From: an uncultured Candidatus Saccharibacteria bacterium
Lineage (GTDB): Bacteria > Patescibacteriota > Doudnabacteria > UBA920
NCBI GenBank assembly: GCA_964372905.1
Contig: CAYJQY010000001.1
Coordinates: 72,848-136,847 of the forward strand
DNA: 64,000 nt
Direction: 5' to 3'
Shown: positions 1 to 64,000 of the stretch, piece by piece
Numbering within the stretch: position 1 is the stretch's first letter
Layout of the letters: the number at the start of each line of letters is the position of its first letter
Notes under the pieces: generated by a model
Databases searched by the model: none
What the model was told of the DNA's origin: nothing
Seen by the model: only the letters and a program-made list of their open reading frames with translations
Position numbers and translations under genes: made by a program

Positions 1-72
1 GCGGCAATTACTCGTGGCTGTAGACCACGCGGCCTTTGGCCTTCGGGGGTTCGAGTCCCTCACCGCCCACCA
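1..72 (+). tRNA. tRNA-Tyr(GUA), 5' end truncated by window edge
   Basis: Anticodon stem-loop cgtgg-cuGUAga-ccacg, long variable arm ggcc-ttt-ggcc (type II), T-arm GGGGG-TTCGAGT-CCCTC, acceptor 3' strand plus encoded CCA. Confidence 0.7.
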
Positions 73-73
73 A

Positions 74-101
74 AAAAACACCTTTTGAAAGGTGTTTTTT
101 T
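74..101. terminator. bidirectional intrinsic terminator (A-run, cacc-ggtg hairpin, T-run)
   Basis: aaaaaaacacc..ggtgttttttt palindrome between convergent tRNA genes. Confidence 0.55.
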
Positions 102-181
102 GTTCAGTTTATTTTATGTGGGATGTACAAACCATCCGCGGTCTTTGGCCCGCTTGTGGAGTGCTTTTTATTGGATTTTTA

Positions 182-257
182 TGGAGCCGTTGGCCGGAAT
201 TGAACCGGCGACCTACTCCTTACCATGGAGTTGCTCTACCAACTGAGCTACAACGGC
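182..257 (-). tRNA. tRNA-Thr(GGU)
   Basis: Reverse complement folds as a 76-nt cloverleaf: acceptor GCCGTTG/CAACGGC, D-arm GCTC-AGTTGGTA-GAGC, anticodon loop auGGUaa, T-arm GCCGG-TTCAATT-CCGGC, encoded CCA. Confidence 0.8.
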
Positions 258-340
258 ACGAAAACGGCGCTAGCGCGTTTACTCCCGGGATCGCCGGTAC
301 GCGCGCATGACGCTTTATGAAATTTACGAGGCCACACTAT

Positions 341-1123
341 TTACGCCGCCACGCTTTTGAACAGCTCGCGATACTTTTTATTGCGCGGCTCGAGCTCAAT
401 GGCCCGCCTGATCGCTCCCGCGCTTTGCGCGCGCTTACCCACAACTTTATAAGCCAGAGCCAAGTTATAATAGCGGTTCGGGTGTCCCGGATCAAGAGCG
501 AGCGACTTCTCGTACCAAACCGCCGCGTCCTCATAAGCTTTCAAATGAAGCTTGCAGTAAGCCAGTTTGGCCTGATAATCGCTGTTGCTGGGATCGCGCT
601 TTACCAAATAATCGTAGACGTTCTCGGCGTCGGAAAAATTGTTCTGCCCGACGTAGAAGTGCGCCAGAGCCGCGTAACGCGGGAGTTCACGCGGCTGCTC
701 GCGAATTTGTGTGAGATAAAACTGTTCGTCCTTTACCGCTTCAGCAGGCACGGCAGCCGGGTCTGTGACATTAGCCGCGGCGGCATGAGCAACGGCAGCG
801 GCATTAATTCCTGCTGGCCCGCTCACATGCTGCCGACCGCGGAAAATCTTTCGAATCCGATAATTAGTGAGCGAAGGATGCTTCATGCCCTTGGCCTCCA
901 GGGCAAAGTTCAGAGCCCGCTTGGACCAAAATACCACTATTGCCCGCACTTTATAGTACGCCTGCAGCGTGCGGCGGCCGGACATGGCCAGCGTGGCCCG
1001 CAGCGATTCATCTTGGTCCTGCTCCTGGGAGGCCGCGGCTTCGGGCAGGCGCCGCAGAATCATCAAAATCATTCCGACAATCGCGGCCAGGAAAATGACG
1101 GTGGAGATGGTATTGTATGCCAC
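341..1123 (-). CDS. TPR-repeat protein with N-terminal transmembrane anchor
   Basis: N-terminal hydrophobic helix, then tetratricopeptide-like repeats (YYNLALAYK.., AYCKLHLKAYEDAAVWYEKSLALDP). Start codon uncertain (GTG at 1123 or ATG near 1072). Confidence 0.6.
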   Translation of the reverse strand: MAYNTISTVIFLAAIVGMILMILRRLPEAAASQEQDQDESLRATLAMSGRRTLQAYYKVRAIVVFWSKRALNFALEAKGMKHPSLTNYRIRKIFRGRQHVSGPAGINAAAVAHAAAANVTDPAAVPAEAVKDEQFYLTQIREQPRELPRYAALAHFYVGQNNFSDAENVYDYLVKRDPSNSDYQAKLAYCKLHLKAYEDAAVWYEKSLALDPGHPNRYYNLALAYKVVGKRAQSAGAIRRAIELEPRNKKYRELFKSVAA

Positions 1124-1177
1124 AGGGTTTGGTTTTTTAAAATAATTTTTACTTTGCTTTGGCTGATGATCCGGCCG

Positions 1178-1759
1178 CTAGCTCCCCAGCACGTAGCGGG
1201 CGAACCGGCGGACCTGAATGTTCTCGCCCATTTTTGCCACGGCGTCGGCGATGAGCTGGCCAATTTTTTTATCCGGGTCTTTCACGAATGGCTGCTCCAT
1301 CAGGCAAACTTCCTCATAAAATTTAGCGACCTTGCCGTCCACCATTTTCGCGGCAACGCCATCCGGCTTACCTGTGGATTGCCCTTTATAGATTACTCTT
1401 TCCTTTTCGATAACTTCAGACGGCACGTCGGCGCGGCTGACATACAGCGGATTAGCCGCGGCAATGTGCAAAGCCAACTGTTTGGCCAGGGCTTTGAAGT
1501 CGTCGGTGCGCGCCACAAAATCCGTTTCGCAATTTAGTTCGAGGAGGACGCCGATTTTTCCGCCGGCGTGAATATAGCTTTCAATGAGGCCTTCGCGCGC
1601 CACGCGATCAGCTTTTTTAGTGAGCTTAACCACGCCTTTTTTGCGCAAAATTTCCAAGGCCTTGTCTTTATCGCCCTTGGCTTCATGCAAAGCGTCGCGC
1701 ACATCGGTAACTCCGGCGCCGGTTAACTCGCGAACTTCTTTAATTAATTTATTGTTCAT
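1178..1759 (-). CDS. tsf: translation elongation factor Ts
   Basis: N-terminal UBA-like EF-Ts signature (LIKEVRELTGAGVTDVRDALHEAKGDKDKALEILRKKG). Lies immediately downstream of rpsB, the classic rpsB-tsf operon. Confidence 0.92.
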   Translation of the reverse strand: MNNKLIKEVRELTGAGVTDVRDALHEAKGDKDKALEILRKKGVVKLTKKADRVAREGLIESYIHAGGKIGVLLELNCETDFVARTDDFKALAKQLALHIAAANPLYVSRADVPSEVIEKERVIYKGQSTGKPDGVAAKMVDGKVAKFYEEVCLMEQPFVKDPDKKIGQLIADAVAKMGENIQVRRFARYVLGS

Positions 1760-1813
1760 GATAACTTACTTAAAAATAGTTTACTGAAAATTTTATCGAT
1801 GCTTGTCGATAAC

Positions 1814-2614
1814 TTATGAGGTGGCGGCGCCGGCTTCCGGTTCGGCTGGCGCCGGAGCAGGCGCTGATTTGGCCAGCTCCGCTGCCGGGACTGCAACCGC
1901 AGCCGCTGCGGCATCTGCGGCTTCGGTAAAACGATTTTTGCCTTCAATAACAGCTTCGGAAACGACCGTCGCGACCAGAGCAATGGCTTGGGTCGCATCA
2001 TCATTACAGGGAACAACATAGTCGATGCCTTCGGGATTGCCATTGCTGTCAACCACGCCGATAATTTTTACGCCCTGCTTCCTGGCCTCTTTCACGGCTA
2101 TTTCATCATAGTTAATGTCGGTGACAAAAATGGCTTCCGGCAAGCGTTTAACGCTCTTAATGCCCCGGAAAAGCTTTTCCAGCTTCTCAATTTCGCGCTC
2201 AATCAACAGGCGCTCTTTTTTAGTGTAGCGCGTTTCCAATTCACCGCTGGCCTTGAGCTCCTGAAGCTTTTCCAGCTTGCGGATGGTCCGCTGAATGGTT
2301 TTGAAGTTAGTGAACGTGCCGCCGAGCCAGCGCACGGTTACGTAGGGCATCCCCGCGGCTTCGGCTTCCTTCTGCACTATATCGCGCGCCTGCCGCTTGG
2401 TTCCCACAAACAGGATCGTGCCGCCTTTGCTGGCCAAATCGCCGGCAAAACTGGCGGCTTTAAGTAAACCCTGCCGGGTTTTCTCCAAATCCAAAATGTG
2501 GATATCGTTCCGGACAGTAAAAATATACGGCTTCATCTTCGGGTTCCAGCGCGAGGTCCGGTGGCCGAAGTGGGCGCCGCTTTTAAGCAACTCCAATAAC
2601 GATATGTCTTTCAT
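1814..2614 (-). CDS. rpsB: 30S ribosomal protein S2, with Ala/Pro-rich C-terminal extension
   Basis: MKDISLLELLKSGAHFGHRTSRWNPKMKPYIF matches the S2 N-terminus. ATG at 2612-2614. The C-terminal ~40 aa are low-complexity A/P-rich. Confidence 0.93.
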   Translation of the reverse strand: MKDISLLELLKSGAHFGHRTSRWNPKMKPYIFTVRNDIHILDLEKTRQGLLKAASFAGDLASKGGTILFVGTKRQARDIVQKEAEAAGMPYVTVRWLGGTFTNFKTIQRTIRKLEKLQELKASGELETRYTKKERLLIEREIEKLEKLFRGIKSVKRLPEAIFVTDINYDEIAVKEARKQGVKIIGVVDSNGNPEGIDYVVPCNDDATQAIALVATVVSEAVIEGKNRFTEAADAAAAAVAVPAAELAKSAPAPAPAEPEAGAATS

Positions 2615-2730
2615 GAAACTATAGCCCTTTCACTTCTACTCCGCAGCCCATTCGCCAAAGAGATACTCTGACAGAGGGAGGCGCTAACGCGGAATATGTT
2701 TGATTAATGGTGGATGAATTATATCACCCC

Positions 2731-2760
2731 TTGACTAAACATGCAAGCCAGCGTATAATA
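2731..2760 (+). promoter_or_regulatory. sigma70-type promoter for rpmE (TTGACT, 18-nt spacer, TATAAT)
   Basis: TTGACT at 2731-2736 and TATAAT at 2755-2760. The -10 ends 6 nt before the rpmE ATG, implying a leaderless mRNA. Confidence 0.6.
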
Positions 2761-2765
2761 TCGAA

Positions 2766-3029
2766 ATGAAATCCAATCTTCACCCTCAATTTTATCTCAA
2801 TGCCGTGGTTAAATGCGCCTGCGGCAATACTTTCGCCACAGGCTCGACGGTTGCGGAAATTCACACGGAAATTTGCAGCCAGTGCCATCCTTTTTATACC
2901 GGCAAGCAAAAGCTGATTGATACCACCGGTACGGTGGAGCGTTTTAAGCAGCGGGTACAGAAAGCGGCATTGGCCAAGGCTCAAGTCAAGGTCAAAAAGC
3001 CCCGCAAAGCCCGCGGCGACAAAAAGTAA
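2766..3029 (+). CDS. rpmE: 50S ribosomal protein L31 (Zn-ribbon type, C-x2-C...C-x2-H)
   Basis: [28 protein letters not shown]...[12 protein letters not shown] matches L31. Confidence 0.92.
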
Positions 3030-3041
3030 CTTTATCAGAAT

Positions 3042-3073
3042 AAAACCGTCCTGCTGTTTTGGGGCGGTTTTGT
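3042..3073 (+). terminator. intrinsic terminator after rpmE
   Basis: aaaaccg..cggtttt hairpin followed by a T-run. Confidence 0.45.
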
Positions 3074-3090
3074 GTTACAATTACTAAGAT

Positions 3091-4173
3091 ATGAACCCGG
3101 CCTTCAAAAAAATTATTGATGAATATCAGCAGCTCACGAAGCAGCTCGTTTCGGGTAGCCAGGTTGATCTTGCCCAAACCGGCAGGCGCCAAGCCGAGCT
3201 ATTGCCGCTAGTTGAGACGATCCAGCATCTGCAAAAACTGGAGCGGGAACAGGCCGACAACCAGAAACTGATGGAAAATGACGATCCGGCAATTAAAAGT
3301 TTGGCCGCTGAAGAAGCCAAGATGTTGGAGGAAAAAATTCTGGAACTGGCCGAAAAAATTGAAACCGCTCTTTTGCCCAAAGGCGGAAACGACAATAAGA
3401 ACGTCATTATTGAAATCCGCGCCGGCGCCGGCGGCGATGAATCTACTTTGTTTGCCGCGGAAATGTTCCGCGCCTACGGAAAATTCGCCGAACGAAGTAA
3501 ATGGCGCGCCCGCATGATTTCAAGCTCAAAAAGCGATGTCAGCGGCTTTAAGGAAGTAATCTTTGAAATCCTTGGGCGCGCGGGTGCCTCGCAAGGCGCG
3601 GAATCAGGCCCGTACAGCAAGTTCAAATATGAATCCGGCGTCCATCGCGTCCAGCGCGTCCCCAAAACGGAAAAATCCGGCCGCGTCCATACTTCCACCA
3701 TCACCGTAGCCGTCCTGCCAGAAATTGAGGAGCGCGACTTCCAAATCGATCCCAAAGATTTGAAGATAGAAGCTAACACTTCTTCCGGCCACGGCGGCCA
3801 GAGCGTCAACACCACTTACTCGGCCATCCGCATAACCCACCTCCCTACCGGCATCCAGGCCCAAAGCCAAGACGAACGCTCGCAGGCCCAAAACCGCGAG
3901 AAAGCATTGGCGGTTATTCGCGCCCGGGTTGCCGCCCACTACCGCGAAATCGAAGAAAAGAAAATTAAAGACGCGCGCCGCGGCCAAATTGGCACGGGCG
4001 ACCGCAGCGAAAAAATCCGCACCTATAATTTCCCGCAGGACCGCGTAACCGACCATCGCATCAACCGAAATTTCACCCAAATCGCTTTGATCCTGGAAGG
4101 GCAATTGGAACCAATAATCGGCGCATTGCAGGCGGCAGAATTGCAGCTCCAAAAAGAGAACCTGAAGGAATGA
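3091..4173 (+). CDS. prfA: peptide chain release factor 1
   Basis: GGQ motif (SGHGGQSVNTT), an RF1-type PxT tripeptide region (VPKTE), and the prfA-prmC gene order. Confidence 0.9.
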   Translation: MNPAFKKIIDEYQQLTKQLVSGSQVDLAQTGRRQAELLPLVETIQHLQKLEREQADNQKLMENDDPAIKSLAAEEAKMLEEKILELAEKIETALLPKGGNDNKNVIIEIRAGAGGDESTLFAAEMFRAYGKFAERSKWRARMISSSKSDVSGFKEVIFEILGRAGASQGAESGPYSKFKYESGVHRVQRVPKTEKSGRVHTSTITVAVLPEIEERDFQIDPKDLKIEANTSSGHGGQSVNTTYSAIRITHLPTGIQAQSQDERSQAQNREKALAVIRARVAAHYREIEEKKIKDARRGQIGTGDRSEKIRTYNFPQDRVTDHRINRNFTQIALILEGQLEPIIGALQAAELQLQKENLKE

Positions 4174-4197
4174 ACAAATTAATGTACGAAATCCTTT

Positions 4198-5037
4198 GTG
4201 AAAGGATCCGCCGTGACCATTCGTGATACGCTAAAAAAAAATCCCAAAATCGAAGCTGACCTGCTCCTTGCGCATGTTCTAAAAAAGCCCGGGGAGTTTT
4301 TGTATCTTAACCCGGAAAAAAACCTTAACGCCGCGCAGGCGCGGCGCTTTGCGGCTCTGGCCAACCGCCGCCAAAAAGGCGAACCGGTTGCTTACCTCGT
4401 AGGATACAAAGATTTTTACGGCCTTAGCTTTACGGTCAACCGGCGCGTGCTTATTCCCCGCCCCGAAACCGAATGGCTGGTCGAACGAGGGGCTGAACTC
4501 GCCGCAGAATTAAAAAAAATAAAAGGCCTCCGCGCGCCTGTGCGTATTCTTGACCTCGGCACCGGCTCCGGCTGCATTATCATCAGTTTAGCCAAATGTC
4601 TGCGGGGGGGAAATTACGAATTTTTTGCCAGCGACATTTCGAAAAATGCCTTATCCGTGGCTAAATTTAATGCCGTGAAACATAAAGTAAAAATCAAATT
4701 TTTTCACGGCAATTTGTTTAACCGCCTCCCCGGGCCATTTGAGCTAATTATCGCCAATTTGCCCTATGTTCCAGTTGACGATTATCGCAAACTAAAGGCA
4801 AACCTCCGGTTTGAGCCAAAAATCGCTTTAAGCGACGGCGGCAATGCCTGGAAACTCTATTACAGATTTTTTCAGCAGCTGCCTGATCAAATAGCCAAGG
4901 GCGCGCGCGTTATCCTGGAAATAGATCCCAAATCAGTATCAACTCTGAAAAAATATCAAGCTAGGTTTTTACCCCGCAAAAAAATAGAATTTTCCAAAAA
5001 CCTGCGCGGCCAATGGCGATACGCGCAGGTCTGTTAA
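4198..5037 (+). CDS. prmC: release factor glutamine N5-methyltransferase PrmC/HemK
   Basis: SAM-binding motif ILDLGTGSGCIII and catalytic (N/D)PPY-like IANLPYVP. Lies immediately downstream of prfA. Confidence 0.85.
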   Translation: MKGSAVTIRDTLKKNPKIEADLLLAHVLKKPGEFLYLNPEKNLNAAQARRFAALANRRQKGEPVAYLVGYKDFYGLSFTVNRRVLIPRPETEWLVERGAELAAELKKIKGLRAPVRILDLGTGSGCIIISLAKCLRGGNYEFFASDISKNALSVAKFNAVKHKVKIKFFHGNLFNRLPGPFELIIANLPYVPVDDYRKLKANLRFEPKIALSDGGNAWKLYYRFFQQLPDQIAKGARVILEIDPKSVSTLKKYQARFLPRKKIEFSKNLRGQWRYAQVC

Positions 5038-5067
5038 GTCATCCTCGGCTCAATTGTGGCCGTTTGA

Positions 5068-5787
5068 TTACTTTTTGTCTTCCTTTTTGGCTTTCAGCTC
5101 TTTGTCGTCTTTGGCTTTCGGTTCTTTTTGCTGGTCCTCGGCCGCGGCTTCGCCTTCCGCTGCAGTTTCGGCGGCGCCGACGACTGCAGAAACATCCTCA
5201 ACTACCGGTTGATCTAGTTCAGCTACTACGTCGCGCGGGGGTTGAACTTTAACCACCAGGTCATCTGGCGATTCCTGCACTGTGACTTTCGAAGGCACCG
5301 GCAAGTCCTTAACTAAAATGACATTATTGATTTCTTTGAGCACGCTGATATCAACAGGGATATTGTGGGGCAAATCGGCAGGCAGACATTCCACATGCAC
5401 TTCGGTCAAAACCTTTACCAATACGCCGCCTTGCTCCTTGACGGCTTTTGATTCGCCGACGAATTCCAAAGTGACAGGCGCGGTCAGTTTCTCGGTCATA
5501 CTGACCTCGTAAAAGTCCACATGAGTGGGGGTGTGTTTTAAGTAGTGGCGCTGAATACCGTGGATAAGCACATTGTGGCTTTTGCCGTCTTCAGTCAGCA
5601 GCTCAACAATGGTACTCTCGCCTGCCTTGCGGAGCACGCGCTCAAACTCACCTTGGTCAACGGCCAGATGAAGATTTTCCAGCTTGTGGCCATAAAGCTC
5701 GGCCGGCAATATTCCGGCGCTGCGCAGCTTGTCGGGTCTCTGGCTGGCCAGGTCGCGCGACTTGGCTTTTAACTGAATCTTTTCCAT
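5068..5787 (-). CDS. rplY: 50S ribosomal protein L25 / general stress protein Ctc
   Basis: MEKIQLKAKSRDLASQRPDKLRSAGILPAELYGHKLENLHLAV matches the L25/Ctc N-terminus. Acidic/Lys-rich C-terminal tail. ATG at 5785-5787 chosen over upstream in-frame codons. Confidence 0.85.
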   Translation of the reverse strand: MEKIQLKAKSRDLASQRPDKLRSAGILPAELYGHKLENLHLAVDQGEFERVLRKAGESTIVELLTEDGKSHNVLIHGIQRHYLKHTPTHVDFYEVSMTEKLTAPVTLEFVGESKAVKEQGGVLVKVLTEVHVECLPADLPHNIPVDISVLKEINNVILVKDLPVPSKVTVQESPDDLVVKVQPPRDVVAELDQPVVEDVSAVVGAAETAAEGEAAAEDQQKEPKAKDDKELKAKKEDKK

Positions 5788-5849
5788 ATCCATAACAATA
5801 ACAATCCATAACAAAACTTTACAAAAACCTTACACTAAAATGCTTTGAA

Positions 5850-5878
5850 ATTTTAACATAGGACCGGCGATTTGACAA
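5850..5878 (-). promoter_or_regulatory. sigma70-type promoter for rplY (TTGTCA, 17-nt spacer, TAAAAT, minus strand)
   Basis: Reverse complement reads ttgtcaaatcgccggtcctatgttaaaat, about 60 nt upstream of the rplY start. Confidence 0.5.
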
Positions 5879-5889
5879 GAGCATAGAAA

Positions 5890-5918
5890 GATAAAAGCCG
5901 CGCTGTTCATCGCGCGGC
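5890..5918 (-). terminator. intrinsic terminator (minus strand) after the 5934-6296 gene
   Basis: gccgcgc-tgttcat-cgcgcggc hairpin with a T-run on the minus strand. Confidence 0.55.
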
Positions 5919-5933
5919 TTTGATGCTCAAAAT

Positions 5934-6296
5934 TTACACTTGCCGCAGGGCCCTCACCAAATCGCCGTCAAAATTCTTTAAGCTCTGGTGGATGGATATC
6001 AAATCATTCACGTTAATCGGCAAGCGCCGGCTGAACTTAGCGCTGTCCTTACCGGTTAAATCGGTAATGGTGCCGACGCTGACAATTTCCGGCCCGCTGA
6101 TATCGATATTAAACATGACAGAGCTTTTGCACTTTTCGCAGTCAGAATGGATAAGAAACCGGGCCTCGTTCAAGACCTCGTCCTGCTCGCTTTCAATGAC
6201 CCGAATGTTCTGGAATTTATATTTATAGCCGCAAATCGGGCAACGCAGGATAAACCCTAACCACCCTATGACTTTGGCAAAATCAATGCGTTTCAT
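5934..6296 (-). CDS. hypothetical protein with CxxC...CxxC zinc-ribbon-like motifs
   Basis: 120-aa ORF with CPICGYK ... CEKCK. Followed by its own terminator. No recognisable family. Confidence 0.5.
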   Translation of the reverse strand: MKRIDFAKVIGWLGFILRCPICGYKYKFQNIRVIESEQDEVLNEARFLIHSDCEKCKSSVMFNIDISGPEIVSVGTITDLTGKDSAKFSRRLPINVNDLISIHQSLKNFDGDLVRALRQV

Positions 6297-6332
6297 GGCT
6301 TTTCATTTGTGTTTATAGTATAGCAGATTTTA

Positions 6333-7433
6333 CTAAAAACGTAAAATCTTGGACTGACGGCTGATGTTCTGCGCCATTCCCAGCGATGCCAAAACCACAA
6401 TCAGAGAATTGCCTCCGTAGCTTAAAAAGGGCAAAGGTATACCGGTTACGGGCAGAAGACCGACATTCATCCCGATATTTATCACAATCATCCCGAAAAT
6501 CATAAATAAAACGCCGCTGGCCAGGTACAAGGCCAGGTCGTCCGGCGCGCTTCTGGCGACGCGCAAAATCCGAAACAACAGGTAGACGTAAAGAGCCAAA
6601 ATGACCGATGAACCCAAAAAGCCGATTTCCTCGCTGGCCGAGGCAAAAATGAAATCGGTTTGGCGTTCGGGCAAAAAGCGCAGCTGGCTCTGCAGGCCCT
6701 GGCCCAAGCCACGGCCCCAGAGCTGTCCGTTGCCCACGGCAATCATGGCCTGGCGCACGTTGTAGCCCCGTCCGTGCGGGTCGAGCTGGGGGTCTAAAAA
6801 TACTTCGATCCTGTACTTTTGATAATCCTTGAGCACAAACTGCCAGCCAATCCCGGCTAACACAATTAATAAAACTGCTAAAGAAAAAATAAAACGTTTT
6901 TTTATGGGGCTGACCAGCAGGACCCCGAGCCAAATTCCCATGATGATAATGGCCGAGCCCAAATCCGGCTCCAGAATTACCAATCCGGCCGGGATAAAAG
7001 CGTAGATAAAAGTTACAATGATGCTTTTCCAGGAATTTATCTGGCCGCGCTGAAGATAGAGCCAGCGGCCCAAGCCGAGAATAACCACCAGCTTGGCGAC
7101 TTCAGAGGGTTGGAAAACAACAAAGCCGAGATCAATCCAGCGCGTGCTCCCCCGCACCTCGCGGGAAAAGACCAGAACAATCACCAGCGCCAGCAGCAGC
7201 AAGGGATAAATAATCCGGTGCATTTTGGCCAAATGTCGATAGCTGTAAAAAGACAACAAAAAATAAGCCGCGAGGCCGAGCACGACAAAAATCAGTTGCC
7301 GGTAAAATATCGTTAAATTATTTCCGGAAAGCGAAATGCTGTATTGCAAACTCAAACCGATAACCAGCAGGAGTAAGGTTGTCCCGAACAGCGGCAAATC
7401 AAAGTATTTCAGTTTCGACCAAAGAGGTTGCAT
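6333..7433 (-). CDS. peptidoglycan glycosyltransferase FtsW/RodA (SEDS family)
   Basis: About 10 TM helices and the SEDS hallmark segments (DFIFASASEEIGFLGS, PLPFLSYGGNSL). Confidence 0.88.
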   Translation of the reverse strand: MQPLWSKLKYFDLPLFGTTLLLLVIGLSLQYSISLSGNNLTIFYRQLIFVVLGLAAYFLLSFYSYRHLAKMHRIIYPLLLLALVIVLVFSREVRGSTRWIDLGFVVFQPSEVAKLVVILGLGRWLYLQRGQINSWKSIIVTFIYAFIPAGLVILEPDLGSAIIIMGIWLGVLLVSPIKKRFIFSLAVLLIVLAGIGWQFVLKDYQKYRIEVFLDPQLDPHGRGYNVRQAMIAVGNGQLWGRGLGQGLQSQLRFLPERQTDFIFASASEEIGFLGSSVILALYVYLLFRILRVARSAPDDLALYLASGVLFMIFGMIVINIGMNVGLLPVTGIPLPFLSYGGNSLIVVLASLGMAQNISRQSKILRF

Positions 7434-7438
7434 CCGCG

Positions 7439-8299
7439 CTAAAAGTTATCCGTAGAAGGTCTTTGAAGGTTTGATCCCGAGCCGCCGAGACCCATGAGCA
7501 AAAGATTATTGGCATCGAGCACGTCGGTCTGGGGAATTAGATCAATTGAGGAAATGGCGCTGCCGCTTAAGCCGGGCAGGCTTACGGGAAACTTGCGCAC
7601 TTCGTTAGGGTTAACCGTAAATTCCTGGCGCGCGGTGACCAGCTGAATCCGGCGCGATTTATCGTAAACTAAAATTATTAACTCCGCCCGCTTTAATTGA
7701 TAAGGACTGTCATTGCGCACCGCGGCCTCCACCGTAAAAGGGTCGGTGTCGATTGGCCGGGAAACATCGGGGCGGATCGCGGTCAAATTGACTTGGGGAA
7801 TGCTAAACCGCTTTTGCCAGTGAATATCGTCCAAAGTCAGGGTGCCGGACACAATCGGCTGGGCCGTGGTAAAGCGCGGCGCCACCACAAATTTTTTCTG
7901 GCTGGGCAGCAAGAACAATTTACCTGGACTGCTAAGAGCCGTTTCTCCCGACGCAGTCTTGAAAATAAAATTATAAGAAATACGGTCGGCCGACAGCTCA
8001 AAATTTTCATTGGTAACCTGGGCATAAGCCGCATAGGCATTCTGACCCAGCGGCAAAACGGTGACCTTACTGACAGTAGGCGCTCGAGGATTTTGGAACG
8101 ATGGCCGGGCCTGGACTTGAAAATTTTTATAGCGGCCATTCCAATAGGCCTGCGACCCGTAGCGGACCGCGAAATAAGTCGGGATGATGCCAATGACGCA
8201 GACCACCGCCACGGTGCGCACCAGCGGCGGCAGCGTTCTTAACAAATAAACCAGGCTAATGGCGATTTCTTCGATTTTTATTTTGACGGTTTCCCACAT
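7439..8299 (-). CDS. hypothetical membrane-anchored protein (co-oriented with ftsW/rodA)
   Basis: Long ORF with an N-terminal TM helix and a Gln/Asn/Thr-rich extracytoplasmic body. Start set at the ATG at 8297-8299 (MWETVKIK) to avoid overlapping the dnaE promoter and start. The upstream GTG at 8362 is an alternative start. Confidence 0.5.
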   Translation of the reverse strand: MWETVKIKIEEIAISLVYLLRTLPPLVRTVAVVCVIGIIPTYFAVRYGSQAYWNGRYKNFQVQARPSFQNPRAPTVSKVTVLPLGQNAYAAYAQVTNENFELSADRISYNFIFKTASGETALSSPGKLFLLPSQKKFVVAPRFTTAQPIVSGTLTLDDIHWQKRFSIPQVNLTAIRPDVSRPIDTDPFTVEAAVRNDSPYQLKRAELIILVYDKSRRIQLVTARQEFTVNPNEVRKFPVSLPGLSGSAISSIDLIPQTDVLDANNLLLMGLGGSGSNLQRPSTDNF

Positions 8300-8351
8300 A
8301 TTCAGAAGTATAACAGAACAGATAAATTTTTGATATAATGTTGATGAAGAT

Positions 8352-11300
8352 ATGAAATTCACCCACCTCCATTGCCACAGCCACTATTCGCTCCTGGACG
8401 GCCTGTCCCGCATCGGTCCCCTGGTGGAGCGGACAAAAAATTTGGGTATGGAAGCGCTGGCCCTCACTGACCACGGCGTGCTCTACGGTGCGGTGGAATT
8501 TTATAACAAAGCGCGCGACGCCGGACTCAAGCCAATTATCGGCATGGAAGTTTACATTGCCCCGCGCGGCCTGGCCAGCAAAGACGGCCGCCAGGACGCC
8601 GATTATTATCATTTAACTTTATTGGCCATGAACGATCAGGGCTATAAAAACCTGATCCAGCTCACCACCATCGCCCATCTCGAGGGCTTCTACTACAAAC
8701 CAAGAATCGATAAAGAAATTTTAAAAAAATATGGCGACGGACTGATTGCCTTGTCCGGCTGCCAGCGCGGAGAAATCCCGCGCGCGGTCGTCAACCAATC
8801 AGACCAGGAGGCTAAACTTGCGCTCCGGCAGCACCTGAACATCTTCGGCCCTAACCGGCTGTATGTGGAAATCCAACGCAACGCGCGCGCCAACACCGAA
8901 GCGCAAACCGCCCTCAACAACGCGCTTATTGCCTTTGCGCGCACCAACGGCCTGCCTCTGGTGGCTACGCAGGACAGCCATTATATTTACCCGGAAGATG
9001 CCGAAGCCCACGATGTCATGGTCTGCATTGGCACGGGCAAAACCGTGGGCGATTCCGGCCGCCTCGACATGCGCGGCGCTGACCTGTCATTGCGCTCGCC
9101 CGAGCAAATGGCCGAAGCATTTTATGATTTGCCCGAGGCCATCAGCAACACCCAGGTCATTGCCGAGCAGTGCAATTTGGAAATCCTGGTAGACCAGCGC
9201 TATTTCCCCACCGTGGAGTTGCCCAAGGGCGTGACCGCAGAAGAGCATTTGAAAACCTTAGCCCACCAGCGGGCGCGGGAACTTTATGCCAAGGACGAAG
9301 CCGTGCCGCAAGAAATCACCGAGCGCATTGACTACGAGCTCAACATCATCAACAAAAAAGGATTTGCCACATATTTTTTGATGGTAGCTGACATCGTCGG
9401 CGGGGCGCACGAACTTGGCGCCCTTACCAACACTCGCGGCAGCGCGGCCGGCAGTCTCGTAGGAAAAGTCTTAGGCATCACCACGGTTGACCCGATTTAC
9501 TACGAATTACCCTTTGAGCGCTTTTTGACCATGGACCGGCCAGGCACGCCGGATATTGACCTGGATATTGCCGACAACCGGCGGGAAGAGACCATCGGCT
9601 GGATTACCGAACGCTACGGGCGGGATAAGGTCGCCCAAATTATAACTTTTGGAACGATGAAAGCGCGCGCGGCGGTGCGCGACGTCGGCCGGGCTTTGGG
9701 AGTGCCTTACGGAAAATGCGATCGGATCGCCAAAATGATTCCCCTGGGCAAGCAGGGTTTCGACATGACGCTGGACCATGCTATTACTGTAACGCCGGAA
9801 CTGAAAGACGTTTACGAACGCGATCCGGAGACAAATAAAATTCTGACTATTGCCAAAAAATTGGAGGGTTGTGCGCGGCACGCTTCGATTCACGCAGCGG
9901 GTATTGTCATTACCCCAACCGCTCTGACCGACTATCTCCCACTTCAGCTTGAACCGGATGGCCAGCGGCGCATCACCCAATATGACATGTATGCCATTGA
10001 CGTCAACGTCAATTCCAAGGCGCTGGGACTAATTAAAATTGATCTTTTGGGGATCAGAAATTTAACTATTGTTGAGCAGGCCGTGAGAATAGTCAAGCAG
10101 CGCCATGGCATTGACATCGATATTTATAATCTCCCCCACCCCGACGAAAAAACTTTCAAGCTGCTGTCCGACGGCCTGACCTTCGGCGTGTTTCAGCTCG
10201 GTTCGTCAGGTATTACCCGCTATTTGCGGGAACTGCGGCCGACCCGGATTTTTGACATCATGGCCATGATCGCCTTGTACCGCCCCGGCCCCATGCAATT
10301 CATTCCCGAATACATCGCGCGCAAGCATAATCCCAGTCTGATTAAATATTTCGATCCGGCCTTGGAAAAAATTCTCAAGCGCACCTATGGAATTTTAGTT
10401 TACCAAGATGATCTGCTAACCATTGCCCACGACCTAGCCGGCTACAGCTGGGCCGAGGTCGATAAATTCCGCAAGGCCGTGGGTAAAAAAGACCCGGTCG
10501 AAATGGCTAAACAAAAAATCAAGTTTATCCAAGGGTGCATGGATACGTCCGGCTGGAGCCACAACAAAGCCAGCCAGATTTGGGCCTGGATCGAACCGTT
10601 TGCGGCCTATGGTTTTAACAAAGCCCATTCGGCATCCTACGCCATTGTTTCCTATCAGACCGCCTATATGAAGGCCAATTATCCCGTGGAGTTCATGGCG
10701 GCTTTGATGACTGCGGAAAGCGGCGATGAAACCAAAATCTATGCCGCGGTTGAGGAGGGCAAAAATTTAAGCATCCAGGTTTTGCCGCCGGACGTCAACG
10801 AATCTTTAGATAACTTTACCGTGGTCAACGAGGCCACCATCCGCTTCGGCTTAAATGCCATAAAAAATTTGGGCAACGATGTGATTGCGCGGATAATTGA
10901 AGTCCGCAATAATCTGGTAGGCGACCCTGGGACTCAAGCCCAATCTCGCGGCTTTGCGTCGCTGGAGGATTTTTTGATTCGCAGCCACACCAAAAATCTC
11001 AATAAAAAATCCTGGGAAGCTTTGGTTAAATCCGGGGCTTTGGATTCGTTTGGCGAGCGCGGCTCCATGCTGGCCAGCACAGAACAGGTTTTGGATTTCT
11101 TGCGCGAGCATTTTAAGCATGAGACTTCGGGGCAAAACTCTTTATTCGGGACATCAAACCAAACCGGCCGGCTCAAGCTCAAAAACGTAGCGCCGGCAGA
11201 CAAAGACGAACGCCTGGCCTGGGAAAAGGAACATCTCGGCATGTACGTATCGGCTCACCCTTTGGACCGCTACCGCGAAGTGCTAAAGTCAGTCACGTCC

Positions 11301-11840
11301 ATAAAAACTTTGGCTGACCTGGGAGAGGACAATATTGTCACGGTCGGCGGGATCATTGCTAAACTTAAACGCACCATAACCAAAAAGAATGACCCTATGG
11401 CCTTTTTAACCTTGCAGGATTCCAGCGGGATCATTGAAGTTTTAGTTTTTCCTAAAGTGATGGCTAACGTGGTGTCTTTACTCCAACTCGACGGCGTAGT
11501 CCAGGTATCTGGCCGTCTGTCCGAGCGCGAGGGCGAATTTAACCTCATTGCTAACGACCTGCGTTCCCTGCCCACCGACGAATCCTATCTGGCAGCTTTA
11601 TCAGAAATGGAAAAAAACAAGCAAGTAGTTATCCACATGCAGAAGTCCAGCGACCCCGAGGTCTTAAACCGAATTAAAGATGTAATTGTCAGTTTCCCCG
11701 GCCAGGCCCAAGTTTATTTGAATTTAGGCAATGGAACCGGGGCCAAGATGATAAAAACGCACTCCCAGGTGCGCATCAGTAATGACTTGGTGGCCGCCTT
11801 AAAGGCTATTCCAGAGGTGCTGATGGTGAGCGAAAAATAA
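8352..11840 (+). CDS. dnaE: DNA polymerase III alpha subunit
   Basis: PHP domain N-terminus (HLHCHSHYSLLDGLSRI), polymerase core and OB-fold region, 1162 aa. An extended -10 (tgatataat) lies just upstream. Confidence 0.95.
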   Translation: MKFTHLHCHSHYSLLDGLSRIGPLVERTKNLGMEALALTDHGVLYGAVEFYNKARDAGLKPIIGMEVYIAPRGLASKDGRQDADYYHLTLLAMNDQGYKNLIQLTTIAHLEGFYYKPRIDKEILKKYGDGLIALSGCQRGEIPRAVVNQSDQEAKLALRQHLNIFGPNRLYVEIQRNARANTEAQTALNNALIAFARTNGLPLVATQDSHYIYPEDAEAHDVMVCIGTGKTVGDSGRLDMRGADLSLRSPEQMAEAFYDLPEAISNTQVIAEQCNLEILVDQRYFPTVELPKGVTAEEHLKTLAHQRARELYAKDEAVPQEITERIDYELNIINKKGFATYFLMVADIVGGAHELGALTNTRGSAAGSLVGKVLGITTVDPIYYELPFERFLTMDRPGTPDIDLDIADNRREETIGWITERYGRDKVAQIITFGTMKARAAVRDVGRALGVPYGKCDRIAKMIPLGKQGFDMTLDHAITVTPELKDVYERDPETNKILTIAKKLEGCARHASIHAAGIVITPTALTDYLPLQLEPDGQRRITQYDMYAIDVNVNSKALGLIKIDLLGIRNLTIVEQAVRIVKQRHGIDIDIYNLPHPDEKTFKLLSDGLTFGVFQLGSSGITRYLRELRPTRIFDIMAMIALYRPGPMQFIPEYIARKHNPSLIKYFDPALEKILKRTYGILVYQDDLLTIAHDLAGYSWAEVDKFRKAVGKKDPVEMAKQKIKFIQGCMDTSGWSHNKASQIWAWIEPFAAYGFNKAHSASYAIVSYQTAYMKANYPVEFMAALMTAESGDETKIYAAVEEGKNLSIQVLPPDVNESLDNFTVVNEATIRFGLNAIKNLGNDVIARIIEVRNNLVGDPGTQAQSRGFASLEDFLIRSHTKNLNKKSWEALVKSGALDSFGERGSMLASTEQVLDFLREHFKHETSGQNSLFGTSNQTGRLKLKNVAPADKDERLAWEKEHLGMYVSAHPLDRYREVLKSVTSIKTLADLGEDNIVTVGGIIAKLKRTITKKNDPMAFLTLQDSSGIIEVLVFPKVMANVVSLLQLDGVVQVSGRLSEREGEFNLIANDLRSLPTDESYLAALSEMEKNKQVVIHMQKSSDPEVLNRIKDVIVSFPGQAQVYLNLGNGTGAKMIKTHSQVRISNDLVAALKAIPEVLMVSEK

Positions 11841-11930
11841 AAAAATTGAAATCTGAAGTGTTCCATGATGAATTTTTTCCTCATATACATGAGGAAATTT
11901 AGTTTGTCCCTGCCAAATCCCCGCTAAAAT

Positions 11931-11959
11931 TTGCATTTTTGAAAATTTTCCCTTATAAT
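11931..11959 (+). promoter_or_regulatory. near-consensus sigma70 promoter (TTGCAT, 17-nt spacer, TATAAT) in the dnaE-thrS intergenic region
   Basis: ttgcat-ttttgaaaattttccct-tataat. It would drive a transcript with a ~260-nt structured leader into the 12223 ORF. Confidence 0.5.
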
Positions 11960-12222
11960 TTCCCCAATAGATAAGAGCAATTTTATCTTGCACCTTCCAA
12001 GCAAAATACAAAACTGGAAAAGAAAAGCCGTGTTTCCTGCTACGATCCTTAGCCCTGATTTCGGGAATAGGGATCGTAGCAGGAGGTAGCACAAAACTCC
12101 CTCTACGGCGGGCGGAGAGCCTTCTCTGTCTGAACTCTGTTAACAGATAACAGAAGTTAGCTGAAGCACTTTCGGTTTGGTCTCAGGATTGGCCTGAAAT
12201 CAAACACACGAGGTGAATCACT

Positions 12223-12648
12223 ATGAGAACGAGACGAACCCTATGGGCTATCGTTTTGGCAAGCGCCGTGATCATCGGGTTGATGACAACGACGGAGGCT
12301 GCCCAGGCGACGGCAAGCATTAACAAGACGGCCGTGTGCGTGGCGATGAGTATCAATATCCCGCCCGGAAACGCGACAACGGCTGAGGCCGCGATGGTAG
12401 CTGGAGCGGCAGCGCGGTATGCCGACGTGCTACACAAGAAGCAGGCTAACCTGAATTCAAGCGCGATGCTGAGGGCGGAGAATACAGGATGCCTTGGAAC
12501 GGTGACCCCTACACTCGCTAAGCGTTCGGCTTCGACCACTTCGAACCGGACGCCTGGAGAAAACTCGGCCCGGTCTCGGGCTCATAACACGGCCGCGGGA
12601 ACATCACGCGGCGCACCGGCGGTTTCGCAGAACAAGCAGATCGGATAA
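12223..12648 (+). CDS. hypothetical small secreted protein (signal peptide, Ala/Thr/Ser-rich), atypical GC-rich composition
   Basis: GAGGTGA Shine-Dalgarno 7 nt upstream of the ATG. N-terminal MRTRRTLWAIVLASAVIIGLMTTTEAAQA resembles a signal peptide. The C-terminal half is low complexity. Could also be a spurious ORF over a structured RNA. Confidence 0.35.
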   Translation: MRTRRTLWAIVLASAVIIGLMTTTEAAQATASINKTAVCVAMSINIPPGNATTAEAAMVAGAAARYADVLHKKQANLNSSAMLRAENTGCLGTVTPTLAKRSASTTSNRTPGENSARSRAHNTAAGTSRGAPAVSQNKQIG

Positions 12649-13112
12649 TCCGCCGTTCGGGAGTCGGCCCTCCAGTTCAGTAACATTCGGGCTGGAGGGC
12701 CCGACTCATAAACATGCCTAGTAGGGACGCCAATTGGCGAATCGAGCGGCGCGCGGGGCGAATCCCCGTTTACAATTTAATTTATAAGAGGATCTTATTG
12801 AGGACGTCCGGCCTTAAAGCCGGATTGTAGAATTGCTACCTTGCAGTTTTATCGCGAAAGCACAACAAATGTTGTGTCTTTCTTTCGTTATAGGGGCTTA
12901 TTGACCGTATTGTGAGAATAATTTAAACTAAAAGCAGTATCGCAAACGTTGATCCGGCCACCAACCGGGGAGCTTGAATAAAATCAATAAAAAGGCCGCG
13001 CAATTTGGTGCGCAGCGATCTGGGACGGAAACGTCGCTCGAAATTCGAAGACCCCAGGACTTGGTTTCTGATCATCTATTTATTGATCAGTGGCCGACTC
13101 CCGGGGTTTTAT

Positions 13113-13364
13113 TTAACCCTTAATGCCAAAATGGGTTTTGATGCTTACGAGACCAGTTTCCAAAGCTTCTACTCTAGTTTCAATCCGGTCCATTCGATGA
13201 ACGCCCATGACCACCTCTTGCTCTAAACGTTTCAAAATAACCATGACTTCATCCATTTTCCGTAAAAACTCGTCACGAGTAAGAACGTTTGCCAACATAA
13301 CTTCGTGTCTAGCTAAAATTTCATCATGATCCATAATCTTGCGATAAATAAACTTTTCATTCAT
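13113..13364 (-). CDS. hypothetical small coiled-coil protein (83 aa)
   Basis: ATG at 13362-13364 preceded by an AAAGGA SD (MNEKFIYRKIMDHDE..). Heptad-like charged sequence. A downstream minus-strand terminator lies near 12985-13010. Confidence 0.5.
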   Translation of the reverse strand: MNEKFIYRKIMDHDEILARHEVMLANVLTRDEFLRKMDEVMVILKRLEQEVVMGVHRMDRIETRVEALETGLVSIKTHFGIKG

Positions 13365-13452
13365 GCACCGTCCTTTCAAATTAATTCTTTTATCTGCGCT
13401 TGTCAATGATATAATAACTATGCTTAAATTCTGATGAAGATAAGATAAATTT

Positions 13453-15219
13453 ATGATCAAAAACGACGAAGTTATCCACAATCTAAGACATTCTCTGGCG
13501 CACCTTTTGGCCGCGGCGGTGATTGAGCTTTACCCGGGCGCTCAAAACGCCATCGGTCCGGCCATCGAGGACGGGTTTTATCAGGATTTGGACATTCCAA
13601 AACCGATCTCGGAAAACGACCTGCCGGCAATCGAGCGGAAGATGCGCGAGATTCTTAAAACGTGGAAAAAATTCGAACGCCGCAAGGTCAGTCCAGAAGA
13701 AGCTCTAAAGCAATTTTCCTGGAACACTTATAAACAAGAACTCATTCGTGACTTTGCCCAAGAAGGCCAAACGATTACCCTCTATATTTCGGGAAACTTC
13801 GTGGATCTTTGCCGCGGCGGCCATGTAGAGGATGTGACTCAAATAAATCCTGACGCGTTCAAACTGACTAAAGTCGCCGGCGCCTACTGGAGAGGAAATC
13901 AATCCAAGCAGCAACTCACCCGCATCTACGGCCTGGCTTTCAATTCCAAAAAGGAGCTCGACGACTACGAAAAAATGCTGGCTGAAGCCGAGAAGCGCGA
14001 CCACAAAAAACTAGGCAAAGAGTTAGGATTGTTTGCATTTTCAGAAACCGTAGGCAAAGGCCTGCCGCTTTGGACACCCAAAGGCTCAGTCGTACGCCGC
14101 GAGCTGGAACGCTTCATTGTTGATGAAGAACTCAAGCGCGGCTATCTGCATGTCTACACGCCGGACATCGCGCGCCTGGAACTCTATAAAAAGTCCGGCC
14201 ACTATCCCTACTATAAAGACTCTATGTATGCGCCCATCAAAATCGATGAAGATGAATTTATGCTTCGCCCCATGACCTGCCCGCATCACTTTGAACTTTA
14301 CTTAAGCGAGCCCCATAGCTATCGCGAGCTACCTATGCGTATAGCCGAGCTGGCCCACAATTACCGTTATGAACAATCCGGGGAGCTTATGGGACTGCTT
14401 CGGGTGCGCACTTTCTGCCTGGCAGACGCTCATATCATCGCCCGCAAACAACAAGCCTTAACAGAAATTACAGGCGTACTTGACCTCATAGAATTTGTCT
14501 GCACCACACTGGGCCTGAGCCAAGGCGAAGACTACCGCTATCACCTCTCACTCGGTGACCGCAACGATGAAAAAAAATACTACAAGGATGATGCGGCCTG
14601 GGATGAAGCTGAATCCGCTTTACGCAAAGCGCTCCAAGAGCGAAACGCAACCTTTTTCGAAGCCGAAAATGAAGCCGCGTTCTACGGCCCAAAAATTGAT
14701 ATTCAGATGAAGAACGTCAACGGCAAGGAAGATACTGCCTTTACGGTCCAATACGATTTCGTTATGCCTAAACGGTTCAAGCTGACCTACACTAATGAAT
14801 CGGGGCAAGACGAGGAGCCGATTGTCATTCACCGTTCCTCCATTGGCGCGCTGGAAAGAATTTTTGCCTTTCTTATTGAACGCTACGCCGGCGCATTCCC
14901 GGTTTGGCTGGCGCCGGTGCAAGCTATGGTTTTACCCATCAGCGAGAAACAAATTGACTACGCCCGTTCTGTCGCCGCCGAGCTTAAACAGCTAATACCT
15001 GCTATTCGCATCGAGATGGACGAGCGCAGCGAGTCCATCGGCAAAAAAATCCGCGAAGCAAGCATGCAAAAAATCCCCTATCTCGTTATTGTAGGCGATA
15101 AAGAAGTTGCGGCGAAACAGATTGCGGTGCGTGCTAGAGGTGACCAGGATTTGGGAGCACTGTCGGTTAAAAAATTTAGCGACCATCTCAAACAAGAAAT
15201 AGACAGTAAAAAATTGTGA
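13453..15219 (+). CDS. thrS: threonyl-tRNA synthetase lacking the N-terminal TGS/N1 domains
   Basis: Starts at the second additional (editing-type) domain with HSLAHLL. Class II core with the Zn site CPHH, anticodon-binding C-terminus, 588 aa. Confidence 0.9.
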   Translation: MIKNDEVIHNLRHSLAHLLAAAVIELYPGAQNAIGPAIEDGFYQDLDIPKPISENDLPAIERKMREILKTWKKFERRKVSPEEALKQFSWNTYKQELIRDFAQEGQTITLYISGNFVDLCRGGHVEDVTQINPDAFKLTKVAGAYWRGNQSKQQLTRIYGLAFNSKKELDDYEKMLAEAEKRDHKKLGKELGLFAFSETVGKGLPLWTPKGSVVRRELERFIVDEELKRGYLHVYTPDIARLELYKKSGHYPYYKDSMYAPIKIDEDEFMLRPMTCPHHFELYLSEPHSYRELPMRIAELAHNYRYEQSGELMGLLRVRTFCLADAHIIARKQQALTEITGVLDLIEFVCTTLGLSQGEDYRYHLSLGDRNDEKKYYKDDAAWDEAESALRKALQERNATFFEAENEAAFYGPKIDIQMKNVNGKEDTAFTVQYDFVMPKRFKLTYTNESGQDEEPIVIHRSSIGALERIFAFLIERYAGAFPVWLAPVQAMVLPISEKQIDYARSVAAELKQLIPAIRIEMDERSESIGKKIREASMQKIPYLVIVGDKEVAAKQIAVRARGDQDLGALSVKKFSDHLKQEIDSKKL

Positions 15220-15345
15220 GGGCGGCGATAACAGAGCCGCCAAGCCGGATTGCCTAAGAAAAACTATTGGAGCGTAAGTTTTCAAGCTTTGGCGAAGCCA
15301 AAGGGCAGAAAACCAGCGACCTAGTTTTTCGTGGCAAACGGCTCG

Positions 15346-15370
15346 GCGGCTAACTCCCGCCTCTTTTTTT
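15346..15370 (+). terminator. intrinsic terminator after thrS
   Basis: ggcgg-ctaactc-ccgcc followed by tcttttttt. Confidence 0.6.
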
Positions 15371-15414
15371 ATCCACAATAAAATGCTATAGTTTGTCTGT
15401 ATTAATTTGAATTT

Positions 15415-17262
15415 ATGTGCGGCATTATTGGCTATGTGGGCAAAAAGGAAGCGCAACCCATCCTTATGGAAGGGTTGAAGCGCATGGAGTACCGGGGCTA
15501 TGACAGCGCGGGTATTGCGGTCATTGAACGGCCAGGTATTGTCTGCATAAAAAAACAAGGGAAAATTTCCAAACTGGAAACGGCGCTTAACAGCAAGCTC
15601 AACGGCAGAAACTTTAAGGGCACGGTTGGCATTGCTCACACGCGCTGGGCCACTCACGGCGCTCCCAGCGACAAAAACGCCCATCCGCACGCCGACTGTC
15701 GGGAACAAATTTACGTGGCGCATAACGGCATTATCGAAAACGCCAAAGACCTAAAAAAGAAGTTGGCCAGGAAGAGGCATGAATTCCGCTCGGACACGGA
15801 TACTGAACTTATCGCTCACCTCATTGAAGAGGGCTATAAGAAACATAAAAAGCTCGAGCAGGCCGTGGCCCACGCCCTAAAACTCATTACTGGAACTTAC
15901 GGTTTGGTGGTGCTGTCAAATTTAGAGCCGGAAAAAATTGTGGCCGCCCGTTTGGGCAGCCCCCTGGTTATCGGGATTACTGACGACGGCGAATATATCG
16001 TAGCTTCAGACGTCGCGGCGATTCTGCGGCACACCCGTGAAGTGGTGTATCTTGAGGACCGGGAAATGGTCGTTTTGGAGCCGGGCGGGTATCGGATCTT
16101 GAGCGCGCAAGAAAAAGAAATTGGCCGCAACTCCGAGCACGTGGAATGGGACATCACTCAAGTGGAAAAAAACGGTTTTGATCATTTCCTCCTGAAAGAA
16201 ATTTTTGAGCAGCCTGAAGTCTTAGGCAACGCGCTTAAAGGACGCATGGACATTGGCGCCGGCGACGCGCACATGGGAGGTATCCAGGACGTATCCAAAC
16301 GCTTGGCCAAAATCAACCGGATCATTATTGTAGGATGCGGCGCAGCATATTATGCCGCCCTTGTCGGTAAATACATGATTGAGGAATATGCCGGGATTCC
16401 GGTGGAAGTCGATTTAGGTTCCGAGTTCCGCTACCGCAAGCCGGTGCTGGATGATAAAATCGCGGTCATATTTATTTCCCAGTCAGGCGAAACGGCCGAC
16501 ACTTTAGCCGCCCTGAAAGAAGTGAAACGAAAAAATATTCTCACCCTTAGCGTGGTCAACGTGGTGGGCAGCTCCATTGCCCGCGAAGCAGACGCCGGCG
16601 TCTACATTCACGCCGGACCGGAAATCAGCGTATCGACCACCAAGGCTTTTATGAACCAACTGGGTATACTGACCTTGATCGCGGTCTTTTTAGGCCGTCA
16701 GCGCAACATGTCTTACGTCATGGGCAAACGCATTCTGGAAGAGCTCAACAGCATGCCGGACAAAATCAACCACATTTTGAAAAATAAAGATAAGATCAAG
16801 AAAATCGCAAAAAAATATCTAAAAATAACTAACGCTTTGTTCTTAGGCCGGAAATATAACCTTCCTATTGCCTTAGAGGAAGCGCTTAAGCTTAAGGAAA
16901 TTGCCTACATACACGCCGAAGCGTACGCGGCCGGGGAAATGAAGCACGGCCCCATCGCGCTGATAGACGAAAATTTTCCTAGTTTTGCCATCGTCCCCAA
17001 AGACAGCGTTTACGAAAAAAATATCAGCAGTTTGCAGGAAATCAAGGCCCGCCGCGGAAAAATTATCGCCGTGGCGACGGAAGGCGATAAAGATATTGCC
17101 GACCTGGCTGATAATGTAATGTACGTCCCAAAAACTTTAGAAATGTTTTATCCTATGCTTACGGTGGTGCCGCTCCAGCTGTTTGCCTATTACAGCGCGG
17201 TTTTGCGCAACCGCGACGTGGATCAGCCGCGGAACTTGGCCAAGAGCGTGACCGTGGAATAA
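15415..17262 (+). CDS. glmS: glutamine--fructose-6-phosphate aminotransferase
   Basis: Catalytic Cys at position 2 (MCGIIGYVG), GATase-2 domain plus two SIS domains, 615 aa. Confidence 0.95.
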   Translation: MCGIIGYVGKKEAQPILMEGLKRMEYRGYDSAGIAVIERPGIVCIKKQGKISKLETALNSKLNGRNFKGTVGIAHTRWATHGAPSDKNAHPHADCREQIYVAHNGIIENAKDLKKKLARKRHEFRSDTDTELIAHLIEEGYKKHKKLEQAVAHALKLITGTYGLVVLSNLEPEKIVAARLGSPLVIGITDDGEYIVASDVAAILRHTREVVYLEDREMVVLEPGGYRILSAQEKEIGRNSEHVEWDITQVEKNGFDHFLLKEIFEQPEVLGNALKGRMDIGAGDAHMGGIQDVSKRLAKINRIIIVGCGAAYYAALVGKYMIEEYAGIPVEVDLGSEFRYRKPVLDDKIAVIFISQSGETADTLAALKEVKRKNILTLSVVNVVGSSIAREADAGVYIHAGPEISVSTTKAFMNQLGILTLIAVFLGRQRNMSYVMGKRILEELNSMPDKINHILKNKDKIKKIAKKYLKITNALFLGRKYNLPIALEEALKLKEIAYIHAEAYAAGEMKHGPIALIDENFPSFAIVPKDSVYEKNISSLQEIKARRGKIIAVATEGDKDIADLADNVMYVPKTLEMFYPMLTVVPLQLFAYYSAVLRNRDVDQPRNLAKSVTVE

Positions 17263-17275
17263 GGAAGAATGCCCT

Positions 17276-18235
17276 ATGAAAAAAGTGGTAACTATTGGCG
17301 GCGGCGGCGGACATTCGGCGGTAATCAGGGCGCTGAAAGATTTAGATATCGAGCTGTCAGCCATTGTCAATATGGTGGATGACGCTGGCCATAGCGGCAG
17401 GCTGGTTCGCAAAGAAGGCGTACACTCCCCCGGAGACGTAAGGCGCGTGCTGTCGGCTTCATCGGAACACGCACATAAATTTTTAGAGCACCGCTCAAAC
17501 GATGGCAGTGCGTACGGCAATCTGCTTTTGGCGGCTGCCGAAAAAGAAACCGGATCGTTCCAGGCGGCAATCGACCGAATACGGCAGCAGATGCAAATCG
17601 TTTACAAAGTTTTCCCCGCCTCGGAAGACCAAATCGTATTGCACGCCGAAACCGTCAATCATCAAACCATTACCGGCCAAGCTGAAATTGTTAAGCATAT
17701 ACGAAGCCATCTCGACCAGCCCTATGAGCGGGTCTGGATCGAACCGAAAAACGCTTCTCTTTCTCCCGGCGCCAAAAACGCGCTGGAAAATGCTGATTAT
17801 ATTATTGTGGCTATGGGAGATTTATACAGCAGCATCGCGCCTCTGCTCTGCCTTACCGAAATCTTTGCGCATATAAAAAATAATGCCAAAATCATTTGGC
17901 TGCCAAACTTCACGGCCTCGCCCGGCCAAGTTCATTACCAAAATGTATCAGGCGCTCTCAAATTTCTCCAATCCCTGAACCCATCTTTCCAGCCTAGCGT
18001 CATAGTTGTGCATGTGGGCGAATTGCCTCAAGAGCAGGGGGATATGCTACGCGAGCGCAACTACACTGTGTCAAAACTAGATGTTGAAAAGCTTTCCTCA
18101 ACACAGATATTAACTGCTGACCTGATTAATCCCGCTTACACTCGGCGCAATGAACCCGGTGACAGTATTGACCGGAGTCCCATTGCTTATGATACGGAAA
18201 AGCTAAAAACTATCTTTAAAAAAATTATTGTGTGA
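17276..18235 (+). CDS. YvcK/CofD-like gluconeogenesis factor family protein (UPF0052)
   Basis: N-terminal glycine-rich IGGGGGHSAVIRALK motif typical of the YvcK/CofD family. Confidence 0.7.
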   Translation: MKKVVTIGGGGGHSAVIRALKDLDIELSAIVNMVDDAGHSGRLVRKEGVHSPGDVRRVLSASSEHAHKFLEHRSNDGSAYGNLLLAAAEKETGSFQAAIDRIRQQMQIVYKVFPASEDQIVLHAETVNHQTITGQAEIVKHIRSHLDQPYERVWIEPKNASLSPGAKNALENADYIIVAMGDLYSSIAPLLCLTEIFAHIKNNAKIIWLPNFTASPGQVHYQNVSGALKFLQSLNPSFQPSVIVVHVGELPQEQGDMLRERNYTVSKLDVEKLSSTQILTADLINPAYTRRNEPGDSIDRSPIAYDTEKLKTIFKKIIV

Positions 18236-18717
18236 TCCGACCCGCAGACCAAAAAGATATTTCAGCCATAGCTGAAATTAATAAACAGGGTTTTTCCGGC
18301 AATGCCGCCGGCAATGCCGCCAAGCGTTGGGTAAAAGCCAATTTTGCTCAAAGAGAGAAGTATCGCTACTTTGTGGTTGAAGCCGACGACAAAGTCACCG
18401 GCTATATCGGCTGGGAAATTAAAGGCGGATTTATGCGCAAAACCCCCGTGGTGGAACTACAGCAACTAGCCGTGCTGCCAGATTTTCGCGGTAAAGGGAT
18501 CGGAACCGGCTTAATCAACGAATCATTGCCTCAAGTTAAATTGTGGATCAAACAGGTCAATCCAGCGGCTGAAAAAGTGCGGATTTTCGTCTGGACCAAG
18601 AAGGACAATGGGCCGGCCAAAAAAATCTATCAAAAAATTTCTAACCTCGACCGAACCTACGAACGCAACATCTACGACAGCGATGAAATAATGCTGTTGG
18701 GCGAGCACCGACTCTAA
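18232..18717 (+). CDS. GNAT family N-acetyltransferase
   Basis: Acetyl-CoA binding motif RGKGIGTGLI. 161 aa. Start overlaps the yvcK-like stop. Confidence 0.7.
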   Translation: MIRPADQKDISAIAEINKQGFSGNAAGNAAKRWVKANFAQREKYRYFVVEADDKVTGYIGWEIKGGFMRKTPVVELQQLAVLPDFRGKGIGTGLINESLPQVKLWIKQVNPAAEKVRIFVWTKKDNGPAKKIYQKISNLDRTYERNIYDSDEIMLLGEHRL

Positions 18718-18785
18718 ATTTTTACACTCAAAATTCCCGCGCTTAAAATTTTCAATTGATTACGATTGCTTGCCTGGAATCGTGA

Positions 18786-19553
18786 TTAGGTTAAAATCCG
18801 CGGCCCCTTGTCCGTTACGGCCACCGTATGTTCAAAGTGCGCGGCCAGGCCGCCGTCATGGGTGCGAATAGTCCAGCCGTCGGTGTCAAAAATAACTTTG
18901 GGTTTTTTCTCGCAGACCATGGGCTCAATGGCAATGACCATGCCCGCAACCAGTTCCTCGCCCGTCCCCGGCTGGCCGTAACACGGCACGGCCGGGTCTT
19001 CGTGAACGGCATAGCCCACGCCGTGACCCACCAAGTCGCGCACCACGCTGAAGCCCGATCCTTCAGCCGTGGCCTGAATAGCATGGCCAATGTCGCCCGT
19101 GCGCTTACCCGGACGCACCTGCTTTATCGCTTCATCTAGACAGCGCCGGGCAACACCAATAATTCGCTGGGCCAACTCGCTAACCGCGCCCACCGGCACG
19201 GTTAGCGCCGTGTCAGTGTACAGACCCTTGTACTCCATGCCAATGTCCAGGCCTAAAATATCGCCACCCTGCAAAATATCCTGCTTCGAGGGAATACCGT
19301 GCACCACGGCGTCGTTAATGGAAGTGCAGAGTCCGGCCGGAAAGGGATTGCGCTTATCGCCATACCCCACAAAACTGGGCTGGCCTCCGGCCTTGCGGAT
19401 TTCGCTTTCGGCAAAATGATTCAACTCCCAGGTCGAAATACCGGGCCGGGCTAACGCCGCGGTCCGGTGTAAAACATCGCGGAGGATCATGCCGCCCTCA
19501 TTAATGCGCTCAATTTCCCCTGAAGTTTTGGTCAGTGACGGCCGATTTGCCAT
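18786..19553 (-). CDS. map: methionine aminopeptidase type I
   Basis: Pita-bread fold metal ligands (D..D..H..E..E pattern, VVHGIP, GHGVG). 255 aa. Downstream of adk as in conserved ribosomal-protein-cluster tails. Confidence 0.9.
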   Translation of the reverse strand: MANRPSLTKTSGEIERINEGGMILRDVLHRTAALARPGISTWELNHFAESEIRKAGGQPSFVGYGDKRNPFPAGLCTSINDAVVHGIPSKQDILQGGDILGLDIGMEYKGLYTDTALTVPVGAVSELAQRIIGVARRCLDEAIKQVRPGKRTGDIGHAIQATAEGSGFSVVRDLVGHGVGYAVHEDPAVPCYGQPGTGEELVAGMVIAIEPMVCEKKPKVIFDTDGWTIRTHDGGLAAHFEHTVAVTDKGPRILT

Positions 19554-19559
19554 AAATGT

Positions 19560-20180
19560 TCAGACCTTACTTTCCAGCTCTTTAATCGCCGCTAAAATTC
19601 GGCGCTGAACCCCGGCCACGCTGCCGACTCCGCTAATTTTCTTAAACGGATAGCGGCGATAAAAAAAATCCACGACCTGGGCAATGTTTTTCCGATAATA
19701 ATTGACGCGGTTTTTCAGCGCCTCGTTGGTATCATCCGTGCGCTTGCTGAACTTGCCCTTAAAGTATTCCTGCCTATTGCTCATGCGCTGGATGGTTTCA
19801 TTCAACGGAATAGACAGATAAATCACGACCGGGCCGCGCCGGCGCTCGGCTTTCAGCAGTTTCCAAACCAGCTTAGCTTCCCCCGCCATTTTAGGCGTGC
19901 CGTCAAACAAAATGCCTTTGCCAGCCGAAGTCGCATGAATTTTTTCCCGCAAAATTCGGCGCACCAAACGGGTCGGCGTCAATTTTCCTTTATCGAGTGT
20001 TTGGGCGAGACGGTACTTTGATCGAGACTCGCGGTTTTTAATTTTGCGCAGTTCCCTACCCATGTCCAAATCGTAGAGATGAAATTTTTTGGCCAATAAA
20101 GCCGACTGGGTTGCTTTACCGGCCGCTGGATCTCCCAATAAAATGATATTCATCGGCTTGATTGGTTTCTTTCGCTTCAT
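19560..20180 (-). CDS. adenylate kinase-like nucleoside monophosphate kinase (second paralog)
   Basis: Degenerate P-loop GDPAAGKAT and an NMP-kinase layout. Tandem with the canonical adk. Confidence 0.6.
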   Translation of the reverse strand: MKRKKPIKPMNIILLGDPAAGKATQSALLAKKFHLYDLDMGRELRKIKNRESRSKYRLAQTLDKGKLTPTRLVRRILREKIHATSAGKGILFDGTPKMAGEAKLVWKLLKAERRRGPVVIYLSIPLNETIQRMSNRQEYFKGKFSKRTDDTNEALKNRVNYYRKNIAQVVDFFYRRYPFKKISGVGSVAGVQRRILAAIKELESKV

Positions 20181-20758
20181 GTCTCACTTAATCCTAATTC
20201 TTTATTGATGGCGCTAGTGACTTGCTCAATGGGAGGGTGGCCGTCAATCGTGACAAAACGCGTTTGCTGGCGCAAGTACTCGAGTACCGGCAAGGTGTCT
20301 TTCTCATACTGGTCGAGGCGAAAATTAATTGTGGCTTCTGTATCGTCCTTGCGGTGTTCAGTCTGCGCCCGCAGCAGCAAACGCTTCAATGATTCCTCGC
20401 GGGGTAAATCGATAAATATCGTCAAAAAATCCGCCCGGCCCTGCCTTTTAAGGGCATTAAGCAAAAACTCCGCCTGGCCAAGCCGGCGCGGAATGCCGTC
20501 AAAAATGATTCCCCGGTCAGGAGAAATTTTGGCGAGATGGCTTGCCGCCACTTCGAGCAGAATCGCGTCATCGAGGAGAACGCCGCGCTCAATCATGTCC
20601 TTAACTTTACGACCCAGCAGCGTATCCTCCTGGGCGACCTGGCGCAAAATTCCGCCCATCTCCCAATAAAAAAACCCGAGCCGCTTGGCGAGCAATTTAG
20701 CCTGGGTGCCTTTGCCGGACCCTTGCGGACCGATAAAAAAAATTATTGCCTGCTGCAT
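20177..20758 (-). CDS. adk: adenylate kinase
   Basis: P-loop GPQGSGKGTQA, NMP-binding and LID regions. 193 aa (short-LID type). Confidence 0.9.
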   Translation of the reverse strand: MQQAIIFFIGPQGSGKGTQAKLLAKRLGFFYWEMGGILRQVAQEDTLLGRKVKDMIERGVLLDDAILLEVAASHLAKISPDRGIIFDGIPRRLGQAEFLLNALKRQGRADFLTIFIDLPREESLKRLLLRAQTEHRKDDTEATINFRLDQYEKDTLPVLEYLRQQTRFVTIDGHPPIEQVTSAINKELGLSET

Positions 20759-20861
20759 ATTTAAAAATTATACGGGAAAATTAGCTTATTGGCAAATATT
20801 GTGGTATCATTATTTTGATTTTAGATATTACTGATAAAGAAAATCATTTACCGTAAGATAA

Positions 20862-20965
20862 TTCGGGGAGGGGAAAATTGCTTCCTGGGGAGTGAGTTTG
20901 CCAGCGCAAACTCGGCCGGAGACCAAGGAGGCGTGCTCACGGAGCAGGAACAATTTTCCCTCAAG
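20862..20965 (+). promoter_or_regulatory. structured 5' leader upstream of the K+/H+ antiporter gene (candidate riboswitch-like element)
   Basis: Long-range near-complementary segments ggggaaaattgcttcc (20870-20885) and ggaacaattttccctc (20947-20962) enclose a gagtttgc/gcaaactc hairpin and GGGGAG, GGGGA and ACGGAG motifs. Confidence 0.35.
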
Positions 20966-20997
20966 CCAATATCGTACCTGGAAATAAAAACACAAAA

Positions 20998-22695
20998 ATG
21001 GACAATCTGTTTTTAGAACTGACCTTGGTCTTGATTGTGGCTGGCGGCATCGCTTTTATCATCAGCTTCTTTAAGCAGCCCAGCCTGATCGCTTACATTT
21101 TGACCGGACTAATTGTAGGGCCCCTGGGCTATTATCATTTTCAGCACAAAGACATCCTCCAGGCGTTTTCGCAAATTGGCATAACCTTGCTGCTGTTCAT
21201 GACCGGCCTGGATTTGGACTTTGCCCAACTCAAGCGAATTGGCCGGACCGCCTTGTACGCCGGGATCGGACAAATTATTTTTACTTTTCTCGCAGGCCTG
21301 CTATTAATTATCCTGCTTGGTTTTACTGGTTCGACGGCCTGGTATATCGCTATCGCTCTAACTTTTTCTTCGACCATCGTCGTAGTAAAACTGCTTAATG
21401 AAAAACGCGACCTCCACAGCCTCTACGGCAAGTTGGCAGTGGGTGTTTTGCTGGCCCAGGATTTTGCGGCCATCATTTTATTGATTATTTTGAGCGGCGC
21501 GGCCGGCGGAAGTTTTTGGACCAGCTTACCGGCCGGTCAGCTGATTTTTCTAGCCGCGACCAAGGCCTTACTCCTCGGCCTTCTCATCTACTGGCATGCC
21601 AAATTTTTATTCCCGCGGCTGCTTCACTATATTGGCCGGTCCGACGAATTGCTCCTGGTTTTTTCCCTGGCCTGGGCGCTGGGTTTAGCCGCCTTTGTAT
21701 CCTTGCCAATCATCGGCTTTAACCTGACCATCGGCGGATTTTTAGCCGGCATCGCTCTGGCCAATTCCTCAGTCCATTTTCAGATCAGCGCACGCATTAA
21801 ATCTTTGCGTGATTTTTTTATCATGCTATTTTTTATAGCTCTGGGCTCACAATTAACTCTGGATAATCTTACGGCCGTCATTGGGCCGGCCATAATTTTC
21901 TCAGCTTTCGTGCTCTTGGGCAAACCAATCATCATCGGCATGATTCTTTCGGCCATGGGCTACAAACCCCGGACGGCTTTTATGACCGGCGTCACGCTGG
22001 GGCAAATTTCCGAATTCAGCCTGGTGCTTATGGCTTTGGGCTTGAGTTTGGGTTATTTCAACGAAACCTCCGCAAGCCTAGTCACGGTAGTTGGCCTTAT
22101 TACTATCGCCCTGTCTTCCTACGGCATTCTCTATTCTCACGAGCTTTATGAATATTTTAAGGGGCCTCTGCGCTGGCTGTTCGGCCTGCGGCTCTTTCAC
22201 CGCGAAGAAAGTCACAACGGCGACCGGCAGCTCAATGGGCACATCGTGCTCATGGGCGCTCACCGGATCGGAGGGCATTTAATTAAATCCTTAGTTCGCC
22301 GGGGCGATACATTTTTAGTTGTGGACTTTAATCCCGATATTGTAGCCCGCTATGCCGAAACTGGTTTGCCGATAGTTTACGGTGATGTTACTGACCCGGA
22401 AATCCAGGATCTGGCCGCGCTGTCTAAAGCCAAACTCATCATTTCCACCATTCCGGATTTTCATGACAATCTCGTGCTGATGAATGCCGTGAAGCGCGCC
22501 CGGATTAAAACCACACTCATTCTTACCGCACAAGACGAAGTCGAAACCCGCGAACTTTATGACAGAGGCGCTGACTACGTCATTTTGCCGCACTTTATTG
22601 GCGGCCTGCATCTGGCCAAAATTTTGGAAGACGACCCGGCTTTAAGCGAACTGAAAAAATTGCGCGCCCGGCATCTGAAAGCGCTTGGCGTATGA
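20998..22695 (+). CDS. monovalent cation:proton antiporter-2 (CPA2, KefB-like) with C-terminal TrkA-N (RCK) domain
   Basis: About 12 TM helices, then a Rossmann RCK domain (IVLMGAHRIGGHLIKSL..VVDFNPD). 565 aa. Confidence 0.85.
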   Translation: MDNLFLELTLVLIVAGGIAFIISFFKQPSLIAYILTGLIVGPLGYYHFQHKDILQAFSQIGITLLLFMTGLDLDFAQLKRIGRTALYAGIGQIIFTFLAGLLLIILLGFTGSTAWYIAIALTFSSTIVVVKLLNEKRDLHSLYGKLAVGVLLAQDFAAIILLIILSGAAGGSFWTSLPAGQLIFLAATKALLLGLLIYWHAKFLFPRLLHYIGRSDELLLVFSLAWALGLAAFVSLPIIGFNLTIGGFLAGIALANSSVHFQISARIKSLRDFFIMLFFIALGSQLTLDNLTAVIGPAIIFSAFVLLGKPIIIGMILSAMGYKPRTAFMTGVTLGQISEFSLVLMALGLSLGYFNETSASLVTVVGLITIALSSYGILYSHELYEYFKGPLRWLFGLRLFHREESHNGDRQLNGHIVLMGAHRIGGHLIKSLVRRGDTFLVVDFNPDIVARYAETGLPIVYGDVTDPEIQDLAALSKAKLIISTIPDFHDNLVLMNAVKRARIKTTLILTAQDEVETRELYDRGADYVILPHFIGGLHLAKILEDDPALSELKKLRARHLKALGV

Positions 22696-22771
22696 AAATT
22701 TGACAAAATAACGTTCTGGAGTATTATTACGATATCGGGTATCAATCACGGTCTTTTAAGGGCTCGGCAGC

Positions 22772-22799
22772 ATCACCTCTTTGGAGGGGATGTTTTTTT
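22772..22799 (+). terminator. intrinsic terminator after the kefB-like gene
   Basis: cacctc-tttgg-aggggatg hairpin followed by T7. Confidence 0.5.
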
Positions 22800-23067
22800 G
22801 ATTCAAAAATTATTTTATCTCTATAAAAATTCTAACGCGCATTTAACGTAGCTTGATGATCATAGTCATACAATACTTAAGGCGGTCGTCGGGAGGTCGT
22901 AGCCAGCCGGGCTGGTCAGCGGTTGATACCCCAATTGATTAGGCACTCCGTGCCTAATGTGGTGCGAACCACCGGCCTCCGCCACCAAGAGCCCGGCAAC
23001 CTAACGCTGGGCTCTTTGGTTTTGAGTTGCTTTTGCCATTTGCGCTGCGAATTGGTAAGATTTCGCT

Positions 23068-24492
23068 ATGCTCAAGCTCTACAACACGCTGACGCGGAAA
23101 ATTGAACCGCTGAAGCCGCTCCGCGACAATACAGTTGGCCTGTATACCTGCGGCCCCACCGTGTACGATTTCGCGCACATCGGCAATTTGCGCACTTACA
23201 TTTTTGAAGATTTGCTCCAGCGTGTTTTGGAATACAACGGCTTTGCGGTCAACCGCGCCATGAACATTACCGATGTCGGGCATTTGGTCGGCGACGGCGA
23301 TGAAGGCGAGGACAAAATGGAGGTTGGGGCCAAGCGCGAAGGCAAATCGCCGCTGGAAATCGCGAGAAAATATGAGGATAAATTTTTTGAGGATCTGGCC
23401 GCGCTGAACATTAAACTGCCCGGCCTCAATAAGCCCGAACGCGATAAATGGCTGGTCCGCGCCACCGATGTCAGCGGCGAGCAGCAGGAAATTCAGAATA
23501 TCATCAGAATTTTATTGGAAAAAGGCCTGGCTTACCAAACCGCATCAGCCATTTATTTCGATGTGGCTAAATTCCCCAACTACGGAGCGCTGGCTGGGCA
23601 GAAGCTGTTCGAAAAAAGCGTGCAGGCGCGCGGCGAAGTCATTATCGATCCTGAAAAACGAAATCCGCAAGACTTTGCCTTATGGTTTTTCCTGGTCGGG
23701 CGATACAAAAACCATATCCTGCGCTGGCCGTCACCTTGGGGCCAAGGCTTTCCCGGCTGGCACATTGAATGTTCGGCCATCTCGCGCAAACTGCTCGGCC
23801 AGCCCTTTGACATCCACACCGGCGGCGTGGACCACATTGGCACGCATCACACCAATGAAATCGCGCAAAGCGAAACGGCGTTCGGCGTGCCCCTGGCCAA
23901 AATCTGGATGCACGGCGAATTTTTGTTGATTGATGCTGGCCGCATGGGCAAAAGTCAAGGCAACTTAATGACTTTGCACGCCTTGGTCCAAAAAGGCTTC
24001 CGTCCGCTGGATTATCGCTACTTATGTTTGACTGCCCACTACCGCACTCAATTAAATTTCTCTTGGGAAAATTTGCAGGCCGCCCGCAGCGCCCTGGAGC
24101 GACTTTACGACTTTACGCGGTCAACGGAGGAACAAGGCATCAAGCCGGCTATTGGCTGTGCGGAATACGAACAGCGCTTCCTTGAGGCAATCAATGATGA
24201 CCTCAATATCCCCAAGGGGCTGGGGATTGTTTGGGAACTTCTTGGGGATAAAGACTTCCCTACCAAGGCCAAGTTAAAACCTTTATTAAAATTTGATAAA
24301 GTGCTTGGGCTGGGCCTGGACCAGCCGGCGCAAATCGAAATCCCGGCTGAAGTCCAAAAGTTGCTCGCCGAACGCGAAGCCGCCCGCAGCGCCCAAGATT
24401 TCTCAAAATCCGATGCCTTGCGCCAACAAATCGGTGAAATGGGCTTTGAGGTTCTAGACACGCCCCAGGGCCAAAAAATCAAAATAAAGTAA
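23068..24492 (+). CDS. cysS: cysteinyl-tRNA synthetase
   Basis: Class I HIGH-type (AHIGNLRTY) and KMSKS-type (KMGKSQGN) motifs plus Zn-binding Cys. 474 aa. Confidence 0.93.
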
Positions 24493-24635
24493 AAGCCCGG
24501 GTCTCAAATCCTTTGGCCCGGCGCTTCTTTTAGCGCCGAGCTTATGCTAGAATGGTAGAATCTAAATAAAAACTCAAATATTCCAAAGTTAACCAGCCAC
24601 TTATCTTTATTATCGCCAATCTGCCCTAAACTCCT

Positions 24636-26033
24636 ATGGAATCCTCCTCCATGAACCGCCTCCCACCCCAGAACCAGGAAGCCGAAACCGCGGTTTTAGG
24701 CTGTTTGATGCTGGACAAAGACGCCATCATCCGCGTGGCTGACGTGCTCACGCCAGAAGACTTTTACGAAACCCGGCACCGGCTCATCTATGAGACCATG
24801 CTCGAGTTGTTTGAAAAAAATATGTCGGTGGATATTCTCACGGTTTCCAACGCTCTCGACGAAAAAAAGATTCTGGAAAACATCGGCGGCGCCTCTTACC
24901 TGACGCAATTGGTTAATTCAGTGCCGAGCGCCGCGCACGTCGCCCACTACGCTTCCATCGTCAACAAGAAAGGCACCCTGCGCCGGCTCATTACCAGCGC
25001 TGCGGAAATCACCAACCTCGCCTATGCCGAAGAAGGCGACGTGGAAGCCATCTTGGACAATGCCGAACAAAAACTGTTCAACATTTCCCAGCAGCACCTC
25101 CAGCAAAACTTTGTGCCAATTTCCAGCGTCCTCCATGAGACTTTTGAAAGGATCGATGAACTGCACCGGGAAAAAGGCAAACTGCGCGGACTGGCCACCG
25201 GCTTTCTCGACCTTGACCGCCTGCTCGGCGGTTTGCAGAAATCCGATCTGATTATTTTGGCGGCCCGGCCGTCTATGGGCAAAACTTCGCTGGCGCTGGA
25301 TATTATCCGCCATGTTTCGGCAGATTTGAAAATCCCTACCGGCATTTTTTCTTTGGAAATGAGCAAGGACCAGCTGGTGGATCGCCTGCTCTCTTCCCAA
25401 TCCGACGTGAATCTGTGGAAAATTCGCACCGGCAACCTAAACGACGAGGATTTTGAAAAAATTGGCGAAGCCATGGGCAAACTTTCCGAGGCGCCAATCT
25501 TTATTGACGATGCCGCTGGCTGCAACATTATGGAAATCCGCACCAAGGCCCGCCGGCTCCAGGCCGAGAATGACGTCGGGCTAATTGTGGTTGATTACCT
25601 CCAGCTCATGGCCGGGCGCGGCCACAATCAAGACAACCGCGTCCAGGAGGTCAGTGAAATTTCGCGGTCTTTGAAAATTTTAGCCCGCGAATTGAACGTG
25701 CCGGTGTTGGCTCTGTCCCAGCTGTCGCGCAACGTGGAAAACCGGCCGGACAAAGTGCCGCAGTTGGCTGACCTTCGAGAAAGCGGTTCAATTGAGCAAG
25801 ATAGCGATGTCGTCATGTTCATTTACCGCGAAGACATGTACCGCGGCAAGGATTCCAGCCGCCCCAACATTGCCGAAATTCACATCAAAAAGCACCGCAA
25901 CGGCCCCACCGGCTCACTTGACCTCTACTTTGACGCCGACCGCACCAGCTTCCGCAACCTGGATAAATCGTTCAGCACCGCGCCGGATGTAGTGATGCAA
26001 TCCATGCCGCCAGAAAGTTTGATTGAATTATAA
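24636..26033 (+). CDS. dnaB: replicative DNA helicase
   Basis: DnaB N-terminal domain, Walker A (GKTS-type) and RecA-like C-terminal domain. 465 aa. Confidence 0.93.
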   Translation: MESSSMNRLPPQNQEAETAVLGCLMLDKDAIIRVADVLTPEDFYETRHRLIYETMLELFEKNMSVDILTVSNALDEKKILENIGGASYLTQLVNSVPSAAHVAHYASIVNKKGTLRRLITSAAEITNLAYAEEGDVEAILDNAEQKLFNISQQHLQQNFVPISSVLHETFERIDELHREKGKLRGLATGFLDLDRLLGGLQKSDLIILAARPSMGKTSLALDIIRHVSADLKIPTGIFSLEMSKDQLVDRLLSSQSDVNLWKIRTGNLNDEDFEKIGEAMGKLSEAPIFIDDAAGCNIMEIRTKARRLQAENDVGLIVVDYLQLMAGRGHNQDNRVQEVSEISRSLKILARELNVPVLALSQLSRNVENRPDKVPQLADLRESGSIEQDSDVVMFIYREDMYRGKDSSRPNIAEIHIKKHRNGPTGSLDLYFDADRTSFRNLDKSFSTAPDVVMQSMPPESLIEL

Positions 26034-26400
26034 TCGCATGACGGGCGAAATTAAATACAATTCAGGGGAACAGTTTGATGTATTGCTGTTTGATCGCCAA
26101 CTGCGGGAGGCGGGTTTAAAATTTGAAATGTCAATAGAACCCAACCTTTATCTGACAGACGAGACGATGCGCGGCTATAAAGTAACCGCCAATGATAATG
26201 TAATAGGCCATGTCTTTTTGAATTCAAGTGAAGGAATAACCACGGTTGATTTCTGGCCCATTTCAGGATCTGCCGCTGTACTTTATATAAAACCTCCTCA
26301 ATCGCCTCCTCAAAATGCGGTTGTGATTGAATCATTTAAGGACCTCCCCAAATGTTTGGAGAATGTGTTTGAAACCTGGTTGAAATCCGCAAAGCCATGA
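26023..26400 (+). CDS. hypothetical protein
   Basis: 125-aa ORF translationally coupled between dnaB and recR. No recognisable motif. Confidence 0.45.
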   Translation: MNYNRMTGEIKYNSGEQFDVLLFDRQLREAGLKFEMSIEPNLYLTDETMRGYKVTANDNVIGHVFLNSSEGITTVDFWPISGSAAVLYIKPPQSPPQNAVVIESFKDLPKCLENVFETWLKSAKP

Positions 26401-27104
26401 CCAAACTCCCTAGTTCCCTTGAGCGTCTAATCAACGAACTGGCCAAACTGCCGGGCATAGGGCCCAAGAGCGCCCAGCGCCTGGCGTTTTATATATTGAA
26501 GCGCGAGGATGTGGATGTGGCCGGCCTGGCCCGGGCCATCGAACAAGTTAAAAAAGATATAAACTTTTGCTCAATTTGTCACAATATGGCCCAAAGCGAC
26601 CCGTGCGGCACCTGTACCGACCCGGCCCGCGACCACGCCCTAATTTGCGTGGTGGAAGAGCCGCTGGATGCCCTGGCCATAGATAAAACCGGACAGTTCA
26701 ACGGCGTGTTTCACATACTCGGCGGCGTACTCAATCCCATGGAAGGCATCGGGCCGGATAAATTAAATATGGATTCGCTGAAGCGGCGCGTAACCGGGCA
26801 AAATACCAATACAGAAAAGACAAACGCAAAAAACCCGGCAAGCAAAAATTCGCCCGGCCAAGGCAATGGCAATAAAATAGGAGAAAAAGAACGGGGCCGG
26901 CAAGTTCAAAAAATCCGCGAAGTCATCATCGCCACAAATCCTTCCCTAGAGGGCGAAACCACGGCCATGCACTTGGCCAAACTGCTCAAAGACAGCGGCG
27001 CGAAAATTACCCGCATTGCCCGCGGCTTGCCCATGGGCGGCGATCTGGAATACGCCGATGAAATTACGCTCACGCGTGCGCTGGAAGGGCGAAGGGAATA
27101 TTAA
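26397..27104 (+). CDS. recR: recombination protein RecR (with low-complexity insertion)
   Basis: HhH (LPGIGPKSAQRLAF), C4 zinc finger (CSICHNMAQSDPCGTC) and Toprim domain. An Asn/Lys/Gly-rich insertion of about 50 aa precedes the Toprim domain. Confidence 0.88.
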   Translation: MTKLPSSLERLINELAKLPGIGPKSAQRLAFYILKREDVDVAGLARAIEQVKKDINFCSICHNMAQSDPCGTCTDPARDHALICVVEEPLDALAIDKTGQFNGVFHILGGVLNPMEGIGPDKLNMDSLKRRVTGQNTNTEKTNAKNPASKNSPGQGNGNKIGEKERGRQVQKIREVIIATNPSLEGETTAMHLAKLLKDSGAKITRIARGLPMGGDLEYADEITLTRALEGRREY

Positions 27105-27135
27105 TGAAGCATCTTTTTTGGACGGAGAGAATATT

Positions 27136-27167
27136 TAAAAGAGCCCCTTTGAAAAGGGGTTCTTTAT
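27136..27167. terminator. bidirectional intrinsic terminator between recR (+) and the 27167-28225 gene (-)
   Basis: gagcccctt-tgaa-aaggggttc hairpin flanked by A- and T-runs. Confidence 0.6.
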
Positions 27168-28225
27168 TACTTTACGGTCAAAGTTAAGGTGGCGCTCTGC
27201 TTGTCGCGCAGAACGGTCAGACTTATTCGATCGCCGGATTTGTATCGTTCCAAAATTTGTTCAAACACTGGGTCCTGGCCTACATTCGTATCATCAACCT
27301 TAGCGATAATATCACCAACCTGCAGACCAGCGGCCTGCGCCGCGCCGGCAGAAACAACCTGCGTAACCTGAACGCCGGAACTCAAGCCCTCCAACTCGGC
27401 CTGGGTCTTATCGATAAATTCATAAGAAAAGCCAAAGCCGGGTCTTGCCAGGCCGGCAGAGCCCGCCAGGGCCTGCTGAAAGGCCGGCCTCATCACGTCG
27501 GTGGAAATGACCGCTGAACCGTCCCACATGCCCAAAACCGCCCCGCTTAAGTCCACAATGGCCTCACCCGGAACCAAAGAGGCCACCGGCTGAACGCCGA
27601 AACCGCGGCTGGGTCTATCGGCGTTAAAAACCTGATTCAAGCCCTGGCGCTGGGGAAAAGTTACGAAGTTGGGATCAACCACAGGCCGCGAATCACCCAC
27701 AATATTGTAAATAAACAGGATGCGCTGGCCGCTGGCAGCATCCTTTGAACTGCCGATGTTAGCCACGGATACATTGCCAATTTCGGCCTTAACAATTACC
27801 ATCTCGCTGGCCGGGTCGCTAATGGCCGAAACCAGCGGCGCCCATCTGCCGTCCTGCAAAACCACGCGGTAGTTGCCCAGATCTCCCCCGACCGCACTTT
27901 TGCCGGTCAAAAACAGACCGTCCGAGGTCAAATTTACGGCGGCGCCGGTCATGATTGTCTGGCCGTCGACTGCCGAAACAATCACGCTTAATTTGGATTT
28001 AACCGATTCGGAGGCATCGTGAATATCGTTGGAATCGCTGACCCGGACGGTTTCCCGCCGGTTAATGACAATGGGCGCCTCCGGTCGAATGATCCCCCAC
28101 TTTCTGATCAGCGGCCAAGTCGCCAGGGTCGCGGCCAAATATCCGCCAAAAAGGATCTCCAGCAGTAAACTGATAATAACGGCGATCAAAATAATTCGCA
28201 CGTATGACTTATTTTTTGAGGGCAT
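27167..28225 (-). CDS. HtrA/DegP-like membrane-anchored protease homolog with C-terminal PDZ domain
   Basis: N-terminal TM helix, a trypsin-like region with a GDSRP segment (degenerate GDSGGP), and a C-terminal PDZ (LQVGDIIAKVDDTNV). Catalytic competence uncertain. Confidence 0.55.
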   Translation of the reverse strand: MPSKNKSYVRIILIAVIISLLLEILFGGYLAATLATWPLIRKWGIIRPEAPIVINRRETVRVSDSNDIHDASESVKSKLSVIVSAVDGQTIMTGAAVNLTSDGLFLTGKSAVGGDLGNYRVVLQDGRWAPLVSAISDPASEMVIVKAEIGNVSVANIGSSKDAASGQRILFIYNIVGDSRPVVDPNFVTFPQRQGLNQVFNADRPSRGFGVQPVASLVPGEAIVDLSGAVLGMWDGSAVISTDVMRPAFQQALAGSAGLARPGFGFSYEFIDKTQAELEGLSSGVQVTQVVSAGAAQAAGLQVGDIIAKVDDTNVGQDPVFEQILERYKSGDRISLTVLRDKQSATLTLTVK

Positions 28226-28243
28226 GTTTTTTGGCAGTTTGAT

Positions 28244-28990
28244 TTAGATTAAAATCCTCCAGGGGGTTACCACTACAATAACAAAAATGAACACGGCGGC
28301 CAAAATGAGATGAAATTGCACCCGCTTGGGAGTTATGTGATTAAACACGGAATAATAGTACAGAGCCCAGCACAAATAGAACAAATTAAAAAGGATCACG
28401 GCCAGCGCCGAATAATGCAGGGGCAAGAAATTAAGCGCCCAAAATAATTCGGTCGAAAACAGCGCAATGGTAAGCGAACTGCTCCATCTGTTCCGCGGGG
28501 TTAAAGGCGTGAACTCGTAAGACGCCCGACTAAGCAAAGTGGTAAACGCAAAAACCGCAACCGTATACCACAATCCGAACCTGGGAAAATATTGCACCAC
28601 GGCCGCAGCGCTCATAAAAAAACAGAAGGCAGTCAGTAGAACTTCATTAAACAGCAGCTGCTGACCCACGCTGCTGGTCGTAGCTTCAATAAAATAGACC
28701 AGGGGCAGGCCAACCAAAAGAAATAAACCGCGCAGCCAATCAGCGGGTATGATAAAAAACACGCCAAACCAACTGACCAAAAACAGCAACGGGCGCAGCC
28801 ACAGCCACCAATTGAATTTTTGTTCGGACCGAAGATACACCCAGTTATATAAAGCAAATACGGCCAGCAAACCCACAAAGGCGGGAATTAAATAGCGAAA
28901 GATAGGCTGGGGCGTGGCAAAAATCTGCACCACCACCAAAAACGCGATGCTTAGTATGGCGCTAATTATGCGATGGTACTTGCCGATCAT
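28244..28990 (-). CDS. hypothetical polytopic membrane protein
   Basis: About 7 predicted TM helices. Sits in an operon with lgt. No family recognised. Confidence 0.5.
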   Translation of the reverse strand: MIGKYHRIISAILSIAFLVVVQIFATPQPIFRYLIPAFVGLLAVFALYNWVYLRSEQKFNWWLWLRPLLFLVSWFGVFFIIPADWLRGLFLLVGLPLVYFIEATTSSVGQQLLFNEVLLTAFCFFMSAAAVVQYFPRFGLWYTVAVFAFTTLLSRASYEFTPLTPRNRWSSSLTIALFSTELFWALNFLPLHYSALAVILFNLFYLCWALYYYSVFNHITPKRVQFHLILAAVFIFVIVVVTPWRILI

Positions 28991-29936
28991 GTTTGATAAA
29001 AATTAGGGAAAGATAGATAAGCGCGCCGACAGCTAAGGCCAAGCTGACTAAGGCGTTGATTCTTAACCCGTCCGCCATGACGCTGTCGATGCGTAAAAAC
29101 TCCAGCAAAAACCGAACTATATTATACAAAAAAACGTAGCCAAAGAAAAGGGCGCCGGGCGGGCTCGGGGTCCTGTCCCGGTTCGTCCCCATTGGGTGCT
29201 CGGCTACTGCCTGCGCGCCCAATGGAGGACCCCCGAACCGTGCCACCCCTCGCCGATAAAGCTTTAACAAGCCCACTAAAATAATCAGGTTGGCCAAAGC
29301 TTCGTACAAAAATAAGGGATGAAAATTAGCCGAGCTTAAAAATTCTTCGGGTCGGAATCGCAGGGGTACGAACATCTTCCAGGGCAAGCCAGTGGGGTAG
29401 CCGAATAATTCGTAATTAAAAAAATTGCCGAATCGGCCAATGATCTGACCGATTAATATGCTGGGTGTAAGCCAGTCCAAATAATTTAAGATGCGCTGGA
29501 CCCGCTGGCTTGCCGACGTGTGGCGGTAAACATGCCAAACTACCGCGACCGCGCCGCCAATAACCGCGCCGTAAACGCTCAAGCCGCCGCGCCAAACCTG
29601 CAGAATCAACCCGGGGTTATGCAAGTAAAACGGCAAATCCGATAAAACATGATAGAAACGCGCGCCAATAAAGCCGGCTATAACTGCCAAGAAAACTATT
29701 GAGTCAACTTCTTTGGGTTCTATGCCATAACGCGACGCGCGACGCTGGGCCAAAAAATATCCCACTGCCACGGCCCCGGCCATGAACAGGCCATAGTAAC
29801 GAATTTGCACCGGCCCCAGGGCAAAAAACTGCGGCAACTGAATCTGTCCTATAAAAACGAAATGCAAAAACATCACCAGAAGTAATGCTCCGGCGATGGA
29901 AAATCCCCATATCAAGAAAAATTTTTGCTTTGTCAT
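28962..29936 (-). CDS. lgt: prolipoprotein diacylglyceryl transferase
   Basis: Lgt signature region (AGFIGARFYHV, GRFGNFFN) in a multi-TM topology. 324 aa with a C-terminal extension. Confidence 0.85.
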   Translation of the reverse strand: MTKQKFFLIWGFSIAGALLLVMFLHFVFIGQIQLPQFFALGPVQIRYYGLFMAGAVAVGYFLAQRRASRYGIEPKEVDSIVFLAVIAGFIGARFYHVLSDLPFYLHNPGLILQVWRGGLSVYGAVIGGAVAVVWHVYRHTSASQRVQRILNYLDWLTPSILIGQIIGRFGNFFNYELFGYPTGLPWKMFVPLRFRPEEFLSSANFHPLFLYEALANLIILVGLLKLYRRGVARFGGPPLGAQAVAEHPMGTNRDRTPSPPGALFFGYVFLYNIVRFLLEFLRIDSVMADGLRINALVSLALAVGALIYLSLIFIKHDRQVPSHN

Positions 29937-29938
29937 AT

Positions 29939-30547
29939 CTAAAACAGCGCGGTCTGCTGCTGCACGCCCGCGCGCGCCAACGGCTCGCTGATCCGCAGAG
30001 GAATTTCTTTCATGGTAAAAAAGTCGCGATACAATAACTTGCCGTTGCCCAAAGCGTACTCATAAATTTGCCGCGTTATTTTCACATCGTCCAAACAGTA
30101 TTTTTTCAGCTCGTCCAGGCGGCCCGCGCGGAACAATGCAATAGCCTGCCGCCCGTCGCCCGATTTGCCGTAGCCCAGAGTAGCCTGGGCCAGCGCATCC
30201 AAAGAAAGCCTGTGCCCCAGAACTTTTTCCACTTCCTGCATAATATCCAAATGCGGCACTTCGGATAAATCAAAATTCAAATACGGCTGGAGCACCGGCA
30301 CATCAAACAGCCTGCTGTTGAAGCCAATAAGCTGATCAGCCGCCTGGAGCAACGGCCCCAGCTTGCCCAGCTCGCGCTCCTCAAAAATTAAATATTTGTC
30401 TTGGGCATAATCATAAATGCCGCACACGGAAACCTTAAGGAGATGGTTGCGGCCGCGGCCGCCAACCTCGCTGAACTCTTTCTGGGTTTCCACATCAAAC
30501 ACGATTTTTTTGGGCATGAAAAAAACTATTAAATCCGCAGTTGTCAT
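29939..30547 (-). CDS. DEDD-family 3'-5' exonuclease
   Basis: Exo motifs I (IVFDVET), II (GFNSRLFDVPVL) and III (Y...D: CLDDVKITRQIY). Start could be M1 (30547) or M11 (30517). Confidence 0.65.
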   Translation of the reverse strand: MTTADLIVFFMPKKIVFDVETQKEFSEVGGRGRNHLLKVSVCGIYDYAQDKYLIFEERELGKLGPLLQAADQLIGFNSRLFDVPVLQPYLNFDLSEVPHLDIMQEVEKVLGHRLSLDALAQATLGYGKSGDGRQAIALFRAGRLDELKKYCLDDVKITRQIYEYALGNGKLLYRDFFTMKEIPLRISEPLARAGVQQQTALF

Positions 30548-30647
30548 TATACTACAATTCCTAAATCTCTGTCCCCCCTGGATTTATCGGCCAAAACATG
30601 TTAATTTATTAATATATAAGAGCTTTTAACATTAAAACCCGAAATAT

Positions 30648-30887
30648 ATGGGAGAAGATTCCGAGAAAAGACTGTATGTTGGAGAAGGTGAAGCGCCCTC
30701 AATAATAACGGACACCAAATCCGGCGTGCCGAGAAAAGACAAAGACCGCGGTACCGAAGAAGCTAGAAGGGCGGAGCAAGCGGCTGACCAAGCGTCTGAT
30801 GCGGCTAAAAAAGCCCAGCAGGAAGCTAGGGAGAAAAGAGAAGGCAAACCTTCGGGAAAGGCCCGTCATAGCCCAGCTGGTGGTTAA
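30648..30887 (+). CDS. hypothetical low-complexity charged protein (doubtful)
   Basis: 79-aa K/E/A/R-rich ORF with no SD. Possibly non-coding. Confidence 0.2.
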   Translation: MGEDSEKRLYVGEGEAPSIITDTKSGVPRKDKDRGTEEARRAEQAADQASDAAKKAQQEAREKREGKPSGKARHSPAGG

Positions 30888-31066
30888 ATGGGGACATTCA
30901 AAGGAAAAACAGATGGAGACCCACGACGCCTATCGATTCTTGACGGCCTGGAAATAGGCACGGATCTTGTTAGTGATGTATTGTATTAGACGATGAAACC
31001 GGGCTGGGCGACAATACCAAAGCGCAGCCAGTCGAAGAAGAACAGTCCGAATAATTATTTCATATC

Positions 31067-32848
31067 ATGGAACGAGAGCTTGCCGTAAGAACTCCTGAAA
31101 ACATCGGCCAGACCGTAACCGTAAAGGGCTGGGCCGCCTCTACCCGCGACCACGGCGGGCTGATTTTTATTGATCTGCGCGACCACACCGGCCTTGTCCA
31201 ACTCGCCGTGCATCCGCAAAATGCCGCCGCGTTTAAAATCGCCGAAGGCGTTCACGATGAGTTCGTTTTGGCGGCCACGGGCACAGTGGTGGAACGCGCG
31301 CCGGAACTGGTCAACCAAAACCTTGCCACTGGACATATCGAAATAAAAGTCAACGAGCTCCACATCCTGAACCCGGCCAAACCGCTCCCCTTCCCCGTTA
31401 TGCATCAGCCGGATGAAATCAGCGAAGAGCTGCGCCTGAAATACCGCTTCCTGGATTTGCGCCGCGACAAAATGCAAAATATGCTGGTCAAGCGGCACAA
31501 AATGATTAAGCTGATCCGCGACTACATGGACGAGCGCGGCTTTATTGAAATCACCACGCCCATTCTCACCAGTTCCTCGCCCGAAGGCGCGCGCGATTTT
31601 CTTGTGCCCTCGCGCCTGCATCCCGGCGAATTTTACGCTCTGCCCCAAGCCCCGCAAATGTTCAAACAGCTGCTCATGGTCGGCGGCGTGCCAAAGTATT
31701 TCCAAATCGCCCCATGTTTTAGAGATGAAGACCCGCGCGCCGACCGCTCCCCAGGCGAATTTTATCAGCTGGACTTGGAAATTGCTTTTGCCGATAATCC
31801 CGAAATGGTGTTCCAAGAACTTGAGCCGCTGTTTATAAAATTAACCGAAGATTTTGCCGGCAAAAAAATCTGGCAAAAACCTATTCCGCGCATTCCCTTT
31901 CGCGAGGCCATGGATAAATACGGTAGCGATAAGCCGGATTTGCGCTTCGGCATGGAACTGGTAGATTTAACGGAAGAGTTGCGCGACACAAAATTTACTG
32001 TGTTCAGCGGCGCCATTAAAGCCGGCGGCGTGGTCAAGGCCATTTGCCTGCAAGGCGGCGCCAAACTCACCCGCAGCCAGATTGATGAATTAACCGAGAT
32101 GGTAAAAAAAGACGGCGCCGGCGGCCTGGCCTACATCACACTAGCCGAAGACAGCCTCAAGTCCCCCATCTTAAAATTTCTATCCGATACCGAAGCCATG
32201 GCCATCACCACAAAAATGAAAGCCGAAACCGGGGATATAATTTTCTTCGGCGCGGACCGGCGCGAGCAAGTAAACAAAGTGCTCGGCAAACTCCGCGACC
32301 GCCTCGGTAGCGACTTCGGCCTCAAAGACCCCGGCGTAATAGCCTGGGCCTGGATCACGGATTTTCCCATGTACGAATACAACGAGCGCGAAAAGAAACT
32401 TGACTTCATGCACAATCCCTTCTGTATGCCGCAGGGCGGGCTAGAGGCGCTGGAAACCCAGGATCCGCTGAACATTCTTTCTCATCAGTACGATATTGTG
32501 GCCAACGGCTTGGAATTGTCCTCCGGCGCCATCCGCAACAACCGGCCGGACATCATGTACAAAGCCTTTGAAATTGTAGGGATTGATAAAAAAACCGTGG
32601 ATGACAAATTCGGCGCGATGATCCGCGCGTTTGAATTCGGCGCGCCGCCGCATGGCGGCTTTGCGCCTGGAATTGACCGCATTCTGATGATGCTGGAAAA
32701 CGAGCCCAACATCCGCGAAGTCATTGCTTTCCCCAAAAACGGCTCGGCCCAGGATTTGATGATGAACGCGCCGGGCGCGGTGGATGAGAAGCAACTCAAG
32801 GAATTGCATATTAAGTTGGATTTGCCGAAGAAGAATAAATTAAAATAA
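31067..32848 (+). CDS. aspS: aspartyl-tRNA synthetase (bacterial type with insertion domain)
   Basis: OB-fold anticodon-binding N-terminus, class II motifs 1-3 (FRDE, GGAPPHGGFAPGIDR). 593 aa. Confidence 0.93.
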   Translation: MERELAVRTPENIGQTVTVKGWAASTRDHGGLIFIDLRDHTGLVQLAVHPQNAAAFKIAEGVHDEFVLAATGTVVERAPELVNQNLATGHIEIKVNELHILNPAKPLPFPVMHQPDEISEELRLKYRFLDLRRDKMQNMLVKRHKMIKLIRDYMDERGFIEITTPILTSSSPEGARDFLVPSRLHPGEFYALPQAPQMFKQLLMVGGVPKYFQIAPCFRDEDPRADRSPGEFYQLDLEIAFADNPEMVFQELEPLFIKLTEDFAGKKIWQKPIPRIPFREAMDKYGSDKPDLRFGMELVDLTEELRDTKFTVFSGAIKAGGVVKAICLQGGAKLTRSQIDELTEMVKKDGAGGLAYITLAEDSLKSPILKFLSDTEAMAITTKMKAETGDIIFFGADRREQVNKVLGKLRDRLGSDFGLKDPGVIAWAWITDFPMYEYNEREKKLDFMHNPFCMPQGGLEALETQDPLNILSHQYDIVANGLELSSGAIRNNRPDIMYKAFEIVGIDKKTVDDKFGAMIRAFEFGAPPHGGFAPGIDRILMMLENEPNIREVIAFPKNGSAQDLMMNAPGAVDEKQLKELHIKLDLPKKNKLK

Positions 32849-32932
32849 AAACACCTTATCATCATATTAAACTGGATTTGCTGAAGCTGAAGAAGAAAAG
32901 TAAACAAATAATGTAAATTAACCTTCTAAGCT

Positions 32933-33478
32933 ATGAAAAAAGGAGAAGCTGACAAAAGAGCTCCAACTGGCGGAGATCCTGACTCAAGACTGCCATCAAA
33001 AAGAGAATTAGTCGAGGCCGGATTTAATGTAGATACTGTTAGCGAATTTGATGAAACAAGGGAAGTTGTAATTAGGCCGGTTGAGCTTGAGCAATTAGCT
33101 ACGAACATAGCCGAGACGCGCTTAAAAGAAGACTATATGACCAAGGGTCGGGTGCAAGCTGAACTGGAGTGGGCCAAGTCTATGCTGCCTCTGATCACCC
33201 CTATGGTGAGAAACAATAAAAAGAACCGGGGCACTATTATTCATTTAAAAGCGACGATGGCTGAATTCCAAGGGAATGATGAATGGTATGAACGAGAGTT
33301 TAAAACTCCTGCTACAGCTAAAGTAGCCATTATCGAAGGACTTATCGAACAGACTTACGATGAAATCAGTAAAAAACCAGACTTAACCCTAACTGAATTT
33401 CTTGACGCAGTAGAATGGAAAATACGGGCATTTGCTTCGAAATTCCAACATGGTATAGGATATAGCAGTTTTTTATAA
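32933..33478 (+). CDS. hypothetical protein
   Basis: 181-aa soluble, charged ORF with no recognisable motif. Confidence 0.45.
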   Translation: MKKGEADKRAPTGGDPDSRLPSKRELVEAGFNVDTVSEFDETREVVIRPVELEQLATNIAETRLKEDYMTKGRVQAELEWAKSMLPLITPMVRNNKKNRGTIIHLKATMAEFQGNDEWYEREFKTPATAKVAIIEGLIEQTYDEISKKPDLTLTEFLDAVEWKIRAFASKFQHGIGYSSFL

Positions 33479-33484
33479 ATTTTT

Positions 33485-34102
33485 ATGGACAACAACCTAA
33501 AAAAACTTCTTGAAGCAAATAAAAGCAACTACAAACTTCTGACGCACCGCAAAGTCTATACGGCTTTTAACGCGGCGGAAACGCAGCATATGGACAACCG
33601 GCAAATTGTTAAAGTTGTGCTGGCCAAACTTTCCAAACCGAGCGCGCATTTGATCAAAGCGGGCGGCCCGGCCGAGCTAAACTTTATTTTCGTGGCCGTA
33701 CCGGCCGGCCGGCGCGTGGACTTAAAAAAAGTGGCCAAAGCCATCAATGACCATCAATCAAAAAGTTATAAACAATTGATAAAATCGGCAGCTAATACTA
33801 AAAAGGTTCAAAATGATGCAGGGGCGGGAAATAAACTCAAAGCAAGAATAAAAATAAAGAAACCATTAAAAATTACGGCCAAACTGGCCAGCGAAAAAGA
33901 CATAGAAAAACATCTCAAAACCAAAGTCGGTTTACTCCACCCCTTCAGCCATTTGTTCGGCCTACCCATTTTAGTAGATAACAAGCTGGCAAAAAACAAA
34001 AAACTCATTGTCTCGGCCGGAAGCTACACGGAAAGCCTGGAAATCTCATCAAAAGACTTCCTCAAGCAAATGCAGGGGCAATTAGGCAATTTTACCGAGT
34101 AA
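33485..34102 (+). CDS. YbaK/ProX-like aminoacyl-tRNA deacylase domain protein with Lys-rich insertion
   Basis: Spacing of conserved segments (..KVVLAKL..FIFVAVPAGRRVDLKKVAKAI .. insertion .. GLLHPFS...LIVSAGS) resembles YbaK/Pro-tRNA editing domains. Confidence 0.5.
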   Translation: MDNNLKKLLEANKSNYKLLTHRKVYTAFNAAETQHMDNRQIVKVVLAKLSKPSAHLIKAGGPAELNFIFVAVPAGRRVDLKKVAKAINDHQSKSYKQLIKSAANTKKVQNDAGAGNKLKARIKIKKPLKITAKLASEKDIEKHLKTKVGLLHPFSHLFGLPILVDNKLAKNKKLIVSAGSYTESLEISSKDFLKQMQGQLGNFTE

Positions 34103-34842
34103 TGCAATCCGTAAAACTCCAACAATTTGAAGGGCCTCTGGACTTGCTCCTCTCGCTCATTGAAGAACAAAAATTAGATATCACCCAAATCGCCCTGGCC
34201 CAGGTCACGGAACAGTTTTTACAGTACATTAAACAGCTCAAGGAACTTGACCCCACCACCCTGGCTGACTTTCTCGCCATTGCCGCGCGCCTGCTGGTCA
34301 TCAAGTCGCGCGCCATTTTGCCGACTCTGGAAACAGAAAGCGAGGAAGATGAAACCGGGCAGGATTTGGCCGCGCGCCTCCTGCTCTACAGGCAATTCCG
34401 CGAAGCCGCGCGCTATCTCAAGCGGCTCGATAACCGGCGCAAGCAAAGTTTTACCCGTGCCCTCCAGTTTGAACAGCGCATCAATTTTTATCCCGATTCG
34501 GAAACCACGGCCAAAGAAATCCACGACGCGATTTTAACCGTCCTGGCCGAATTGAAAAAGCTCGACAGTCTACCCAAAGCCAAAATCCGCGAAGCTATTT
34601 CCATCCAGGAAAAAATCGACCAGCTCCAGCTCCATTTAAGCCAGCAAATCGAAACGAAATTAAGCACCCTGCTGGAATCGGCCAAAAACAAATCCGAGGT
34701 CATTATTACTTTTCTCGCCCTGTTAGAATTAATCAAACAAAAAATCTTAACTGTTGATCAGGAAACGCTATTCACTGACATAACTATCAGAAAGTTTGAG
34801 CCAGCCGCGCAAGCTGCCAGCGAAACCAATACCAATGACTAA
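34102..34842 (+). CDS. scpA: segregation and condensation protein A
   Basis: QFEGPLDLLLSLIEEQKLDITQIALAQVTEQFLQYI matches the ScpA (kleisin) N-terminus. 246 aa. Confidence 0.88.
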   Translation: MQSVKLQQFEGPLDLLLSLIEEQKLDITQIALAQVTEQFLQYIKQLKELDPTTLADFLAIAARLLVIKSRAILPTLETESEEDETGQDLAARLLLYRQFREAARYLKRLDNRRKQSFTRALQFEQRINFYPDSETTAKEIHDAILTVLAELKKLDSLPKAKIREAISIQEKIDQLQLHLSQQIETKLSTLLESAKNKSEVIITFLALLELIKQKILTVDQETLFTDITIRKFEPAAQAASETNTND

Positions 34843-35080
34843 GACTACTTTTGGTGTCCTCTTTATTGTCGCCGGTGCAAGCTACGGTTCGATGGCTATA
34901 GACAAGGTCAATGAACTTACGCTGGGAAGTCTCCTGAAATACAATTTCATCAAACCGCCTTCGCAAAAAGCAGTAAAAGAAATTACCAAAAGCAAACTCG
35001 GCCGCAAAGGCACCATTTTGGCCTATGCCGCGGGCTTGATTGCCATCGGAATCTATCTCATAATCTCTCCTGAAACGTAA
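34835..35080 (+). CDS. hypothetical small two-TM membrane protein
   Basis: ATG at 34835 overlaps the scpA stop. Two hydrophobic helices. Lies between scpA and scpB. Confidence 0.4.
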   Translation: MTKTTFGVLFIVAGASYGSMAIDKVNELTLGSLLKYNFIKPPSQKAVKEITKSKLGRKGTILAYAAGLIAIGIYLIISPET

Positions 35081-35113
35081 CGTTCTAATATCTCCTCCTG
35101 AAGCGCAACATTT

Positions 35114-35677
35114 ATGCCCAATCTCAAAAGCCAGCTGGAAAGTATCTTGTTTGTGGCGAGCAAGCCGCTCGATGCCAAAAATCTCGCCCGGATCGTGGAC
35201 AAGCCGGAAGAAGAAGTGCGAGCCGCTCTGAATGAATTGGTCAGCGAGCATCGCGAAACCGGCATTATTCTTTTGACGGCCAGCGGGCACTATCAGCTCT
35301 CCACCCACAGCGAAAATTCAACCACAGTTAAAAACTATTTAAACGACGATTTGCGCGAAAAGCTCACCGACGCCACGGTGGAGGTTTTGGCTATTATCGC
35401 CTATCGCCAGCCAATTTCCAAAGCCGAAGTTGAAGCCATTCGCGGCGTCAATTCGCAATACAGTCTGCGGCACTTGTTGATGCGCGGGCTGGTGGAAAAA
35501 ATTCCCAATCCCAATGACGCGCGCAGCAATCTCTACCGCGTGACCACGGAATTTCTCCAGCACCTCGGGCTGGCCAGCATAAATGATTTGCCTGAATTCG
35601 AACAGCTGGTGAGCCAAATTAAGCTCCCGGAAACGCCGCAGCTGGACGATGGACTGGCCGAAAATCCGCAAAACTGA
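35114..35677 (+). CDS. scpB: segregation and condensation protein B
   Basis: LESILFVASKPLDAKNLARIV winged-helix ScpB signature. 187 aa. Confidence 0.88.
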   Translation: MPNLKSQLESILFVASKPLDAKNLARIVDKPEEEVRAALNELVSEHRETGIILLTASGHYQLSTHSENSTTVKNYLNDDLREKLTDATVEVLAIIAYRQPISKAEVEAIRGVNSQYSLRHLLMRGLVEKIPNPNDARSNLYRVTTEFLQHLGLASINDLPEFEQLVSQIKLPETPQLDDGLAENPQN

Positions 35678-35709
35678 TAAAATTAGCTCCGTTTAATGTA
35701 CTTACCCGT

Positions 35710-35784
35710 GGCCCATTCGTCTAGTGGCTAGGACGACTGGTTCTCAGCCAGTAAACAGGGGTTCGATTCCCCTATGGGCTACCA
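35710..35784 (+). tRNA. tRNA-Glu(CUC)
   Basis: Cloverleaf: acceptor GGCCCAT/ATGGGCT (G1-U72), anticodon stem ACTGG/CCAGT, loop uuCUCag, T-arm AGGGG-TTCGATT-CCCCT, encoded CCA. Confidence 0.8.
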
Positions 35785-35943
35785 AAGTTTCCTCTTCACC
35801 CGAATTGGTAACAATCAACTTCCGTTTCTTGACGATAAGCCAACTTTACAGCTTCCTCTAAAATTTCTAAATCTGCTCTATCGAAGTTAGCTGCTTCAAG
35901 AAACTGATATTTTCTTTTGCATAAAGTTAAGAGATTAATGTTA

Positions 35944-36612
35944 TTATTTAATCCCGACAGTAACTGCGGCGCCGGGAAAATACTTTGCCACTATTTTTAC
36001 CTCAGTAAAACCAGCTTGTTGTAAGTATACAGGAATAAGTCCTTCCAGATTGCCCTTTAGGTATTCCGCATTTTCAAAGAGGTGCAATAACTTTGGCATC
36101 CAGCTAGTTTTAGTAGGTCCGAAGTCTGCAATGAGCACTTTTCCGCCCGGTTTTAAGATCCGGTATGTTTCTTGAATGGCTTTTCTTTTTATCTCATCCG
36201 GCAAATGATGAAACACAAGCGAGCTGACGGCTCTGTCCGCAGAATTATCCGGTAACGGCACGCTTTCCGCAAATGCCTGAATTAATTCCACTTCAAACTT
36301 GTTTTTTGCAAAACGGTTTCTGGCAATGCCAAGCGCTCGCGTGTCTGGGTCAATACCGATAAAGCGAGTGCGAGGATACTGTTGCTTGCCGAGCGCCAGC
36401 AGCACTCCAGTGCCGCATCCGACATCCACCACTGTATCACCGTCCCGAATTTCTGCCGCGGTTAAGACTTTCCGCAAAAAGCGCTTGCCAAGTCCGATCA
36501 GCCCACTTACAGTATCGTAAATTGGAGTTAAAAAATCCTTGTTCAGCGGGGGTATATATTTGTAATTGGGTTGGTAAGCCATAGTAGTTAAAACTTTTGT
36601 GGTTTCGTCCAA
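35944..36612 (-). CDS. class I SAM-dependent methyltransferase
   Basis: Motif I VVDVGCGTGV and post-I acidic residue. 222 aa. Confidence 0.75.
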   Translation of the reverse strand: MDETTKVLTTMAYQPNYKYIPPLNKDFLTPIYDTVSGLIGLGKRFLRKVLTAAEIRDGDTVVDVGCGTGVLLALGKQQYPRTRFIGIDPDTRALGIARNRFAKNKFEVELIQAFAESVPLPDNSADRAVSSLVFHHLPDEIKRKAIQETYRILKPGGKVLIADFGPTKTSWMPKLLHLFENAEYLKGNLEGLIPVYLQQAGFTEVKIVAKYFPGAAVTVGIK

Positions 36613-36677
36613 TTTTTAATTAATTCTTTCCAGAATAAAAATCCAATTACATAAAGTAAGTCTTTTGGTAATCATGG

Positions 36678-36762
36678 CTACACTTTTAATTTTGCCTCCA
36701 CGCGCTTTAATAATACCGCATTATTCATCGCCGCAATAATGGAAGATGCAAACACGAGCAGA
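36678..36762 (-). pseudogene. remnant of a P1B-type ATPase (CopA-like) 3' end
   Basis: Minus-strand frame translates to ..SSIIAAMNNAVLLKRVEAKLKV*, paralleling the copA C-terminus SSIIVATNAVLLKRVEKYLKN*. A 25-bp exact repeat (ccacgcgctttaataataccgcatt) occurs at 36698-36722 and 37240-37264. Confidence 0.6.
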
Positions 36763-36764
36763 CA

Positions 36765-37190
36765 TTAACACTTGCATTCCCATAGGTTGTTAAACCACCT
36801 GATCACATACCGCCAGATGAAAAAGTACAGCACAGGCAGCCATAACCAGGCAATGTTGTGATAGAAATAATCAAATTTTTGTCCGTCCACAAAGATTCCA
36901 ACGACTGCTTGAGTTGCTTCCGCATGAATCCGGTGGCCAGCCGGATAAAGAATTGGCGACAAGCCAAAAATTAAGCCCAATGCCGCTCCCCAAAGGTCAA
37001 TACGAAATTTGGGAATCCGGTTTTGAATTACAAAATACATAACATTCCATAGTGCATATATAAAGGGAGCAAGTGTAAATTCCCACACAAGCAGACCGTA
37101 ATTTTTGGTTACTTGACCATAGAACACGAGCAAAGCCACGATTGCTCCTGGGAAAATAAATCCTGAAATAAAAGCTTTAAAATATTTCAT
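36765..37190 (-). CDS. hypothetical 4-TM membrane protein flanked by copA 3'-end repeats
   Basis: 141-aa hydrophobic ORF lying between the copA remnant and the intact copA. Confidence 0.5.
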   Translation of the reverse strand: MKYFKAFISGFIFPGAIVALLVFYGQVTKNYGLLVWEFTLAPFIYALWNVMYFVIQNRIPKFRIDLWGAALGLIFGLSPILYPAGHRIHAEATQAVVGIFVDGQKFDYFYHNIAWLWLPVLYFFIWRYVIRWFNNLWECKC

Positions 37191-37219
37191 TAGTTTCTGT
37201 TCACTAATTATTAGACAAC

Positions 37220-39508
37220 CTAATTCTTTAAATATTTTTCCACGCGCTTTAATAATACCGCATTCGTGGCTACGATGATAGAAGAAGCGGACATGAGCAA
37301 TGCGGCAATTTCCGGGCGCAATGACCAGCCTAAGCTATTATAAAATACTCCGGCCGCCACCGGAATGGCCAGCACATTGTAAATAGCGGCCCAGAACAGG
37401 TTCTGCTTCATCTTCGTAACCGTAGCTTTGCTCAAACGGATAGCCGCGACAATATCGTAGGGATCTGATTTCATGAGAACTATATTGCCGGTCTCAATCG
37501 CCACATCAGTTCCCGCGCCAATGGCAATGCCAATGTCTGCCTGCGCCAAGGCTGGCGCATCGTTAATGCCGTCACCGACCATAGCTACGAATTTACCTTC
37601 ACCTTGCAGTTTCTTGACATGCGTTGCTTTGTCCCCGGGCAGAACTTCAGCAAATACTCGATCAATGCCTAAATCTTTTCCCACTGCCTCGGCCACTTTG
37701 ATATGGTCGCCGGTAATCATAGCAACCTCAAGACCTAAATTTTTAAGCGCGCTGATGGCTTTTTTAGAAGTCGGTTTTACGGTGTCGGCAACCGCAATCA
37801 CCCCCGCCAGTCTGTTGTCTACCGCGATTAAGCTAAGCGTCTTGCCTTGTGCCGCCAAGCTGTCAATCTGATTGCGCTCTCCGGCAGTATCAATTCCTTT
37901 ATCAGTCAACAGTTTTTCTTTCCCTGCCAGTACCTGCTTGCCTCCAATAACACCTTTGAGGCCGAAGCCGGCAATAGATTCAAAATTTGAAATTTGCTCT
38001 CCGTTTAGATTCCGGCTTTTCGCTTCGTCAACAATGGCTTTGGAGATGGGATGATTGGAAGCCGAACCAATGGCGGCTTGCAGCCGCAATACTTCATCGG
38101 GTTGAAACCCGTTAAAACCCAATACATCGGTGACTTTTGGCTTGCCTTCGGTCAGCGTTCCGGTTTTGTCCAAAACAATAGCGGTGAGGCGAGAAGTATT
38201 TTCAAGTGTAGCCGCGTCTTTTATTAAAATATTATGTTTCGCTCCGATTCCTGTGCCGACCGCCACGGCAGTCGGCGTGGCTAGGCCAAGCGCGTCAGGA
38301 CAAGCAATAACAACTGTAGCTACGGCAAATGTCAACGCGGTCAGCAAGCTCGCGCTCCCCAAAAAATACCAACCAAGGAACGCAGCCGTACCAGAGCCGA
38401 TTGCCACGACTACCAATCTGCCGGCCCAGAGGTCGGCAATCCTCTGACCGGGGGCTTTGGAGTTCTGCGCTGTTTCCACCATTTTGATGATTTGCGCTAA
38501 AACGGTTTCCGAACCCACTTGGGTGGCTTCAAATTTTACGATTCCGGTAATATTAACCGCTCCGCCGACAACTTTATCGCCGATCTTTTTGCTGACGGGG
38601 ATAGATTCTCCGGTAACCAGGGATTCATCAATTGCGCTTTCTCCTTCGGTGACCTTACCGTCTACCGGCACCTTGTCACCCGGACGCAATACGACAATAT
38701 CTCCCTTAATGATTTCTGCACTGGGGACAGTCATTTCCTTGCCGCTACGAATCACGGTTGCTTGGGGAGGGACCAAATCAAAGAGGGCTCGCAGAGCGTC
38801 GGATGTGCCTCTGCGGGATTTCATTTCCATCCAATGACCGAAAAGAACAAAGGTGACCAGCAATGCTGCCGCTTCAAAAAAGGTTTCCTTGCCGCCAATC
38901 AGGGTGAGCAAGACGCTAAAAACATAAGCGGCCAAGACGCCGGTGGCAATCAGCACGGCCATATTCAGCTTTCGGGCTTTCAGAGAGTAGTAAGTGCCGG
39001 TTAAAAAGATGGAACCGGTCCAAAATACAATAGGGGTAGTGAGAATAAGCAGCAGCCAATTAACCGGGATTGGAGTTGGAAGATTCAGCTTAAAGATATT
39101 GATCCCCACCGGGGAATACAAAAAAATGGGAATAGAAAGCAGAAAGGAAATCCAAAACCTGCGCCGCATATCCGCGGCCATTTGCTTAGCGATGGCCGGA
39201 TTGGTCATGGCGGCCTCGTGATCCGCATGGCTCATGGCTTGCATATCATGGCCGGCGTGAGAGTCGGCTTTTTTGGACTTGCCCGCCATAGCCCCGCCTG
39301 CCGGCCGGGCAGGTTTAGCGGAGACGGGAATTAAATCCATGCCGCAGCCCGGGCATTTGCCTGGTTCTTTTTTGATTACCTCGGGATGCATTGGGCAGGT
39401 ATAAACCTGCTTGTCGTCATTCATTTTATTATGATGATTATGATTCATATCCATATAATTTATTAACTTAATACCCGGAAAACTCTTCAGTTCGAATGTT
39501 GTCTTCAT
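37220..39508 (-). CDS. copA: copper-translocating P1B-type ATPase with N-terminal CPMHPE-type metal-binding domain and CPD (not CPC) membrane motif
   Basis: DKTGT, GDGINDAPAL, TM MSASS motif, N-terminal YTCPMHPEV...CPGCGM and a His/Met-rich stretch. The TM6 motif is IACPDALGLATP. AGGTG SD before M1, with a 41-nt overlap of the upstream gene. Confidence 0.9.
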   Translation of the reverse strand: MKTTFELKSFPGIKLINYMDMNHNHHNKMNDDKQVYTCPMHPEVIKKEPGKCPGCGMDLIPVSAKPARPAGGAMAGKSKKADSHAGHDMQAMSHADHEAAMTNPAIAKQMAADMRRRFWISFLLSIPIFLYSPVGINIFKLNLPTPIPVNWLLLILTTPIVFWTGSIFLTGTYYSLKARKLNMAVLIATGVLAAYVFSVLLTLIGGKETFFEAAALLVTFVLFGHWMEMKSRRGTSDALRALFDLVPPQATVIRSGKEMTVPSAEIIKGDIVVLRPGDKVPVDGKVTEGESAIDESLVTGESIPVSKKIGDKVVGGAVNITGIVKFEATQVGSETVLAQIIKMVETAQNSKAPGQRIADLWAGRLVVVAIGSGTAAFLGWYFLGSASLLTALTFAVATVVIACPDALGLATPTAVAVGTGIGAKHNILIKDAATLENTSRLTAIVLDKTGTLTEGKPKVTDVLGFNGFQPDEVLRLQAAIGSASNHPISKAIVDEAKSRNLNGEQISNFESIAGFGLKGVIGGKQVLAGKEKLLTDKGIDTAGERNQIDSLAAQGKTLSLIAVDNRLAGVIAVADTVKPTSKKAISALKNLGLEVAMITGDHIKVAEAVGKDLGIDRVFAEVLPGDKATHVKKLQGEGKFVAMVGDGINDAPALAQADIGIAIGAGTDVAIETGNIVLMKSDPYDIVAAIRLSKATVTKMKQNLFWAAIYNVLAIPVAAGVFYNSLGWSLRPEIAALLMSASSIIVATNAVLLKRVEKYLKN

Positions 39509-40244
39509 TTACACCTGCATTAGCAAGTAACTCTTTCATCGCGGCAACCATGCTTGGCGGTCCGGCAAGATAATAGATAGATGCTTGAAGATCGTCAACA
39601 TACCGCTCTATCATGGCGCGGTCTATATATCCTGTTTCTCCTTGCCATTCCGTCTTTGATTTTTCAGGTTCAGTCATGGTTGGAACAAAGGTGAACGCTG
39701 GGTTTTGCTGAGCCAACTCTTGAAGTTCAGCGAGGGATGCCGCGTCTTCCGGCCGGCGATTAGAGTAAAACAGATATATATGATGGGGCAGTTTTCTTTC
39801 GGTTGCATCTTTAATCATAGAAAGTACGGGAGTTATGCCAATGCCTCCAATAAGAAACACAGCAGGCTTTGACGCGTCGCTATGCAACATAAATGACCCG
39901 TGCGGGTTTTCAATTGAGACAGTATCTCCAATCTCCATGCGTCCCAGAACTCTCTTAAAGGCAGTATCTCTCATTCGTGTTGCAATAACAATATCCTGCT
40001 CTGTAGGCGAATTCACAAAGGAAAACATTCTGCTGTTGCCCTCGGCGTCTGTTTGTGGAGGATTAATCAGGATCATCTTTACATGCTGGCCGGCCTTAAA
40101 CGAAAGCTCTGCCGGCTTTTCGAAAAAGAAAGCCATCGTGCCCTCCGCTACTTCTTTCTTGTCCTTCAGCGCGATTTCAAACACCTTTGCGTGTTCATGG
40201 TGTGTATGTTCGTGATGATCGTGTCCGTCATGATCGTGATTCAT
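39468..40244 (-). CDS. FNR-like FAD/NAD(P)H oxidoreductase (ferric-reductase-type flavin domain) with His-rich N-terminus
   Basis: FAD motif RMFSFVNSP, NAD(P)-binding GGIGITPVLSMI, N-terminal MNHDHDGHDHHEHTHHEH. Confidence 0.7.
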   Translation of the reverse strand: MNHDHDGHDHHEHTHHEHAKVFEIALKDKKEVAEGTMAFFFEKPAELSFKAGQHVKMILINPPQTDAEGNSRMFSFVNSPTEQDIVIATRMRDTAFKRVLGRMEIGDTVSIENPHGSFMLHSDASKPAVFLIGGIGITPVLSMIKDATERKLPHHIYLFYSNRRPEDAASLAELQELAQQNPAFTFVPTMTEPEKSKTEWQGETGYIDRAMIERYVDDLQASIYYLAGPPSMVAAMKELLANAGVNEDNIRTEEFSGY

Positions 40245-40311
40245 GTTTGTGATAGGTTAAACGAATAAATACTTATAAAATAATTGGGCTTGGTCTACTT
40301 GGGTATGATAT

Positions 40312-40971
40312 TTAATGCATTATTTGAGAATTATTTTGAGGCTTCATTTCAAACTGATAAGCGCCCTCGGGTTCGCGGTAGCTAATAAGCAAACCGGAGG
40401 CAATCAACAAAAACAGCATCCACGCATAAGCCGCTAATTTCAGTCGGCCTTTTCCCAACACCTCCACCGCTCTAAACACTCCCGCCAGAATAAAGGAAGC
40501 GCCTAAATATCGATGAATGGTTACCGCTCTCACAACTGCTTCGGAAGTGCCATGCTGCTCGTGGGTTAAAAATAGCACACCAATTATTAAAAGAACTATG
40601 GGAAAAGCCGCTTTCGGCCAGAGCTTGTCAGTTTTCAAGCTATAAAGTTCAGCTGCCCCGGCAACTGTGGCCAGAATTGCCAAATAAAAATGTTGGCGCT
40701 GTTGCGCATCCGTGATGGTAGCCTTCCAAGCCAACCCCATTTCATTGAAGTGGTGGGAAAATGAAAAAATAGGTAAAAACAATCCGGCCATAAGCATCAG
40801 GCTTGGCCAGGCATACTTTAGCCAGTTCGCCCGATAAATTCCGGTTATTTGCACAAAAGCAATAATAACCACCATAGCAAAGAGCGCACCCTCAACCCAA
40901 TGACCCAGGTTGGATAAGTAAATCAACTCATCTAGCGTATGTAATTGTAAAATAATTGGTAAATTTTCCAT
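40312..40971 (-). CDS. 6-TM His-containing membrane protein (candidate heme-binding ferric-reductase/MsrQ-like partner)
   Basis: About 6 TM helices with conserved-looking His in the helices (HH, THEQH). Immediately upstream of the FNR-like flavoprotein on the same strand. Confidence 0.4.
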   Translation of the reverse strand: MENLPIILQLHTLDELIYLSNLGHWVEGALFAMVVIIAFVQITGIYRANWLKYAWPSLMLMAGLFLPIFSFSHHFNEMGLAWKATITDAQQRQHFYLAILATVAGAAELYSLKTDKLWPKAAFPIVLLIIGVLFLTHEQHGTSEAVVRAVTIHRYLGASFILAGVFRAVEVLGKGRLKLAAYAWMLFLLIASGLLISYREPEGAYQFEMKPQNNSQIMH

Positions 40972-41092
40972 ACTATTTTAACTCTCAAATAAAATTTCTT
41001 AAGCTTACATCTCCCACATGTAATACTTACGCGAACATTACTTCTCCCGGCTTTTGACAAAGTTTAAAATCCATCGGTAAAATTATATATTA

Positions 41093-41275
41093 TCAATTAA
41101 CGGCGTCATCGTCTTCTACAATTTCATCTTGTGGTACGTATTCTTCGGGGCGCATTATAAAATTATCTTTGCATGCGGTACAGCACAAATGGTAAGCCAC
41201 TCCACGAAACTTTATAATCGCGTGTTCCTGCTTCTTGCGGATTTTCTTTTTGCAAACCGGATCAATATAATGCAT
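41093..41275 (-). CDS. YHS-domain metal-binding protein
   Basis: DPVC...HAIIKFRGVAYHLCCTACKDNF, YHS/TRASH-like. 60 aa. Confidence 0.6.
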   Translation of the reverse strand: MHYIDPVCKKKIRKKQEHAIIKFRGVAYHLCCTACKDNFIMRPEEYVPQDEIVEDDDAVN

Positions 41276-41278
41276 ATA

Positions 41279-41911
41279 TTAATATTTTGAAATCTTTTCC
41301 ATGAGCATATCGTTATTCACGGCCATGTTGGCGTCGTCCAAGACTTCTCGCACCATACCTTGTTTATCAATAAGGATATAGGTGTGTCCCAGCGCCTGTC
41401 CGGGATGCATAGACGACCCCATAGATAAAAGTCCTAAACGATAGGAAGCTGTACCGGCTAAATCAGCGTGATGAGCAGAAGTGCCGCCACCCCCACCTTG
41501 ATCAAATAGGATTGTAGCTTTGGCTAAATCCGGCATTTTGGCTGTCGCTGTTTGCCAGTTTTCGGGCGCGTCAGTCACTACTGAAAGAGCAACAATATCC
41601 TCCTTGTTAAACCGTGGATCGGTTCCAAATGCCGCCATCTGGTTCCAACAAGCCGGATAGCACATTATCCCTTCATTAAAAAACAACACGACATTCTTAC
41701 CTTTAAGACTGGCGAGGTCATAGTCTTTTCCGTCTTTATCTTTCAGGGTAATATTCGGCAGCGGCTTGCCGACAAGGCTGCTGGTTGTAGTCGCGGCTTG
41801 CTGTTTTTGCTCACTGGTCTTGCTGGTATTGAATAAAGCTATGCCAACAATGACCGCGACGACAGCGGCAAGCCCCAAAATCACAAATGGTTTTACATTA
41901 TTTTTGCTCAT
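41279..41911 (-). CDS. membrane-anchored SCO1/SenC-like thioredoxin-fold protein (CxxxC)
   Basis: N-terminal TM helix, GKNVVLFF..MCYPAC (C-x3-C), downstream His/Met-rich segment. Overlaps ccdA. Confidence 0.55.
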   Translation of the reverse strand: MSKNNVKPFVILGLAAVVAVIVGIALFNTSKTSEQKQQAATTTSSLVGKPLPNITLKDKDGKDYDLASLKGKNVVLFFNEGIMCYPACWNQMAAFGTDPRFNKEDIVALSVVTDAPENWQTATAKMPDLAKATILFDQGGGGGTSAHHADLAGTASYRLGLLSMGSSMHPGQALGHTYILIDKQGMVREVLDDANMAVNNDMLMEKISKY

Positions 41912-42761
41912 GGTTTTTAAATTGTTTAATGATGTAAATTATTAACAGAATAAGGATGAGGAGGACGAGTCCGGCCCACACCAGTTCAGGAATTTTCTGG
42001 GTAAAACGGTGTACCGAATGGACGAGATTGGCCATCAGAATATTAGTTGAGAGCTGATAACTGGACTGCATGGCCAGTTTGTTGGCCAAGGCCAAATAAA
42101 TGATATACACGCCCATGCCAAGGAATACGAATCCGGCCACTGTTTCAGCTAAGTTAAACCGCCAGGTAAAACTGCCTAACTTCAAGGTGCGCGGTTTTCT
42201 CAATGACGCAAACTTTTGGGTAAAGTTAATCTTATCCAGAAAGAAAGCAATCAGGAACAAGGGCATGACCATGCCGAGCACATAGCTTAAGGTGTAGACG
42301 CCGCCCCATAAGACACTGCCGCTGGTAACCGAAAGTGCTAGTACCCCGGCTAACACCGGCGCGCAGCAAGTGGTGGCAATAGCGGAGAAGATCCCTAATA
42401 CATAGACTGAAATAAAACTATACTTTTTTACTGACGGGTTTACGAATGACGGCAATGACATTTGTTTGCCCATAACCAGCGCTATACCCAAGCCAGCCAG
42501 CATCAGTCCTCCTAAAGTAAAAATAAAATTGTGATACTTATTAAACACCTGCGCCAACGCCGAAGCTCCCAGACCAATGGGCAGAAAGATGGTCAAAATG
42601 CCCAAAAAGAACATAAAAGTCATCAACACGACCTTGTATCTCTCTTTGAATACTGATCCCAAGTAGGACGGCAACAAGACCGTAATGCAGCAGGGCGCAA
42701 AGAGCGCCGCGATACCGGCAATGAAGGCCGCAATAATAGAAGTGCTTGCAAGTAAGTCCAT
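41898..42761 (-). CDS. ccdA: cytochrome c biogenesis protein CcdA / DsbD-family thiol-disulfide transporter
   Basis: FIAGIAALFAPCCITVLLPSYL matches the CcdA first-Cys segment. About 6-8 TM helices. 287 aa. Confidence 0.7.
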   Translation of the reverse strand: MDLLASTSIIAAFIAGIAALFAPCCITVLLPSYLGSVFKERYKVVLMTFMFFLGILTIFLPIGLGASALAQVFNKYHNFIFTLGGLMLAGLGIALVMGKQMSLPSFVNPSVKKYSFISVYVLGIFSAIATTCCAPVLAGVLALSVTSGSVLWGGVYTLSYVLGMVMPLFLIAFFLDKINFTQKFASLRKPRTLKLGSFTWRFNLAETVAGFVFLGMGVYIIYLALANKLAMQSSYQLSTNILMANLVHSVHRFTQKIPELVWAGLVLLILILLIIYIIKQFKNHEQK

Positions 42762-42770
42762 AAAATAATT

Positions 42771-42956
42771 TTAATCTTTCTTATCTTTAAATCGTTCGTC
42801 GTCCTCAACCGGCAAATCTCTTACCTGTCCCTTATTTACTGCCTGTTTAGCAATTAAATAATTACAACTATCATGGCTTGAGCACCACGCCTGGCATTGC
42901 TCCGCGATTTTTTCGTCAGAATATGCTAATTTACAGATTTTACATTGATATGTCAT
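42771..42956 (-). CDS. small Cys-rich zinc-ribbon-like protein
   Basis: CKICK...CQAWC..C pattern. 61 aa. Confidence 0.4.
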   Translation of the reverse strand: MTYQCKICKLAYSDEKIAEQCQAWCSSHDSCNYLIAKQAVNKGQVRDLPVEDDERFKDKKD

Positions 42957-42963
42957 ATCAATA

Positions 42964-43428
42964 TTATTCTAAATTCCATCTAAAAGATCGCTCCGGGACA
43001 CCGCCTACATCCTTTATTTTCAGTTCAACATATTTTGGAATCGGGTTAATGCTGTTAAAAATCAAAGCGCCTTCCCGATGGTGGCCTCCCGGTCCTGGCC
43101 CTTCCCACGATACTGGCTGATACACACTGCCCTTATCATCAACCAATACTGCGACCTTGGTGGGATCTTGGTCCAAGTCGCCTGAATGCGCAGTAAAAAC
43201 AACAGTGAACTTCCATAGCTTAGCATCTTTGCCGAATTCAGTCGGCGTTATTTTAATTGACACCGGCGGCGGCTCGTCGGTTTTGGTTTCCCACTGCTTG
43301 GCATTCTGTTCTTGGCTGGTCTGCGCCGCCTGCTCACGCCCTTTCCTGCCGTCCGGGTAAACTGCAAAATAGTAATAGAGCAGGAAAATAACAGCCAGTC
43401 CGATTGCAATAAATCGCCAGTATTTCAT
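42964..43428 (-). CDS. hypothetical membrane-anchored extracytoplasmic protein
   Basis: N-terminal TM helix followed by a soluble domain with GPGPGGHHREG. No family recognised. Confidence 0.45.
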   Translation of the reverse strand: MKYWRFIAIGLAVIFLLYYYFAVYPDGRKGREQAAQTSQEQNAKQWETKTDEPPPVSIKITPTEFGKDAKLWKFTVVFTAHSGDLDQDPTKVAVLVDDKGSVYQPVSWEGPGPGGHHREGALIFNSINPIPKYVELKIKDVGGVPERSFRWNLE

Positions 43429-43865
43429 CCGCCTTTAACTTTAATGATTTTGCTTGTCACATACGCAATGCCTAAGGCATTAAACAGCAGCCCAACCCAG
43501 AATAGTTCTACTTGATACTGCGCAACGAATGTGACAATCCCCACGGCTCCAAGCACCGGCAAAACATTTGCCAGATAGTGGGTACAGCAGGACACCATGG
43601 CGGCCGTAGAAGTGGCGCCGGTCACACCAACTACTTTGCCGGCGCCTTGCGCGCCTTTTATCAGTGTTCGCAGGTATGCGTAGAGTCCGATTTGAATCCC
43701 AAAGCCCAGAGCCAGGCTGAGAATGAAATACCAGAAGCTATTGAATTGATCTTTGGCAAAGGCCCAGCCGGAAACCAACGAAAGCACTGAAAAATACAGT
43801 CCCAATAGAACAAGTGCTGCAATGAACCCGTAAATTACAGATTTTTTAATCGCGATCGTTTCCAT
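43425..43865 (-). CDS. hypothetical 4-TM membrane protein with intramembrane CC-x-HY motif
   Basis: MVSCCTHYLANVLP inside a predicted helix. 146 aa. Confidence 0.45.
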   Translation of the reverse strand: METIAIKKSVIYGFIAALVLLGLYFSVLSLVSGWAFAKDQFNSFWYFILSLALGFGIQIGLYAYLRTLIKGAQGAGKVVGVTGATSTAAMVSCCTHYLANVLPVLGAVGIVTFVAQYQVELFWVGLLFNALGIAYVTSKIIKVKGG

Positions 43866-43870
43866 AGGCC

Positions 43871-44065
43871 TTATTGCTTTGGAATATAAGCTTTTGGGTC
43901 TTGGGTAAATTGCTCTTTACAATAATCAGAGCAGAACTTATATTGCACTCCTTCATGCTTATGGATAATTGAATCAGTCGGCCGCATACCGCAGACCGGA
44001 TCTTTTGACGGTGCTCCGCTGGCTACGCCTTTGTTTCTTTTGAACAATGAACTGAATACGCTCAT
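43871..44065 (-). CDS. YHS-domain metal-binding protein
   Basis: DPVCGMRPT...YKFCSDYCKEQF matches the YHS/TRASH consensus. 64 aa. Confidence 0.7.
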   Translation of the reverse strand: MSVFSSLFKRNKGVASGAPSKDPVCGMRPTDSIIHKHEGVQYKFCSDYCKEQFTQDPKAYIPKQ

Positions 44066-44085
44066 AAATTTTTGCCTCCACTGGA

Positions 44086-44346
44086 TTAATGATGCTCGTG
44101 GGTGGACGGTTTTTCAGCAGGACCCAACTGCCTCTCCGGGTCTTCTTCCTTGGATTCACCATGGCCGCGGCCGCCGAACATCATCAGAATGTGGGCCAGA
44201 ATAAATACGCCGATGATGGAAAACCACAGCCAATTCGAGGAAAAGCCGCCGCTTCTGCCTCCAAATAACAAAAATGCGAGCGGCAGCAGTAAGCAGCTGG
44301 CCATCATCCACCACATCATTTTGGAATCGTGATTGTTATGGTTCAT
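44086..44346 (-). CDS. small membrane protein with His-rich termini (DUF2933-like)
   Basis: MNHNNHD... two TM helices ...STHEHH. This architecture is common next to heavy-metal efflux genes. Confidence 0.5.
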   Translation of the reverse strand: MNHNNHDSKMMWWMMASCLLLPLAFLLFGGRSGGFSSNWLWFSIIGVFILAHILMMFGGRGHGESKEEDPERQLGPAEKPSTHEHH

Positions 44347-44387
44347 AGATAATGAACATTAATTGTGACCGAGCATAATAATCCTTT

Positions 44388-44657
44388 CTACCGTTCCGCC
44401 TTGATGCTGGAATTGTGCATCCAGACCATGTAGGCGCCGAAGATCCAGGCAATAACGGCGATCAGAATGAAGCCCCAGACCACGCTTCCCAAAGTTAGCC
44501 AAGTAAACCCGGGCAGGGTTTCAAACAAAGTGTGGTGCAATTCTATTCCTCTCTGGCTGCGCAGCGGCAGAAATCCGCCCATGAGGCAAAGGACGTAGAC
44601 GATTTCCGCTCCCAAAATACATTTCCAGACATATGATTGTAATGATAATCTTCCCAT
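44388..44657 (-). CDS. hypothetical small membrane protein
   Basis: 89-aa ORF with 2-3 TM helices. First gene downstream of the csoR-like gene. Confidence 0.4.
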   Translation of the reverse strand: MGRLSLQSYVWKCILGAEIVYVLCLMGGFLPLRSQRGIELHHTLFETLPGFTWLTLGSVVWGFILIAVIAWIFGAYMVWMHNSSIKAER

Positions 44658-44668
44658 ATATTTGCGAG

Positions 44669-44941
44669 CTACTTATTTGATAAAGTATAGACCTTAATCA
44701 GTTCCTTGATGGCTTTTTCATCTTCGCCCTTGCTCTGCATTTGGTGCTTGACGTGAGTGCGGAGATGATTTTCCAGGAGGAACGCATCCAGGCTCTTGAG
44801 CGACCTTTGGATAGAGAGCGACTGTTCCAACAAGGTGGGACAGTATACCTCTTTTTCAATAGCCTTAATAAGACCGTCTAGCTGTCCCCGGATGATTTTA
44901 CCCCGATGGATAGCGCGTTTTTTGAGTTTTTGGTCTACCAT
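44669..44941 (-). CDS. csoR: CsoR/RcnR-family metal-sensing transcriptional repressor
   Basis: 90-aa all-helical protein with Cys (YCPTLLEQ) and downstream His residues in the spacing of the CsoR C-H-C/H ligands. Heads the metal gene cluster. Confidence 0.65.
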   Translation of the reverse strand: MVDQKLKKRAIHRGKIIRGQLDGLIKAIEKEVYCPTLLEQSLSIQRSLKSLDAFLLENHLRTHVKHQMQSKGEDEKAIKELIKVYTLSNK

Positions 44942-44980
44942 AGTATTAGTTATCCCCAGATTAATTATAATTACATAGGT

Positions 44981-44996
44981 TATACCCCTATACCCT
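44981..44996. promoter_or_regulatory. direct repeat tataccc-c-tataccc upstream of csoR (candidate operator)
   Basis: G/C-tract-containing repeat located 40-55 bp upstream of the csoR start codon. Confidence 0.25.
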
Positions 44997-45192
44997 ATTT
45001 ATACTCTCCCCATCAAAATCTGTCAAGGGCGTTATTTACCACAGGCCACCATCACCTCGCAGTATCGAGCGGCTCGGATGGATCATTGGATGCTGTAAGC
45101 TGATACCAAAAGCATAGACTCAAACGCCTGAACCAAGCCGGCCTAGCGGCCAGTTTTGAATTACCGAGCAAACGTGTAATAATACTTGGTAT

Positions 45193-45705
45193 ATGCTCTC
45201 CAACAAAAACGAATACCTCACTTACGTAAGAAACTTCATTTTCGGCGTGGAAGATAGCCTGGTGTCCACCGTCGGACTCCTTTCCGGTATCGCAGTCACC
45301 AATGTCTCAACCAGCGCCATTGCTTTAACCGGAGTCGTCCTAATCTTTGTGGAGGCCTTTTCTATGGGCGTGGGCAGCTACCTTTCGGAACATTCCACGG
45401 CTAATTACGAAGGCAATGCCCCAGATACCCACCCCAGAACTTCAATTATTGCCGGAGTCATCATGCTGGCCTCATATTTAGCGGCAGGCATAGTTCCCCT
45501 GCTACCTTATCTAATTGCCCCGCGGCAGACAGCCTTCTGGCTGTCTATTGCCTCTTCGCTGGTTGCCCTGTTTATCCTCGGTGCTTTAAGCGCTACCATG
45601 CTGAAAAGCAAAATTTGGATCGGCGCCATCCGGATGTTCCTGCTGGGCGGCACGGCCATAGCCATTGGGATTACCGCAGGAAAAATCGTGGAGCGCCTAA
45701 GTTAG
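45193..45705 (+). CDS. VIT1/CCC1-family Fe2+/Mn2+ transporter
   Basis: FGVEDSLVSTVGLLSGIA (the G-x-x-D-G-L-V-S motif) and about 5 TM helices. 170 aa. Confidence 0.7.
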   Translation: MLSNKNEYLTYVRNFIFGVEDSLVSTVGLLSGIAVTNVSTSAIALTGVVLIFVEAFSMGVGSYLSEHSTANYEGNAPDTHPRTSIIAGVIMLASYLAAGIVPLLPYLIAPRQTAFWLSIASSLVALFILGALSATMLKSKIWIGAIRMFLLGGTAIAIGITAGKIVERLS

Positions 45706-45728
45706 CTCGTCGCTGCCACAGCTTCCAA

Positions 45729-46898
45729 TTAGCTATTTGCCACCACTCTGTTCCAAGTAGTTTTGACGATAGTGTCCAAATCGCTGTAGCGTGGCTCAAA
45801 CCCGAGCTCGCGCTTAATTTTGGAATTGTCGGCTACGGTGGCCGCCGCATCGCCGGGGCGGCGCGCGCCCATTTCAATGGGAATCATCCGGTTAGTTATT
45901 TCCGCAACCGCCCGAATCATTTCAGCCACGCTGCAGCCTTTGCCCGTACCAACATTATAAACATTATGGTTCTGCTCTATTCCCAGCTTCTCTAAAGCCA
46001 AAATATGAGCATCGGCAATATCTAAAACATGAATGTAATCGCGGATGCAGGTGCCGTCAAAAGTATTATAATCGTTGCCGAAAATGATGATCTTTTCGCG
46101 CGCGCCGCGGGCAACATCCATTACAATAGAAACTAAATGGGAATTAGTGTGCGTGTCGCCCAAGTCGCCCTCAAAAGAAGCGCCGCAGACATTAAAGTAG
46201 CGCAAGGTCGTGGTCTCGAAATCCAAGTACATGGCGTAATACTGTACCAGCATTTCAGCCAAAAGTTTGGAAAACCCATAGGGATTATTAGGCTGCGGCG
46301 GCGTGTTTTCCGGGATAGGGATATTGTCCTGCTCCCCATACACCGCCCCGGTAGAAGAAAAAATCAATTTTTTCACTCCGGCGGCGTTCATGGCCTGAAG
46401 CAGGACAGCGGTATTGATAAAATTATTTTGAAGATATTCGGCTGGTTTAGCCACGGATTCCTCAACCTCCAGGCTGGCGGCAAAATGCATGACAGCATCA
46501 ATTTTATTGTCAGAAAAAATTCGTTCCAGTAATTTCATATCCCCAACATCACCTTCATAAAAAACCGCCTGCTCCGGAACGAATTCACGGCGGCCCGTAG
46601 ACAAATTATCGACAATTACTACCTTATAGCCCTTATCAAGCAACTGCCGCACTGTGTGGGAGCCAATATAGCCCGCGCCGCCGGTGACTAAAATATGCTC
46701 CGGTTTCTTAGACGCCGCCCGGCTTTCCCCAGCTGGCTTCAGTTTGGATTGTCCGGCCTGCACAACCTGCTCCAGCAAATCGTTATATTTCTGAATGTTC
46801 AAAACCACGGCCTCGGACTTGCCGCCCATGCTCAAAATTATCCCCCCGCCGCGCAGATTAACTTCTTTGATTAACTCTTCCAAGTAACTGGAATCCAT
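45729..46898 (-). CDS. galE: UDP-glucose 4-epimerase with fused N-terminal Phd/YefM-like domain
   Basis: Residues ~70-389 are GalE (ILVTGGAGYIGSH, YxxxK, NVGTG). Residues 1-65 (SSYLEELIKEVNLRGGGIILSMGGKSEAVVLNIQKYNDLLEQ) resemble the Phd/YefM antitoxin fold. Read-through is continuous, with no internal start codon before ILVTGG. Confidence 0.8.
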   Translation of the reverse strand: MDSSYLEELIKEVNLRGGGIILSMGGKSEAVVLNIQKYNDLLEQVVQAGQSKLKPAGESRAASKKPEHILVTGGAGYIGSHTVRQLLDKGYKVVIVDNLSTGRREFVPEQAVFYEGDVGDMKLLERIFSDNKIDAVMHFAASLEVEESVAKPAEYLQNNFINTAVLLQAMNAAGVKKLIFSSTGAVYGEQDNIPIPENTPPQPNNPYGFSKLLAEMLVQYYAMYLDFETTTLRYFNVCGASFEGDLGDTHTNSHLVSIVMDVARGAREKIIIFGNDYNTFDGTCIRDYIHVLDIADAHILALEKLGIEQNHNVYNVGTGKGCSVAEMIRAVAEITNRMIPIEMGARRPGDAAATVADNSKIKRELGFEPRYSDLDTIVKTTWNRVVANS

Positions 46899-47170
46899 AA
46901 AAGATTATTAAACAAACGATAAATACAAATGATAAACAGCTTATAACCAATATATAAGCTGTGGTTTTGTTTGGATGTTCGATTTGTGAGCCGCAACCGG
47001 CCGGAAGAACTTTTGGTCAAATTCCCGGTCAATAGAAGCTAAGGACATCATACCATGCCCAAATGAAAAAGCAAGCCAGATATGCACAACCAAACACTAC
47101 ACTCCGCGCCATCGCGAGGACGGCGCGGAGTAGCCAAACTGGAATCACATTGCCCGGAATGTAAATTTAT

Positions 47171-50100
47171 TTACTTCCAGATAAAGTCGATAATCTGCTT
47201 ACCGCGACGGCGCATCAGGGCGAAACCGCCGGTCAGGAGTCCGGCAAAGCCTATAGCCGCCATGCCGCTGCCGGCGCCGGTCTTTGGCGCGATAAAGCGC
47301 GGCTGGCCGGGAATCGGAGGAATGGTAATAGTCACAGTATTGCCGTAGGTGTTGGTCATCACAAAGGTCTGCTGGGCGGACAGGAAGAATTTGACCCGGG
47401 CGCGGAAGCTCTTGGAAATTGAACCGCCAGCCGGAATATCGACACTGGAGAAAGTAATCGTATTCCCGCTCAAGCTTCCGCCGCCCCTGTCAACCATGTC
47501 AGCGAAAGGCAGGACGCCGGATAGATCATCGGTAATGGTAAAATTATTGGCCCGGGCATTGCCTGTGTTAGTCACGGTCAAAGTGTAGGTGATGAAATCC
47601 TCGCGGGCAGCCAGAGTAGTGGTCGCGTCAACATTCTTGGTATCATTATGCGCGCGTTTGCTGAAAATTAAGTTAGGGTTGCCCGTAGTGGTGGTGGTGG
47701 TATCGTTGTCAACAAAGACGAAAGCATCATCTTCGATCCGGCTCACGCCGTCGCCGGTGGCGCGGGCAATGTTCTGGATCGTCCTGGAAGAAGTCGAATT
47801 GACCCTGGCTTCAAACCTGATTCGACGCGACTCGCCGCTTCTAAGATCACCAAGATCCAGATCAATCCTGTTGCCGCTGGAGTTGTCATCATCCAAATCA
47901 TCAGCGTCGATGCTGTCGGTATCCACGTCTAAGCTGCTGGGCACCGAATCGGTCACCCGGACGTTATCTACCGTCTCGCTTCCGGTATTTCTCACCCTGA
48001 TTTCAAACTGGACCTCGTCATCGTTATCGGCATTAACGCTATTGCGCAGCGAAGTGCTCTGGGTTATGTTGCGGACCTGTTTTTCGATAGACAGTTCGCC
48101 GAAGCCGTCACCTATAAAGCGGTTGATAAATACGGTCGCGGAATCGCTTAACGAACCGACGCCGCTGCCGAATACTGTTGCGGTGTTGATAATGACAGTC
48201 TGGCTCTGGCCCGAAGCACCAAAAGCGCGGGCTTGGAAAGTCAAGACGCGGCTCTGGCCCGAAGTCATAGTGCCGACACTGATGAAATTGTTAATGAAGC
48301 TGTCTGAAATTGTTTGGCCATCGAGGCGTCCCGATCCGCTTACTAGCGTAAGGTGGCTCGGCAGGTTTTCCGACAACTGCACATTATTAACGGTACCGTT
48401 GTTGGCCGTCACCACAACCCGATATTCCACGCGCTCGCCGTCCTCGGCTGTGGTCTGTTTGGCAAAGCTCGTGCCGCGGGTCTGGTTGCGAACGTGTTTG
48501 GTGATGTTCAGATTGCCAGCATTCTGGTTGATGCTAACTCCGCAAATATCGCTGGTGCCGCTGCTCGTTACGGTAACGTTGCGCTGACCAGAGGTAGAAT
48601 ACGAAGTATTGAAAGTCGAACCGGAACCGGATGAAGGGTTGCCGCTCGGAGCAGACCAGGAGAAAACGCCGTTGCCGCCCGAGGCGGAGAAGAACATGGT
48701 TTGATTAACATCGCCCGACTGGAAACTAGGCGTGCATTCTACCGCATTGACGATTTGATTAACTTGAACTCCACAGGTATCGCTGGTGCCGCTGCTTGAT
48801 ACGGTCACGGTTTTTGATCCGGAAGTGGAATAGGAAGTGCTGAATTGGGAGCTTGATCCCGAAGAAGGGTTGCCGCTCGGAGCAGACCAAGAGAAAACGC
48901 CGTTGCCGCCCGAGGCAAAAAAGTTAGCCGTTTGTCCCACATTCACGCTCTGGAAGCTTGGCGAGCAGTCTACTGGGTTAACAACAATTTGATTGACCTG
49001 CACCGCGCAGGTATCGTTGGTACCATTACTCGTAACAGTTACAATCTTCTGTCCCGAGGTCGAATACTTAGTCTGGAAACTAGAGCTGGATCCGCTGGAG
49101 GGGATGCCTCCGGGAGCAGACCAGGAGAAAACGCCGTTGCCGCCCGAGGCGGAAAAGAATACCGTTTCATTGATATCCGCGCTCTGGAAGCTTGGCGAGC
49201 AGTCTACCGGATTCGGCTGAGGAATCTGATTCTGTTGATTCTTAAAGACCACTGTAGCACACTGCGGGCCGCTGAAAACTTCCACCACGCCGCCTGCCGG
49301 GGTCACCAACAATTGCTGCCAGCCGGACGGAACTGATTCAGTTACCGCGTGCGTGCCCGCGGAAACATTATTGAAGCGGGCATGACCGCCCGAATCATTC
49401 ACTGCGGTTGCGCCGCCGTCCAAGCGGAAAATGAATTGCGCCACCGGGGTAATTGGCTGGCCTTGGGTATTAAAGGTTTCTTTGATTACGTCGATACAGC
49501 CCACCACTTGGGGCGGTTGGTTGACGTTCACAGCACAGGTATCGCTCAACCCGCCGCTGCTTACGGTCACGGTTTTTTGACCCGGGCTATTGTAAGAGGC
49601 TGAAAAGTTGGAGCCTGAACCAGACGAGGGGTTGCCGCCCGGAGCTGACCAGGAAAAGACACCATTACCGCCCGAGGCCGTAAACAAAGCCGGCACGTTC
49701 ATGTCAACAGTCTGATTATGGGGGGCGCAAATAACCTGCTGAATCGGCGGACTCTTCACGCGCATCTTGAATTTCACAAAACCGCTGAATTCAAAGCAGG
49801 CCCGCAGGTCCCCCAGAGAAAATTCCCCGTTGGAGTCTATGCTAAAACCGCTCTGCACCAGGTTGCCTCGGAAGTCAAAGCGCTGGCCGCTGCCAGGAAT
49901 GATTTCTAAACTCTCGTTGGCATTGGTATGGATAAAAATTGAGTCGCGGATCGTGGCGGCATTATCGGCGCGCAGAGCAATTTTAACCCGGTGCTCTGCG
50001 GCAGCGGCCGTATCAATATTCGTTCCAACTGCAACATTAAACGCTGTAGTAACATTGGGATCGCCATTTACAATAGCCCCGTTATGGAAATACACCAACA

Positions 50101-50416
50101 CGTCAACAACATCGCCGGCATGGGCCGTAACACCTGCCGCTTGCTCGGCATCGTTCCTGGGGTATTGGCCGTTTTCAAGCTTAGCCCGGACCAAAGGAAA
50201 ATCCACACAGGCCAAACCTGGATCGCCGTAAACAATGGGAAACGGATTGAATACCGGGGTTTGAAATTCCTGACAGTCTTCGGCCAAGGCGTTATCTGAA
50301 CGCTGCGGCGCAAAAGCAAAAATGGCGCCGACAGCCAATAAAATCAGCCCCACTTTCCAATTAAAGCGAGGAAAAATCGAACGGAATTTTGACCAAAATG
50401 CTCGCTGGGTGGACAT
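47171..50416 (-). CDS. giant repeat-containing cell-surface protein with C-terminal sortase-type sorting signal
   Basis: N-terminal signal/TM. About five ~75-aa repeats (..CSPSFQS..FFSASGGNGVFSWSAPGGNPSSGS..TVTVTSSGT.DTC.VQVNQ). About three DUF11-like 'conserved repeat' domains. C-terminus IAPKTG followed by a hydrophobic segment and RRRGK. Confidence 0.8.
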   Translation of the reverse strand: MSTQRAFWSKFRSIFPRFNWKVGLILLAVGAIFAFAPQRSDNALAEDCQEFQTPVFNPFPIVYGDPGLACVDFPLVRAKLENGQYPRNDAEQAAGVTAHAGDVVDVLVYFHNGAIVNGDPNVTTAFNVAVGTNIDTAAAAEHRVKIALRADNAATIRDSIFIHTNANESLEIIPGSGQRFDFRGNLVQSGFSIDSNGEFSLGDLRACFEFSGFVKFKMRVKSPPIQQVICAPHNQTVDMNVPALFTASGGNGVFSWSAPGGNPSSGSGSNFSASYNSPGQKTVTVSSGGLSDTCAVNVNQPPQVVGCIDVIKETFNTQGQPITPVAQFIFRLDGGATAVNDSGGHARFNNVSAGTHAVTESVPSGWQQLLVTPAGGVVEVFSGPQCATVVFKNQQNQIPQPNPVDCSPSFQSADINETVFFSASGGNGVFSWSAPGGIPSSGSSSSFQTKYSTSGQKIVTVTSNGTNDTCAVQVNQIVVNPVDCSPSFQSVNVGQTANFFASGGNGVFSWSAPSGNPSSGSSSQFSTSYSTSGSKTVTVSSSGTSDTCGVQVNQIVNAVECTPSFQSGDVNQTMFFSASGGNGVFSWSAPSGNPSSGSGSTFNTSYSTSGQRNVTVTSSGTSDICGVSINQNAGNLNITKHVRNQTRGTSFAKQTTAEDGERVEYRVVVTANNGTVNNVQLSENLPSHLTLVSGSGRLDGQTISDSFINNFISVGTMTSGQSRVLTFQARAFGASGQSQTVIINTATVFGSGVGSLSDSATVFINRFIGDGFGELSIEKQVRNITQSTSLRNSVNADNDDEVQFEIRVRNTGSETVDNVRVTDSVPSSLDVDTDSIDADDLDDDNSSGNRIDLDLGDLRSGESRRIRFEARVNSTSSRTIQNIARATGDGVSRIEDDAFVFVDNDTTTTTTGNPNLIFSKRAHNDTKNVDATTTLAAREDFITYTLTVTNTGNARANNFTITDDLSGVLPFADMVDRGGGSLSGNTITFSSVDIPAGGSISKSFRARVKFFLSAQQTFVMTNTYGNTVTITIPPIPGQPRFIAPKTGAGSGMAAIGFAGLLTGGFALMRRRGKQIIDFIWK

Positions 50417-50800
50417 AATATTTATAAAAGCTTAAAAAATACTTATAATTAAATGACTTGCTGGCCTGTAAAACTTGGCTCAAATATGCTGAAATATGAG
50501 GATTTAAGGAAATAACTTATAATTATAATCTTTTTCGATGATTTTGTCAAGGCGCTTGCGGAAAATGCCCGCGATGTATCTCATCTTTTACAGCGCTGGC
50601 CCAGAACAAACCAGAACAAATATAGCTTCCAATTGTAGCTCTTTCTTAACAAATTGTAAAATAGCCGGATACATAACTGGGTGCATCAAACCCGCCCTGC
50701 GCTTATAAACCATGATCACGCCGATGAGCCACTCCCGCGCGGCCGGATGTTTGATGCCAAGGGTTCAGTACTCACAAATAATAAGACTGTATATTACATT

Positions 50801-51136
50801 TTAGAAAATCCGGCTAAGCAGAAATCCTACTAGATAGACAATAAGATTTACGCACGGCCACAGAGTCGCCCACACAGCCTTGTCATACTCGAATTCCTTG
50901 TTGAGCGTCCTGGGGACGAAAATGGACAATATTAGAATCACCGGCAAAGTCAGTGCGGCCAAACCCATAAAATAGTAACCGCGCTCGGCAAAAGCTCCGG
51001 GCTGGCTGAACAGCCGGATAATCGAAAGAGCCAAGGCAATTGAAGGTAATAACAACACCACATACAAGATTGTGGTATACCGCACAAACTTTTTAGCGAA
51101 TTCCTTCTTAGCGGACTGTTTCGTTTCGTTTGTCAT
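50801..51136 (-). CDS. hypothetical 3-TM membrane protein (last gene of the lexA transcription unit)
   Basis: 111-aa ORF with three hydrophobic helices. Confidence 0.45.
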   Translation of the reverse strand: MTNETKQSAKKEFAKKFVRYTTILYVVLLLPSIALALSIIRLFSQPGAFAERGYYFMGLAALTLPVILILSIFVPRTLNKEFEYDKAVWATLWPCVNLIVYLVGFLLSRIF

Positions 51137-51284
51137 ATCACTTAAAATTATAGCACTAAATGGCGGGTGGCCCCCAATAATTGTTACAGCTATTGAAAAT
51201 AACCAGCATCGATCTTAACTGATCGAAGTGGAGTTCCCCTCGCAGCCATCCTATGAAAATAGCCACAGCTCTTTTTTTACGCTA

Positions 51285-51464
51285 TTACCTCCACAAAACA
51301 CCCTTAAATTCGTTATTGACCATCAGTGGTACCCCGTTGATGGCTGCAATCTTAACCGTAATATCCTGAAGCGGACAAGAATGCTCCCGTTCGTTAGTGC
51401 AATGGGCGCAAAGGCGACGCAATTTATCCACTATTTGATTTTTGTTTAATTCCAATTCGGACAT
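51285..51464 (-). CDS. small Cys/His zinc-finger-like protein (59 aa, below the ORF-track threshold)
   Basis: Reverse-strand ATG at 51462-51464: MSELELNKNQIVDKLRRLCAHCTNEREHSCPL... Lies 13 nt downstream of the lexA stop. Confidence 0.35.
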   Translation of the reverse strand: MSELELNKNQIVDKLRRLCAHCTNEREHSCPLQDITVKIAAINGVPLMVNNEFKGVLWR

Positions 51465-51477
51465 AAAATTTTCAACT

Positions 51478-52089
51478 TCATTCTAAATTTCTGATAACGC
51501 CCACGACCTTGCCCTGAATGGACCATTCTTCTTTGGGATAGATGTTGGGATAGTCAGGGTTTTCGGCTTTTAAGTAGGCGCGCGTCTTAACGTAAATTAA
51601 CCGCTTCACCGTGGCCTCGTCATGCAGCAGCGCCACAACAATATCTTTATTCTTGGCCTCGCGCGTCGGCCGCACAATGACCAGGTCCCCATCAAAAATC
51701 CCGGCCTGGATCATACTGTCGCCGCGCACTTTAAGCAGAAACACGTCGCGCCTGCCCCGCACCAGCGTCTGCGGCAAATTGATCCACTCTTCAATCTGCT
51801 CCTCGGCCCAGTGCGGACTGCCCGCCTGAATGGCCCCCAAGATCGGCACACGAATCAAACCTTTTTCCAAACTTTCGTTCAAACTGTTCAACACGGTGAT
51901 GCCTCGCGCCTTACCATTGGTCTCAATAAAACCCTGCGCTTCCAAGGCATCAAGCAACTTAGCGATGGCATTCTTGGACTTAACGCCAAGCTGCCGCGCC
52001 ATTTCCGACAACGAAGGCGGCAGATTATGCTCGCGCACCTGCTGGACAATAAATTTAAGCAGCTGTTTTTGTCGATCGGTTAAACTCAT
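51478..52089 (-). CDS. lexA: LexA repressor (SOS regulon, S24 peptidase)
   Basis: N-terminal winged HTH. Cleavage and catalytic region (VRGDSMIQAGIFDGDLVIV, K in the C-terminal domain). 203 aa. Confidence 0.9.
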   Translation of the reverse strand: MSLTDRQKQLLKFIVQQVREHNLPPSLSEMARQLGVKSKNAIAKLLDALEAQGFIETNGKARGITVLNSLNESLEKGLIRVPILGAIQAGSPHWAEEQIEEWINLPQTLVRGRRDVFLLKVRGDSMIQAGIFDGDLVIVRPTREAKNKDIVVALLHDEATVKRLIYVKTRAYLKAENPDYPNIYPKEEWSIQGKVVGVIRNLE

Positions 52090-52195
52090 AACTCTAGCGT
52101 ATACGATCGTTCACCCTATGTCAATGCCAATAAAAACAACCCTTTAAGTCCGTACCAAAAAGTTATCCACACTTAACTTACTATATTCAAGTAAC

Positions 52196-52432
52196 TTACT
52201 GTCGAGCGAAAAGAAACTTAATTAACGTCAGAACCCCTTCCCAGATGCTCTTTAAAATCGGCACCGACCCAGGCAACAACACGACAAGCAGAATCAAATA
52301 GATGAAGTTTCGTTTAACCACCTGGACTACTGAATAGATAATAAACACTGCCAGCGCGATAGAAACAATCGGCTGTAAGCCCACGGGGAACAAATTTATA
52401 AATTGAAAATAAAGGTTTTGAATGTCGGCCAT
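52196..52432 (-). CDS. hypothetical small 2-TM membrane protein
   Basis: 78-aa ORF between the HTH regulator gene and lexA. Confidence 0.35.
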   Translation of the reverse strand: MADIQNLYFQFINLFPVGLQPIVSIALAVFIIYSVVQVVKRNFIYLILLVVLLPGSVPILKSIWEGVLTLIKFLFARQ

Positions 52433-52453
52433 AAAAATAAGATTAGATAAAAA

Positions 52454-53089
52454 TTAAAAATGTATGACGTTAAATCTCTCTTGTCCTATCCCCTGCCACT
52501 TCAACCGGCGAGATTTTTTTCGCTTGAGAGTCAGCCGGTCAATTACGGTTAAATAGGGATAATCAAAAATATCTTTGATGAACCGGTCAAACGTGTCGCG
52601 CCGCGCGCGAAACTCCGCTTCTGTCATGATACTATAATTGATTTCATTACCCATAAGCTTTTGCGTTTGATCCAAAAATTGCTGCAAGCGGTTGAGATTA
52701 ACTCTGCCCACCAGTAAAATATCAACGGGCAACTCCGGATAGCCGATAAAGATCCCGCTCAAAAATGCCGCCCTAATATCGCCCAAGCGCCGGATAGCGG
52801 CAAACAATTCATCGTCATATTTTCTTTGATGTTTCACCAGTGAAGGCTTGAGGTCAGTCAGCAGCTTATGGCGCGCAGAGACTAAATAGTACTTTTGCCC
52901 GCGCTTACTGAAACTCTTAATCATGCCATGCCGCGCCAGCTGGTTAAGCTCCCGCGCTAGCGGCCCCACGCCCAGGCCCAACCGCTTGGCCAATTCGCGC
53001 ACGGTAAAACTGCGCGGCGGCGCCAACAACAAAAAACCGATAATAAGAGTTTTGTTTTTTGAACCCATCAAACCTTTCAAGGTTTCCAT
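52454..53089 (-). CDS. winged-helix (ArsR/MarR-like HTH) domain protein with C-terminal uncharacterised domain
   Basis: FTVRELAKRLGLGVGPLARELNQLARHGMI HTH. ATG at 53087-53089 (METLKG) chosen over the longer upstream hydrophobic extension. Confidence 0.5.
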   Translation of the reverse strand: METLKGLMGSKNKTLIIGFLLLAPPRSFTVRELAKRLGLGVGPLARELNQLARHGMIKSFSKRGQKYYLVSARHKLLTDLKPSLVKHQRKYDDELFAAIRRLGDIRAAFLSGIFIGYPELPVDILLVGRVNLNRLQQFLDQTQKLMGNEINYSIMTEAEFRARRDTFDRFIKDIFDYPYLTVIDRLTLKRKKSRRLKWQGIGQERFNVIHF

Positions 53090-53165
53090 GTAGTTTATTA
53101 TACTATACTTTTGGGAGCCGGACGGGTTTTCCGGCTCCCCAAAATGTTGTATAATATAAAAGCAT

Positions 53166-55163
53166 ATGGAAAACTTGGAAACCCAGGTAGCCAAAATCGA
53201 GATCGGCAACAACAAACAGACCAGCACCTACGTTTTCGTCCTGGCTGAAACCGATCCAGACACCCTGTCAGAACTGTTTATTATCGTCGAATTGCCCTTG
53301 TTTAACCCGGCTGCCGCTCCGGATTGCGAAAGATTGGCCCAAATTATTGCCGCGGCCCTGCGGCGATCCTATCGCAAGCACATCAGCGAGAATACGTTCG
53401 AAAACTCCCTGACCCAGATCAACGAAGAGCTGGCCAATTTAGCCGAGCTTGGCAAGACCCACTGGGTCGGCAAGCTCAACGCCTTAGTCAGCGCCAAGAC
53501 CGACGACAATCTCCATATCAGCACCACGGGAAAAATTCACGCGCTCCTGCTGCGCGGCGGCGAATTCATTTCGGTCGCCGACAGTCCGCTCGTCCATCAT
53601 CCCCTAAAAACTTTTGAAAACTTTGCCCTGGGCAAACTTAAGCTCGGCGACACGCTAATTTTTTCCACCAGCCAGCTGTTTAACCACCTGTCCGTTGACC
53701 GGCTCAAAAATATCCTCCGGGATTCTTCCCTGCCCGCCGCCGCCCAGCAAGTTATTGAGATTCTTCAGGACAATGCCGGGCCGGAAATTGCTTTTGGCGC
53801 CCTTATGAGCACCCAGGTCGAACCTGGCTCGATTCCCGAATTCGAAGAAGAAATCGATTTGGAGGAATACATGGCAGCTTCTGGCGGCTGGCAACAATGG
53901 CCCAAACGCGCCTGGTCAAGCATAGCCAACCTGCTTCGTCGGGGCGCAGGCGCCGCTATGGATCTCATAAAAAACCGCAAGCGCGCGGAGGTCATACAGC
54001 TCATCAATAAAAATCGGCAGAACCTGGCCGCGGCCGCGGAAAACGCGCGGCGCAATTTAAGTCCGCAAAAATTTGCCCAGTTTTCCCGCACCAAAAAATT
54101 CTTCCTTATCTCGGCGCTTGTCCTGCTGGTAGCGCTCATCGCCAACATCGCCATCGGCGCGCACTATAAAAGCGTTCGGGCCAAAGCCGAACAAATCAAA
54201 AACACCTTCGCCGCTATCGGCAACAACCTGAATAATGTCAATGCCTCTTATCTTTATGGCGATGAGGCCAATGCCACCGCCGCGCTCAAAAATATCCAAG
54301 ACCAGATCAACACTCTCAATGACCTCAATCCGACCCAGCAGCAGGAGCTGGATAATATCAATAAACAAGTCGCCGAACTGCGCGACAAAATCGAACGTAA
54401 GGAAAGCCTTGAGCCCACGGCCGTAGCCACTTTGAGCAGCGCCGACTCCCTCATCAAACTGCCCAATTATTTTGCCACCCAAACCGGCGAAGCCATTATC
54501 AGCTATAATCGCGGCAACGGCAACATTCAGGATAACATCTTAAAATCCAGCGAAACTATTGTCCGCAGCGTCCCGGTCAAACCCGGCCTGGCCGTAATTT
54601 ACAACGGCACCAGCTTGATGGCTTGGAACTCGGACACCGGCTCGCTCGGCTCGCCCTTTGTTCAAAACGTGCCCACGGCCGAACGCGCTACCGGTCTGGC
54701 TTACTACCCCATTAACCGGCGCGTCTATATTGTCGATAAATCCGCGGGCGACGTCTTAAGCTTCATTGTCGGCGATACTAATTTGAGCAAGCCTGTGGTT
54801 TCCATCGACACTATTGATGATGCGCGGCGCGCCGTTGACCTGGCCGTGGACGGCGCGATTTATTTGCTCACCGACAGCGGGCGCATAGGCAAATACGTGT
54901 CCGGCAGTCCGGTGGAGTTTAATCAGCCGGGTTTGTTTGTGCCCATATCCGGCCGCGGCCGCATCTATTCCCAAAGCGATTTCAAATACTTGTATGTTTT
55001 AGACCCTGAAAATCGCCGCATGCTGATATTAGATAAAAAAGGCGGCGTGGTAAAACAGTTAGTGAGCGGCCAGTTTAATAATCTGAAGGATTTCGCCATC
55101 GACGAGAAAAACCGCATTATTTTCGTGCTCAACGACAACAGCTTGCTGAAAATCAATTTCTAG
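53166..55163 (+). CDS. hypothetical bitopic protein: cytoplasmic N-domain, single TM helix, C-terminal beta-propeller-like repeat domain
   Basis: 665 aa. TM helix FFLISALVLLVALIANIAIG near residue 320. C-terminal repeats with hydrophobic-x-D/N patterns (YIVDKSAGDVL, YLLTDSGRIGKY, YVLDPENRRMLILD, IFVLNDNSLLKINF). Confidence 0.55.
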   Translation: MENLETQVAKIEIGNNKQTSTYVFVLAETDPDTLSELFIIVELPLFNPAAAPDCERLAQIIAAALRRSYRKHISENTFENSLTQINEELANLAELGKTHWVGKLNALVSAKTDDNLHISTTGKIHALLLRGGEFISVADSPLVHHPLKTFENFALGKLKLGDTLIFSTSQLFNHLSVDRLKNILRDSSLPAAAQQVIEILQDNAGPEIAFGALMSTQVEPGSIPEFEEEIDLEEYMAASGGWQQWPKRAWSSIANLLRRGAGAAMDLIKNRKRAEVIQLINKNRQNLAAAAENARRNLSPQKFAQFSRTKKFFLISALVLLVALIANIAIGAHYKSVRAKAEQIKNTFAAIGNNLNNVNASYLYGDEANATAALKNIQDQINTLNDLNPTQQQELDNINKQVAELRDKIERKESLEPTAVATLSSADSLIKLPNYFATQTGEAIISYNRGNGNIQDNILKSSETIVRSVPVKPGLAVIYNGTSLMAWNSDTGSLGSPFVQNVPTAERATGLAYYPINRRVYIVDKSAGDVLSFIVGDTNLSKPVVSIDTIDDARRAVDLAVDGAIYLLTDSGRIGKYVSGSPVEFNQPGLFVPISGRGRIYSQSDFKYLYVLDPENRRMLILDKKGGVVKQLVSGQFNNLKDFAIDEKNRIIFVLNDNSLLKINF

Positions 55164-55185
55164 ATTCTAAATTTGCGGCGAATTT

Positions 55186-55216
55186 AAAGAGCCTCGGAAT
55201 ATCGAGGCTCTTTTAT
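55186..55216. terminator. bidirectional intrinsic terminator between the 53166-55163 gene (+) and rplL (-)
   Basis: agagcctcg-gaatat-cgaggctct hairpin followed by ttttatt. Confidence 0.6.
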
Positions 55217-55222
55217 TCACAC

Positions 55223-55633
<411 letters not shown>

Positions 55634-55827
55634 AATAATTCCTTTCGATAATAATTAATGATGCTAATACCTGCCGAGCCGTCTTGTTGCCGCTTCCGAC
55701 ACACTCGCTCGTCCAGCGACTCGCTCGCTCTGTCCTCGCCGGCCTTCGCCTCGCTTTCAGCTCGGCGAACCATGCAGGCCGACTGCGGATGGTCTTCAGC
55801 GGCAGCCAATTCGGCTCGATGTAATTT

Positions 55828-56352
55828 TTAAGATTTTTGCGCGACGGCATTGAGCACGTTCAGCAGGCGGCGCAGGTTTCCGGCCATCACATTCACGAAT
55901 CCCGACACCGGCGCATTAATGGTGCCCACAAACTGCCCGCGCAATTCTAATCGCGACGGCAAATCAGCCAAAACCATAACCTGGTCTTTACCGACCAACA
56001 CCCCATCAATCACGCCGGAAAGCATGTTGATGGTTTTGATGTCTTTGCCCACTTGTTTGATGAGCCGGGCCGGCGCGGTTTCCTCTTCCTCGGACACCGA
56101 AAGAATGACCGGCGTCTTGTAATCCAGACTGTCGCCCTGGAAATTGACGCCTGCGGCTTCCAGCGCTTTGCGCACCAAAGTCATCTTATAAACCTTGGAA
56201 AAGACTTTTTCTTTGGACAGGGCGCGGCGGAACTTATCGATGTCTTTAACGGTGGTGCCGCGATACTCGGAAAAGACTACGGCCTTGGCGGCCTTGAATT
56301 TTTCAACGAGCTCCTGTAGATCAGCTTCTTTTTGCGAACGTTTTTTTGGCAT
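55828..56352 (-). CDS. rplJ: 50S ribosomal protein L10
   Basis: MPKKRSQKEADLQELVEKFKAAKAVVFSEYRGTTVKDIDKFRRAL matches L10. ATG at 56350-56352. Confidence 0.88.
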   Translation of the reverse strand: MPKKRSQKEADLQELVEKFKAAKAVVFSEYRGTTVKDIDKFRRALSKEKVFSKVYKMTLVRKALEAAGVNFQGDSLDYKTPVILSVSEEEETAPARLIKQVGKDIKTINMLSGVIDGVLVGKDQVMVLADLPSRLELRGQFVGTINAPVSGFVNVMAGNLRRLLNVLNAVAQKS

Positions 56353-56480
56353 ATGTTTGTAGTTCTTAACAAACAGCGAGTCTCCCTCGACCTTTACGGT
56401 TAAATATCCAAACTGCCATTCGCTGTCTCGCCGGTTGCCCGCAGGTAGCAGAATTGCGCATATGTCCACAGGTAGCAATG
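56353..56480 (-). promoter_or_regulatory. candidate rplJ (L10) autoregulatory leader
   Basis: ~130-nt untranslated region upstream of rplJ, the usual position of the L10(L12)4-binding leader. Structure not verified. Confidence 0.3.
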
Positions 56481-56824
56481 CTCCTTGCGCGGCAAGCCGG
56501 CTCGACAGCTCCTGAAAATTTACTAATCAAGAAACAAAAATCTCGGTTGGAGCCGAGTTAAAAAATCAAATCAAGCTTTTAAGCCTGGACGCGGGTTTGC
56601 AAGATTGCAAAGATTTCGCGCTTGATGTTCCTCGGTAGGTACCCTTGCGGGAATTAAGGCCTCGCACTTTAAGCTTTGAGCTTGAGCTTTGCATCCAATT
56701 TGGATTTGGATTTGGGCTTGGACTTTACATCACTTGGATTTATGCCCGGGCGCGTGAGGCCGCCGACTGTCTTGGGATATTTAATTGCTGAAATTATAGC
56801 AGGTTTGATGATCACAGCGCAACA

Positions 56825-56853
56825 TTGACAAAATGTTAAAATTGTGATATAAT
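56825..56853 (+). promoter_or_regulatory. consensus sigma70 promoter (TTGACA, 17-nt spacer, TATAAT)
   Basis: ttgaca-aaatgttaaaattgtga-tataat, about 88 nt upstream of the 56941 ORF. Confidence 0.6.
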
Positions 56854-56940
56854 TGCAACGATGTCCGGACCCCCTCCGGACGCAGGATTTTCCCGGCCGC
56901 TGCGCTTCGCGCATGGCCGGAATAAAAAGGAGGGCTCAAT

Positions 56941-57369
56941 ATGAAGAAATTGAGCCTAAGGGGGTGGGCCGTCCTCGTAGCGGCGGCCTGTGGGATTTTT
57001 TTATTCGGATGCCTTCGGCTTGGGGGCATCCGCGGGGCCGGCGCCGGTTTGCTGGCGCTTTCCGGCTTTGGCTGGGGAGTGCTGGCAGGTTGGCGCATGG
57101 CGCGGCCCGCCGCGTGCCACTTGAAAGGGTGGGAACGCGGCGTGCGGCTGGGACTTACAACCCTGGCCGCAATTCTCTCCCTCGCCACCATTGGCGTGGG
57201 GATAAAGGCCGTTGCCCGTTTCGCCGCGGCCGCCCATTACTGGAGCGGCCTGGCCGGCGAAATTCTTCTCCCTTTGCTGGGAGTTTATTTGATGGCCCGG
57301 TTGTTTCTGGCCATCAGGAAACTTCCCGAAGGTTGGAAGACGCGCCGCTATATCGGAAAAGCGGCGTGA
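56941..57369 (+). CDS. hypothetical 4-TM membrane protein (GC-rich, Gly/Ala-rich)
   Basis: AGGAGG SD 7 nt upstream, with its own consensus promoter and a strong terminator. 142 aa. Confidence 0.6.
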   Translation: MKKLSLRGWAVLVAAACGIFLFGCLRLGGIRGAGAGLLALSGFGWGVLAGWRMARPAACHLKGWERGVRLGLTTLAAILSLATIGVGIKAVARFAAAAHYWSGLAGEILLPLLGVYLMARLFLAIRKLPEGWKTRRYIGKAA

Positions 57370-57383
57370 CCAAGCAAAACCTG

Positions 57384-57430
57384 AGCGCGACCGTGTACGC
57401 CCCACCGTACACCGCGCTCTATTTGTTTTA
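57384..57430 (+). terminator. intrinsic terminator (long two-tier GC hairpin followed by a T-run)
   Basis: gagcgcg-accgtgtacg-cccca-ccgtacac-cgcgctc followed by tatttgtttta. Confidence 0.7.
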
Positions 57431-57499
57431 TCTAAAATTTTATCGGAACAAATTTCACATATACTACATATACTAACAGGATGACAAAGGCGCGCTCCC

Positions 57500-58075
57500 C
57501 TACCCCCCCACAAACTTCGGCAAATACCCAAGCATCGCGGCAATTTCGCGCAGATAATAGCGCCAGAGTTCCTGGCGGCTGTAATAGCTGGGCGCAGGCG
57601 CATCCCAATAAACTTTTTTGAAACCAAGGCGGCGCGCCAACAGCACGCTACGCGCCAGATGAAATTCATCGCTGACAATAATGACGCTACGCGCATCTGG
57701 CAGCTTGGCCCGGGAATTTCTTAAATTTTCATAGGTCGAATGCGACTGGTCTTCGATAATCAGCGGAGGCAACGCATCGGAGTTTTTGCGAATGACTTTT
57801 TGCATATACCCGGCCTCGGAAATATCCTCATCCGAAATGCGCCCGCCGGATAGCACCATGGTATCGGCCTTGCCCTGCTCGTATAAATCCAGTGCAGTAA
57901 TCGTACGGTTATACAAAGCCGGCGTGTTAATAGCCGCGCCAAGAACAATTATCGCGTCCGTTTTAGATATGGCGGGGCGGGACTGGGCGATTAAAATAAC
58001 AACAAGGGCATCGATTGCTAGAAATGCCGCTATAAAATAAAAAAGATATTTTATTGCCTTCGAAAAGGATCGCAT
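57500..58075 (-). CDS. DUF218 (YdcF/ElyC/SanA-like) domain protein
   Basis: N-terminal TM helix, then DAIIVLGAAI...MVLSGG, typical of the DUF218 fold. Confidence 0.65.
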   Translation of the reverse strand: MRSFSKAIKYLFYFIAAFLAIDALVVILIAQSRPAISKTDAIIVLGAAINTPALYNRTITALDLYEQGKADTMVLSGGRISDEDISEAGYMQKVIRKNSDALPPLIIEDQSHSTYENLRNSRAKLPDARSVIIVSDEFHLARSVLLARRLGFKKVYWDAPAPSYYSRQELWRYYLREIAAMLGYLPKFVGG

Positions 58076-58093
58076 TTTTGCATTATACCAATT

Positions 58094-59254
58094 TTACCGC
58101 ACCACGCGCCGGATAAAAGGATTAATGCGCGTAACCGCTTCGTAATTGATGGTGCGGGTCTTTCGGGCAACCTCGTCGGCAGTTATTTCATCGCGCCCTT
58201 GGCGGCCAATAAGAATCACCTCATCCCGCCAAACTTTGGGCACGGAGCGAACCGAAGTTACATCAATAACAGATAAATTCATCGAGACGCGGCCGATAAT
58301 TCGGCACCGCTGGCCGTGAACCAGCGCCGAACCGATGGAAGAATACAAGCGGGGCAGGCCCTCATAATAACCCACGGGCAAGACGGCCAAAGTGCTGGCG
58401 CGGCGCAACTTTTCGGTGGCGCCGTAGCCCACGGCCGCGCCTTTGGGCAATTTTTTTATTTGGATGATGCGAGTTTTCCACGCCAGCACAGGTTTGATGC
58501 CGAGCTGGCGCAGACGTTTGGCGAACCGCGGCGCGGGCGGCAAGCCGTACAGCCCGATGCCAGCCCGATGCAAATTTAAATCCGGAATATTTGTTCCCTG
58601 CAATAAGGCGGCGGAGTTGTTGGCGTGAATATATTTTGGCCGATACCCTGCTTGGCGCACCTGCCGCACGGCCAAGGAAAAAACTTTTTGTTGTCTGATG
58701 AATTGCGCGCTCCGGCTTTCATCGGCCGTGGCAAAATGGGTCATCAATCCTTCTAAAAAAATGCCGCCCCCAAACTCCTTCAGGTCTGCAAACTTCTTTA
58801 GGATGGATAGCGTCTGCCCGAGCTCATGAACCGTAACGCCCTGGCGCGACATACCGGTATCTATTTTGAGATGGATCTTGAACTGGCGTTTTAGGCGATG
58901 GCGGCGGGAATGTAAACGCATGGCGCGCAAAAGCGCCGGATCGGAAACCGCTTGGCTGACATCGTAGCGCAACAACAGCGGCAGACGGTGCGGGGGCGTG
59001 TAGGTGACAATTAAAATGGGCTTGACGATTCCCGCGCGCCGCAGAGCCACGGCTTCATCTATGGTATCAACACCGAACCAGTCGGCAGAATGGCGGAGTA
59101 TTTGAGTAGCTTCGAGCAAACCATGGCCATAGGCATTGCATTTCACCATGGCCAGAAATTGACCGGGTTTACCTAGGCCTTTAAGGACCGCGGCATTCTG
59201 CTTGAGCGCCGCGGCGTCAATTTCCACCCAGATTTTGTCTGACAACTTCTCCAT
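58094..59254 (-). CDS. alr: alanine racemase
   Basis: PLP-Lys motif AMVKCNAYGHG and the C-terminal beta domain. Start at ATG 59252-59254 (MEKLSDKIWVEID). Confidence 0.88.
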   Translation of the reverse strand: MEKLSDKIWVEIDAAALKQNAAVLKGLGKPGQFLAMVKCNAYGHGLLEATQILRHSADWFGVDTIDEAVALRRAGIVKPILIVTYTPPHRLPLLLRYDVSQAVSDPALLRAMRLHSRRHRLKRQFKIHLKIDTGMSRQGVTVHELGQTLSILKKFADLKEFGGGIFLEGLMTHFATADESRSAQFIRQQKVFSLAVRQVRQAGYRPKYIHANNSAALLQGTNIPDLNLHRAGIGLYGLPPAPRFAKRLRQLGIKPVLAWKTRIIQIKKLPKGAAVGYGATEKLRRASTLAVLPVGYYEGLPRLYSSIGSALVHGQRCRIIGRVSMNLSVIDVTSVRSVPKVWRDEVILIGRQGRDEITADEVARKTRTINYEAVTRINPFIRRVVR

Positions 59255-59873
59255 AACACGCGTAGGGTTTATTGTTCGCCACTGCCCAATTCGGGGTGCC
59301 GTATTCAAAATGCCACCATTCGTTATCATTAACCACAAAGTCCTGCACGAACAATGCTTCCCGGAGCATTTTGCGATTCTGGGCTATTGTCTCATCAGGG
59401 CTGATGCGCTCAAAATAATAGGGCGCTGATTCCGGTCCAAAGTGGTCAAAAGCCGTGCCCATAGCCAATTCTTTTCCATCGGGACCAACTAAAGTCAGAT
59501 CCACGGTGCCGCCAGTGCAGTGGGGCGGGACTACGCCGGGATCATCCCATGGTGCGACATACTTCAATACTTCAACTGTCCACAGGTCGTGGTTCCACTT
59601 AGGATGTTCCCGTTTCATATCTTCGTAAACCCGCTCATAAAGTCCTTGCTGCGCGCTATGGGGGCGGTAACCGTCCCAAACTTTAAATTTAAACCCATCT
59701 AACTTTTTTTGTGCGTCCGCCAGCCGGTTAGCGGCTCCTTTACGCAGCAGCATTTTTGGCGTTTCGCTGAATCCCAATTTAAAATACATTGATTCTAGCA
59801 CAAAATCGAACCCGGCCAAGTCCACAAGTGGTTCGTCATTATCTTGGATAGGCATATTTTTTACGGCAGGCAT
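59217..59873 (-). CDS. D-alanyl-D-alanine dipeptidase (VanX/DdpX-like, M15D)
   Basis: VWDGYRPHSAQ, the SxHxxGxAxD-like region (HCTGGTVDL) and EWWHFEY zinc and catalytic motifs. 218 aa. Confidence 0.8.
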   Translation of the reverse strand: MPAVKNMPIQDNDEPLVDLAGFDFVLESMYFKLGFSETPKMLLRKGAANRLADAQKKLDGFKFKVWDGYRPHSAQQGLYERVYEDMKREHPKWNHDLWTVEVLKYVAPWDDPGVVPPHCTGGTVDLTLVGPDGKELAMGTAFDHFGPESAPYYFERISPDETIAQNRKMLREALFVQDFVVNDNEWWHFEYGTPNWAVANNKPYACYGEVVRQNLGGN

Positions 59874-59875
59874 AA

Positions 59876-60991
59876 TTACAAATCAAAATTAGTTTTTAAT
59901 TTTTTTTCGCGGGTATGGCGCTCGAGCGCCTGCTCAATGAGCCGACTGATAAGCTCGGTCTGCGACAGCCCGCTGGCCGCCCAAAGTTTCGGATACATGC
60001 TGATTTTAGTAAAACCCGGTATAGTATTTACTTCATTAATGATGACTTCTTTTTTACCGCGGAGAAAAAAGTCGACTCGCGCCATGCCTTCGAGATTCAG
60101 GGCCTTAAACGCAGCCACAGCCAGCTCCTGGACGCGGCGCGCTATGGGCGCGGGCAAGTCAGCTGGAATTTTAAGGTCAGCCCCGTTTTCGTCAATGTAT
60201 TTTGCCTCATATGAATAAAATTCGTGGCGCGGGATAACTTCACCGGGAAGAGAGGCCCGTGGCTGCTCGTTGCCCAAGACTGAACATTCAAGCTCGCGGC
60301 CTTTTATATATTGCTCAAAAAGGATTTTGGAATCATACAGGAAAGCGTCGCGGACCGCAGGACCGAATTCTTTTTTTGAATGAACTTTGTGGATGCCGAC
60401 AGAAGAGCCCAGGTTGGCCGGCTTAACAAAAAACGGCAGACCCAGAAAATTTTTAACGCGCTTGAAGCTTAACTTTCGAGCTTGGTTGCGGGACACAGTT
60501 ATGAACTTAGCAATCGGCAGGCCGGCATCGCGAAAAAGCCGCTTCATCACGTCTTTATCCATGCCCACAGCCGAGCCAAGCACACCCGAGCCAACAAACG
60601 GCACATCCATTAATTTCAGCATGCCTTGCACTGTGCCGTCTTCCCCATAGGTTCCGTGCAGGACCGGAAAAACCACATCTACCGGACGTGTGTCGCGCGC
60701 GCGGTCCAAACTTACCAAAGCGCCGCGTTCATTGCGGCCGGTTACCAAGGTCACGCTCTGGCCGCCTTTATTTAGTTTAATCAACTTGGGGTTGTCGGCA
60801 TTGAGCAAAAATTTTGAGGAGTCATTCAAGAACCAGTGACCCTGCTTATCAATACCGATAAGCACGGGCTCATATTTTTTCTTGTTTAGCGCGGCAATGA
60901 CGTTTTTTGCGGATTGTAGCGATATCTCATGCTCGGCCGAACGACCGCCGAACATTATGCCGACGCGGAGTTTTCTTTTAAATTTCTTCAT
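59876..60991 (-). CDS. ddl: D-alanine--D-alanine ligase family protein
   Basis: ATP-grasp fold. N-terminal VGIMFGGRSAEHEISLQSA plus C-terminal EVNTIPG. 371 aa. Confidence 0.88.
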   Translation of the reverse strand: MKKFKRKLRVGIMFGGRSAEHEISLQSAKNVIAALNKKKYEPVLIGIDKQGHWFLNDSSKFLLNADNPKLIKLNKGGQSVTLVTGRNERGALVSLDRARDTRPVDVVFPVLHGTYGEDGTVQGMLKLMDVPFVGSGVLGSAVGMDKDVMKRLFRDAGLPIAKFITVSRNQARKLSFKRVKNFLGLPFFVKPANLGSSVGIHKVHSKKEFGPAVRDAFLYDSKILFEQYIKGRELECSVLGNEQPRASLPGEVIPRHEFYSYEAKYIDENGADLKIPADLPAPIARRVQELAVAAFKALNLEGMARVDFFLRGKKEVIINEVNTIPGFTKISMYPKLWAASGLSQTELISRLIEQALERHTREKKLKTNFDL

Positions 60992-62607
60992 AATTTCATT
61001 ATATCAGATAGCAGGCTCTGCCCCGTCATAAAGCGCGGCTTAGGCAAGCCAAATAGCTTTAATATCGTGGGAGCGACGTCAGCTAAAGTGCCGGCGCGCA
61101 ATTTTTGGCTCGGCCCTTTGCTCGTCTCCGAATTATCCCCTGAACGATTACGTGAATCATTTATGATAATAGCCGGCACGGGGTTGATGGTGTGCGCGGT
61201 GTGCTTGGCCCCCGAATCGGCGTGGATGTTATGTTCGGCATTGCCGTGGTCAGCAGTAATGAAAACCGTGGCGCTGTTTTTTTGGGCCGCCGTAGCCAGA
61301 CGCTTAAGCTGTCTATCTACAAACTCAATGGCTTTAACCGTGGCTTCAAAATTGCCGGTGTGGCCAACCAAATCGGGATTGGCGTAATTTACAACGATAA
61401 AATTCACCCCGCGCTTAATCCGTTCGATGGACGCGTCGGTTATTTCTTTGGCGCGCATCTCCGGCGCCTCGTCGTGCGTACGGATATCCTTGCGGCTGTC
61501 TATCAGCACATATTCTTCGCCAGGAAAAACCTCCTCGATCGCGCCATTTAAGAAAAACGTGACGTGGGCGTACTTCTCGGTTTCGGCGATGTGGGCCTGG
61601 GCCAGCCCGGCCTCCGAAATCTCTTTGGCCAGCGTGGTTTCAATGACGGCCTGTGGAAAAGCCACTAGACTTTTGAAGGAGCGCTTAGCCTGATCATACT
61701 CAGTCATGGTAACAAAGCAGAGATTATCGCGCTCCACGCGCTCGGAAATTTTTTGCGCGATCATGCGCACGCGGTCAGCCCGAAAGTTAAACAAAAACAC
61801 GCCGTCATTTTTTTGGATCGAGTAGCCCTGCCCATTATCATCTAAAAATACTACGGGCTCCAAATGTTCATCCACTATTCCCTGCCCGTGAAGCTCGCGG
61901 ATGAGATCAGAGGGCTTGCGGGCGCGGCAGACCGTGCCCTGGCAGTCAAAAATCGCGGCTTCGGCGCGGGCCAGGCGGTCCCAATTGCGGTCGCGATCCA
62001 TGGCGTAAAAGCGGCCGGAAGCGGTGGCAATGAACCCCACGCCCAAATCTTCAATGACTTGTTCCAGTGCGCGCAAGTACTGGTGCGCGCTTTGGGGCGA
62101 TGTGTCGCGGCCGTCGGTGAAAGCGTGGATGGCGACTTTTTTTATGCCCGCGGCTTTGGCCACGCGCAAAAATTCGTGGAGATGTTCCTGATGGCTGTGA
62201 ACGCCGCCCGGACTTAACAGGCCAAGAACGTGCAAGGTTGAGCCGTGGGTTTTGACGTGAGCGAACAATTTAAGAAAAGCGGGGTTGGCGGCAAACTGCC
62301 CGCTGCGGGCAGCTTTGGCCACGCGCACAAAATCATTATCAATGATAGTGCCGGCGCCGATGGTTAAGTGCCCCACTTCGGAACCGCCTATCTGACCTTT
62401 AGGCAGCCCCACCGCTTCGCCGCTGGCCTCAAGCAGGGAGTGCGGGCAGGTTTCCCACAGCGAATCAAAAAACAGCTTGCGTGCCTGCGCAATAGCGTTG
62501 TGTTCCCGTTCCTCGCGCACGCCCCAGCCATCTAAAATGATCAGGATTACTTGTTTAGATTTTCTGCCGAATCCCATTTTATCAGCGTCTATTTTGTGAG
62601 TTTTCAT
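60988..62607 (-). CDS. gpmI: 2,3-bisphosphoglycerate-independent phosphoglycerate mutase
   Basis: ILDGWG Mn-site N-terminus, the catalytic Ser region and the phosphatase-domain ADHGNAE. 539 aa. Confidence 0.9.
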   Translation of the reverse strand: MKTHKIDADKMGFGRKSKQVILIILDGWGVREEREHNAIAQARKLFFDSLWETCPHSLLEASGEAVGLPKGQIGGSEVGHLTIGAGTIIDNDFVRVAKAARSGQFAANPAFLKLFAHVKTHGSTLHVLGLLSPGGVHSHQEHLHEFLRVAKAAGIKKVAIHAFTDGRDTSPQSAHQYLRALEQVIEDLGVGFIATASGRFYAMDRDRNWDRLARAEAAIFDCQGTVCRARKPSDLIRELHGQGIVDEHLEPVVFLDDNGQGYSIQKNDGVFLFNFRADRVRMIAQKISERVERDNLCFVTMTEYDQAKRSFKSLVAFPQAVIETTLAKEISEAGLAQAHIAETEKYAHVTFFLNGAIEEVFPGEEYVLIDSRKDIRTHDEAPEMRAKEITDASIERIKRGVNFIVVNYANPDLVGHTGNFEATVKAIEFVDRQLKRLATAAQKNSATVFITADHGNAEHNIHADSGAKHTAHTINPVPAIIINDSRNRSGDNSETSKGPSQKLRAGTLADVAPTILKLFGLPKPRFMTGQSLLSDIMKL

Positions 62608-62661
62608 CTACTTTATCCTAAACTAAAAGCCGGCAATTGACAAAGCAATTGACAAAACCAG

Positions 62662-62690
62662 CCGCCCTGCACGGGCGGTGTTTCGTTTTT
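62662..62690. terminator. bidirectional intrinsic terminator upstream of gpmI
   Basis: ccgccc-tgca-cgggcgg hairpin with T-runs on both strands. Confidence 0.5.
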
Positions 62691-62891
62691 GTAAAGATAA
62701 CCCTTATCACAAGATGCTGGTGGCAAACCAACCAGCGCTTGTGAAAAGGGACCCCAGGACCTGGGGTCAAATTCCCCGCCATGCGCAGTGGGGGGAACCA
62801 CTCGAGGAGTGCTGAGAGGAGTGCTGATATGACGAAACCCCGACCAAGAGACAGGCCGCAGCTTCCTCCGCGGCCTGTCTCAATCTTTTAT
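62691..62891. ncRNA. structured intergenic region / candidate small RNA (strand unresolved)
   Basis: Three or more strong hairpins, a tandem 12-nt repeat gaggagtgctga x2 (62804-62827), and a terminal 12-bp GC hairpin (62848-62881) followed by a T-run on the + strand. No ORF of 40 aa or longer. Confidence 0.3.
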
Positions 62892-63037
62892 TAACGTTCT
62901 GTGATTGGCTAATTTTTATGACCTATAAGCTTTATTTCTTCATCATCGCCCCAAGATCCATAAACTGGATGCCCGCCGGCATGGCGAACATGCCGCTGTC
63001 CGCCGCTCACGTAAAATGTACCGCCTTTATGGCGCTG

Positions 63038-63808
63038 TTACGGCGCGGGAATAGCGAAAGCGGCTTTCAAGGTTTTTCTTGCTTGCTCCATGGTCGCGCG
63101 AAAATCGGCAAAGGCCTTGTCTATGGCCTGCTTGCGCGCCGTGCGCAACTGCTGAACGCTGGCCGGAATTTTTTCCGCTTGCCGGCGGTCGGTACGGAAT
63201 TTCTGCTGGGCAGCGCGCATGGCGCTAAAAAATGTCTGACGGGCGGTCAGCGGGGCCACGCCGGACGCGCAATCGCTTTTAGCTTTGTCTAAGGCCGCGT
63301 TGACGGCATCATGATAAACTTTAATAGCAGCATTAATGGCGGCTTCGCGTTCGGCTATGGCCGTATCCAAGCCACTGCGGAATGTCGCGATAGCGCCGTC
63401 AACAGCAGCGCGGCGCGTGGCCAAAGCCGCGTTCAGAGTGTTTTGAAAATCGGTTACCGCTTGCTTCTGGGCATCCGTGGCGGCTTTAGCCATTAGCGCG
63501 GCAATTTGCGCAGCGCGGGTTTGATTGGCCTGCTGGTGGGTTTGGACCAAGCGACTGTTCTGCTCTTGTTGCCTGGCGTCAATCTTCCGATCGCGCCGGC
63601 CCCGGGCCTCATTTAATTTGGATTCATTATTGGAAAATCGCTGGCCCAGAGTGGTATTGGCGCTGGTAATCCGTGCGCAAAAATTAGCGCCATCGGTCGC
63701 GCTACCCGGCCGGGTCTGCGCTGCGGTACTAACGGCGGATAACGCATATATCGCCAGAACAGTCCCAGACACCAGCGCGCTTTGCATCAACTTAAAATTC
63801 GTTTTCAT
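63038..63808 (-). CDS. hypothetical secreted Ala/Gln-rich alpha-helical protein
   Basis: AAGGAG SD. Signal peptide MKTNFKLMQSALVSGTVLAIYALSAVSTAAQ. Periodic A/Q/R/K-rich helical repeats. Confidence 0.6.
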   Translation of the reverse strand: MKTNFKLMQSALVSGTVLAIYALSAVSTAAQTRPGSATDGANFCARITSANTTLGQRFSNNESKLNEARGRRDRKIDARQQEQNSRLVQTHQQANQTRAAQIAALMAKAATDAQKQAVTDFQNTLNAALATRRAAVDGAIATFRSGLDTAIAEREAAINAAIKVYHDAVNAALDKAKSDCASGVAPLTARQTFFSAMRAAQQKFRTDRRQAEKIPASVQQLRTARKQAIDKAFADFRATMEQARKTLKAAFAIPAP

Positions 63809-64000
63809 TGTAAACTCCTTCAAAAGCGTTAATATTCTCATCGCTTGAGGTTATGATGTCAACCTCGTCATTCTGGCTGGCAGCGGCTTGTTCCTGACCG
63901 GCGTTTTGCAGTATGGCATTGACTGCATCGTCGGGATTGCCAGTGGCTTTTGCGGCAGCGTTTTTGGACTGAATTTCTCGAGTTGATTCAACGGCCCTCT
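63792..64000 (-). CDS. 3' end of a CDS whose 5' part lies beyond the window
   Basis: Open minus-strand frame from the window edge (..TAAKATGNPDDAVNAILQNAGQEQAAAS..ENINAFEGVYNENEF*), overlapping the start of the 63038-63808 gene. Confidence 0.3.
   Translation of the reverse strand, partial: RAVESTREIQSKNAAAKATGNPDDAVNAILQNAGQEQAAASQNDEVDIITSSDENINAFEGVYNENEF

Follow-up and report, generated by a model that had tools for sequence, protein, structure and literature searches.

T-boxes are the standard example of a tRNA-sensing riboswitch and have been described mainly from Gram-positive bacteria; in the ultrashort class, the specifier is located in a terminal loop. The translational operator of Escherichia coli thrS is a mimic of the tRNA-Thr anticodon arm that is bound by ThrRS. 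Transcriptional T-boxes generally need a long Stem I, which captures the tRNA elbow, and the UGGN sequence at the edge of the bulge is held to be invariant (PMC7583486). The actinobacterial ileS T-boxes are translational and have a short or "ultrashort" Stem I (Sherwood, Grundy & Henkin 2015, summarised in PMC7583486, PMC11297988). In full-text literature searches, no paper was found that connects Patescibacteria, CPR or Parcubacteria with T-boxes.

The window analysed here is a 64-kb stretch of DNA in which positions 11841 to 13112 follow dnaE and precede thrS. We consider it probable that this interval is a composite of an insertion of about 1 kb with an orphan ORF and a T-box-type thrS leader of about 180 nt (Table 1). 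An earlier note had described it as a hairpin-dense, GC-rich and apparently non-coding region between dnaE and thrS. The hairpin density was indeed above chance (z about -6 to -7 relative to shuffled sequences), with a folding z score of -6.5 for 11966-12240 on the plus strand and of -7.0 (plus) and -6.6 (minus) for 12640-13125, and values near 0 for the dnaE and thrS coding flanks (120-nt windows). The structure falls into four separate blocks, and the core at 12200-12600 is unstructured. Raised GC (0.56-0.61) was observed only at about 12150-12750, corresponding to the ORF at 12223-12648, and not elsewhere in the region (0.40-0.52). The region does not adjoin thrS, as the minus-strand ORF83 intervenes; a protein search with ORF83 returned only itself, and no Pfam, NCBIfam or PHROG family was found for it. 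The Rfam check proposed in the note gave no match on the region, even at an E value of ≤10; scans of the region, the whole 64-kb window and the 196-nt element found nothing besides two tRNAs, and a tRNA/tmRNA scan found no tmRNA. The proposed comparison with related genomes was productive, revealing the leader that Rfam had missed.

Table 1. Features of the dnaE-thrS interval, with the presumed target gene and tRNA
Feature	Position	Strand	Details
tRNA-Thr(GGU) gene	182-257	-	Encoded 3' end U73-CCA; presumed ligand
dnaE terminator, 9-bp hairpin TTTCCTCAT/ATGAGGAAA then TTTAGTTTGT (T-rich tail)	11876-11907	+	Arms 11876-11884/11889-11897
Promoter-like TTTGCA-18-TATAAT for ORF141 transcript	11930-11959	+	10/12 consensus matches; consensus match only
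Structured ORF141 5' leader	11966-12222	+	MFE -96.8 kcal/mol, z -6.5
ORF141, orphan 141-codon ORF	12223-12648	+	60% GC; GAGGTG 7 nt 5' of ATG
Strong GC hairpin, no U-run	12658-12705	+	10 nt past ORF141 stop; perfect 10-bp core 12666-12675/12692-12701
Terminator-like hairpin GCACAACAAATGTTGTGT + CTTTCTTTCG	12860-12887	+	Probable end of ORF141 transcript
Promoter-like TTGACC-17-TAAACT directly 5' of T-box-type leader	12901-12929	+	L006 has TTTACA-16-TATAAT at matching position
T-box-type leader, whole: decoding hairpin, Stem III, antiterminator, terminator	12936-13114	+	R2 covariance model, blastn
Stem I: TCCGG / 7-nt loop CCACCAA / CCGGG	12953-12969	+	Thr codon ACC 12960-12962, then A
Purine run AAAAAGG + Stem III hairpin GCCGCGCA/TGCGCAGC	12988-13016	+	Layout fits RRRxG-Stem III-AA motif (PMC7583486)
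Antiterminator: A1 TCTGGG/CCCAGG, 8-nt bulge ACGGAAAC (13025-13032), A2 GTC...GAC	13019-13058	+	MFE of segment
Terminator: 27-nt arms 13048-13074/13084-13110, then TTTTATTT	13048-13114	+	5' arm holds 3' strands of A2 and A1
ORF83, orphan 83-codon ORF between T-box terminator and thrS	13113-13364	-	ORF list
Candidate proximal thrS promoter, extended -10 TGATATAAT	13407-13415	+	Read from sequence; putative
thrS (threonyl-tRNA synthetase), presumed regulated gene	13453-15219	+	tRNA-synt_2b, HGTP_anticodon, tRNA_SAD domains

The order dnaE-thrS is conserved across about 25 species of Patescibacteria, in which the intervening gap ranges from 6 nt to 3.2 kb. In 15 loci, GGGUGGAACC was found 60-180 nt before thrS, and about 20 more have related UGGAACC leaders. 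All canonical leaders have a short hairpin with the loop YYACCAR, and ACC was found in every family member examined. Stem I across the family is a hairpin of 5-7 bp with a 7-nt terminal loop; no long Stem I with a K-turn, internal Specifier Loop or distal platform was found. Covariation within the family was clear: the RNAalifold consensus comprised Stem I, A1, a 7-nt bulge and A2, compensatory changes affected 15 of its 16 pairs, and the Stem I hairpin covaried at 7 of 7. In the family alignment (32 sequences), 88% of cells were paired, compared with 60% in shuffles and 36 to 44% in slid controls, and Stem I was 88% paired in the close clade. Model R1, built from canonical members only, recovered members outside its training set with E values of 1e-7 to 0.05. 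The Rfam T-box model, RF00230, aligned to Stem III, GGGUGGAACCGCG and A2 of one relative, L107, with 37.5 bits (E value of 4e-7), skipping 78 model positions of distal Stem I; its gathering score is 93 bits, which none of 24 canonical loci reached.

The best matches to the thrS protein of the window were 70% (GTDB representative genomes), 72% (JGI metagenomes) and 76% (protein database). The gene for the 76% match, on a contig of JGI 3300067032, is preceded by a 220-nt gap. The further thrS relatives comprised one locus with a variant leader (L166), two with canonical leaders (L165 and L168) and several without a leader. Stem I of L166 was misplaced in the MAFFT alignments containing this locus, and those alignments were excluded from model building.

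The anatomy of the leader in the window could be established element by element. It lies on the plus strand 5' of thrS, in the same place as the canonical leaders of about 35 related loci, and its Stem I loop carries the specifier ACC followed by A (12960-12963), matching Thr with a purine after the codon. The order that follows is AAAAAGG, a hairpin at 12995-13016, GAU and A1, and this layout recurs in the variant loci L006 and L166, where the stem sequences differ. The earlier note had placed a minus-strand terminator here; the site is present (13016-12995 plus CTTTTTATTG), and on the plus strand it is Stem III of the leader. When the segment was folded alone (13017-13060 in the window), A1, bulge and A2 formed the minimum free energy topology in the window and six relatives; a GACG-GAAA-CGUC hairpin would be an alternative fold. 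The full-length fold was the terminator, using 13050-13058, with -41.9 kcal/mol compared with -11.6 kcal/mol for the antiterminator. The folding predictions show the terminator and antiterminator to be mutually exclusive, because both use the same 3' strands. A thrS leader on the minus strand was rejected, since only the plus strand has the G-U pairs and the model hits.

Homology of this element to the family was established by several comparisons. A blastn search of 12900-13120 against 1.55 Mb of loci returned no element other than the syntenic ones in L006 and L166, with an E value of 6e-6 each, and the 16-mer CTGGGACGGAAWCGTC is exact in all three. Among the three, pairing is preserved in Stem I, Stem III, A2 and the terminator despite their different sequences. 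Covariance model R2, trained without the window, aligned over its full length to 12939-13075 with 23.5 bits and an E value of about 0.01-0.015, a value that is rough and modest and comes from a training set that includes L006, itself a variant. Run with filters off across both strands of the 64 kb, R2 gave no other match; it misses L166. Model R1 gave the window a non-significant 9.7 bits (E value of 4.4 over the window), a sequence-only nhmmer family profile missed the window leader, and RF00230 did not match it even at an E value of ≤10 (196-nt search). We judge that the window element is probably a member of the T-box family, derived from a thrS T-box that is widespread in Patescibacteria. 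The structured, riboswitch-like regulatory leader that the earlier note had listed among its candidates is thus present in the last 180 nt or so of the region, although it belongs to thrS and not to the ORF at 12223.

The window leader resembles the class I T-boxes (B. subtilis tyrS, glyQS and thrS; RF00230) in lying on the same strand and 5' of a synthetase gene, in presenting the cognate codon followed by a purine, and in having a purine run with Stem III and then an A1-bulge-A2 element whose 3' strand is also used by a terminator followed by a U-run. The Patescibacteria relatives also carry GGGUGGAACCGCG, the UGGA of which matches the UCCA end of tRNA-Thr, here the U73-C-C-A of the window's own tRNA-Thr(GGU). 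Unlike class I T-boxes, the Patescibacteria leaders have a Stem I of only 5-7 bp whose 7-nt terminal loop contains the codon, lack the tRNA-elbow platform and the Specifier Loop, and score far under the Rfam gathering threshold, while the window bulge, ACGGAAAC, has 8 nt and no UGGN. The actinobacterial ileS T-boxes are similar in their truncated Stem I without an elbow platform, and the canonical discriminator occurs in family members. However, those T-boxes sequester the Shine-Dalgarno sequence, whereas the Patescibacteria leaders end in a hairpin and U-run, indicating transcription attenuation, and they concern Thr rather than Ile in another phylum. With the E. coli thrS operator there is likeness in the structured thrS leader and in a 7-nt loop with anticodon-loop geometry. 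The loop here contains the codon ACC instead of an anticodon (NGU), however, and the leader has a terminator and antiterminator in place of ribosome-binding-site occlusion. A codon in the loop would pair with the tRNA rather than mimic it for the enzyme, and an operator of the E. coli type was rejected because the loop carries a codon and not an anticodon.

From these features, we infer tRNA binding and control of thrS by the leader. Transcription would start at about 12936, and the Stem I loop CCACCAA would show ACC and its 3' purine in an anticodon-loop-like geometry, pairing with the GGU of tRNA-Thr. Uncharged tRNA at the A1/A2 bulge would stabilise the antiterminator (13019-13058). Without the tRNA, the more stable terminator (13048-13110 and the U-run) would form, and transcription would stop before thrS.

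The remainder of the interval, 11841-12900, had no blastn match in any of the 171 related loci. Because dnaE, T-box and thrS lie within 176-300 nt in the close relatives L165 and L005, the sequence fits an insertion specific to this strain, placed between dnaE and the leader of thrS. The earlier note's degraded mobile insertion agrees with this first 1 kb insofar as it is an insertion; no mobile-element genes or terminal repeats were found in 11841-12900. The insertion may form one small transcription unit comprising a promoter, a structured 255-nt 5' leader, ORF141, a GC hairpin and a terminator, starting after the dnaE terminator, which begins 36 nt past the dnaE stop codon (11840). The near-consensus promoter that the note had located at 11931-11959 was found, as were its hairpins: the 9-bp hairpin at 11876-11898, the 13-bp perfect hairpin at 12036-12083, which is a 22-bp hairpin inside the ORF141 leader (arms 12035-12058/12061-12084, outer 14 bp perfect), and the GC hairpin at 12663-12705, which extends over 12658-12705. 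No homolog of the ORF141 leader was found in any related locus. The sequence of ORF141 is low in complexity.

In contrast to its description in the note, the region is not simply non-coding: it includes ORF141. The translated N-terminus, MRTRRTLWAIVLASAVIIGLMTTTEAAQA, is signal-peptide-like, combining a positively charged MRTRRT start with 15 hydrophobic residues and an AQA motif, and the product looks like a putative small Sec/Tat-type secreted protein. Searches of 5.8 billion protein sequences and of 1.8 billion representative ones returned only self-hits apart from P0002, which was rejected as a homolog because it is a repeat artefact, and no Pfam, NCBIfam or PHROG family was found. Given this absence of homologs and families, ORF141 might alternatively not be a gene at all: the GC-rich stretch 12100-12760 would then be a non-coding remnant of foreign DNA, with the open frame a by-product of high GC. 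The codon score of ORF141 points the same way, being -0.09 compared with 0.35 ± 0.10 for the window genes and below every real window gene when all six frames were considered, and the opposite strand contains an open frame of 118 codons. We nevertheless consider this rather unlikely, as a GAGGTG is placed 7 nt 5' of the ATG, the N-terminus is organised as described, promoter-like and hairpin sequences lie 5' and 3', respectively, and the ORF body is the sole unstructured part of the region (z about 0). In addition, the element is identical across four independent samples, with ORF141 called as a gene on four mutually identical Logan contigs; the 100% identity of the locus in these public contigs means that they provide no covariation. 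The organism occurs in ERR3478686 and ERR4904390-92. ORF141 is therefore moderately supported as a real gene. The orphan gene is of minor interest and exemplifies the dnaE-thrS gap as an insertion spot.

The antiterminator bulge of the window departs from that of the canonical family. L165, L168, L005 and about 30 others carry the T-box sequence AGGGUGGNACCGCG, its UGGN lying at the 5' bulge edge. It is absent in the window, where the bulge reads CUGGG-ACGGAAAC-GUCG, with 8 nt and a CGGA displaced by one A. ACGGAAWC replaces UGGAACC in the window, L006 and L166, and the antiterminator of this trio was 92% paired compared with 28 to 61% in slid controls. Against the tRNA end, only GGA:UCC can pair in the window bulge; the C stands opposite A76, and the extra A lies beside helix A1. 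Therefore, acceptor-end sensing in the variant appears to be altered, or possibly lost. We tentatively propose that this sub-lineage has swapped UGGN for ACGG(A) in an 8-nt bulge and stays under selection. If so, the tRNA 3' end would be read differently or not at all: the C-A76 mismatch might be tolerated, the integrity of the 3' end might be sensed, or the element might have been converted to a tRNA-binding sRNA.

This last option borders on a reading in which the T-box-derived element no longer controls thrS and is a free-standing, always-terminating RNA of about 175 nt, possibly a tRNA-Thr-binding or antisense sRNA, with the altered bulge marking a new or lost ligand contact. The loss of UGGN would fit this, as would the genes downstream. 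An extra gene is present between the terminator and thrS in all three variants (ORF83, minus strand; ORF62, minus strand; DUF559, plus strand), whereas in the canonical L165, L168, L005 and L010 the two are 20-120 nt apart, without an intervening gene. In the window, the terminator is separated from the thrS ATG by 337 nt that include the antisense ORF and the candidate promoter TGATATAAT, which could free thrS from the leader, and the 12-mer ATATAATAACTA upstream of thrS, a candidate proximal promoter motif, is common to the window and L006. The variant terminators are also far more stable, the window difference between terminator and antiterminator contrasting with about 10 kcal/mol in canonical relatives. 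Nevertheless, the ACC loop, Stem III, A1, A2 and the terminator/A1 overlap are kept in variants with thrS proteins that are only 64 to 69% identical, which points to selection still acting on the architecture of the switch and not just on a hairpin RNA. The downstream genes of L166 are moreover on the same strand, where read-through could reach them. We therefore regard loss of thrS control as unlikely and retain the thrS leader reading.

Two further proposals of the earlier note concerned the interval as a larger unit. A 12-nt perfect inverted repeat is present at 12658-12669/13092-13103 as it had reported, and the hairpin-rich intergenic DNA bracketed over 430 bp recalls MITEs and REP-like hairpin repeats. 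The dnaE-thrS gap is moreover a variable insertion spot across species, and that of L166 carries a repeated hairpin element of its own. A MITE-like or degraded mobile element at 12658-13103 is nonetheless highly improbable. Perfect distant inverted repeats of at least 12 nt occurred in 43 of 1,000 dinucleotide shuffles, making this one only marginally unusual, and its arms belong to two separate, unrelated and functional-looking hairpins: one is in the 5' arm of the GC hairpin that follows ORF141, the other in the T-box terminator, on its 3' arm. No target-site duplication was found, no further copy of any part of 11841-13112 was found in the 64-kb window of the 141-kb contig or, save for the T-box part, in the 171 related loci, and the right-hand 180 nt is a conserved leader at its ancestral position. 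Least credible of all is a single large structured ncRNA of 1.27 kb, for, despite strong fold z scores on both strands, the structure is limited to the four blocks around an unstructured ORF body, internal promoter-like and terminator-like sites split the region, only the last 180 nt is conserved among the related loci and no Rfam family matches.

The broader proposal, that a widespread and unannotated class of transcriptional thrS T-boxes exists in Patescibacteria (CPR), its Stem I being reduced to an anticodon-loop-like hairpin that presents the codon in a 7-nt terminal loop, is much more likely than the narrower proposal regarding the variant bulge. Annotation based on Rfam, and databases that use Rfam models such as TBDB, would miss this class. 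In this family, a minimal hairpin decoder is coupled to an intrinsic terminator, and UGGN is missing from one sub-lineage, so that the rules of a long Stem I and an invariant UGGN become testable on natural sequences. These data suggest that ultra-small CPR genomes may regulate thrS by sensing tRNA charging.

The dnaE-thrS adjacency seen in the window is conserved across about 25 species, with a gap of 6 nt to 3.2 kb; the host is a member of the Patescibacteria (CPR), and its thrS has its best matches in CPR MAGs, Candidatus Doudnabacteria among them, with identities of no more than 70%. The initial lead was a weak blastn match of 12944-13058 to the syntenic spacer of L006, the genome whose dnaE is most similar to that of the window. 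Both elements have a promoter-like site directly 5' on the + strand and a long hairpin with a T-run directly 3', and the window element has the anatomy of a T-box-type leader.

Short-Stem-I T-box leaders with the loop YYACCAR, the bulge UGGAACC and a terminator were found at about 35 of 156 Patescibacteria thrS loci. When the DNA 5' of thrS was compared across all retrieved loci, 15 had the sequence GGGTGGAACC 60-180 nt before the gene, and about 20 further loci with UGGAACC were recovered by profile and pattern searches (carriers include L005, L010, L018, L021, L028, L031, L033, L058, L062, L069, L079, L091, L105-L107, L110, L111, L113, L117, L124, L136, L137, L142, L145, L150, L165 and L168). 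All family leaders share a 5-7-bp hairpin whose 7-nt loop, most commonly CUACCAA, presents the threonine codon (ACC) with a purine directly 3' of it and matches the tRNA anticodon loop in size and in its Y-U/C-NNN-R-N pattern. RNAalifold analysis of 24 sequences returned Stem I, antiterminator helices A1 and A2 and the 7-nt bulge between them, with compensatory changes at 15 of 16 pairs. In a model-based alignment of 32 sequences, both-side changes occurred at 16 of 16 pairs, and 88% of cells were paired, versus 60% in shuffles and 36-44% with slid partners. Each leader ends in a hairpin and U-run, the hairpin 5' arm overlapping the A1 3' strand, so that the family shares the antiterminator/terminator competition of the classical T-box. 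A published T-box sequence, AGGGUGGNACCGCG, matches the family discriminator (PMC11297988). The Rfam T-box model aligned Stem III, GGGUGGAACCGCG and A2 of L107 (37.5 bits, E 4e-7), skipping distal Stem I, and a covariance model of canonical members (R1) recovered L091, L142, L168, L165, L009, L023, L030 and L006 from outside its training set. Judged by sequence and predicted pairing, the Patescibacteria thrS leader family is a T-box. Patescibacteria thrS leaders are nevertheless not of one kind, since L175 has a different, GC-rich hairpin leader without UGGAACC upstream of thrS (1820-1900).

R1 aligned Stem I of the window element correctly, at a score of just 9.7 bits. A close-clade model (R2), trained on ten leaders excluding the window and L166, aligned it at full length with 23.5 bits (approximate E about 0.01), its sole match in the 64 kb on both strands with filters off. 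When 1.55 Mb of loci were searched by blastn with 12900-13120 as the query, only L006 and L166 were returned, both in syntenic position (E 6e-6 each). The antiterminator segment alone adopted the A1-bulge-A2 fold in the window and six relatives, and the full sequence the terminator fold. Both the G-U pairs and the model matches indicate the + strand for the RNA. The minus-strand terminator proposed in the earlier note is present as a terminator-like site at 13016-12995, explained as Stem III and the purine run read from the opposite strand; so read, they may also terminate the ORF83 transcript.

Features of the window, in window coordinates
Feature	Position	Strand	Remarks
tRNA-Thr(GGU) gene	182-257	-	discriminator base U73 and genomically encoded CCA end (U73-CCA)
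dnaE	end 11840		
dnaE terminator	11876-11897		then T-rich tail
ORF141 (141 codons)	12223-12648	+	GAGGTG 7 nt 5' of ATG
GC hairpin 3' of ORF141	12658-12705		
Terminator-like hairpin and T-run 3' of ORF141	12860-12887		
T-box-type leader, whole	12936-13114	+	
P1	12943-12947/12972-12976	+	
Stem I	12953-12957/12965-12969	+	loop CCACCAA, ACC at 12960-12962
Purine run	between Stem I and Stem III	+	AAAAAGG
Stem III	12995-13002/13009-13016	+	
A1	13019-13024/13053-13058	+	
Bulge	13025-13032	+	
A2 (next to a further, inner helix)	13033-13035/13050-13052	+	
Terminator	13048-13074/13084-13110	+	then TTTTATTT
ORF83	13113-13364	-	orphan 83-codon ORF, coiled-coil-like
thrS	start 13453	+	

The end of the window tRNA-Thr(GGU) is complementary to UGGA of the canonical bulge. 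In the window, L006 and L166, which have the exact 16-mer CUGGGACGGAAWCGUC in common, the bulge is ACGGAAAC or ACGGAAUC, versus UGGAACC in the nearest canonical relatives (L165, L168 and L005). A C thus stands opposite A76 and an extra A lies between that C and A1, leaving only GGA:UCC for pairing with the tRNA end. Judging from pairing kept in Stem III, Stem I, inner A2 and the terminator while their sequences diverge, and from a mutual ThrRS identity of just 64-69%, the variant is conserved and not decaying.

An extra gene lies between terminator and thrS in all three variants: ORF83 (-), ORF62 (-) or a DUF559 gene (+). ORF83 has neither homologs nor a family, and its transcript would cross the T-box discriminator antisense. 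The 12-mer ATATAATAACTA is found just 5' of the thrS ATG in the window and L006 (5541-5552), and the window has an extended -10-like motif, TGATATAAT, at 13407-13420; this region may contain a proximal promoter from which thrS transcription would bypass the leader. Because of the intervening genes and the shared ATATAATAACTA, control of thrS by the variant leader is just putative. The DUF559 endonuclease-like gene of L166 (2627-3040) has C-rich/G-rich repeats at its flanks and overlaps the thrS start; the dnaE-to-leader spacer there contains a 32-nt hairpin element, AAAGGCTCTCCGATGTTCATCGGAGAGCCTTT, twice (about 1722-1753 and 2236-2267).

The interval 11841-13112 had been described as GC-rich, hairpin-dense, apparently non-coding and lying between dnaE and thrS; it does not adjoin thrS, from which ORF83 separates it. 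All features listed for it were found in place, including the promoter-like site TTTGCA-18-TATAAT (11930-11959), a hairpin at 12035-12084 besides those of the dnaE terminator and the ORF141 3' side, and a 12-nt inverted repeat (12658-12669/13092-13103). Fold z-scores put the hairpin density above chance (-6.5 for 11966-12240; for 12640-13125, -7.0 on one strand and -6.6 on the other). In 120-nt windows the signal was strong in four blocks (11960-12160, 12600-12760, 12760-12920 and 13000-13160) and near 0 in dnaE and thrS coding sequence and at 12200-12600. The GC excess is real (0.56-0.61) and limited to about 12150-12750, the ORF141 body. A MITE, suggested by the inverted repeat, is contradicted because the segment is single-copy in the 64-kb window, each arm belongs to a separate hairpin and chance alone yields such a repeat at a rate of 4%; one large ncRNA is contradicted by a core that is neither structured nor conserved. 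The first repeat arm lies within the ORF141 3' hairpin and is complementary to the T-box terminator 3' arm; if ORF141 transcripts read through, this arm could act as a competitor for folding of the terminator. The repeat itself is at about the 4% chance level.

Downstream of the dnaE terminator is an apparent small transcription unit, in which the promoter-like site is followed by a structured leader of 255 nt and then by ORF141. The ORF141 N-terminus, MRTRRTLWAIVLASAVIIGLMTTTEAAQA, is positively charged at its start and contains a hydrophobic core as well as an AxA motif, and the remainder is Ala-, Thr-, Ser-, Asn- and Arg-rich. Searched against 5.8 billion proteins with a word index and against 1.84 billion representatives exhaustively with HMMER, ORF141 matched only itself, the sole other match being a repetitive artefact, and no Pfam, NCBIfam or PHROGs family was assigned. 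Its codon-usage score was -0.09, versus 0.35 +/- 0.10 for window genes (minimum 0.10). ORF141 is probably an orphan gene, although unproven. Since 11841-12900 resembled none of 171 related loci, and since the gap is short in close relatives (dnaE stop to thrS start, 176 nt in L165 and about 300 nt in L005) and variable across species, this segment is read as an insertion specific to the lineage, at a site that differs between genomes. An imperfect 23-nt direct repeat (11916-11938 and 12761-12783; 74% identity, 845-nt spacing, AATCCCCG in both) flanks the ORF141 unit and could be a mark of insertion or chance.

The functional roles of the leader and ORF141 we infer from sequence. A full-text literature search of incomplete coverage, which makes a prior description possible, returned no paper joining T-boxes with Patescibacteria, CPR or Parcubacteria. 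As no locus reached the Rfam T-box gathering score (93 bits), standard annotation would miss this leader class; TBDB, for which the Rfam class I model was used together with a class II model for Actinobacteria, would probably also miss the short-Stem-I leaders of Patescibacteria.

Follow-up and report, generated by a model that had tools for sequence, protein, structure and literature searches.

Within the window, as we call the whole 64,000-nucleotide stretch of DNA analysed here, positions 36678-44996 hold 14 ORFs, all co-oriented on the minus strand, together with an 84-nt relic of the copA 3' end (Table 1). An earlier note on this DNA had counted thirteen minus-strand genes; all 13 lie where it placed them, and a fourteenth ORF, g14, had been overlooked. 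The intergenic spacing across g01-g10 ranges from -14 to +41 nt, including overlaps of 4 nt between g06 and g05 and of 14 nt between g09 and g08, and larger gaps lie ahead of g11 (121 nt), g12 (67 nt) and g14 (29 nt). The GC content of the region is below that of its flanks, and a tRNA gene and a VIT1 metal transporter gene adjoin it. Every ORF was checked against Pfam and NCBIfam profiles; these family checks returned no cuproenzyme gene within the block, and neither cupredoxin nor ICMT was found in the window.

Table 1. Genes and other features of the locus (positions in the window).
Feature	Position	Strand	Description	Family or basis
-35 hexamer	45021..45026	-	TTGACA of the operon promoter	read from sequence
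-10 hexamer	44998..45003	-	TATAAA	read from sequence
operator	44975..44998	-	24 bp, ATAGGGTA-TAGGGGTA-TAACCTAT; outer inverted repeat, inner G-tract, direct 8-mer repeat	
g01	44669..44941	-	CsoR/RcnR-family repressor, 90 aa, ligand set x-Cys34-His59-His63	PF02583, 4e-17
g02	44388..44657	-	2-TM protein, 89 aa, invariant Cys13, Cys24, His41, W-x-H-N	distant DUF5676
g03	44086..44346	-	small 2-TM protein, 86 aa, His-rich ends	divergent DUF2933
g04	43871..44065	-	YHS/TRASH mini-protein, 64 aa, C-x20-C-x3-C	PF04945, 33.5 bits (cut-off 30.3)
g05	43425..43865	-	4-TM protein, 146 aa, invariant intramembrane S-C-C-x-H-Y and G-F-G-x-Q	new family
g06	42964..43428	-	N-terminally anchored extracytoplasmic Ig-like beta-sandwich, 154 aa, invariant His81, His116, His117 (GGHHR)	
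g07	42771..42956	-	Cys-rich mini-protein, 61 aa, CxxC...C...WC...C	
g08	41898..42761	-	CcdA-type thiol-disulfide electron transporter, 287 aa	PF02683
g09	41279..41911	-	membrane-anchored extracytoplasmic thioredoxin/peroxiredoxin-fold protein, 210 aa	Redoxin and AhpC-TSA matches
g10	41093..41275	-	second YHS/TRASH mini-protein, 60 aa	PF04945, 36.8 bits
g11	40312..40971	-	6-TM protein, 219 aa, TMEM45/Ytp1-like fold	
g12	39468..40244	-	FNR/Fre-like NAD(P)H flavin reductase, 258 aa	NAD_binding_1 and FAD_binding_6; Fre PRK08051, 7e-29
g13	37220..39508	-	P1B-type copper ATPase, His-rich N-terminus and HMBD	TIGR01511, 563 bits
g14	36765..37190	-	hydrophobic membrane ORF, 141 aa, between copA and the relic	
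copA 3' relic	36678..36761	-	27 codons and stop, without start codon, reading LLVFASSIIAAMNNAVLLKRVEAKLKV*	

Regulator, operator and pump

The CsoR-like repressor of the earlier note is confirmed at the family level, g01 scoring 62.8 bits on PF02583 (cut-off 22.8) with ligand positions that align with Cys36/His61/Cys65 of Mycobacterium tuberculosis CsoR and with Thermus thermophilus CsoR; its sensing triad, however, is not the Cu(I)-specific Cys-His-Cys but the Cys-His-His set of the T. thermophilus protein, which 30/30 close orthologues share. The promoter ahead of g01 is sigma-70-like, with a 17-nt spacer between its two hexamers, and TTGACA is kept beside the operator in most related loci; TATAAA went unlisted by our automatic promoter scan because the scan demands T at position 6. 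The 24-bp operator shares the final base of the -10 box and overlaps the region where transcription is expected to start. Its stretch ATAGGGTATAGGGGTATA (44981-44998) occurs a single time in the window against 0.01 occurrences expected by chance, and the motif precedes the orthologous regulator in 28 other loci, about 11-68 nt upstream (mostly 40-58). Sister islands carry a canonical C-H-C CsoR, with the ATACCCC-N-GGGGTAT box in place of this motif. In the M. tuberculosis cso, B. subtilis copZA and T. thermophilus copZ-csoR-copA operons, too, a P1B copper pump is encoded with small copper-binding proteins of the cytoplasm, under a CsoR-family repressor and a G/C-tract inverted-repeat operator in the promoter. 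The present locus differs from them in its operator, which is unlike the canonical box, in about ten additional genes and in having no CopZ (HMA) chaperone, for which YHS/TRASH mini-proteins stand in.

What the earlier note called CopA is a Cu-type P1B ATPase by its TIGR01511 score (cut-off 397), with Pfam matches to E1-E2_ATPase, Hydrolase and HMBD, but its motifs mark it as a CopB-like pump. As in the P1B-3 (CopB) ATPases and the Rhizobiales CPD subtype, a His-rich N-terminus is joined to a TM4 CPx, a TM5 YN(x4)P and a TM6 of the MSxS[ST] type (MSASS); it departs from P1B-3 in its HMBD zinc-ribbon-like domain and in TM4, where the position of the Archaeoglobus fulgidus CopA CPC reads CPD, neither CPH nor CPC. 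This CPD clade accounts for 22 of the 55 island pumps. Where characterised Cu pumps have Cys or His, this Asp offers a harder ligand. The true start of g13 is probably M19 or M21 (39454 or 39448), with which the apparent 41-nt overlap with g12 would vanish. Downstream, the relic is an 81% match overall to the copA 3' end, including an identical core of 26 nt, so that the duplicated fragment reported earlier stands; g14, between the two, has no family match and no homologue in any fetched locus, and its GC content (40.6%) is the lowest among the larger genes of the block.

These features could also be read as an island sensing and exporting other or broader metals (Zn, Cd, Co, Ni) rather than copper specifically. 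The C-H-H set of g01 with His66 reproduces the H-x3-H-x2-H spacing of E. coli RcnR, which senses Ni/Co, and the FrmR, RicR and RcnR models all give g01 weak scores; besides, Asp replaces the second soft ligand in g13, and VIT1 adjoins the block. T. thermophilus CsoR (H-C-H-H), which carries the same motif and controls copZ-csoR-copA, is responsive to Cu, Zn and Cd (PMC5057107), and the CPD pumps, a subtype recorded in Rhizobiales, are without experimental characterisation (PMC5552934). Nonetheless, we find this reading unlikely, as g13 scores 563 bits on the Cu model against 381 on the Cd/Zn model and retains the Cu(I) signature residues YN(x4)P and MxxSS, the g05/g06 core is accompanied in other genomes by CPC CopA or CPH CopB, C-H-C CsoR and multicopper oxidases, the domains fused to g05/g06 are HMA, YHS and HMBD, and VIT1 was not linked to the island in the other genomes examined.

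Small proteins, membrane pair and thiol module

Profile matches to YHS, DsbD_TM and NAD_binding_1/FAD_binding_6 bear out the two YHS proteins, the CcdA and the FNR-like flavoprotein that had been proposed from the letters of the DNA. The YHS/TRASH mini-protein g04, a putative cytoplasmic Cu(I) chaperone, is 36% identical to g10, and YHS proteins occur in 34/80 related loci; gene callers left g04 uncalled in three of the genomes (L001-L003). The Cys-rich g07 is found in 14/80 loci, usually immediately upstream of CcdA or copA. In the archaeal copT-copM-copA clusters, attributed to Ettema et al., a TRASH-domain chaperone, CopM, is reportedly encoded; small TRASH/YHS proteins there, as here, lie beside a copper ATPase and a regulator, but the regulator belongs to another family, and the present block has two YHS genes and many membrane accessories. 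As for the 2-TM proteins, DUF5676 matches, below cut-off, were obtained in 14/26 members of the g02 family, which adjoins g05 in 30/80 loci, and DUF2933 matches in 6/22 members of the g03 family (best 1e-24). In Proteobacteria, DUF2933 is known from the neighbourhood of copper ATPases, and copA-cupredoxin-DUF2933-ICMT cassettes there likewise set a small His-rich membrane protein of this type beside a copper pump (PMC8478169); the regulator here is nevertheless CsoR-type, not MerR-type, and the window lacks their cupredoxin and ICMT, although one island variant (L007) has both DUF2933 and ICMT.

The earlier note had described g05 and g06 as a CC-motif membrane protein and an anchored periplasmic protein, without recognising their role as a conserved partner of the pump. 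Neither has a Pfam, NCBIfam or PDB relative, and the matches of g06 (AF2 pLDDT 82) are to generic beta-sandwiches only; g05 has >2375 homologues. Across 80 loci, g06 is present with g05 in 77 and a P1B ATPase stands beside the pair in 67; g05-g06 fusions make up 35 of 150 representatives, g05 is also found fused to YHS, HMA and HMBD domains, and an in-frame Cu-ATPase-g05 fusion was seen once only, in Noviherbaspirillum. The two form a very widespread, unnamed membrane-protein pair, evidently working with copper pumps. MerT/MerP and CopC/CopD offer a functional analogy, in which a small membrane protein, one of whose helices bears two vicinal Cys, is combined, sometimes by fusion, with an outer soluble metal-binding domain, but no sequence or HMM relationship to them was found. 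Since g05 is joined by fusion to HMA, YHS or HMBD in the cytoplasm and is tied to an exporter, its direction or role is likely to be different from theirs.

The CcdA-type g08 scores 32.4 bits on DsbD_TM (cut-off 27.1) and aligns with T. thermophilus CcdA (5vkv), both catalytic Cys being retained, each as the first residue of a conserved CC pair (PCC, TCCAP). For g09, the CxxxC of the proposed Sco1/SenC-like protein is indeed present among its invariant residues (M-C84-Y-P-A-C88-W, S-M-H169-x-G, G-H176); Sco-family identity was rejected, as SCO1-SenC (PF02630) gave no match and no Sco structure appeared among the best 60 profile hits. Among solved structures, Bcp-type peroxiredoxins, pneumococcal Etrx and ResA come closest to g09, which is, by homology, a TlpA/ResA/peroxiredoxin-fold protein with CxxxC. 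It shares with Sco1/SenC the thioredoxin/peroxiredoxin-like fold, the CxxxC and an invariant His possibly completing a Cys2His site, His176 occupying the position of the peroxiredoxin active-site Arg, but lacks their cytochrome oxidase context. A CcdA-type transporter directly beside an anchored thioredoxin-fold protein is likewise found in Salmonella ScsABCD, CcdA-ResA, CcdA-Etrx and TlpA, and Scs shares the copper-response context; these pathways differ in having CxxC instead of CxxxC and no second Cys behind each catalytic one, and Scs in its ScsA and ScsC (DsbA/G-like) components, absent here. In L027 and L044, detached CcdA/g09 units have their own upstream copy of the operator motif, which supports the earlier proposal that links the pair to the metal response over cytochrome c maturation.

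We regard it as quite improbable that CcdA, the CxxxC protein, g05 and g06 serve copper acquisition or cuproprotein assembly, after the TlpA-Sco or CopC-CopD models, instead of detoxification. The Sco-like CxxxC and invariant His of g09, the outer His-rich beta-sandwich beside a membrane partner, which recalls CopC/CopD, and the copper-requiring multicopper oxidases near sister islands would all fit such a role. However, these genes share the control of a CsoR-type repressor with an efflux pump, so that a metal surplus would turn them on; HMM searches gave no match to Sco, CopC or CopD, the block has no cuproenzyme gene, and the domains joined to g05 are cytosolic metal binders typical of exporters, the fusion partner in one case being the exporter itself.

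Conservation of the block

The earlier note had suggested comparative genomics as a check on the conservation of the block. Three other Patescibacteria genomes (L023, L037, L041) keep g01-g10 plus copA in synteny, in the same order, and elsewhere the modules recombine, their content differing between genomes. A chance mosaic of unrelated same-strand genes without common regulation, to which the variable module content, the rare additions g11, g12 and g14, the copA relic as a mark of recent rearrangement, the lower GC and the adjoining tRNA gene could be referred, is made most improbable by this repeated order, by 35-96% co-occurrence of the parts within 10 kb in genomes of about 1 Mb, by the operator common even to detached CcdA units and by the domain fusions that join the parts.

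On the other hand, the 6-TM protein and the FNR-like flavoprotein, previously listed as island members, fall outside the conserved island, linkage being found in 1/80 loci for g11, 2/80 for g12 and 0/80 for g14. The g11+g12 pair, with the His-rich tail of g12 (10 His among the first 18 residues), recurs next to Cu-ATPases and multicopper oxidases in L089 and L091, and one g11 relative carries a cupredoxin domain. In g11, invariant His24, His94, His137 and His153 and near-invariant His74 and His140 cluster on a single membrane face, which by the positive-inside rule is probably the outward one. TMEM45/Ytp1 membrane proteins and the two-component MsrQ-Fre (NOX-like) system serve as analogies for g11/g12, but the clustered His do not make up two haem sites, and g11 matched no ferric-reductase or cytochrome b HMM. 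The pair would be a lineage-specific add-on and may be a cupric reductase. A single promoter probably serves a 14-gene copper-defence operon, but g11, g12 and g14 are perhaps transcribed apart, given their rare island linkage and the weak promoter-like sites in the 121-nt and 67-nt gaps.

A model for copper defence

The first proposal, a copper island controlled by a CsoR-family repressor and preceded by a repeat operator, is upheld by the PF02583 match, the synteny in three genomes, the operator at 28 orthologous regulators and the multicopper oxidases neighbouring sister islands. We consider it likely that the region is one Cu(I)/Ag(I)-type copper-stress operon, CsoR-family-repressed, of a Patescibacteria/CPR-like small genome. 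At low copper, a g01 tetramer on the predicted operator would block the transcription start, and metal binding at Cys34-His59-His63 would free the operator. The products g04, g10 and g07 would buffer cytoplasmic Cu(I) and pass it onward, and g13, with its unusual CPD, would export it. Judging from architecture and neighbourhood only, g05 and g06 would associate physically with the pump and serve as a hand-off or relay of copper among the cytosolic metal-binding domains, the site in the membrane and the His site outside. Meanwhile, g08 would carry cytoplasmic reducing power to g09, which would either repair copper-oxidised outer thiols or hold copper in a Sco-like Cys2His site. Of the parts, the repressor, the pump and the thiol-reductase module belong to known kinds in variant form, and g05/g06 is a new accessory family pair.

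Operon layout and genomic setting

The block is a genuine CsoR-type copper-stress operon and thus a known kind of system; which metals it serves, and every mechanism that goes further than family membership, we infer. It consists of 14 consecutive minus-strand ORFs, g01 to g14 in operon order, running from the CsoR-family repressor (g01) to a hydrophobic ORF (g14) that the earlier note had overlooked; the 13 genes listed there are all present and the real total is 14. Genes g01 to g10 are closely packed (gaps of -14 to +41 nt); the gaps ahead of g11, g12 and g14 measure 121, 67 and 29 nt. Weak sigma-70-like sites lie within the gap before g11, which suggests that g11-g14 may be driven by a separate promoter. 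The duplicated 3' fragment of copA (g13) described before is real: it comprises 27 codons plus a stop, with 81% DNA identity to the copA end and a 26-nt identical core shared with it. A second copA gene is ruled out, since tblastn returned no second copy, only this 84-nt relic.

The GC content of the block is 45.8% versus 50.3% elsewhere, making it the lowest-GC 8.3 kb in the window; this and the adjoining tRNA-Glu gene are consistent with horizontal acquisition. The window lacks an integrase gene, and an Rfam scan retrieved two tRNAs and nothing else. A serine recombinase follows a variant of the island in related loci (L007/L008). Two flanking genes, encoding a class I SAM methyltransferase and a VIT1-family (Fe/Mn) transporter, found no support as island members, being rarely or never linked to it elsewhere. 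The transporter gene is divergent from the 251-nt region holding the island promoter, and other genomes show no linkage between it and the island. A distant methyltransferase, 30% identical, lies directly upstream of g05 in a Ryanbacteria locus (L004:2167-2814), and the association of methyltransferase and island is too weak to call. Further on, the window encodes a UDP-glucose-4-epimerase-like protein with a ~65-aa N-terminal extension and a weak Phd/YefM antitoxin-like match (E 0.017), and a 1081-aa secreted or anchored protein with several near-identical ~90-aa internal repeats (SASGGNGVFSWSAPGGNPSSGS...), probably a surface protein.

Positions of the operon, its predicted control sites and its neighbours in the window
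Feature	Position	Strand	Remark
tRNA-Glu	35710-35784		
Class I SAM methyltransferase gene	35944-36612		
Block of 14 ORFs (g01-g14)	36678-45026	minus	
Lowest-GC stretch	36678-44998		
copA relic	36678-36761		
g14	36765-37190	minus	
Gap before g11	40972-41092		
Weak sigma-70-like site (example) in this gap	41002-40975	minus	
g04 (YHS protein)	43871-44065	minus	64 aa
Predicted operator, ATAGGGTA-TAGGGGTA-TAACCTAT	44998-44975	minus	directly after TATAAA
Operon promoter, TTGACA - 17 nt - TATAAA	45026-44998	minus	read from the sequence
VIT1-family transporter gene	45193-45705		
UDP-glucose-4-epimerase-like protein	45729-46898		
1081-aa repeat protein	47171-50416		

Regulator, operator and conservation of the block

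The CsoR-like repressor proposed to head the block was confirmed by a PF02583 (CsoR/RcnR) match of 62.8 bits, above the curated cut-off of 22.8, and the best PDB matches of g01 were the CsoR proteins of M. tuberculosis and T. thermophilus. Residues Cys34, His59 and His63 align with Cys36, His61 and Cys65 of M. tuberculosis CsoR; the Cu(I)-sensing Cys-His-Cys triad is therefore absent, with Cys-His-His (C-H-H) instead. This set recurs in 30/30 close g01 orthologues, and the more distant island regulators comprise 11 with C-H-C and nine with C-H-H. The C-H-H ligands are also common to g01 and T. thermophilus CsoR, which has copZ-csoR-copA under its control and discriminates poorly between metals (PMC5057107).

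The candidate upstream direct-repeat operator of the earlier note is borne out as a predicted site at g01's own promoter, a G/C tract with a flanking AT-rich inverted repeat. Its 18-mer core occurs once in the window, against 0.01 expected by chance. In 28 loci the core recurs ahead of the orthologous regulator, at a distance of about 11-68 nt (mostly 40-58). In two further instances (L027:3995-4012 and L044:5254-5271) the core precedes a detached unit made up of a 138-aa membrane ORF, CcdA (g08 in the island) and the CxxxC protein g09, which argues that CcdA and its CxxxC partner belong to the same regulon. Sister islands with C-H-C regulators carry the canonical ATACCCC-N-GGGGTAT box instead. 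Multicopper oxidases, DUF2933 and ICMT are also encoded in sister islands.

The full g01-g10 order together with the pump was found in L023, L037 and L041. Within 10 kb of the 4-TM gene g05, in 80 loci, we counted g06 in 77, a P1B ATPase in 67, the CsoR family in 49, CcdA in 35, YHS in 34, g02 in 30, g09 in 29, g03 in 28, the Cys-rich g07 in 14, g12 in two, g11 in one and g14 in none; g14 had no homologue in any fetched locus. Synteny and the operator core, present in 28 loci and ahead of the detached units, thus run counter to the fragmentation without shared regulation that the earlier note had named as grounds for refuting its reading.

Predicted copper pump, redox proteins and small proteins

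HMM searches recovered most of the families suggested at first reading, namely CsoR, both YHS proteins, DsbD_TM, the FNR/Fre-like protein and the P1B Cu-ATPase; SCO1-SenC was not recovered. The P-type core of g13 was confirmed, with 563.5 bits against the Cu-ATPase model TIGR01511 (cut-off 397), 594 bits against TIGR01525 and a match to A. fulgidus CopA at 6e-165; the protein also carries an HMBD domain. Its TM4 reads ACPDALGLATP, aligned to ACPCAFGLATP of A. fulgidus CopA, and is neither CPC (P1B-1) nor CPH (P1B-3); the TM5 YN(x4)P (AAIYNVLAIP) and TM6 M(x2)SS (LLMSASS) signatures are kept. Among pumps adjoining g05, CPD is seen in 22, CPC in 17 and CPH in 13; the only published mention of CPD is as a new subtype, P1B-3-like, from Rhizobiales (PMC5552934). 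Homologues of g13 align from residue 15-22 on, pointing to M19 or M21 as the probable true start.

The CcdA protein g08 matched DsbD_TM (PF02683) with 32.4 bits (cut-off 27.1). It has one catalytic Cys per half, both of which align with T. thermophilus CcdA (5vkv), and an extra conserved Cys after each. Its thioredoxin-fold partner g09, predicted to be anchored by a single N-terminal hydrophobic segment, matched Redoxin (6e-11) and AhpC-TSA (4e-11), and the nearest solved relatives of its family profile were Bcp-type peroxiredoxins, pneumococcal Etrx and ResA. What stands of the original description as a Sco1/SenC-like CxxxC protein is the CxxxC itself (C84-Y-P-A-C88, invariant in 28 sequences); membership of the Sco family does not, as there was no match to PF02630 at E <= 0.1 and no Sco structure among the best 60 matches of the family profile. 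The invariant C84-x3-C88, together with the equally invariant His169 and His176, the latter aligned with the peroxiredoxin active-site Arg, would allow for a Sco-like Cys2His copper site in g09. The redoxin fold and N-terminal anchor are common to g09 and the TlpA/ResA/Etrx-type anchored oxidoreductases, but these have CxxC whereas CYPAC places three residues between the cysteines, and it is at this motif that the alignments with ResA and Etrx are interrupted. Similarly, the proposed resemblance of the CcdA pair to Scs holds as a functional likeness and not as membership: Scs combines a ScsB/DsbD-like transporter with ScsC (DsbA/G-like), ScsD (anchored Trx-like) and ScsA, whereas the island offers no more than one transporter, of the CcdA type, and a single anchored protein with a Trx fold, no DsbA/DsbG-like (ScsC) or ScsA-like ORF being found in the block.

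The Fre-like g12 matched FAD_binding_6 (1.3e-5) and NAD_binding_1 (2.3e-21), with RxFS and GGxGxxP visible in its sequence, and carries a His-rich tail at its N-terminus. The 6-TM protein g11, putatively TMEM45/Ytp1-like, has four invariant His (His24, His94, His137, His153) and two that are almost invariant (His74, His140). These form a cluster on a single face of the membrane, and the abundance of K and R in the loops opposite makes this probably the outer face. The pair of g11 and His-tailed g12 recurs in L089 and L091, adjoining Cu-ATPases and multicopper oxidases. A 343-aa relative of g11 (P0125) carries a cupredoxin domain, an independent hint that the g11 family deals with copper. A cupric reductase formed by g11/g12 is a guess, and nothing useful on the function of TMEM45A was found in the literature.

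Both YHS proteins exceeded the PF04945 cut-off of 30.3 bits (g04, 33.5; g10, 36.8) and show the pattern C-x19-22-C-x3-C. Gene finders left g04 uncalled on identical Logan contigs (L001-L003), yet it is conserved in related loci. The small 2-TM proteins g02 and g03 themselves fall below the DUF5676 and DUF2933 cut-offs; DUF2933 matched 6/22 g03 relatives (best 1e-24) and DUF5676, weakly, 14/26 g02 relatives. On this profile evidence, g03 is a predicted divergent DUF2933 and g02 a predicted distant DUF5676 protein. DUF2933 is a known copA companion in Proteobacteria (PMC8478169).

The g05/g06 pair and copper stress in Patescibacteria

Both ends of g05 are predicted to be cytoplasmic, and its SCCxHY and GFGxQ motifs are invariant; g06 is an anchored Ig-like beta-sandwich (AF2 pLDDT 82) with invariant His81, His116 and His117. 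Neither these two proteins nor 117 family representatives matched any Pfam model across the g05 and g06 domains, and no related solved structure and no NCBIfam or PDB relative was found for either. A MerT/MerP or CopC/CopD identity was rejected for lack of a family HMM match, the 117 representatives included, and g05 as a half-CcdA (3+3 TM repeat) because hhalign against CcdA gave a probability of 1.4%. More than 2375 g05 homologues, at 65-74% identity, are all unnamed and mostly from Patescibacteria/CPR. The family forms 963 clusters at 50% identity, with at least 580 g05 loci in species-representative genomes; it is found mostly in Patescibacteria, also in Betaproteobacteria and Nitrospirae (Noviherbaspirillum, Ramlibacter, Sulfuricaulis and a Nitrospirae MAG are included), and g05 had no match in PLSDB plasmids.

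Of the best 150 representatives at 50% identity, 35 fuse g05 with g06 and about 20 carry YHS, HMA or HMBD domains, mostly N-terminal. A 958-aa ORF of Noviherbaspirillum sp. ST 5-3 (NZ_CP176528.1; L078:7568-10444) joins a His-rich, HMBD-containing CPC-type Cu-ATPase in frame to g05, and g06 is next. From these features we infer that g05/g06 associate physically with copper pumps, and the pair would connect soft-metal domains in the cytosol with a thiolate site in the membrane and a His site on the outside. Its tie to the pumps, by neighbouring genes and by fused domains, is about as firm as computation allows. This Noviherbaspirillum has been cultured and its genome is complete, and the pair is therefore genetically testable there.

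With a confidence that stops somewhat short of even, it is tempting to speculate that g05 and g06 are the halves of a membrane system for copper handling that is very widespread in bacteria and has so far gone undescribed, either a P1B-docked Cu(I) relay or a secondary copper exporter itself. In such a relay, copper would pass from cytosolic YHS, HMA or HMBD domains to the intramembrane Cys-Cys-x-His (thiolate) site of g05 and on to the outer three-His beta-sandwich of g06. For the release of copper by P1B pumps to the outside of single-membrane cells, a step that to our knowledge is not yet understood, g05/g06 are concrete candidates.

What makes the operon a variant is its C-H-H clade of regulators, which has an operator to itself, its CPD pump, its CcdA/CxxxC module and its unnamed g05/g06 partners. 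A single island offers variants of well-studied parts: the C-H-H CsoR clade, a large CPD pump clade, a doubled-Cys CcdA and a CxxxC thioredoxin-fold partner. Our literature searches found no paper joining CPR with CsoR and nothing specific on copper resistance in Patescibacteria. The genomes of CPR/Patescibacteria are tiny, and hardly any of these bacteria have been cultured. That many of them keep this island despite such genomes suggests that copper stress exerts major selection on the group.

Follow-up and report, generated by a model that had tools for sequence, protein, structure and literature searches.

[quoted passage not shown] Here we describe a copper locus in the window (the whole 64,000-nt stretch of Patescibacteria DNA that was analysed) at which the tail of a copA-like heavy-metal ATPase gene occurs twice, on either side of a small membrane-protein gene, g141. 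Patescibacteria carry few classical mobile elements, and the locus offers a clean, datable example of copper-resistance operon remodelling in these episymbionts: the operon kept an intact pump, acquired one accessory membrane gene and lost another, of the HXXEE family. The structure is an ordinary evolutionary scar, with no new mechanism or genetic system, and we lean, with a little better than even confidence, toward an insertion-duplication produced by one crossover at a 25-bp core within the two tails. The features are listed in Table 1, where T1 is the working copA tail and T2 the displaced remnant.

Table 1. Features of the duplicated copA tail and its surroundings (window coordinates).
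Feature	Coordinates	Strand	Remarks
Class I SAM-dependent methyltransferase	35944..36582	-	Pfam; 79% identical to the L094 methyltransferase
HXXEE 3' stump (..FWKELIKNWTKPQ)	36597..36647	-	Aligned with L094
HXXEE 5' stump, CC + ATGATTACCAAAAGA = MITKR	36661..36677	-	Aligns with L094 9584-9602; abuts T2 stop
T2, displaced copA tail remnant, CLLVFASSIIAAMNNAVLLKRVEAKLKV and stop	36678..36764	-	copA homology begins at LL, one codon past the g141 stop
Direct repeat copy 2	36698..36722	.	25-bp core, inside the T2 reading
g141, 141-aa four-helix membrane protein, inserted cargo	36765..37190	-	No Pfam or NCBIfam match; AlphaFold model
AT-rich spacer, 29 nt, copA stop to g141 start	37191..37219	-	GC 0.28
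T1, working copA tail, LLMSASSIIVATNAVLLKRVEKYLKN and stop	37220..37300	-	Pre-core part matches the family-invariant sequence
Direct repeat copy 1	37240..37264	.	25-bp core, codes NAVLLKRV+E; inside the last 15 copA codons
copA-like P1B heavy-metal ATPase	37220..39508	-	Intact ORF, 762 aa

The copA gene and its two tails

The copA product matches PF00122 (E1-E2_ATPase), PF00702 (Hydrolase) and PF19335 (HMBD) above the Pfam cut-offs and exceeds those of NCBIfam for TIGR01525 (594 bits) and TIGR01511 (564 bits), and its translation, read directly, contains the DKTGT phosphorylation site and a CPD motif in TM4. E1-E2 and HAD domains, DKTGT, an N-terminal metal-binding domain and CPx are thus all present, as expected of a P1B-type ATPase; the real start is probably M19, near 39454. 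Because the motif is CPD and not CPC, copper specificity is drawn mainly from context, namely the window's csoR-like and YHS genes and, at the syntenic locus L094, a multicopper oxidase. The protein is 60-87% identical to those of 80 Patescibacteria loci, and a 90% cluster look-up returned a single member, with no allele of at least 90% identity. Sliding-window comparison showed copA to be a mosaic relative to L094 and L006, so diverged copA alleles do exchange sequence in this group. An upstream crossover was also sought in sliding windows against L094, L006 and others, and no informative switch was found near the copA 3' end.

The present copA end reads ALLMSASSIIVATNAVLLKRVEKYLKN before its stop, and within it lies one copy of the 25-bp exact direct repeat CCACGCGCTTTAATAATACCGCATT. 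The repeat, which an earlier note on this DNA had placed at both sites, occurs exactly twice, at a spacing of 542 nt, and the open reading frame running from 37190 to 36765 lies between the copies. No further copy was found in the 64,000-nt window with up to three mismatches allowed, and none of 100 shuffles yielded a repeat of this kind, giving a chance expectation of 0. The similarity also reaches past either border of the 25 bp: homology between T1 and T2 covers about 81 nt (36678-36761 in T2), and the remnant matches the copA C-terminus at 73% over 26 aa. The ground on which the earlier note would have been refuted, a likeness confined to the repeat, therefore does not hold. In the flanks 21 of 56 aligned nucleotides differ (12/36 plus a 3-nt indel on the left, 9/20 on the right), a divergence of 37%, versus 0/25 in the core, and the probability of 25 identical positions at the flank divergence is about 8e-6. 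Where both tails encode the same amino acid, codons differ at 6/8 positions in the left flank and 0/8 in the core (Fisher p = 0.0035). Nearly all of 86 related copA tails code NAVLLKRVE at the core position, yet the 25-mer itself is absent from all 86 (2-10 mismatches, commonly 5-8), so the core identity does not stem from coding constraint. An unshared 25-mer between flanks diverged by 37% points to a recombination junction or a conversion patch rather than to conservation. Three further assemblies, made from other sequencing runs, carry the same structure (100% identical in L003, 99.5-99.6% in L004 and L005), and we therefore take it to be a real genomic structure and not an assembly artefact.

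T2 stands directly after the TAA stop of g141 and in the same frame; at this junction (TAA, then TGT CTG CTC...) nothing upstream of the LL is homologous to copA. Read-through of the stop codon, fusing g141 to T2, was considered and rejected, as g141 homologues end at the same point (WGCECK or WGCKCR, then the stop). All relatives read LLMS.SSI(I/V)VA.N before the core, and T1 agrees with them, whereas T2 differs from them at four positions and is one codon longer; these odd residues could partly reflect decay after loss of function. The two ends also differ. T2 finishes in AKLKV, which is the commonest family ending (xKLKV/I), and T1 finishes in KYLKN, which lies inside the family's variable range (PYLKK and KDFKN also occur). 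Because the last five residues vary in this way, KYLKN alone does not mark the end of T1 as foreign. T2 is a non-functional fragment of 27 codons and should be annotated neither as a gene nor as a second ATPase.

Downstream context and synteny

At L094 the gene order is copA (ending PKLKV and a stop), an HXXEE gene and the methyltransferase, with neither g141 nor a remnant, and the flanking genes share 79-89% protein identity with those of the window. The HXXEE gene there encodes 132 aa, matches PF13787 at 34.4 bits (cut-off 25) and stands right after copA. In the window, the end of T2 leads into the start and then the end of a deleted HXXEE gene, followed by the methyltransferase: AKLKV and its stop are succeeded by CC ATG ATT ACC AAA AGA, the same gene start as in L094, and the stumps keep the first 5 and the last ~17 codons, with about 330 bp gone between them. 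The assignment of 36597-36677 to the HXXEE family follows from homology to the PF13787 gene in the same position at L094, and blastn continues from window 36647-35968 to L094 9936-10615 at 77.6% identity. Elsewhere, copA is followed by an intact HXXEE gene in L051 and by another HXXEE 3' stump in L079. Since the end of T2 sits in an L094-like context, the remnant, and not the present copA stop, occupies the ancestral position. The repeat copy at 37240, which the earlier note took for the true copA end, is thus the end in the present-day reading, while the ancestral context belongs to the displaced remnant.

The methyltransferase has its true start at the ATG at 36582 (MAYQPNYKY...); its L094 counterpart starts MVYQPNYKY. 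Between 36583 and 36770 we found no structured RNA or regulatory element (folding z-score +0.7; no Rfam match except tRNA). Synteny with L094 spans from the csoR-like gene (~45.0 kb) to the methyltransferase (35.97 kb) and accounts for the small ORFs at 43.9-45.1 kb; the boundary in both composition and synteny lies beyond the methyltransferase, beside tRNA-Glu (35710-35784). The proposal in the earlier note that the repeat marks one edge of an accessory island has to be given up, because synteny crosses the repeat on both sides.

The inserted gene g141

The g141 family is very rare and unannotated: 14 relatives were found among 1.84 billion representatives, and neither Pfam nor NCBIfam profiles gave a match. 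The AlphaFold model has a pLDDT of 90.6. The protein carries an HxxHxE loop and a C-terminal CxC. The four sites whose sequences are near that of g141 (33-100% identity; L001, L096 and L097 among them) all lie in copper clusters, and three more distant sites of the family lie outside such clusters. In L001 and L096 the g141 relatives adjoin P1B ATPases, which makes a donor order of ATPase tail, spacer and g141 plausible. A like-for-like swap, with g141 as a diverged HXXEE protein, was rejected for want of significant similarity or a Pfam match.

The gene is missing from all of the 80 nearest copA loci, as it is from L094. This comparison, which the earlier note had proposed, identifies g141 as an insertion. 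The repeat is the footprint of recombination with a second, diverged copA-family sequence, and in this respect the note is borne out. A scan of the junction region detected no terminators or promoters above background, and the 29-nt spacer lacks a terminator-like hairpin; from the sequence, g141 is most likely co-transcribed after copA. With its nearer members in copper clusters, this uncharacterised family may deserve separate study.

Searches for a donor or an empty site

An exact 25-mer search of the JGI metagenome collection returned 0 matches and hence neither a donor nor an empty site. When a 43-aa stretch that includes T2 was run against 5.8 billion proteins (word-indexed), the matches were limited to four short pieces of copA C-termini, each with a canonical tail; two come from frameshifted whole genes (L090, L091) and one is a stand-alone orphan (L092). 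Neither an empty-site allele nor a donor whose tail reads ...IIAAMNNAVLLKRVEKYLKN and a stop, as predicted, appeared in metagenome, protein or cluster searches, and the metagenome 25-mer search and 90% cluster look-up gave no near-identical strain with an unoccupied site. A literature search on whether copA is transferred within the Candidate Phyla Radiation produced nothing relevant.

The same architecture has arisen independently at L070, where a copA tail is followed by ~2 kb of unrelated cargo and then by a frameshifted copA tail remnant with a 25-nt exact run. That run covers SIIVATNA and the core in the window covers NAVLLKRVE, so the two occupy different positions in the tail.

Origin of the scar

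In the insertion-duplication that we favour, the ancestor would have carried copA (...LLMSASSIIVAT-NAVLLKRVE-AKLKV, stop), the HXXEE gene and the methyltransferase. Incoming DNA from another copper locus would have brought the diverged ~81-nt tail of a copA-family gene (...LLVFASSIIAAMN-NAVLLKRVE-KYLKN, stop), the 29-nt spacer and g141, either as a small circle or as a fragment with both ends inside the tail homology. A single recombination, presumably RecA-dependent, with the resident copA tail at the 25 nt of perfect identity would make T1 out of the resident pre-core part and the incoming KYLKN, which now ends the still-intact copA. It would make T2 out of the incoming pre-core part and the resident AKLKV, which still abuts the old downstream context. 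The HXXEE gene would have been lost through its ~330-bp internal deletion, later or concurrently. The two tails, the exact core between diverged flanks, the ancestral setting of the T2 end, the lack of g141 in relatives and the recurrence of the structure in several strains are all shown, whereas the circular or ends-in form, the donor, the RecA dependence and the co-transcription are what we infer within this model, a 542-bp circle or ends-in fragment being the assumed intermediate. A crossover of this kind would predict the junction ...ATCGTAGCCACG-AATGCGGTATTATTAAAGCGCGTGG-AGGCAAAATTAAAAGTGTAGCCATG at the empty site and ...ATTGCGGCGATGAAT-AATGCGGTATTATTAAAGCGCGTGG-AAAAATATTTAAAGAATTAG in the circle or donor.

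Several observations agree with this origin. Direct repeats of a homologous segment (T1 and T2) flank the spacer and g141, and the point of perfect identity lies between homologous stretches that have diverged. About 25 nt is roughly the minimum length for RecA-type exchange. As for reciprocal hybrids, T2 has the ancestral end and an aberrant pre-core part and T1 a canonical pre-core part, but KYLKN falls within the family range; copA today probably has a chimeric C-terminus. The earlier note had invoked a second P-type ATPase gene, and the diverged tail bears this out in part, although no second intact ATPase is needed, only ~81 nt of foreign-looking tail.

A possible but doubtful alternative is an anchored replacement, in which a linear fragment, made up of the 3' portion of a foreign copA including T1 in full and then the spacer and g141, displaced the resident tail through homologous exchange within copA and an illegitimate join of the g141 stop codon to resident copA at -81. 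T2 would then be, as a whole, the old resident tail, and the 25-bp identity would come from later short-patch gene conversion between the nearby tails or from lucky pre-existing identity. Homology-facilitated illegitimate recombination has the precedent cited above (PMC5361080), T1 is overall a perfectly normal family tail, and copA is a mosaic. At L044, moreover, an intact copA is followed after 30 bp by a diverged old ATPase tail without any cargo in between, an arrangement that suits replacement better than insertion and indicates that replacement-type events do occur at the copA locus. As in 3'-end displacement, the window has one junction without homology, at the g141 stop, although both models must assume such a junction, and an old 3' end kept downstream of the new end and its partner gene. 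Replacement would, however, need an extra conversion of 25-30 bp to explain 0 differences in the core versus 37% divergence in the flanks. A resident tail would also be expected to be canonical before the core, as in L094 and the 86 relatives, whereas T2 has four replacements and a codon insertion, and its changes are confined to the pre-core part, with none in the core or at the end. A wholly resident T2 would imply a full-length ATPase ending ...LLVFASSIIAAMNNAVLLKRVEAKLKV and a stop directly before the HXXEE gene/methyltransferase, and continuing upstream of TGTCTGCTCGTGTTTGCA; a wholly incoming T1 would imply a donor tail ...IIVATNAVLLKRVEKYLKN and a stop, then g141, with >95% identity for hundreds of bases before the core. 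Both run counter to the exactness of the core and to the non-canonical sequence in the left half of T2, and the searches above gave neither donor nor empty site.

It is very improbable that the 25-bp repeat is the duplicated att core of an integrase-, Xer- or integron-type element at the copA 3' end. It is true that a single gene stands between exact direct repeats where a conserved gene has its 3' end, that the element would bring a replacement end and that a tRNA gene lies 0.9 kb away; but no recombinase occurs in the 542-bp unit or among the Pfam-scanned ORFs from 33-52 kb, and the ends show no inverted repeat, attC-like palindrome, Rfam match or structured RNA signal. The sequence beside the core inside the supposed element is ATPase-tail coding sequence, the exact run in L070 lies elsewhere in the tail, and the core was found nowhere else among the 86 relatives or in the JGI metagenome collection. 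It is scarcely credible that the copA tail was duplicated locally in tandem and then diverged, or that the repeat misled the assembly. Slippage could create, or an assembler be confused by, direct repeats 542 nt apart, but three further assemblies, built from separate runs and with 99.5% variants among them, show the identical architecture, usual assembly k-mers are longer than the repeat, decay after duplication cannot yield 37% flank divergence with 0/25 in the core, and duplication leaves the origin of g141 unexplained, with relatives lacking it.

Beyond the crossover that we favour, it is conceivable, though a long shot, that the conserved copA tail serves Patescibacteria as a portable, recombinase-free attachment site, with tail-carrying cassettes shuffling genes between copper islands. 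Such cassettes may be excised as circles between tail copies and re-enter at copA through host homologous recombination, and the window and L070 may be two occupied sites with different cargo. As part of this idea, g141 may represent a new family of copper-handling membrane proteins, as its HxxHxE and CxC motifs and copper-cluster context would suggest.

Comparison with known systems

Integrative elements of 3' ends and tRNA genes likewise have an exact direct repeat at both borders and an insert whose substitute end keeps the target intact. Unlike them, the window has no recombinase and no att core conserved across cases, and its cargo is one small gene. The locus also resembles the 3'-end displacement described for Rhs, CdiA and Vibrio T6SS effector-immunity genes and attributed to homology-facilitated illegitimate recombination (PMC5361080 and references therein), in which a new end and partner gene come to lie behind a conserved body, the previous end persists downstream as an orphan retaining a little of the conserved region, and loci of one kind are hit repeatedly, as in the window, L070 and L044. 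The piece in the window differs in being only 27 codons of a transporter helix instead of a toxin domain; toxin-immunity logic and an array of successive orphans are absent, and between the new end and the old only five residues differ. Compared with Campbell-type integration by a single homologous crossover, as of suicide plasmids and ends-in fragments, the homology seen here is only ~81 nt long and ~63% identical outside the core, and the incoming molecule at this locus is hypothetical, very small (542 bp) and free of any vector or plasmid backbone. As in Campbell-type integration, the homology segment is found as a direct repeat on either side of the insert, the two copies would be reciprocal hybrids under the proposed model, with the exchange at perfect identity bounded by divergence, and if the repeats recombined with each other, the insert would be excised and the old gene end restored.

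Organization of the copA locus

In the window, the copA gene is followed by g141, a gene for a small membrane protein, and then by a second copA tail, here called T2 to set it apart from the working tail of the gene (T1). The copA product matched NCBIfam TIGR01525 and TIGR01511, both exceeding cut-offs, and its putative copper specificity is supported mainly by the HMM match and the gene neighbourhood; the ion-binding transmembrane helix of this copA family carries CPD (window copA residues ...VVIACPDALGLATP...), and classical copper pumps have CPC in this helix. The longest copA ORF shares 41 nt (39468-39508) with the FNR-like oxidoreductase gene that precedes it, and comparison with relatives suggests a true start about 18 codons further in (MDMNHNHH..., about 39454). 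The copA-g141 spacer is 29 nt long and showed no terminator-like hairpin; g141 is most likely co-carried on the copA transcript. T2 is a non-coding relic, to be left out of gene annotation.

Features of the copA-g141 locus and of the related loci compared with it
Locus	Feature	Position	Strand	Remarks
Window	copA, 762-aa P1B-type heavy-metal ATPase	39508->37220	minus	Pfam E1-E2_ATPase, Hydrolase, HMBD
Window	spacer, 29 nt, AT-rich	between copA and g141	minus	
Window	g141, hydrophobic 141-aa ORF	37190->36765	minus	
Window	T2, reading CLLVFASSIIAAMNNAVLLKRVEAKLKV and stop	36764->36678	minus	immediately 3' of g141 TAA stop, same frame
Window	25-bp repeat, copy in T1	37240-37264		
Window	25-bp repeat, copy in T2	36698-36722		
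Window	class I methyltransferase	ATG start 36582	minus	start set by L094 homologue
Window	tRNA-Glu	35710-35784	plus	
L001	g141 homologue	1038-1469		
L096	g141 homologue	586-972		
L097	g141 homologue	5001-5423		
L070	intact copA tail and frameshifted remnant	7999-8064 and 10022-10090		
L044	diverged ATPase tail	8396-8497		
L079	HXXEE 3' stump	6356-6427		
L092	copA C-terminal orphan	5873-6100		

An exact repeat within two diverged tails

The earlier note had reported two exact 25-bp copies and a T2 homologous to the copA C-terminus, and both observations hold: the 25-mer occurs exactly twice in the window, with no near copies there and none in 100 shuffles either, and the homology of T2 to T1, which ends ALLMSASSIIVATNAVLLKRVEKYLKN and stop, spans about 27 codons rather than the 25 bp alone. 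Aligned codon by codon, the tails differ at 12 of 36 nt plus a 3-nt indel in the left flank and at 9 of 20 nt in the right flank, and at 0 of 25 nt in the repeat core; at this flank divergence (37.5%), the chance of 25 consecutive identical positions is about 8e-6. Among codons for the same amino acid, six of eight differ in the left flank and none of eight in the core (Fisher p = 0.0035).

For comparison, 80 copA loci at 60-87% protein identity were drawn from species-representative genomes, nearly all of them Patescibacteria, and more were added later. Nearly all related loci encode NAVLLKRVE at the core position, and none carries the identical 25 nt (2-10 mismatches, most often 5-8). Because relatives encode the peptide without sharing the nucleotides, the exact repeat marks a recent recombinational exchange between the two tails, not conservation. 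An assembly artefact was ruled out, as three contigs built from other runs show the same arrangement; one of them is identical and two differ at 6-8 scattered positions. Two strain variants (L004 and L005, 99.5% identical) have in common three SNPs within 18 nt (37304, 37316, 37321) just upstream of the copA tail, and L004 has five SNPs within 15 nt inside the methyltransferase gene (36496-36510); these clusters suggest small recombination patches flanking the insertion on either side.

Ancestral context of the displaced tail

The 40-kb contig of a relative, L094, whose methyltransferase is 79% identical to that of the window, is syntenic with the metal and redox cluster of the window (two small genes, DsbD-like, AhpC/TSA-like, YHS, copA, methyltransferase), with protein identities of 59-89% (copA 83%) and DNA alignments extending from window position 45030 to 35968. 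Its copA ends ...NAVLLKRVEPKLKV and stop, followed after ten bases by an HXXEE-family gene (132 aa; PF13787, 34 bits) and then by the methyltransferase gene. In the window, the AKLKV stop of T2 is followed by CC ATG ATT ACC AAA AGA, the counterpart of CC ATG ATC ACT AAG AGA in L094, which codes for MITKR; after a gap equal to about 330 bp, ...TGGAAAGAATTAATTAAAAATTGGACGAAACCACAA corresponds to the last ~17 codons of the HXXEE gene, and the methyltransferase gene follows. Because the MITKR start, the HXXEE 3' end and the methyltransferase all match L094, the end of T2 occupies the ancestral context copA-HXXEE-methyltransferase, and the HXXEE gene is dead, having undergone an internal deletion. 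The copA stop now in use would be a newcomer, as would the spacer and g141. No g141 homologue was present at any of the 80 copA loci or in L094, which answers a question left by the earlier note and is consistent with g141 as a newcomer.

The same note had taken the repeat for the edge of an island, a view we do not support because L094 synteny crosses the repeat and the block of lower GC (about 36-47 kb) ends past the methyltransferase gene, adjoining the tRNA gene. Two genes of the window that lie between the YHS gene and copA (39468-40971), one for a Ytp1-like membrane protein and one for an FNR-like reductase, are absent from L094 (6012-7181), where a beta-propeller gene separates the AhpC-like gene from the YHS gene instead. 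Mosaicism of the copper island is seen at several points besides the copA 3' end.

Tail remnants at other copA loci

A relaxed tblastn search with the last 60 copA residues found two further loci with an extra tail. At L070, the intact copA ends ...NAVMLKRVEGKLRV and stop. A fragment with a frameshift, ...SSIIVATNAALLKR/VEQKLKV and stop, is located about 2 kb further downstream; its left part is identical to the working tail at 38 of 41 positions, with a 25-nt exact run, and its right part matches at 16 of 22. The cargo between these tails is unrelated and comprises a 175-aa ORF and one of 249 aa, taken from its sequence to be a HAD-type hydrolase. L070 is a second, independent case of a tail remnant with cargo. 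At L044, an ATPase tail that has diverged strongly (...AVLMSLLTVIVAVNAVLLKKKNLS and stop) follows the intact copA after 30 bp, without cargo, in what looks like a replacement. Elsewhere, L079 keeps an HXXEE 3' stump directly after copA, an isolated copA C-terminal orphan of 75 aa adjoins an RND pump in L092, and the window copA is itself mosaic, nearest L094 at codons 1-120 and nearest L006 at codons 440-600. Homologous and illegitimate exchange is evidently frequent in the copA neighbourhood of these bacteria.

The g141 family

We found no match to g141 in Pfam or NCBIfam, and the family is extremely rare: only 14 relatives turned up when 1.84 billion cluster representatives were searched exhaustively with a profile. 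Four sites have 33-100% identity to g141, and at each of them the family lies in a copper gene cluster. One is the window itself; in L001 (47%) the homologue follows a different P1B ATPase and a gene of 78 aa, in L096 (45%) it has a csoR-like repressor gene on one side and the start of a copA-type ATPase on the other, and in L097 (33%) it is found between cupredoxin and multicopper oxidase genes. The close subgroup has in common a loop with H-x-x-H-x-E, and its members carry W-x-C-x-C at the C-terminus; a membrane gene of 75-78 aa precedes the homologue in L001 and L097. The copper link is absent at three more distant sites (26-30% identity), where neighbours, assigned by reading ORF translations rather than by a domain-library scan, include a thioredoxin-like gene at one and a gene resembling methionine-sulfoxide reductase at another, and are neither copper nor redox genes at the third (L088). 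A copper-handling role for g141 is a reasonable inference, and an uncharacterised membrane-protein family whose nearer members sit in copper clusters offers a modest lead.

Origin of the two tails

Upstream of the core, all relatives read LLMS.SSI(I/V)VA.N; T1 conforms, and T2 deviates at four of these positions and has one extra codon. Downstream the family is variable, xKLKV/I being commonest and PYLKK and KDFKN also seen, so that AKLKV of T2 is a typical ending and KYLKN of T1 is unusual yet inside the family range. The simplest reading is one reciprocal exchange at the core between a resident tail, source of the T1 left half and T2 right half, and an incoming tail, source of the T2 left half and T1 right half, joined to the spacer and g141. 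We consider it slightly favoured that this single crossover explains the locus, in which case the incoming DNA must have been circular or have had both ends within homology. copA is still intact, and its last five residues are probably chimeric.

Alternatively, an incoming fragment comprising the copA 3' part, T1 and g141 may have entered by a homologous crossover upstream and an illegitimate join at -81 of the old gene, an anchored replacement of the kind proposed for 3'-end displacement of T6SS effector and Rhs genes (PMC5361080). Both models involve recombination with a second sequence of the copA family, which the earlier note had suspected and which is borne out. The replacement would also call for a subsequent conversion, just 25-30 bp long, to give the exact core and must account for an old tail aberrant solely upstream of it, and we regard it as doubtful. 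A site-specific element is unlikely: the unit has no recombinase, none was seen among the Pfam-scanned ORFs from 33 to 52 kb, terminal inverted repeats and structured RNA are absent, and L070 uses a different part of the tail.

Recombination between the two cores would remove g141 and re-create the former copA end, which makes the structure potentially reversible. The single exchange that we propose would have the same topology as Campbell-type (insertion-duplication) integration. The locus is a well-resolved but ordinary evolutionary scar that adds, from a little-studied bacterial group, one more instance to a known kind of event.
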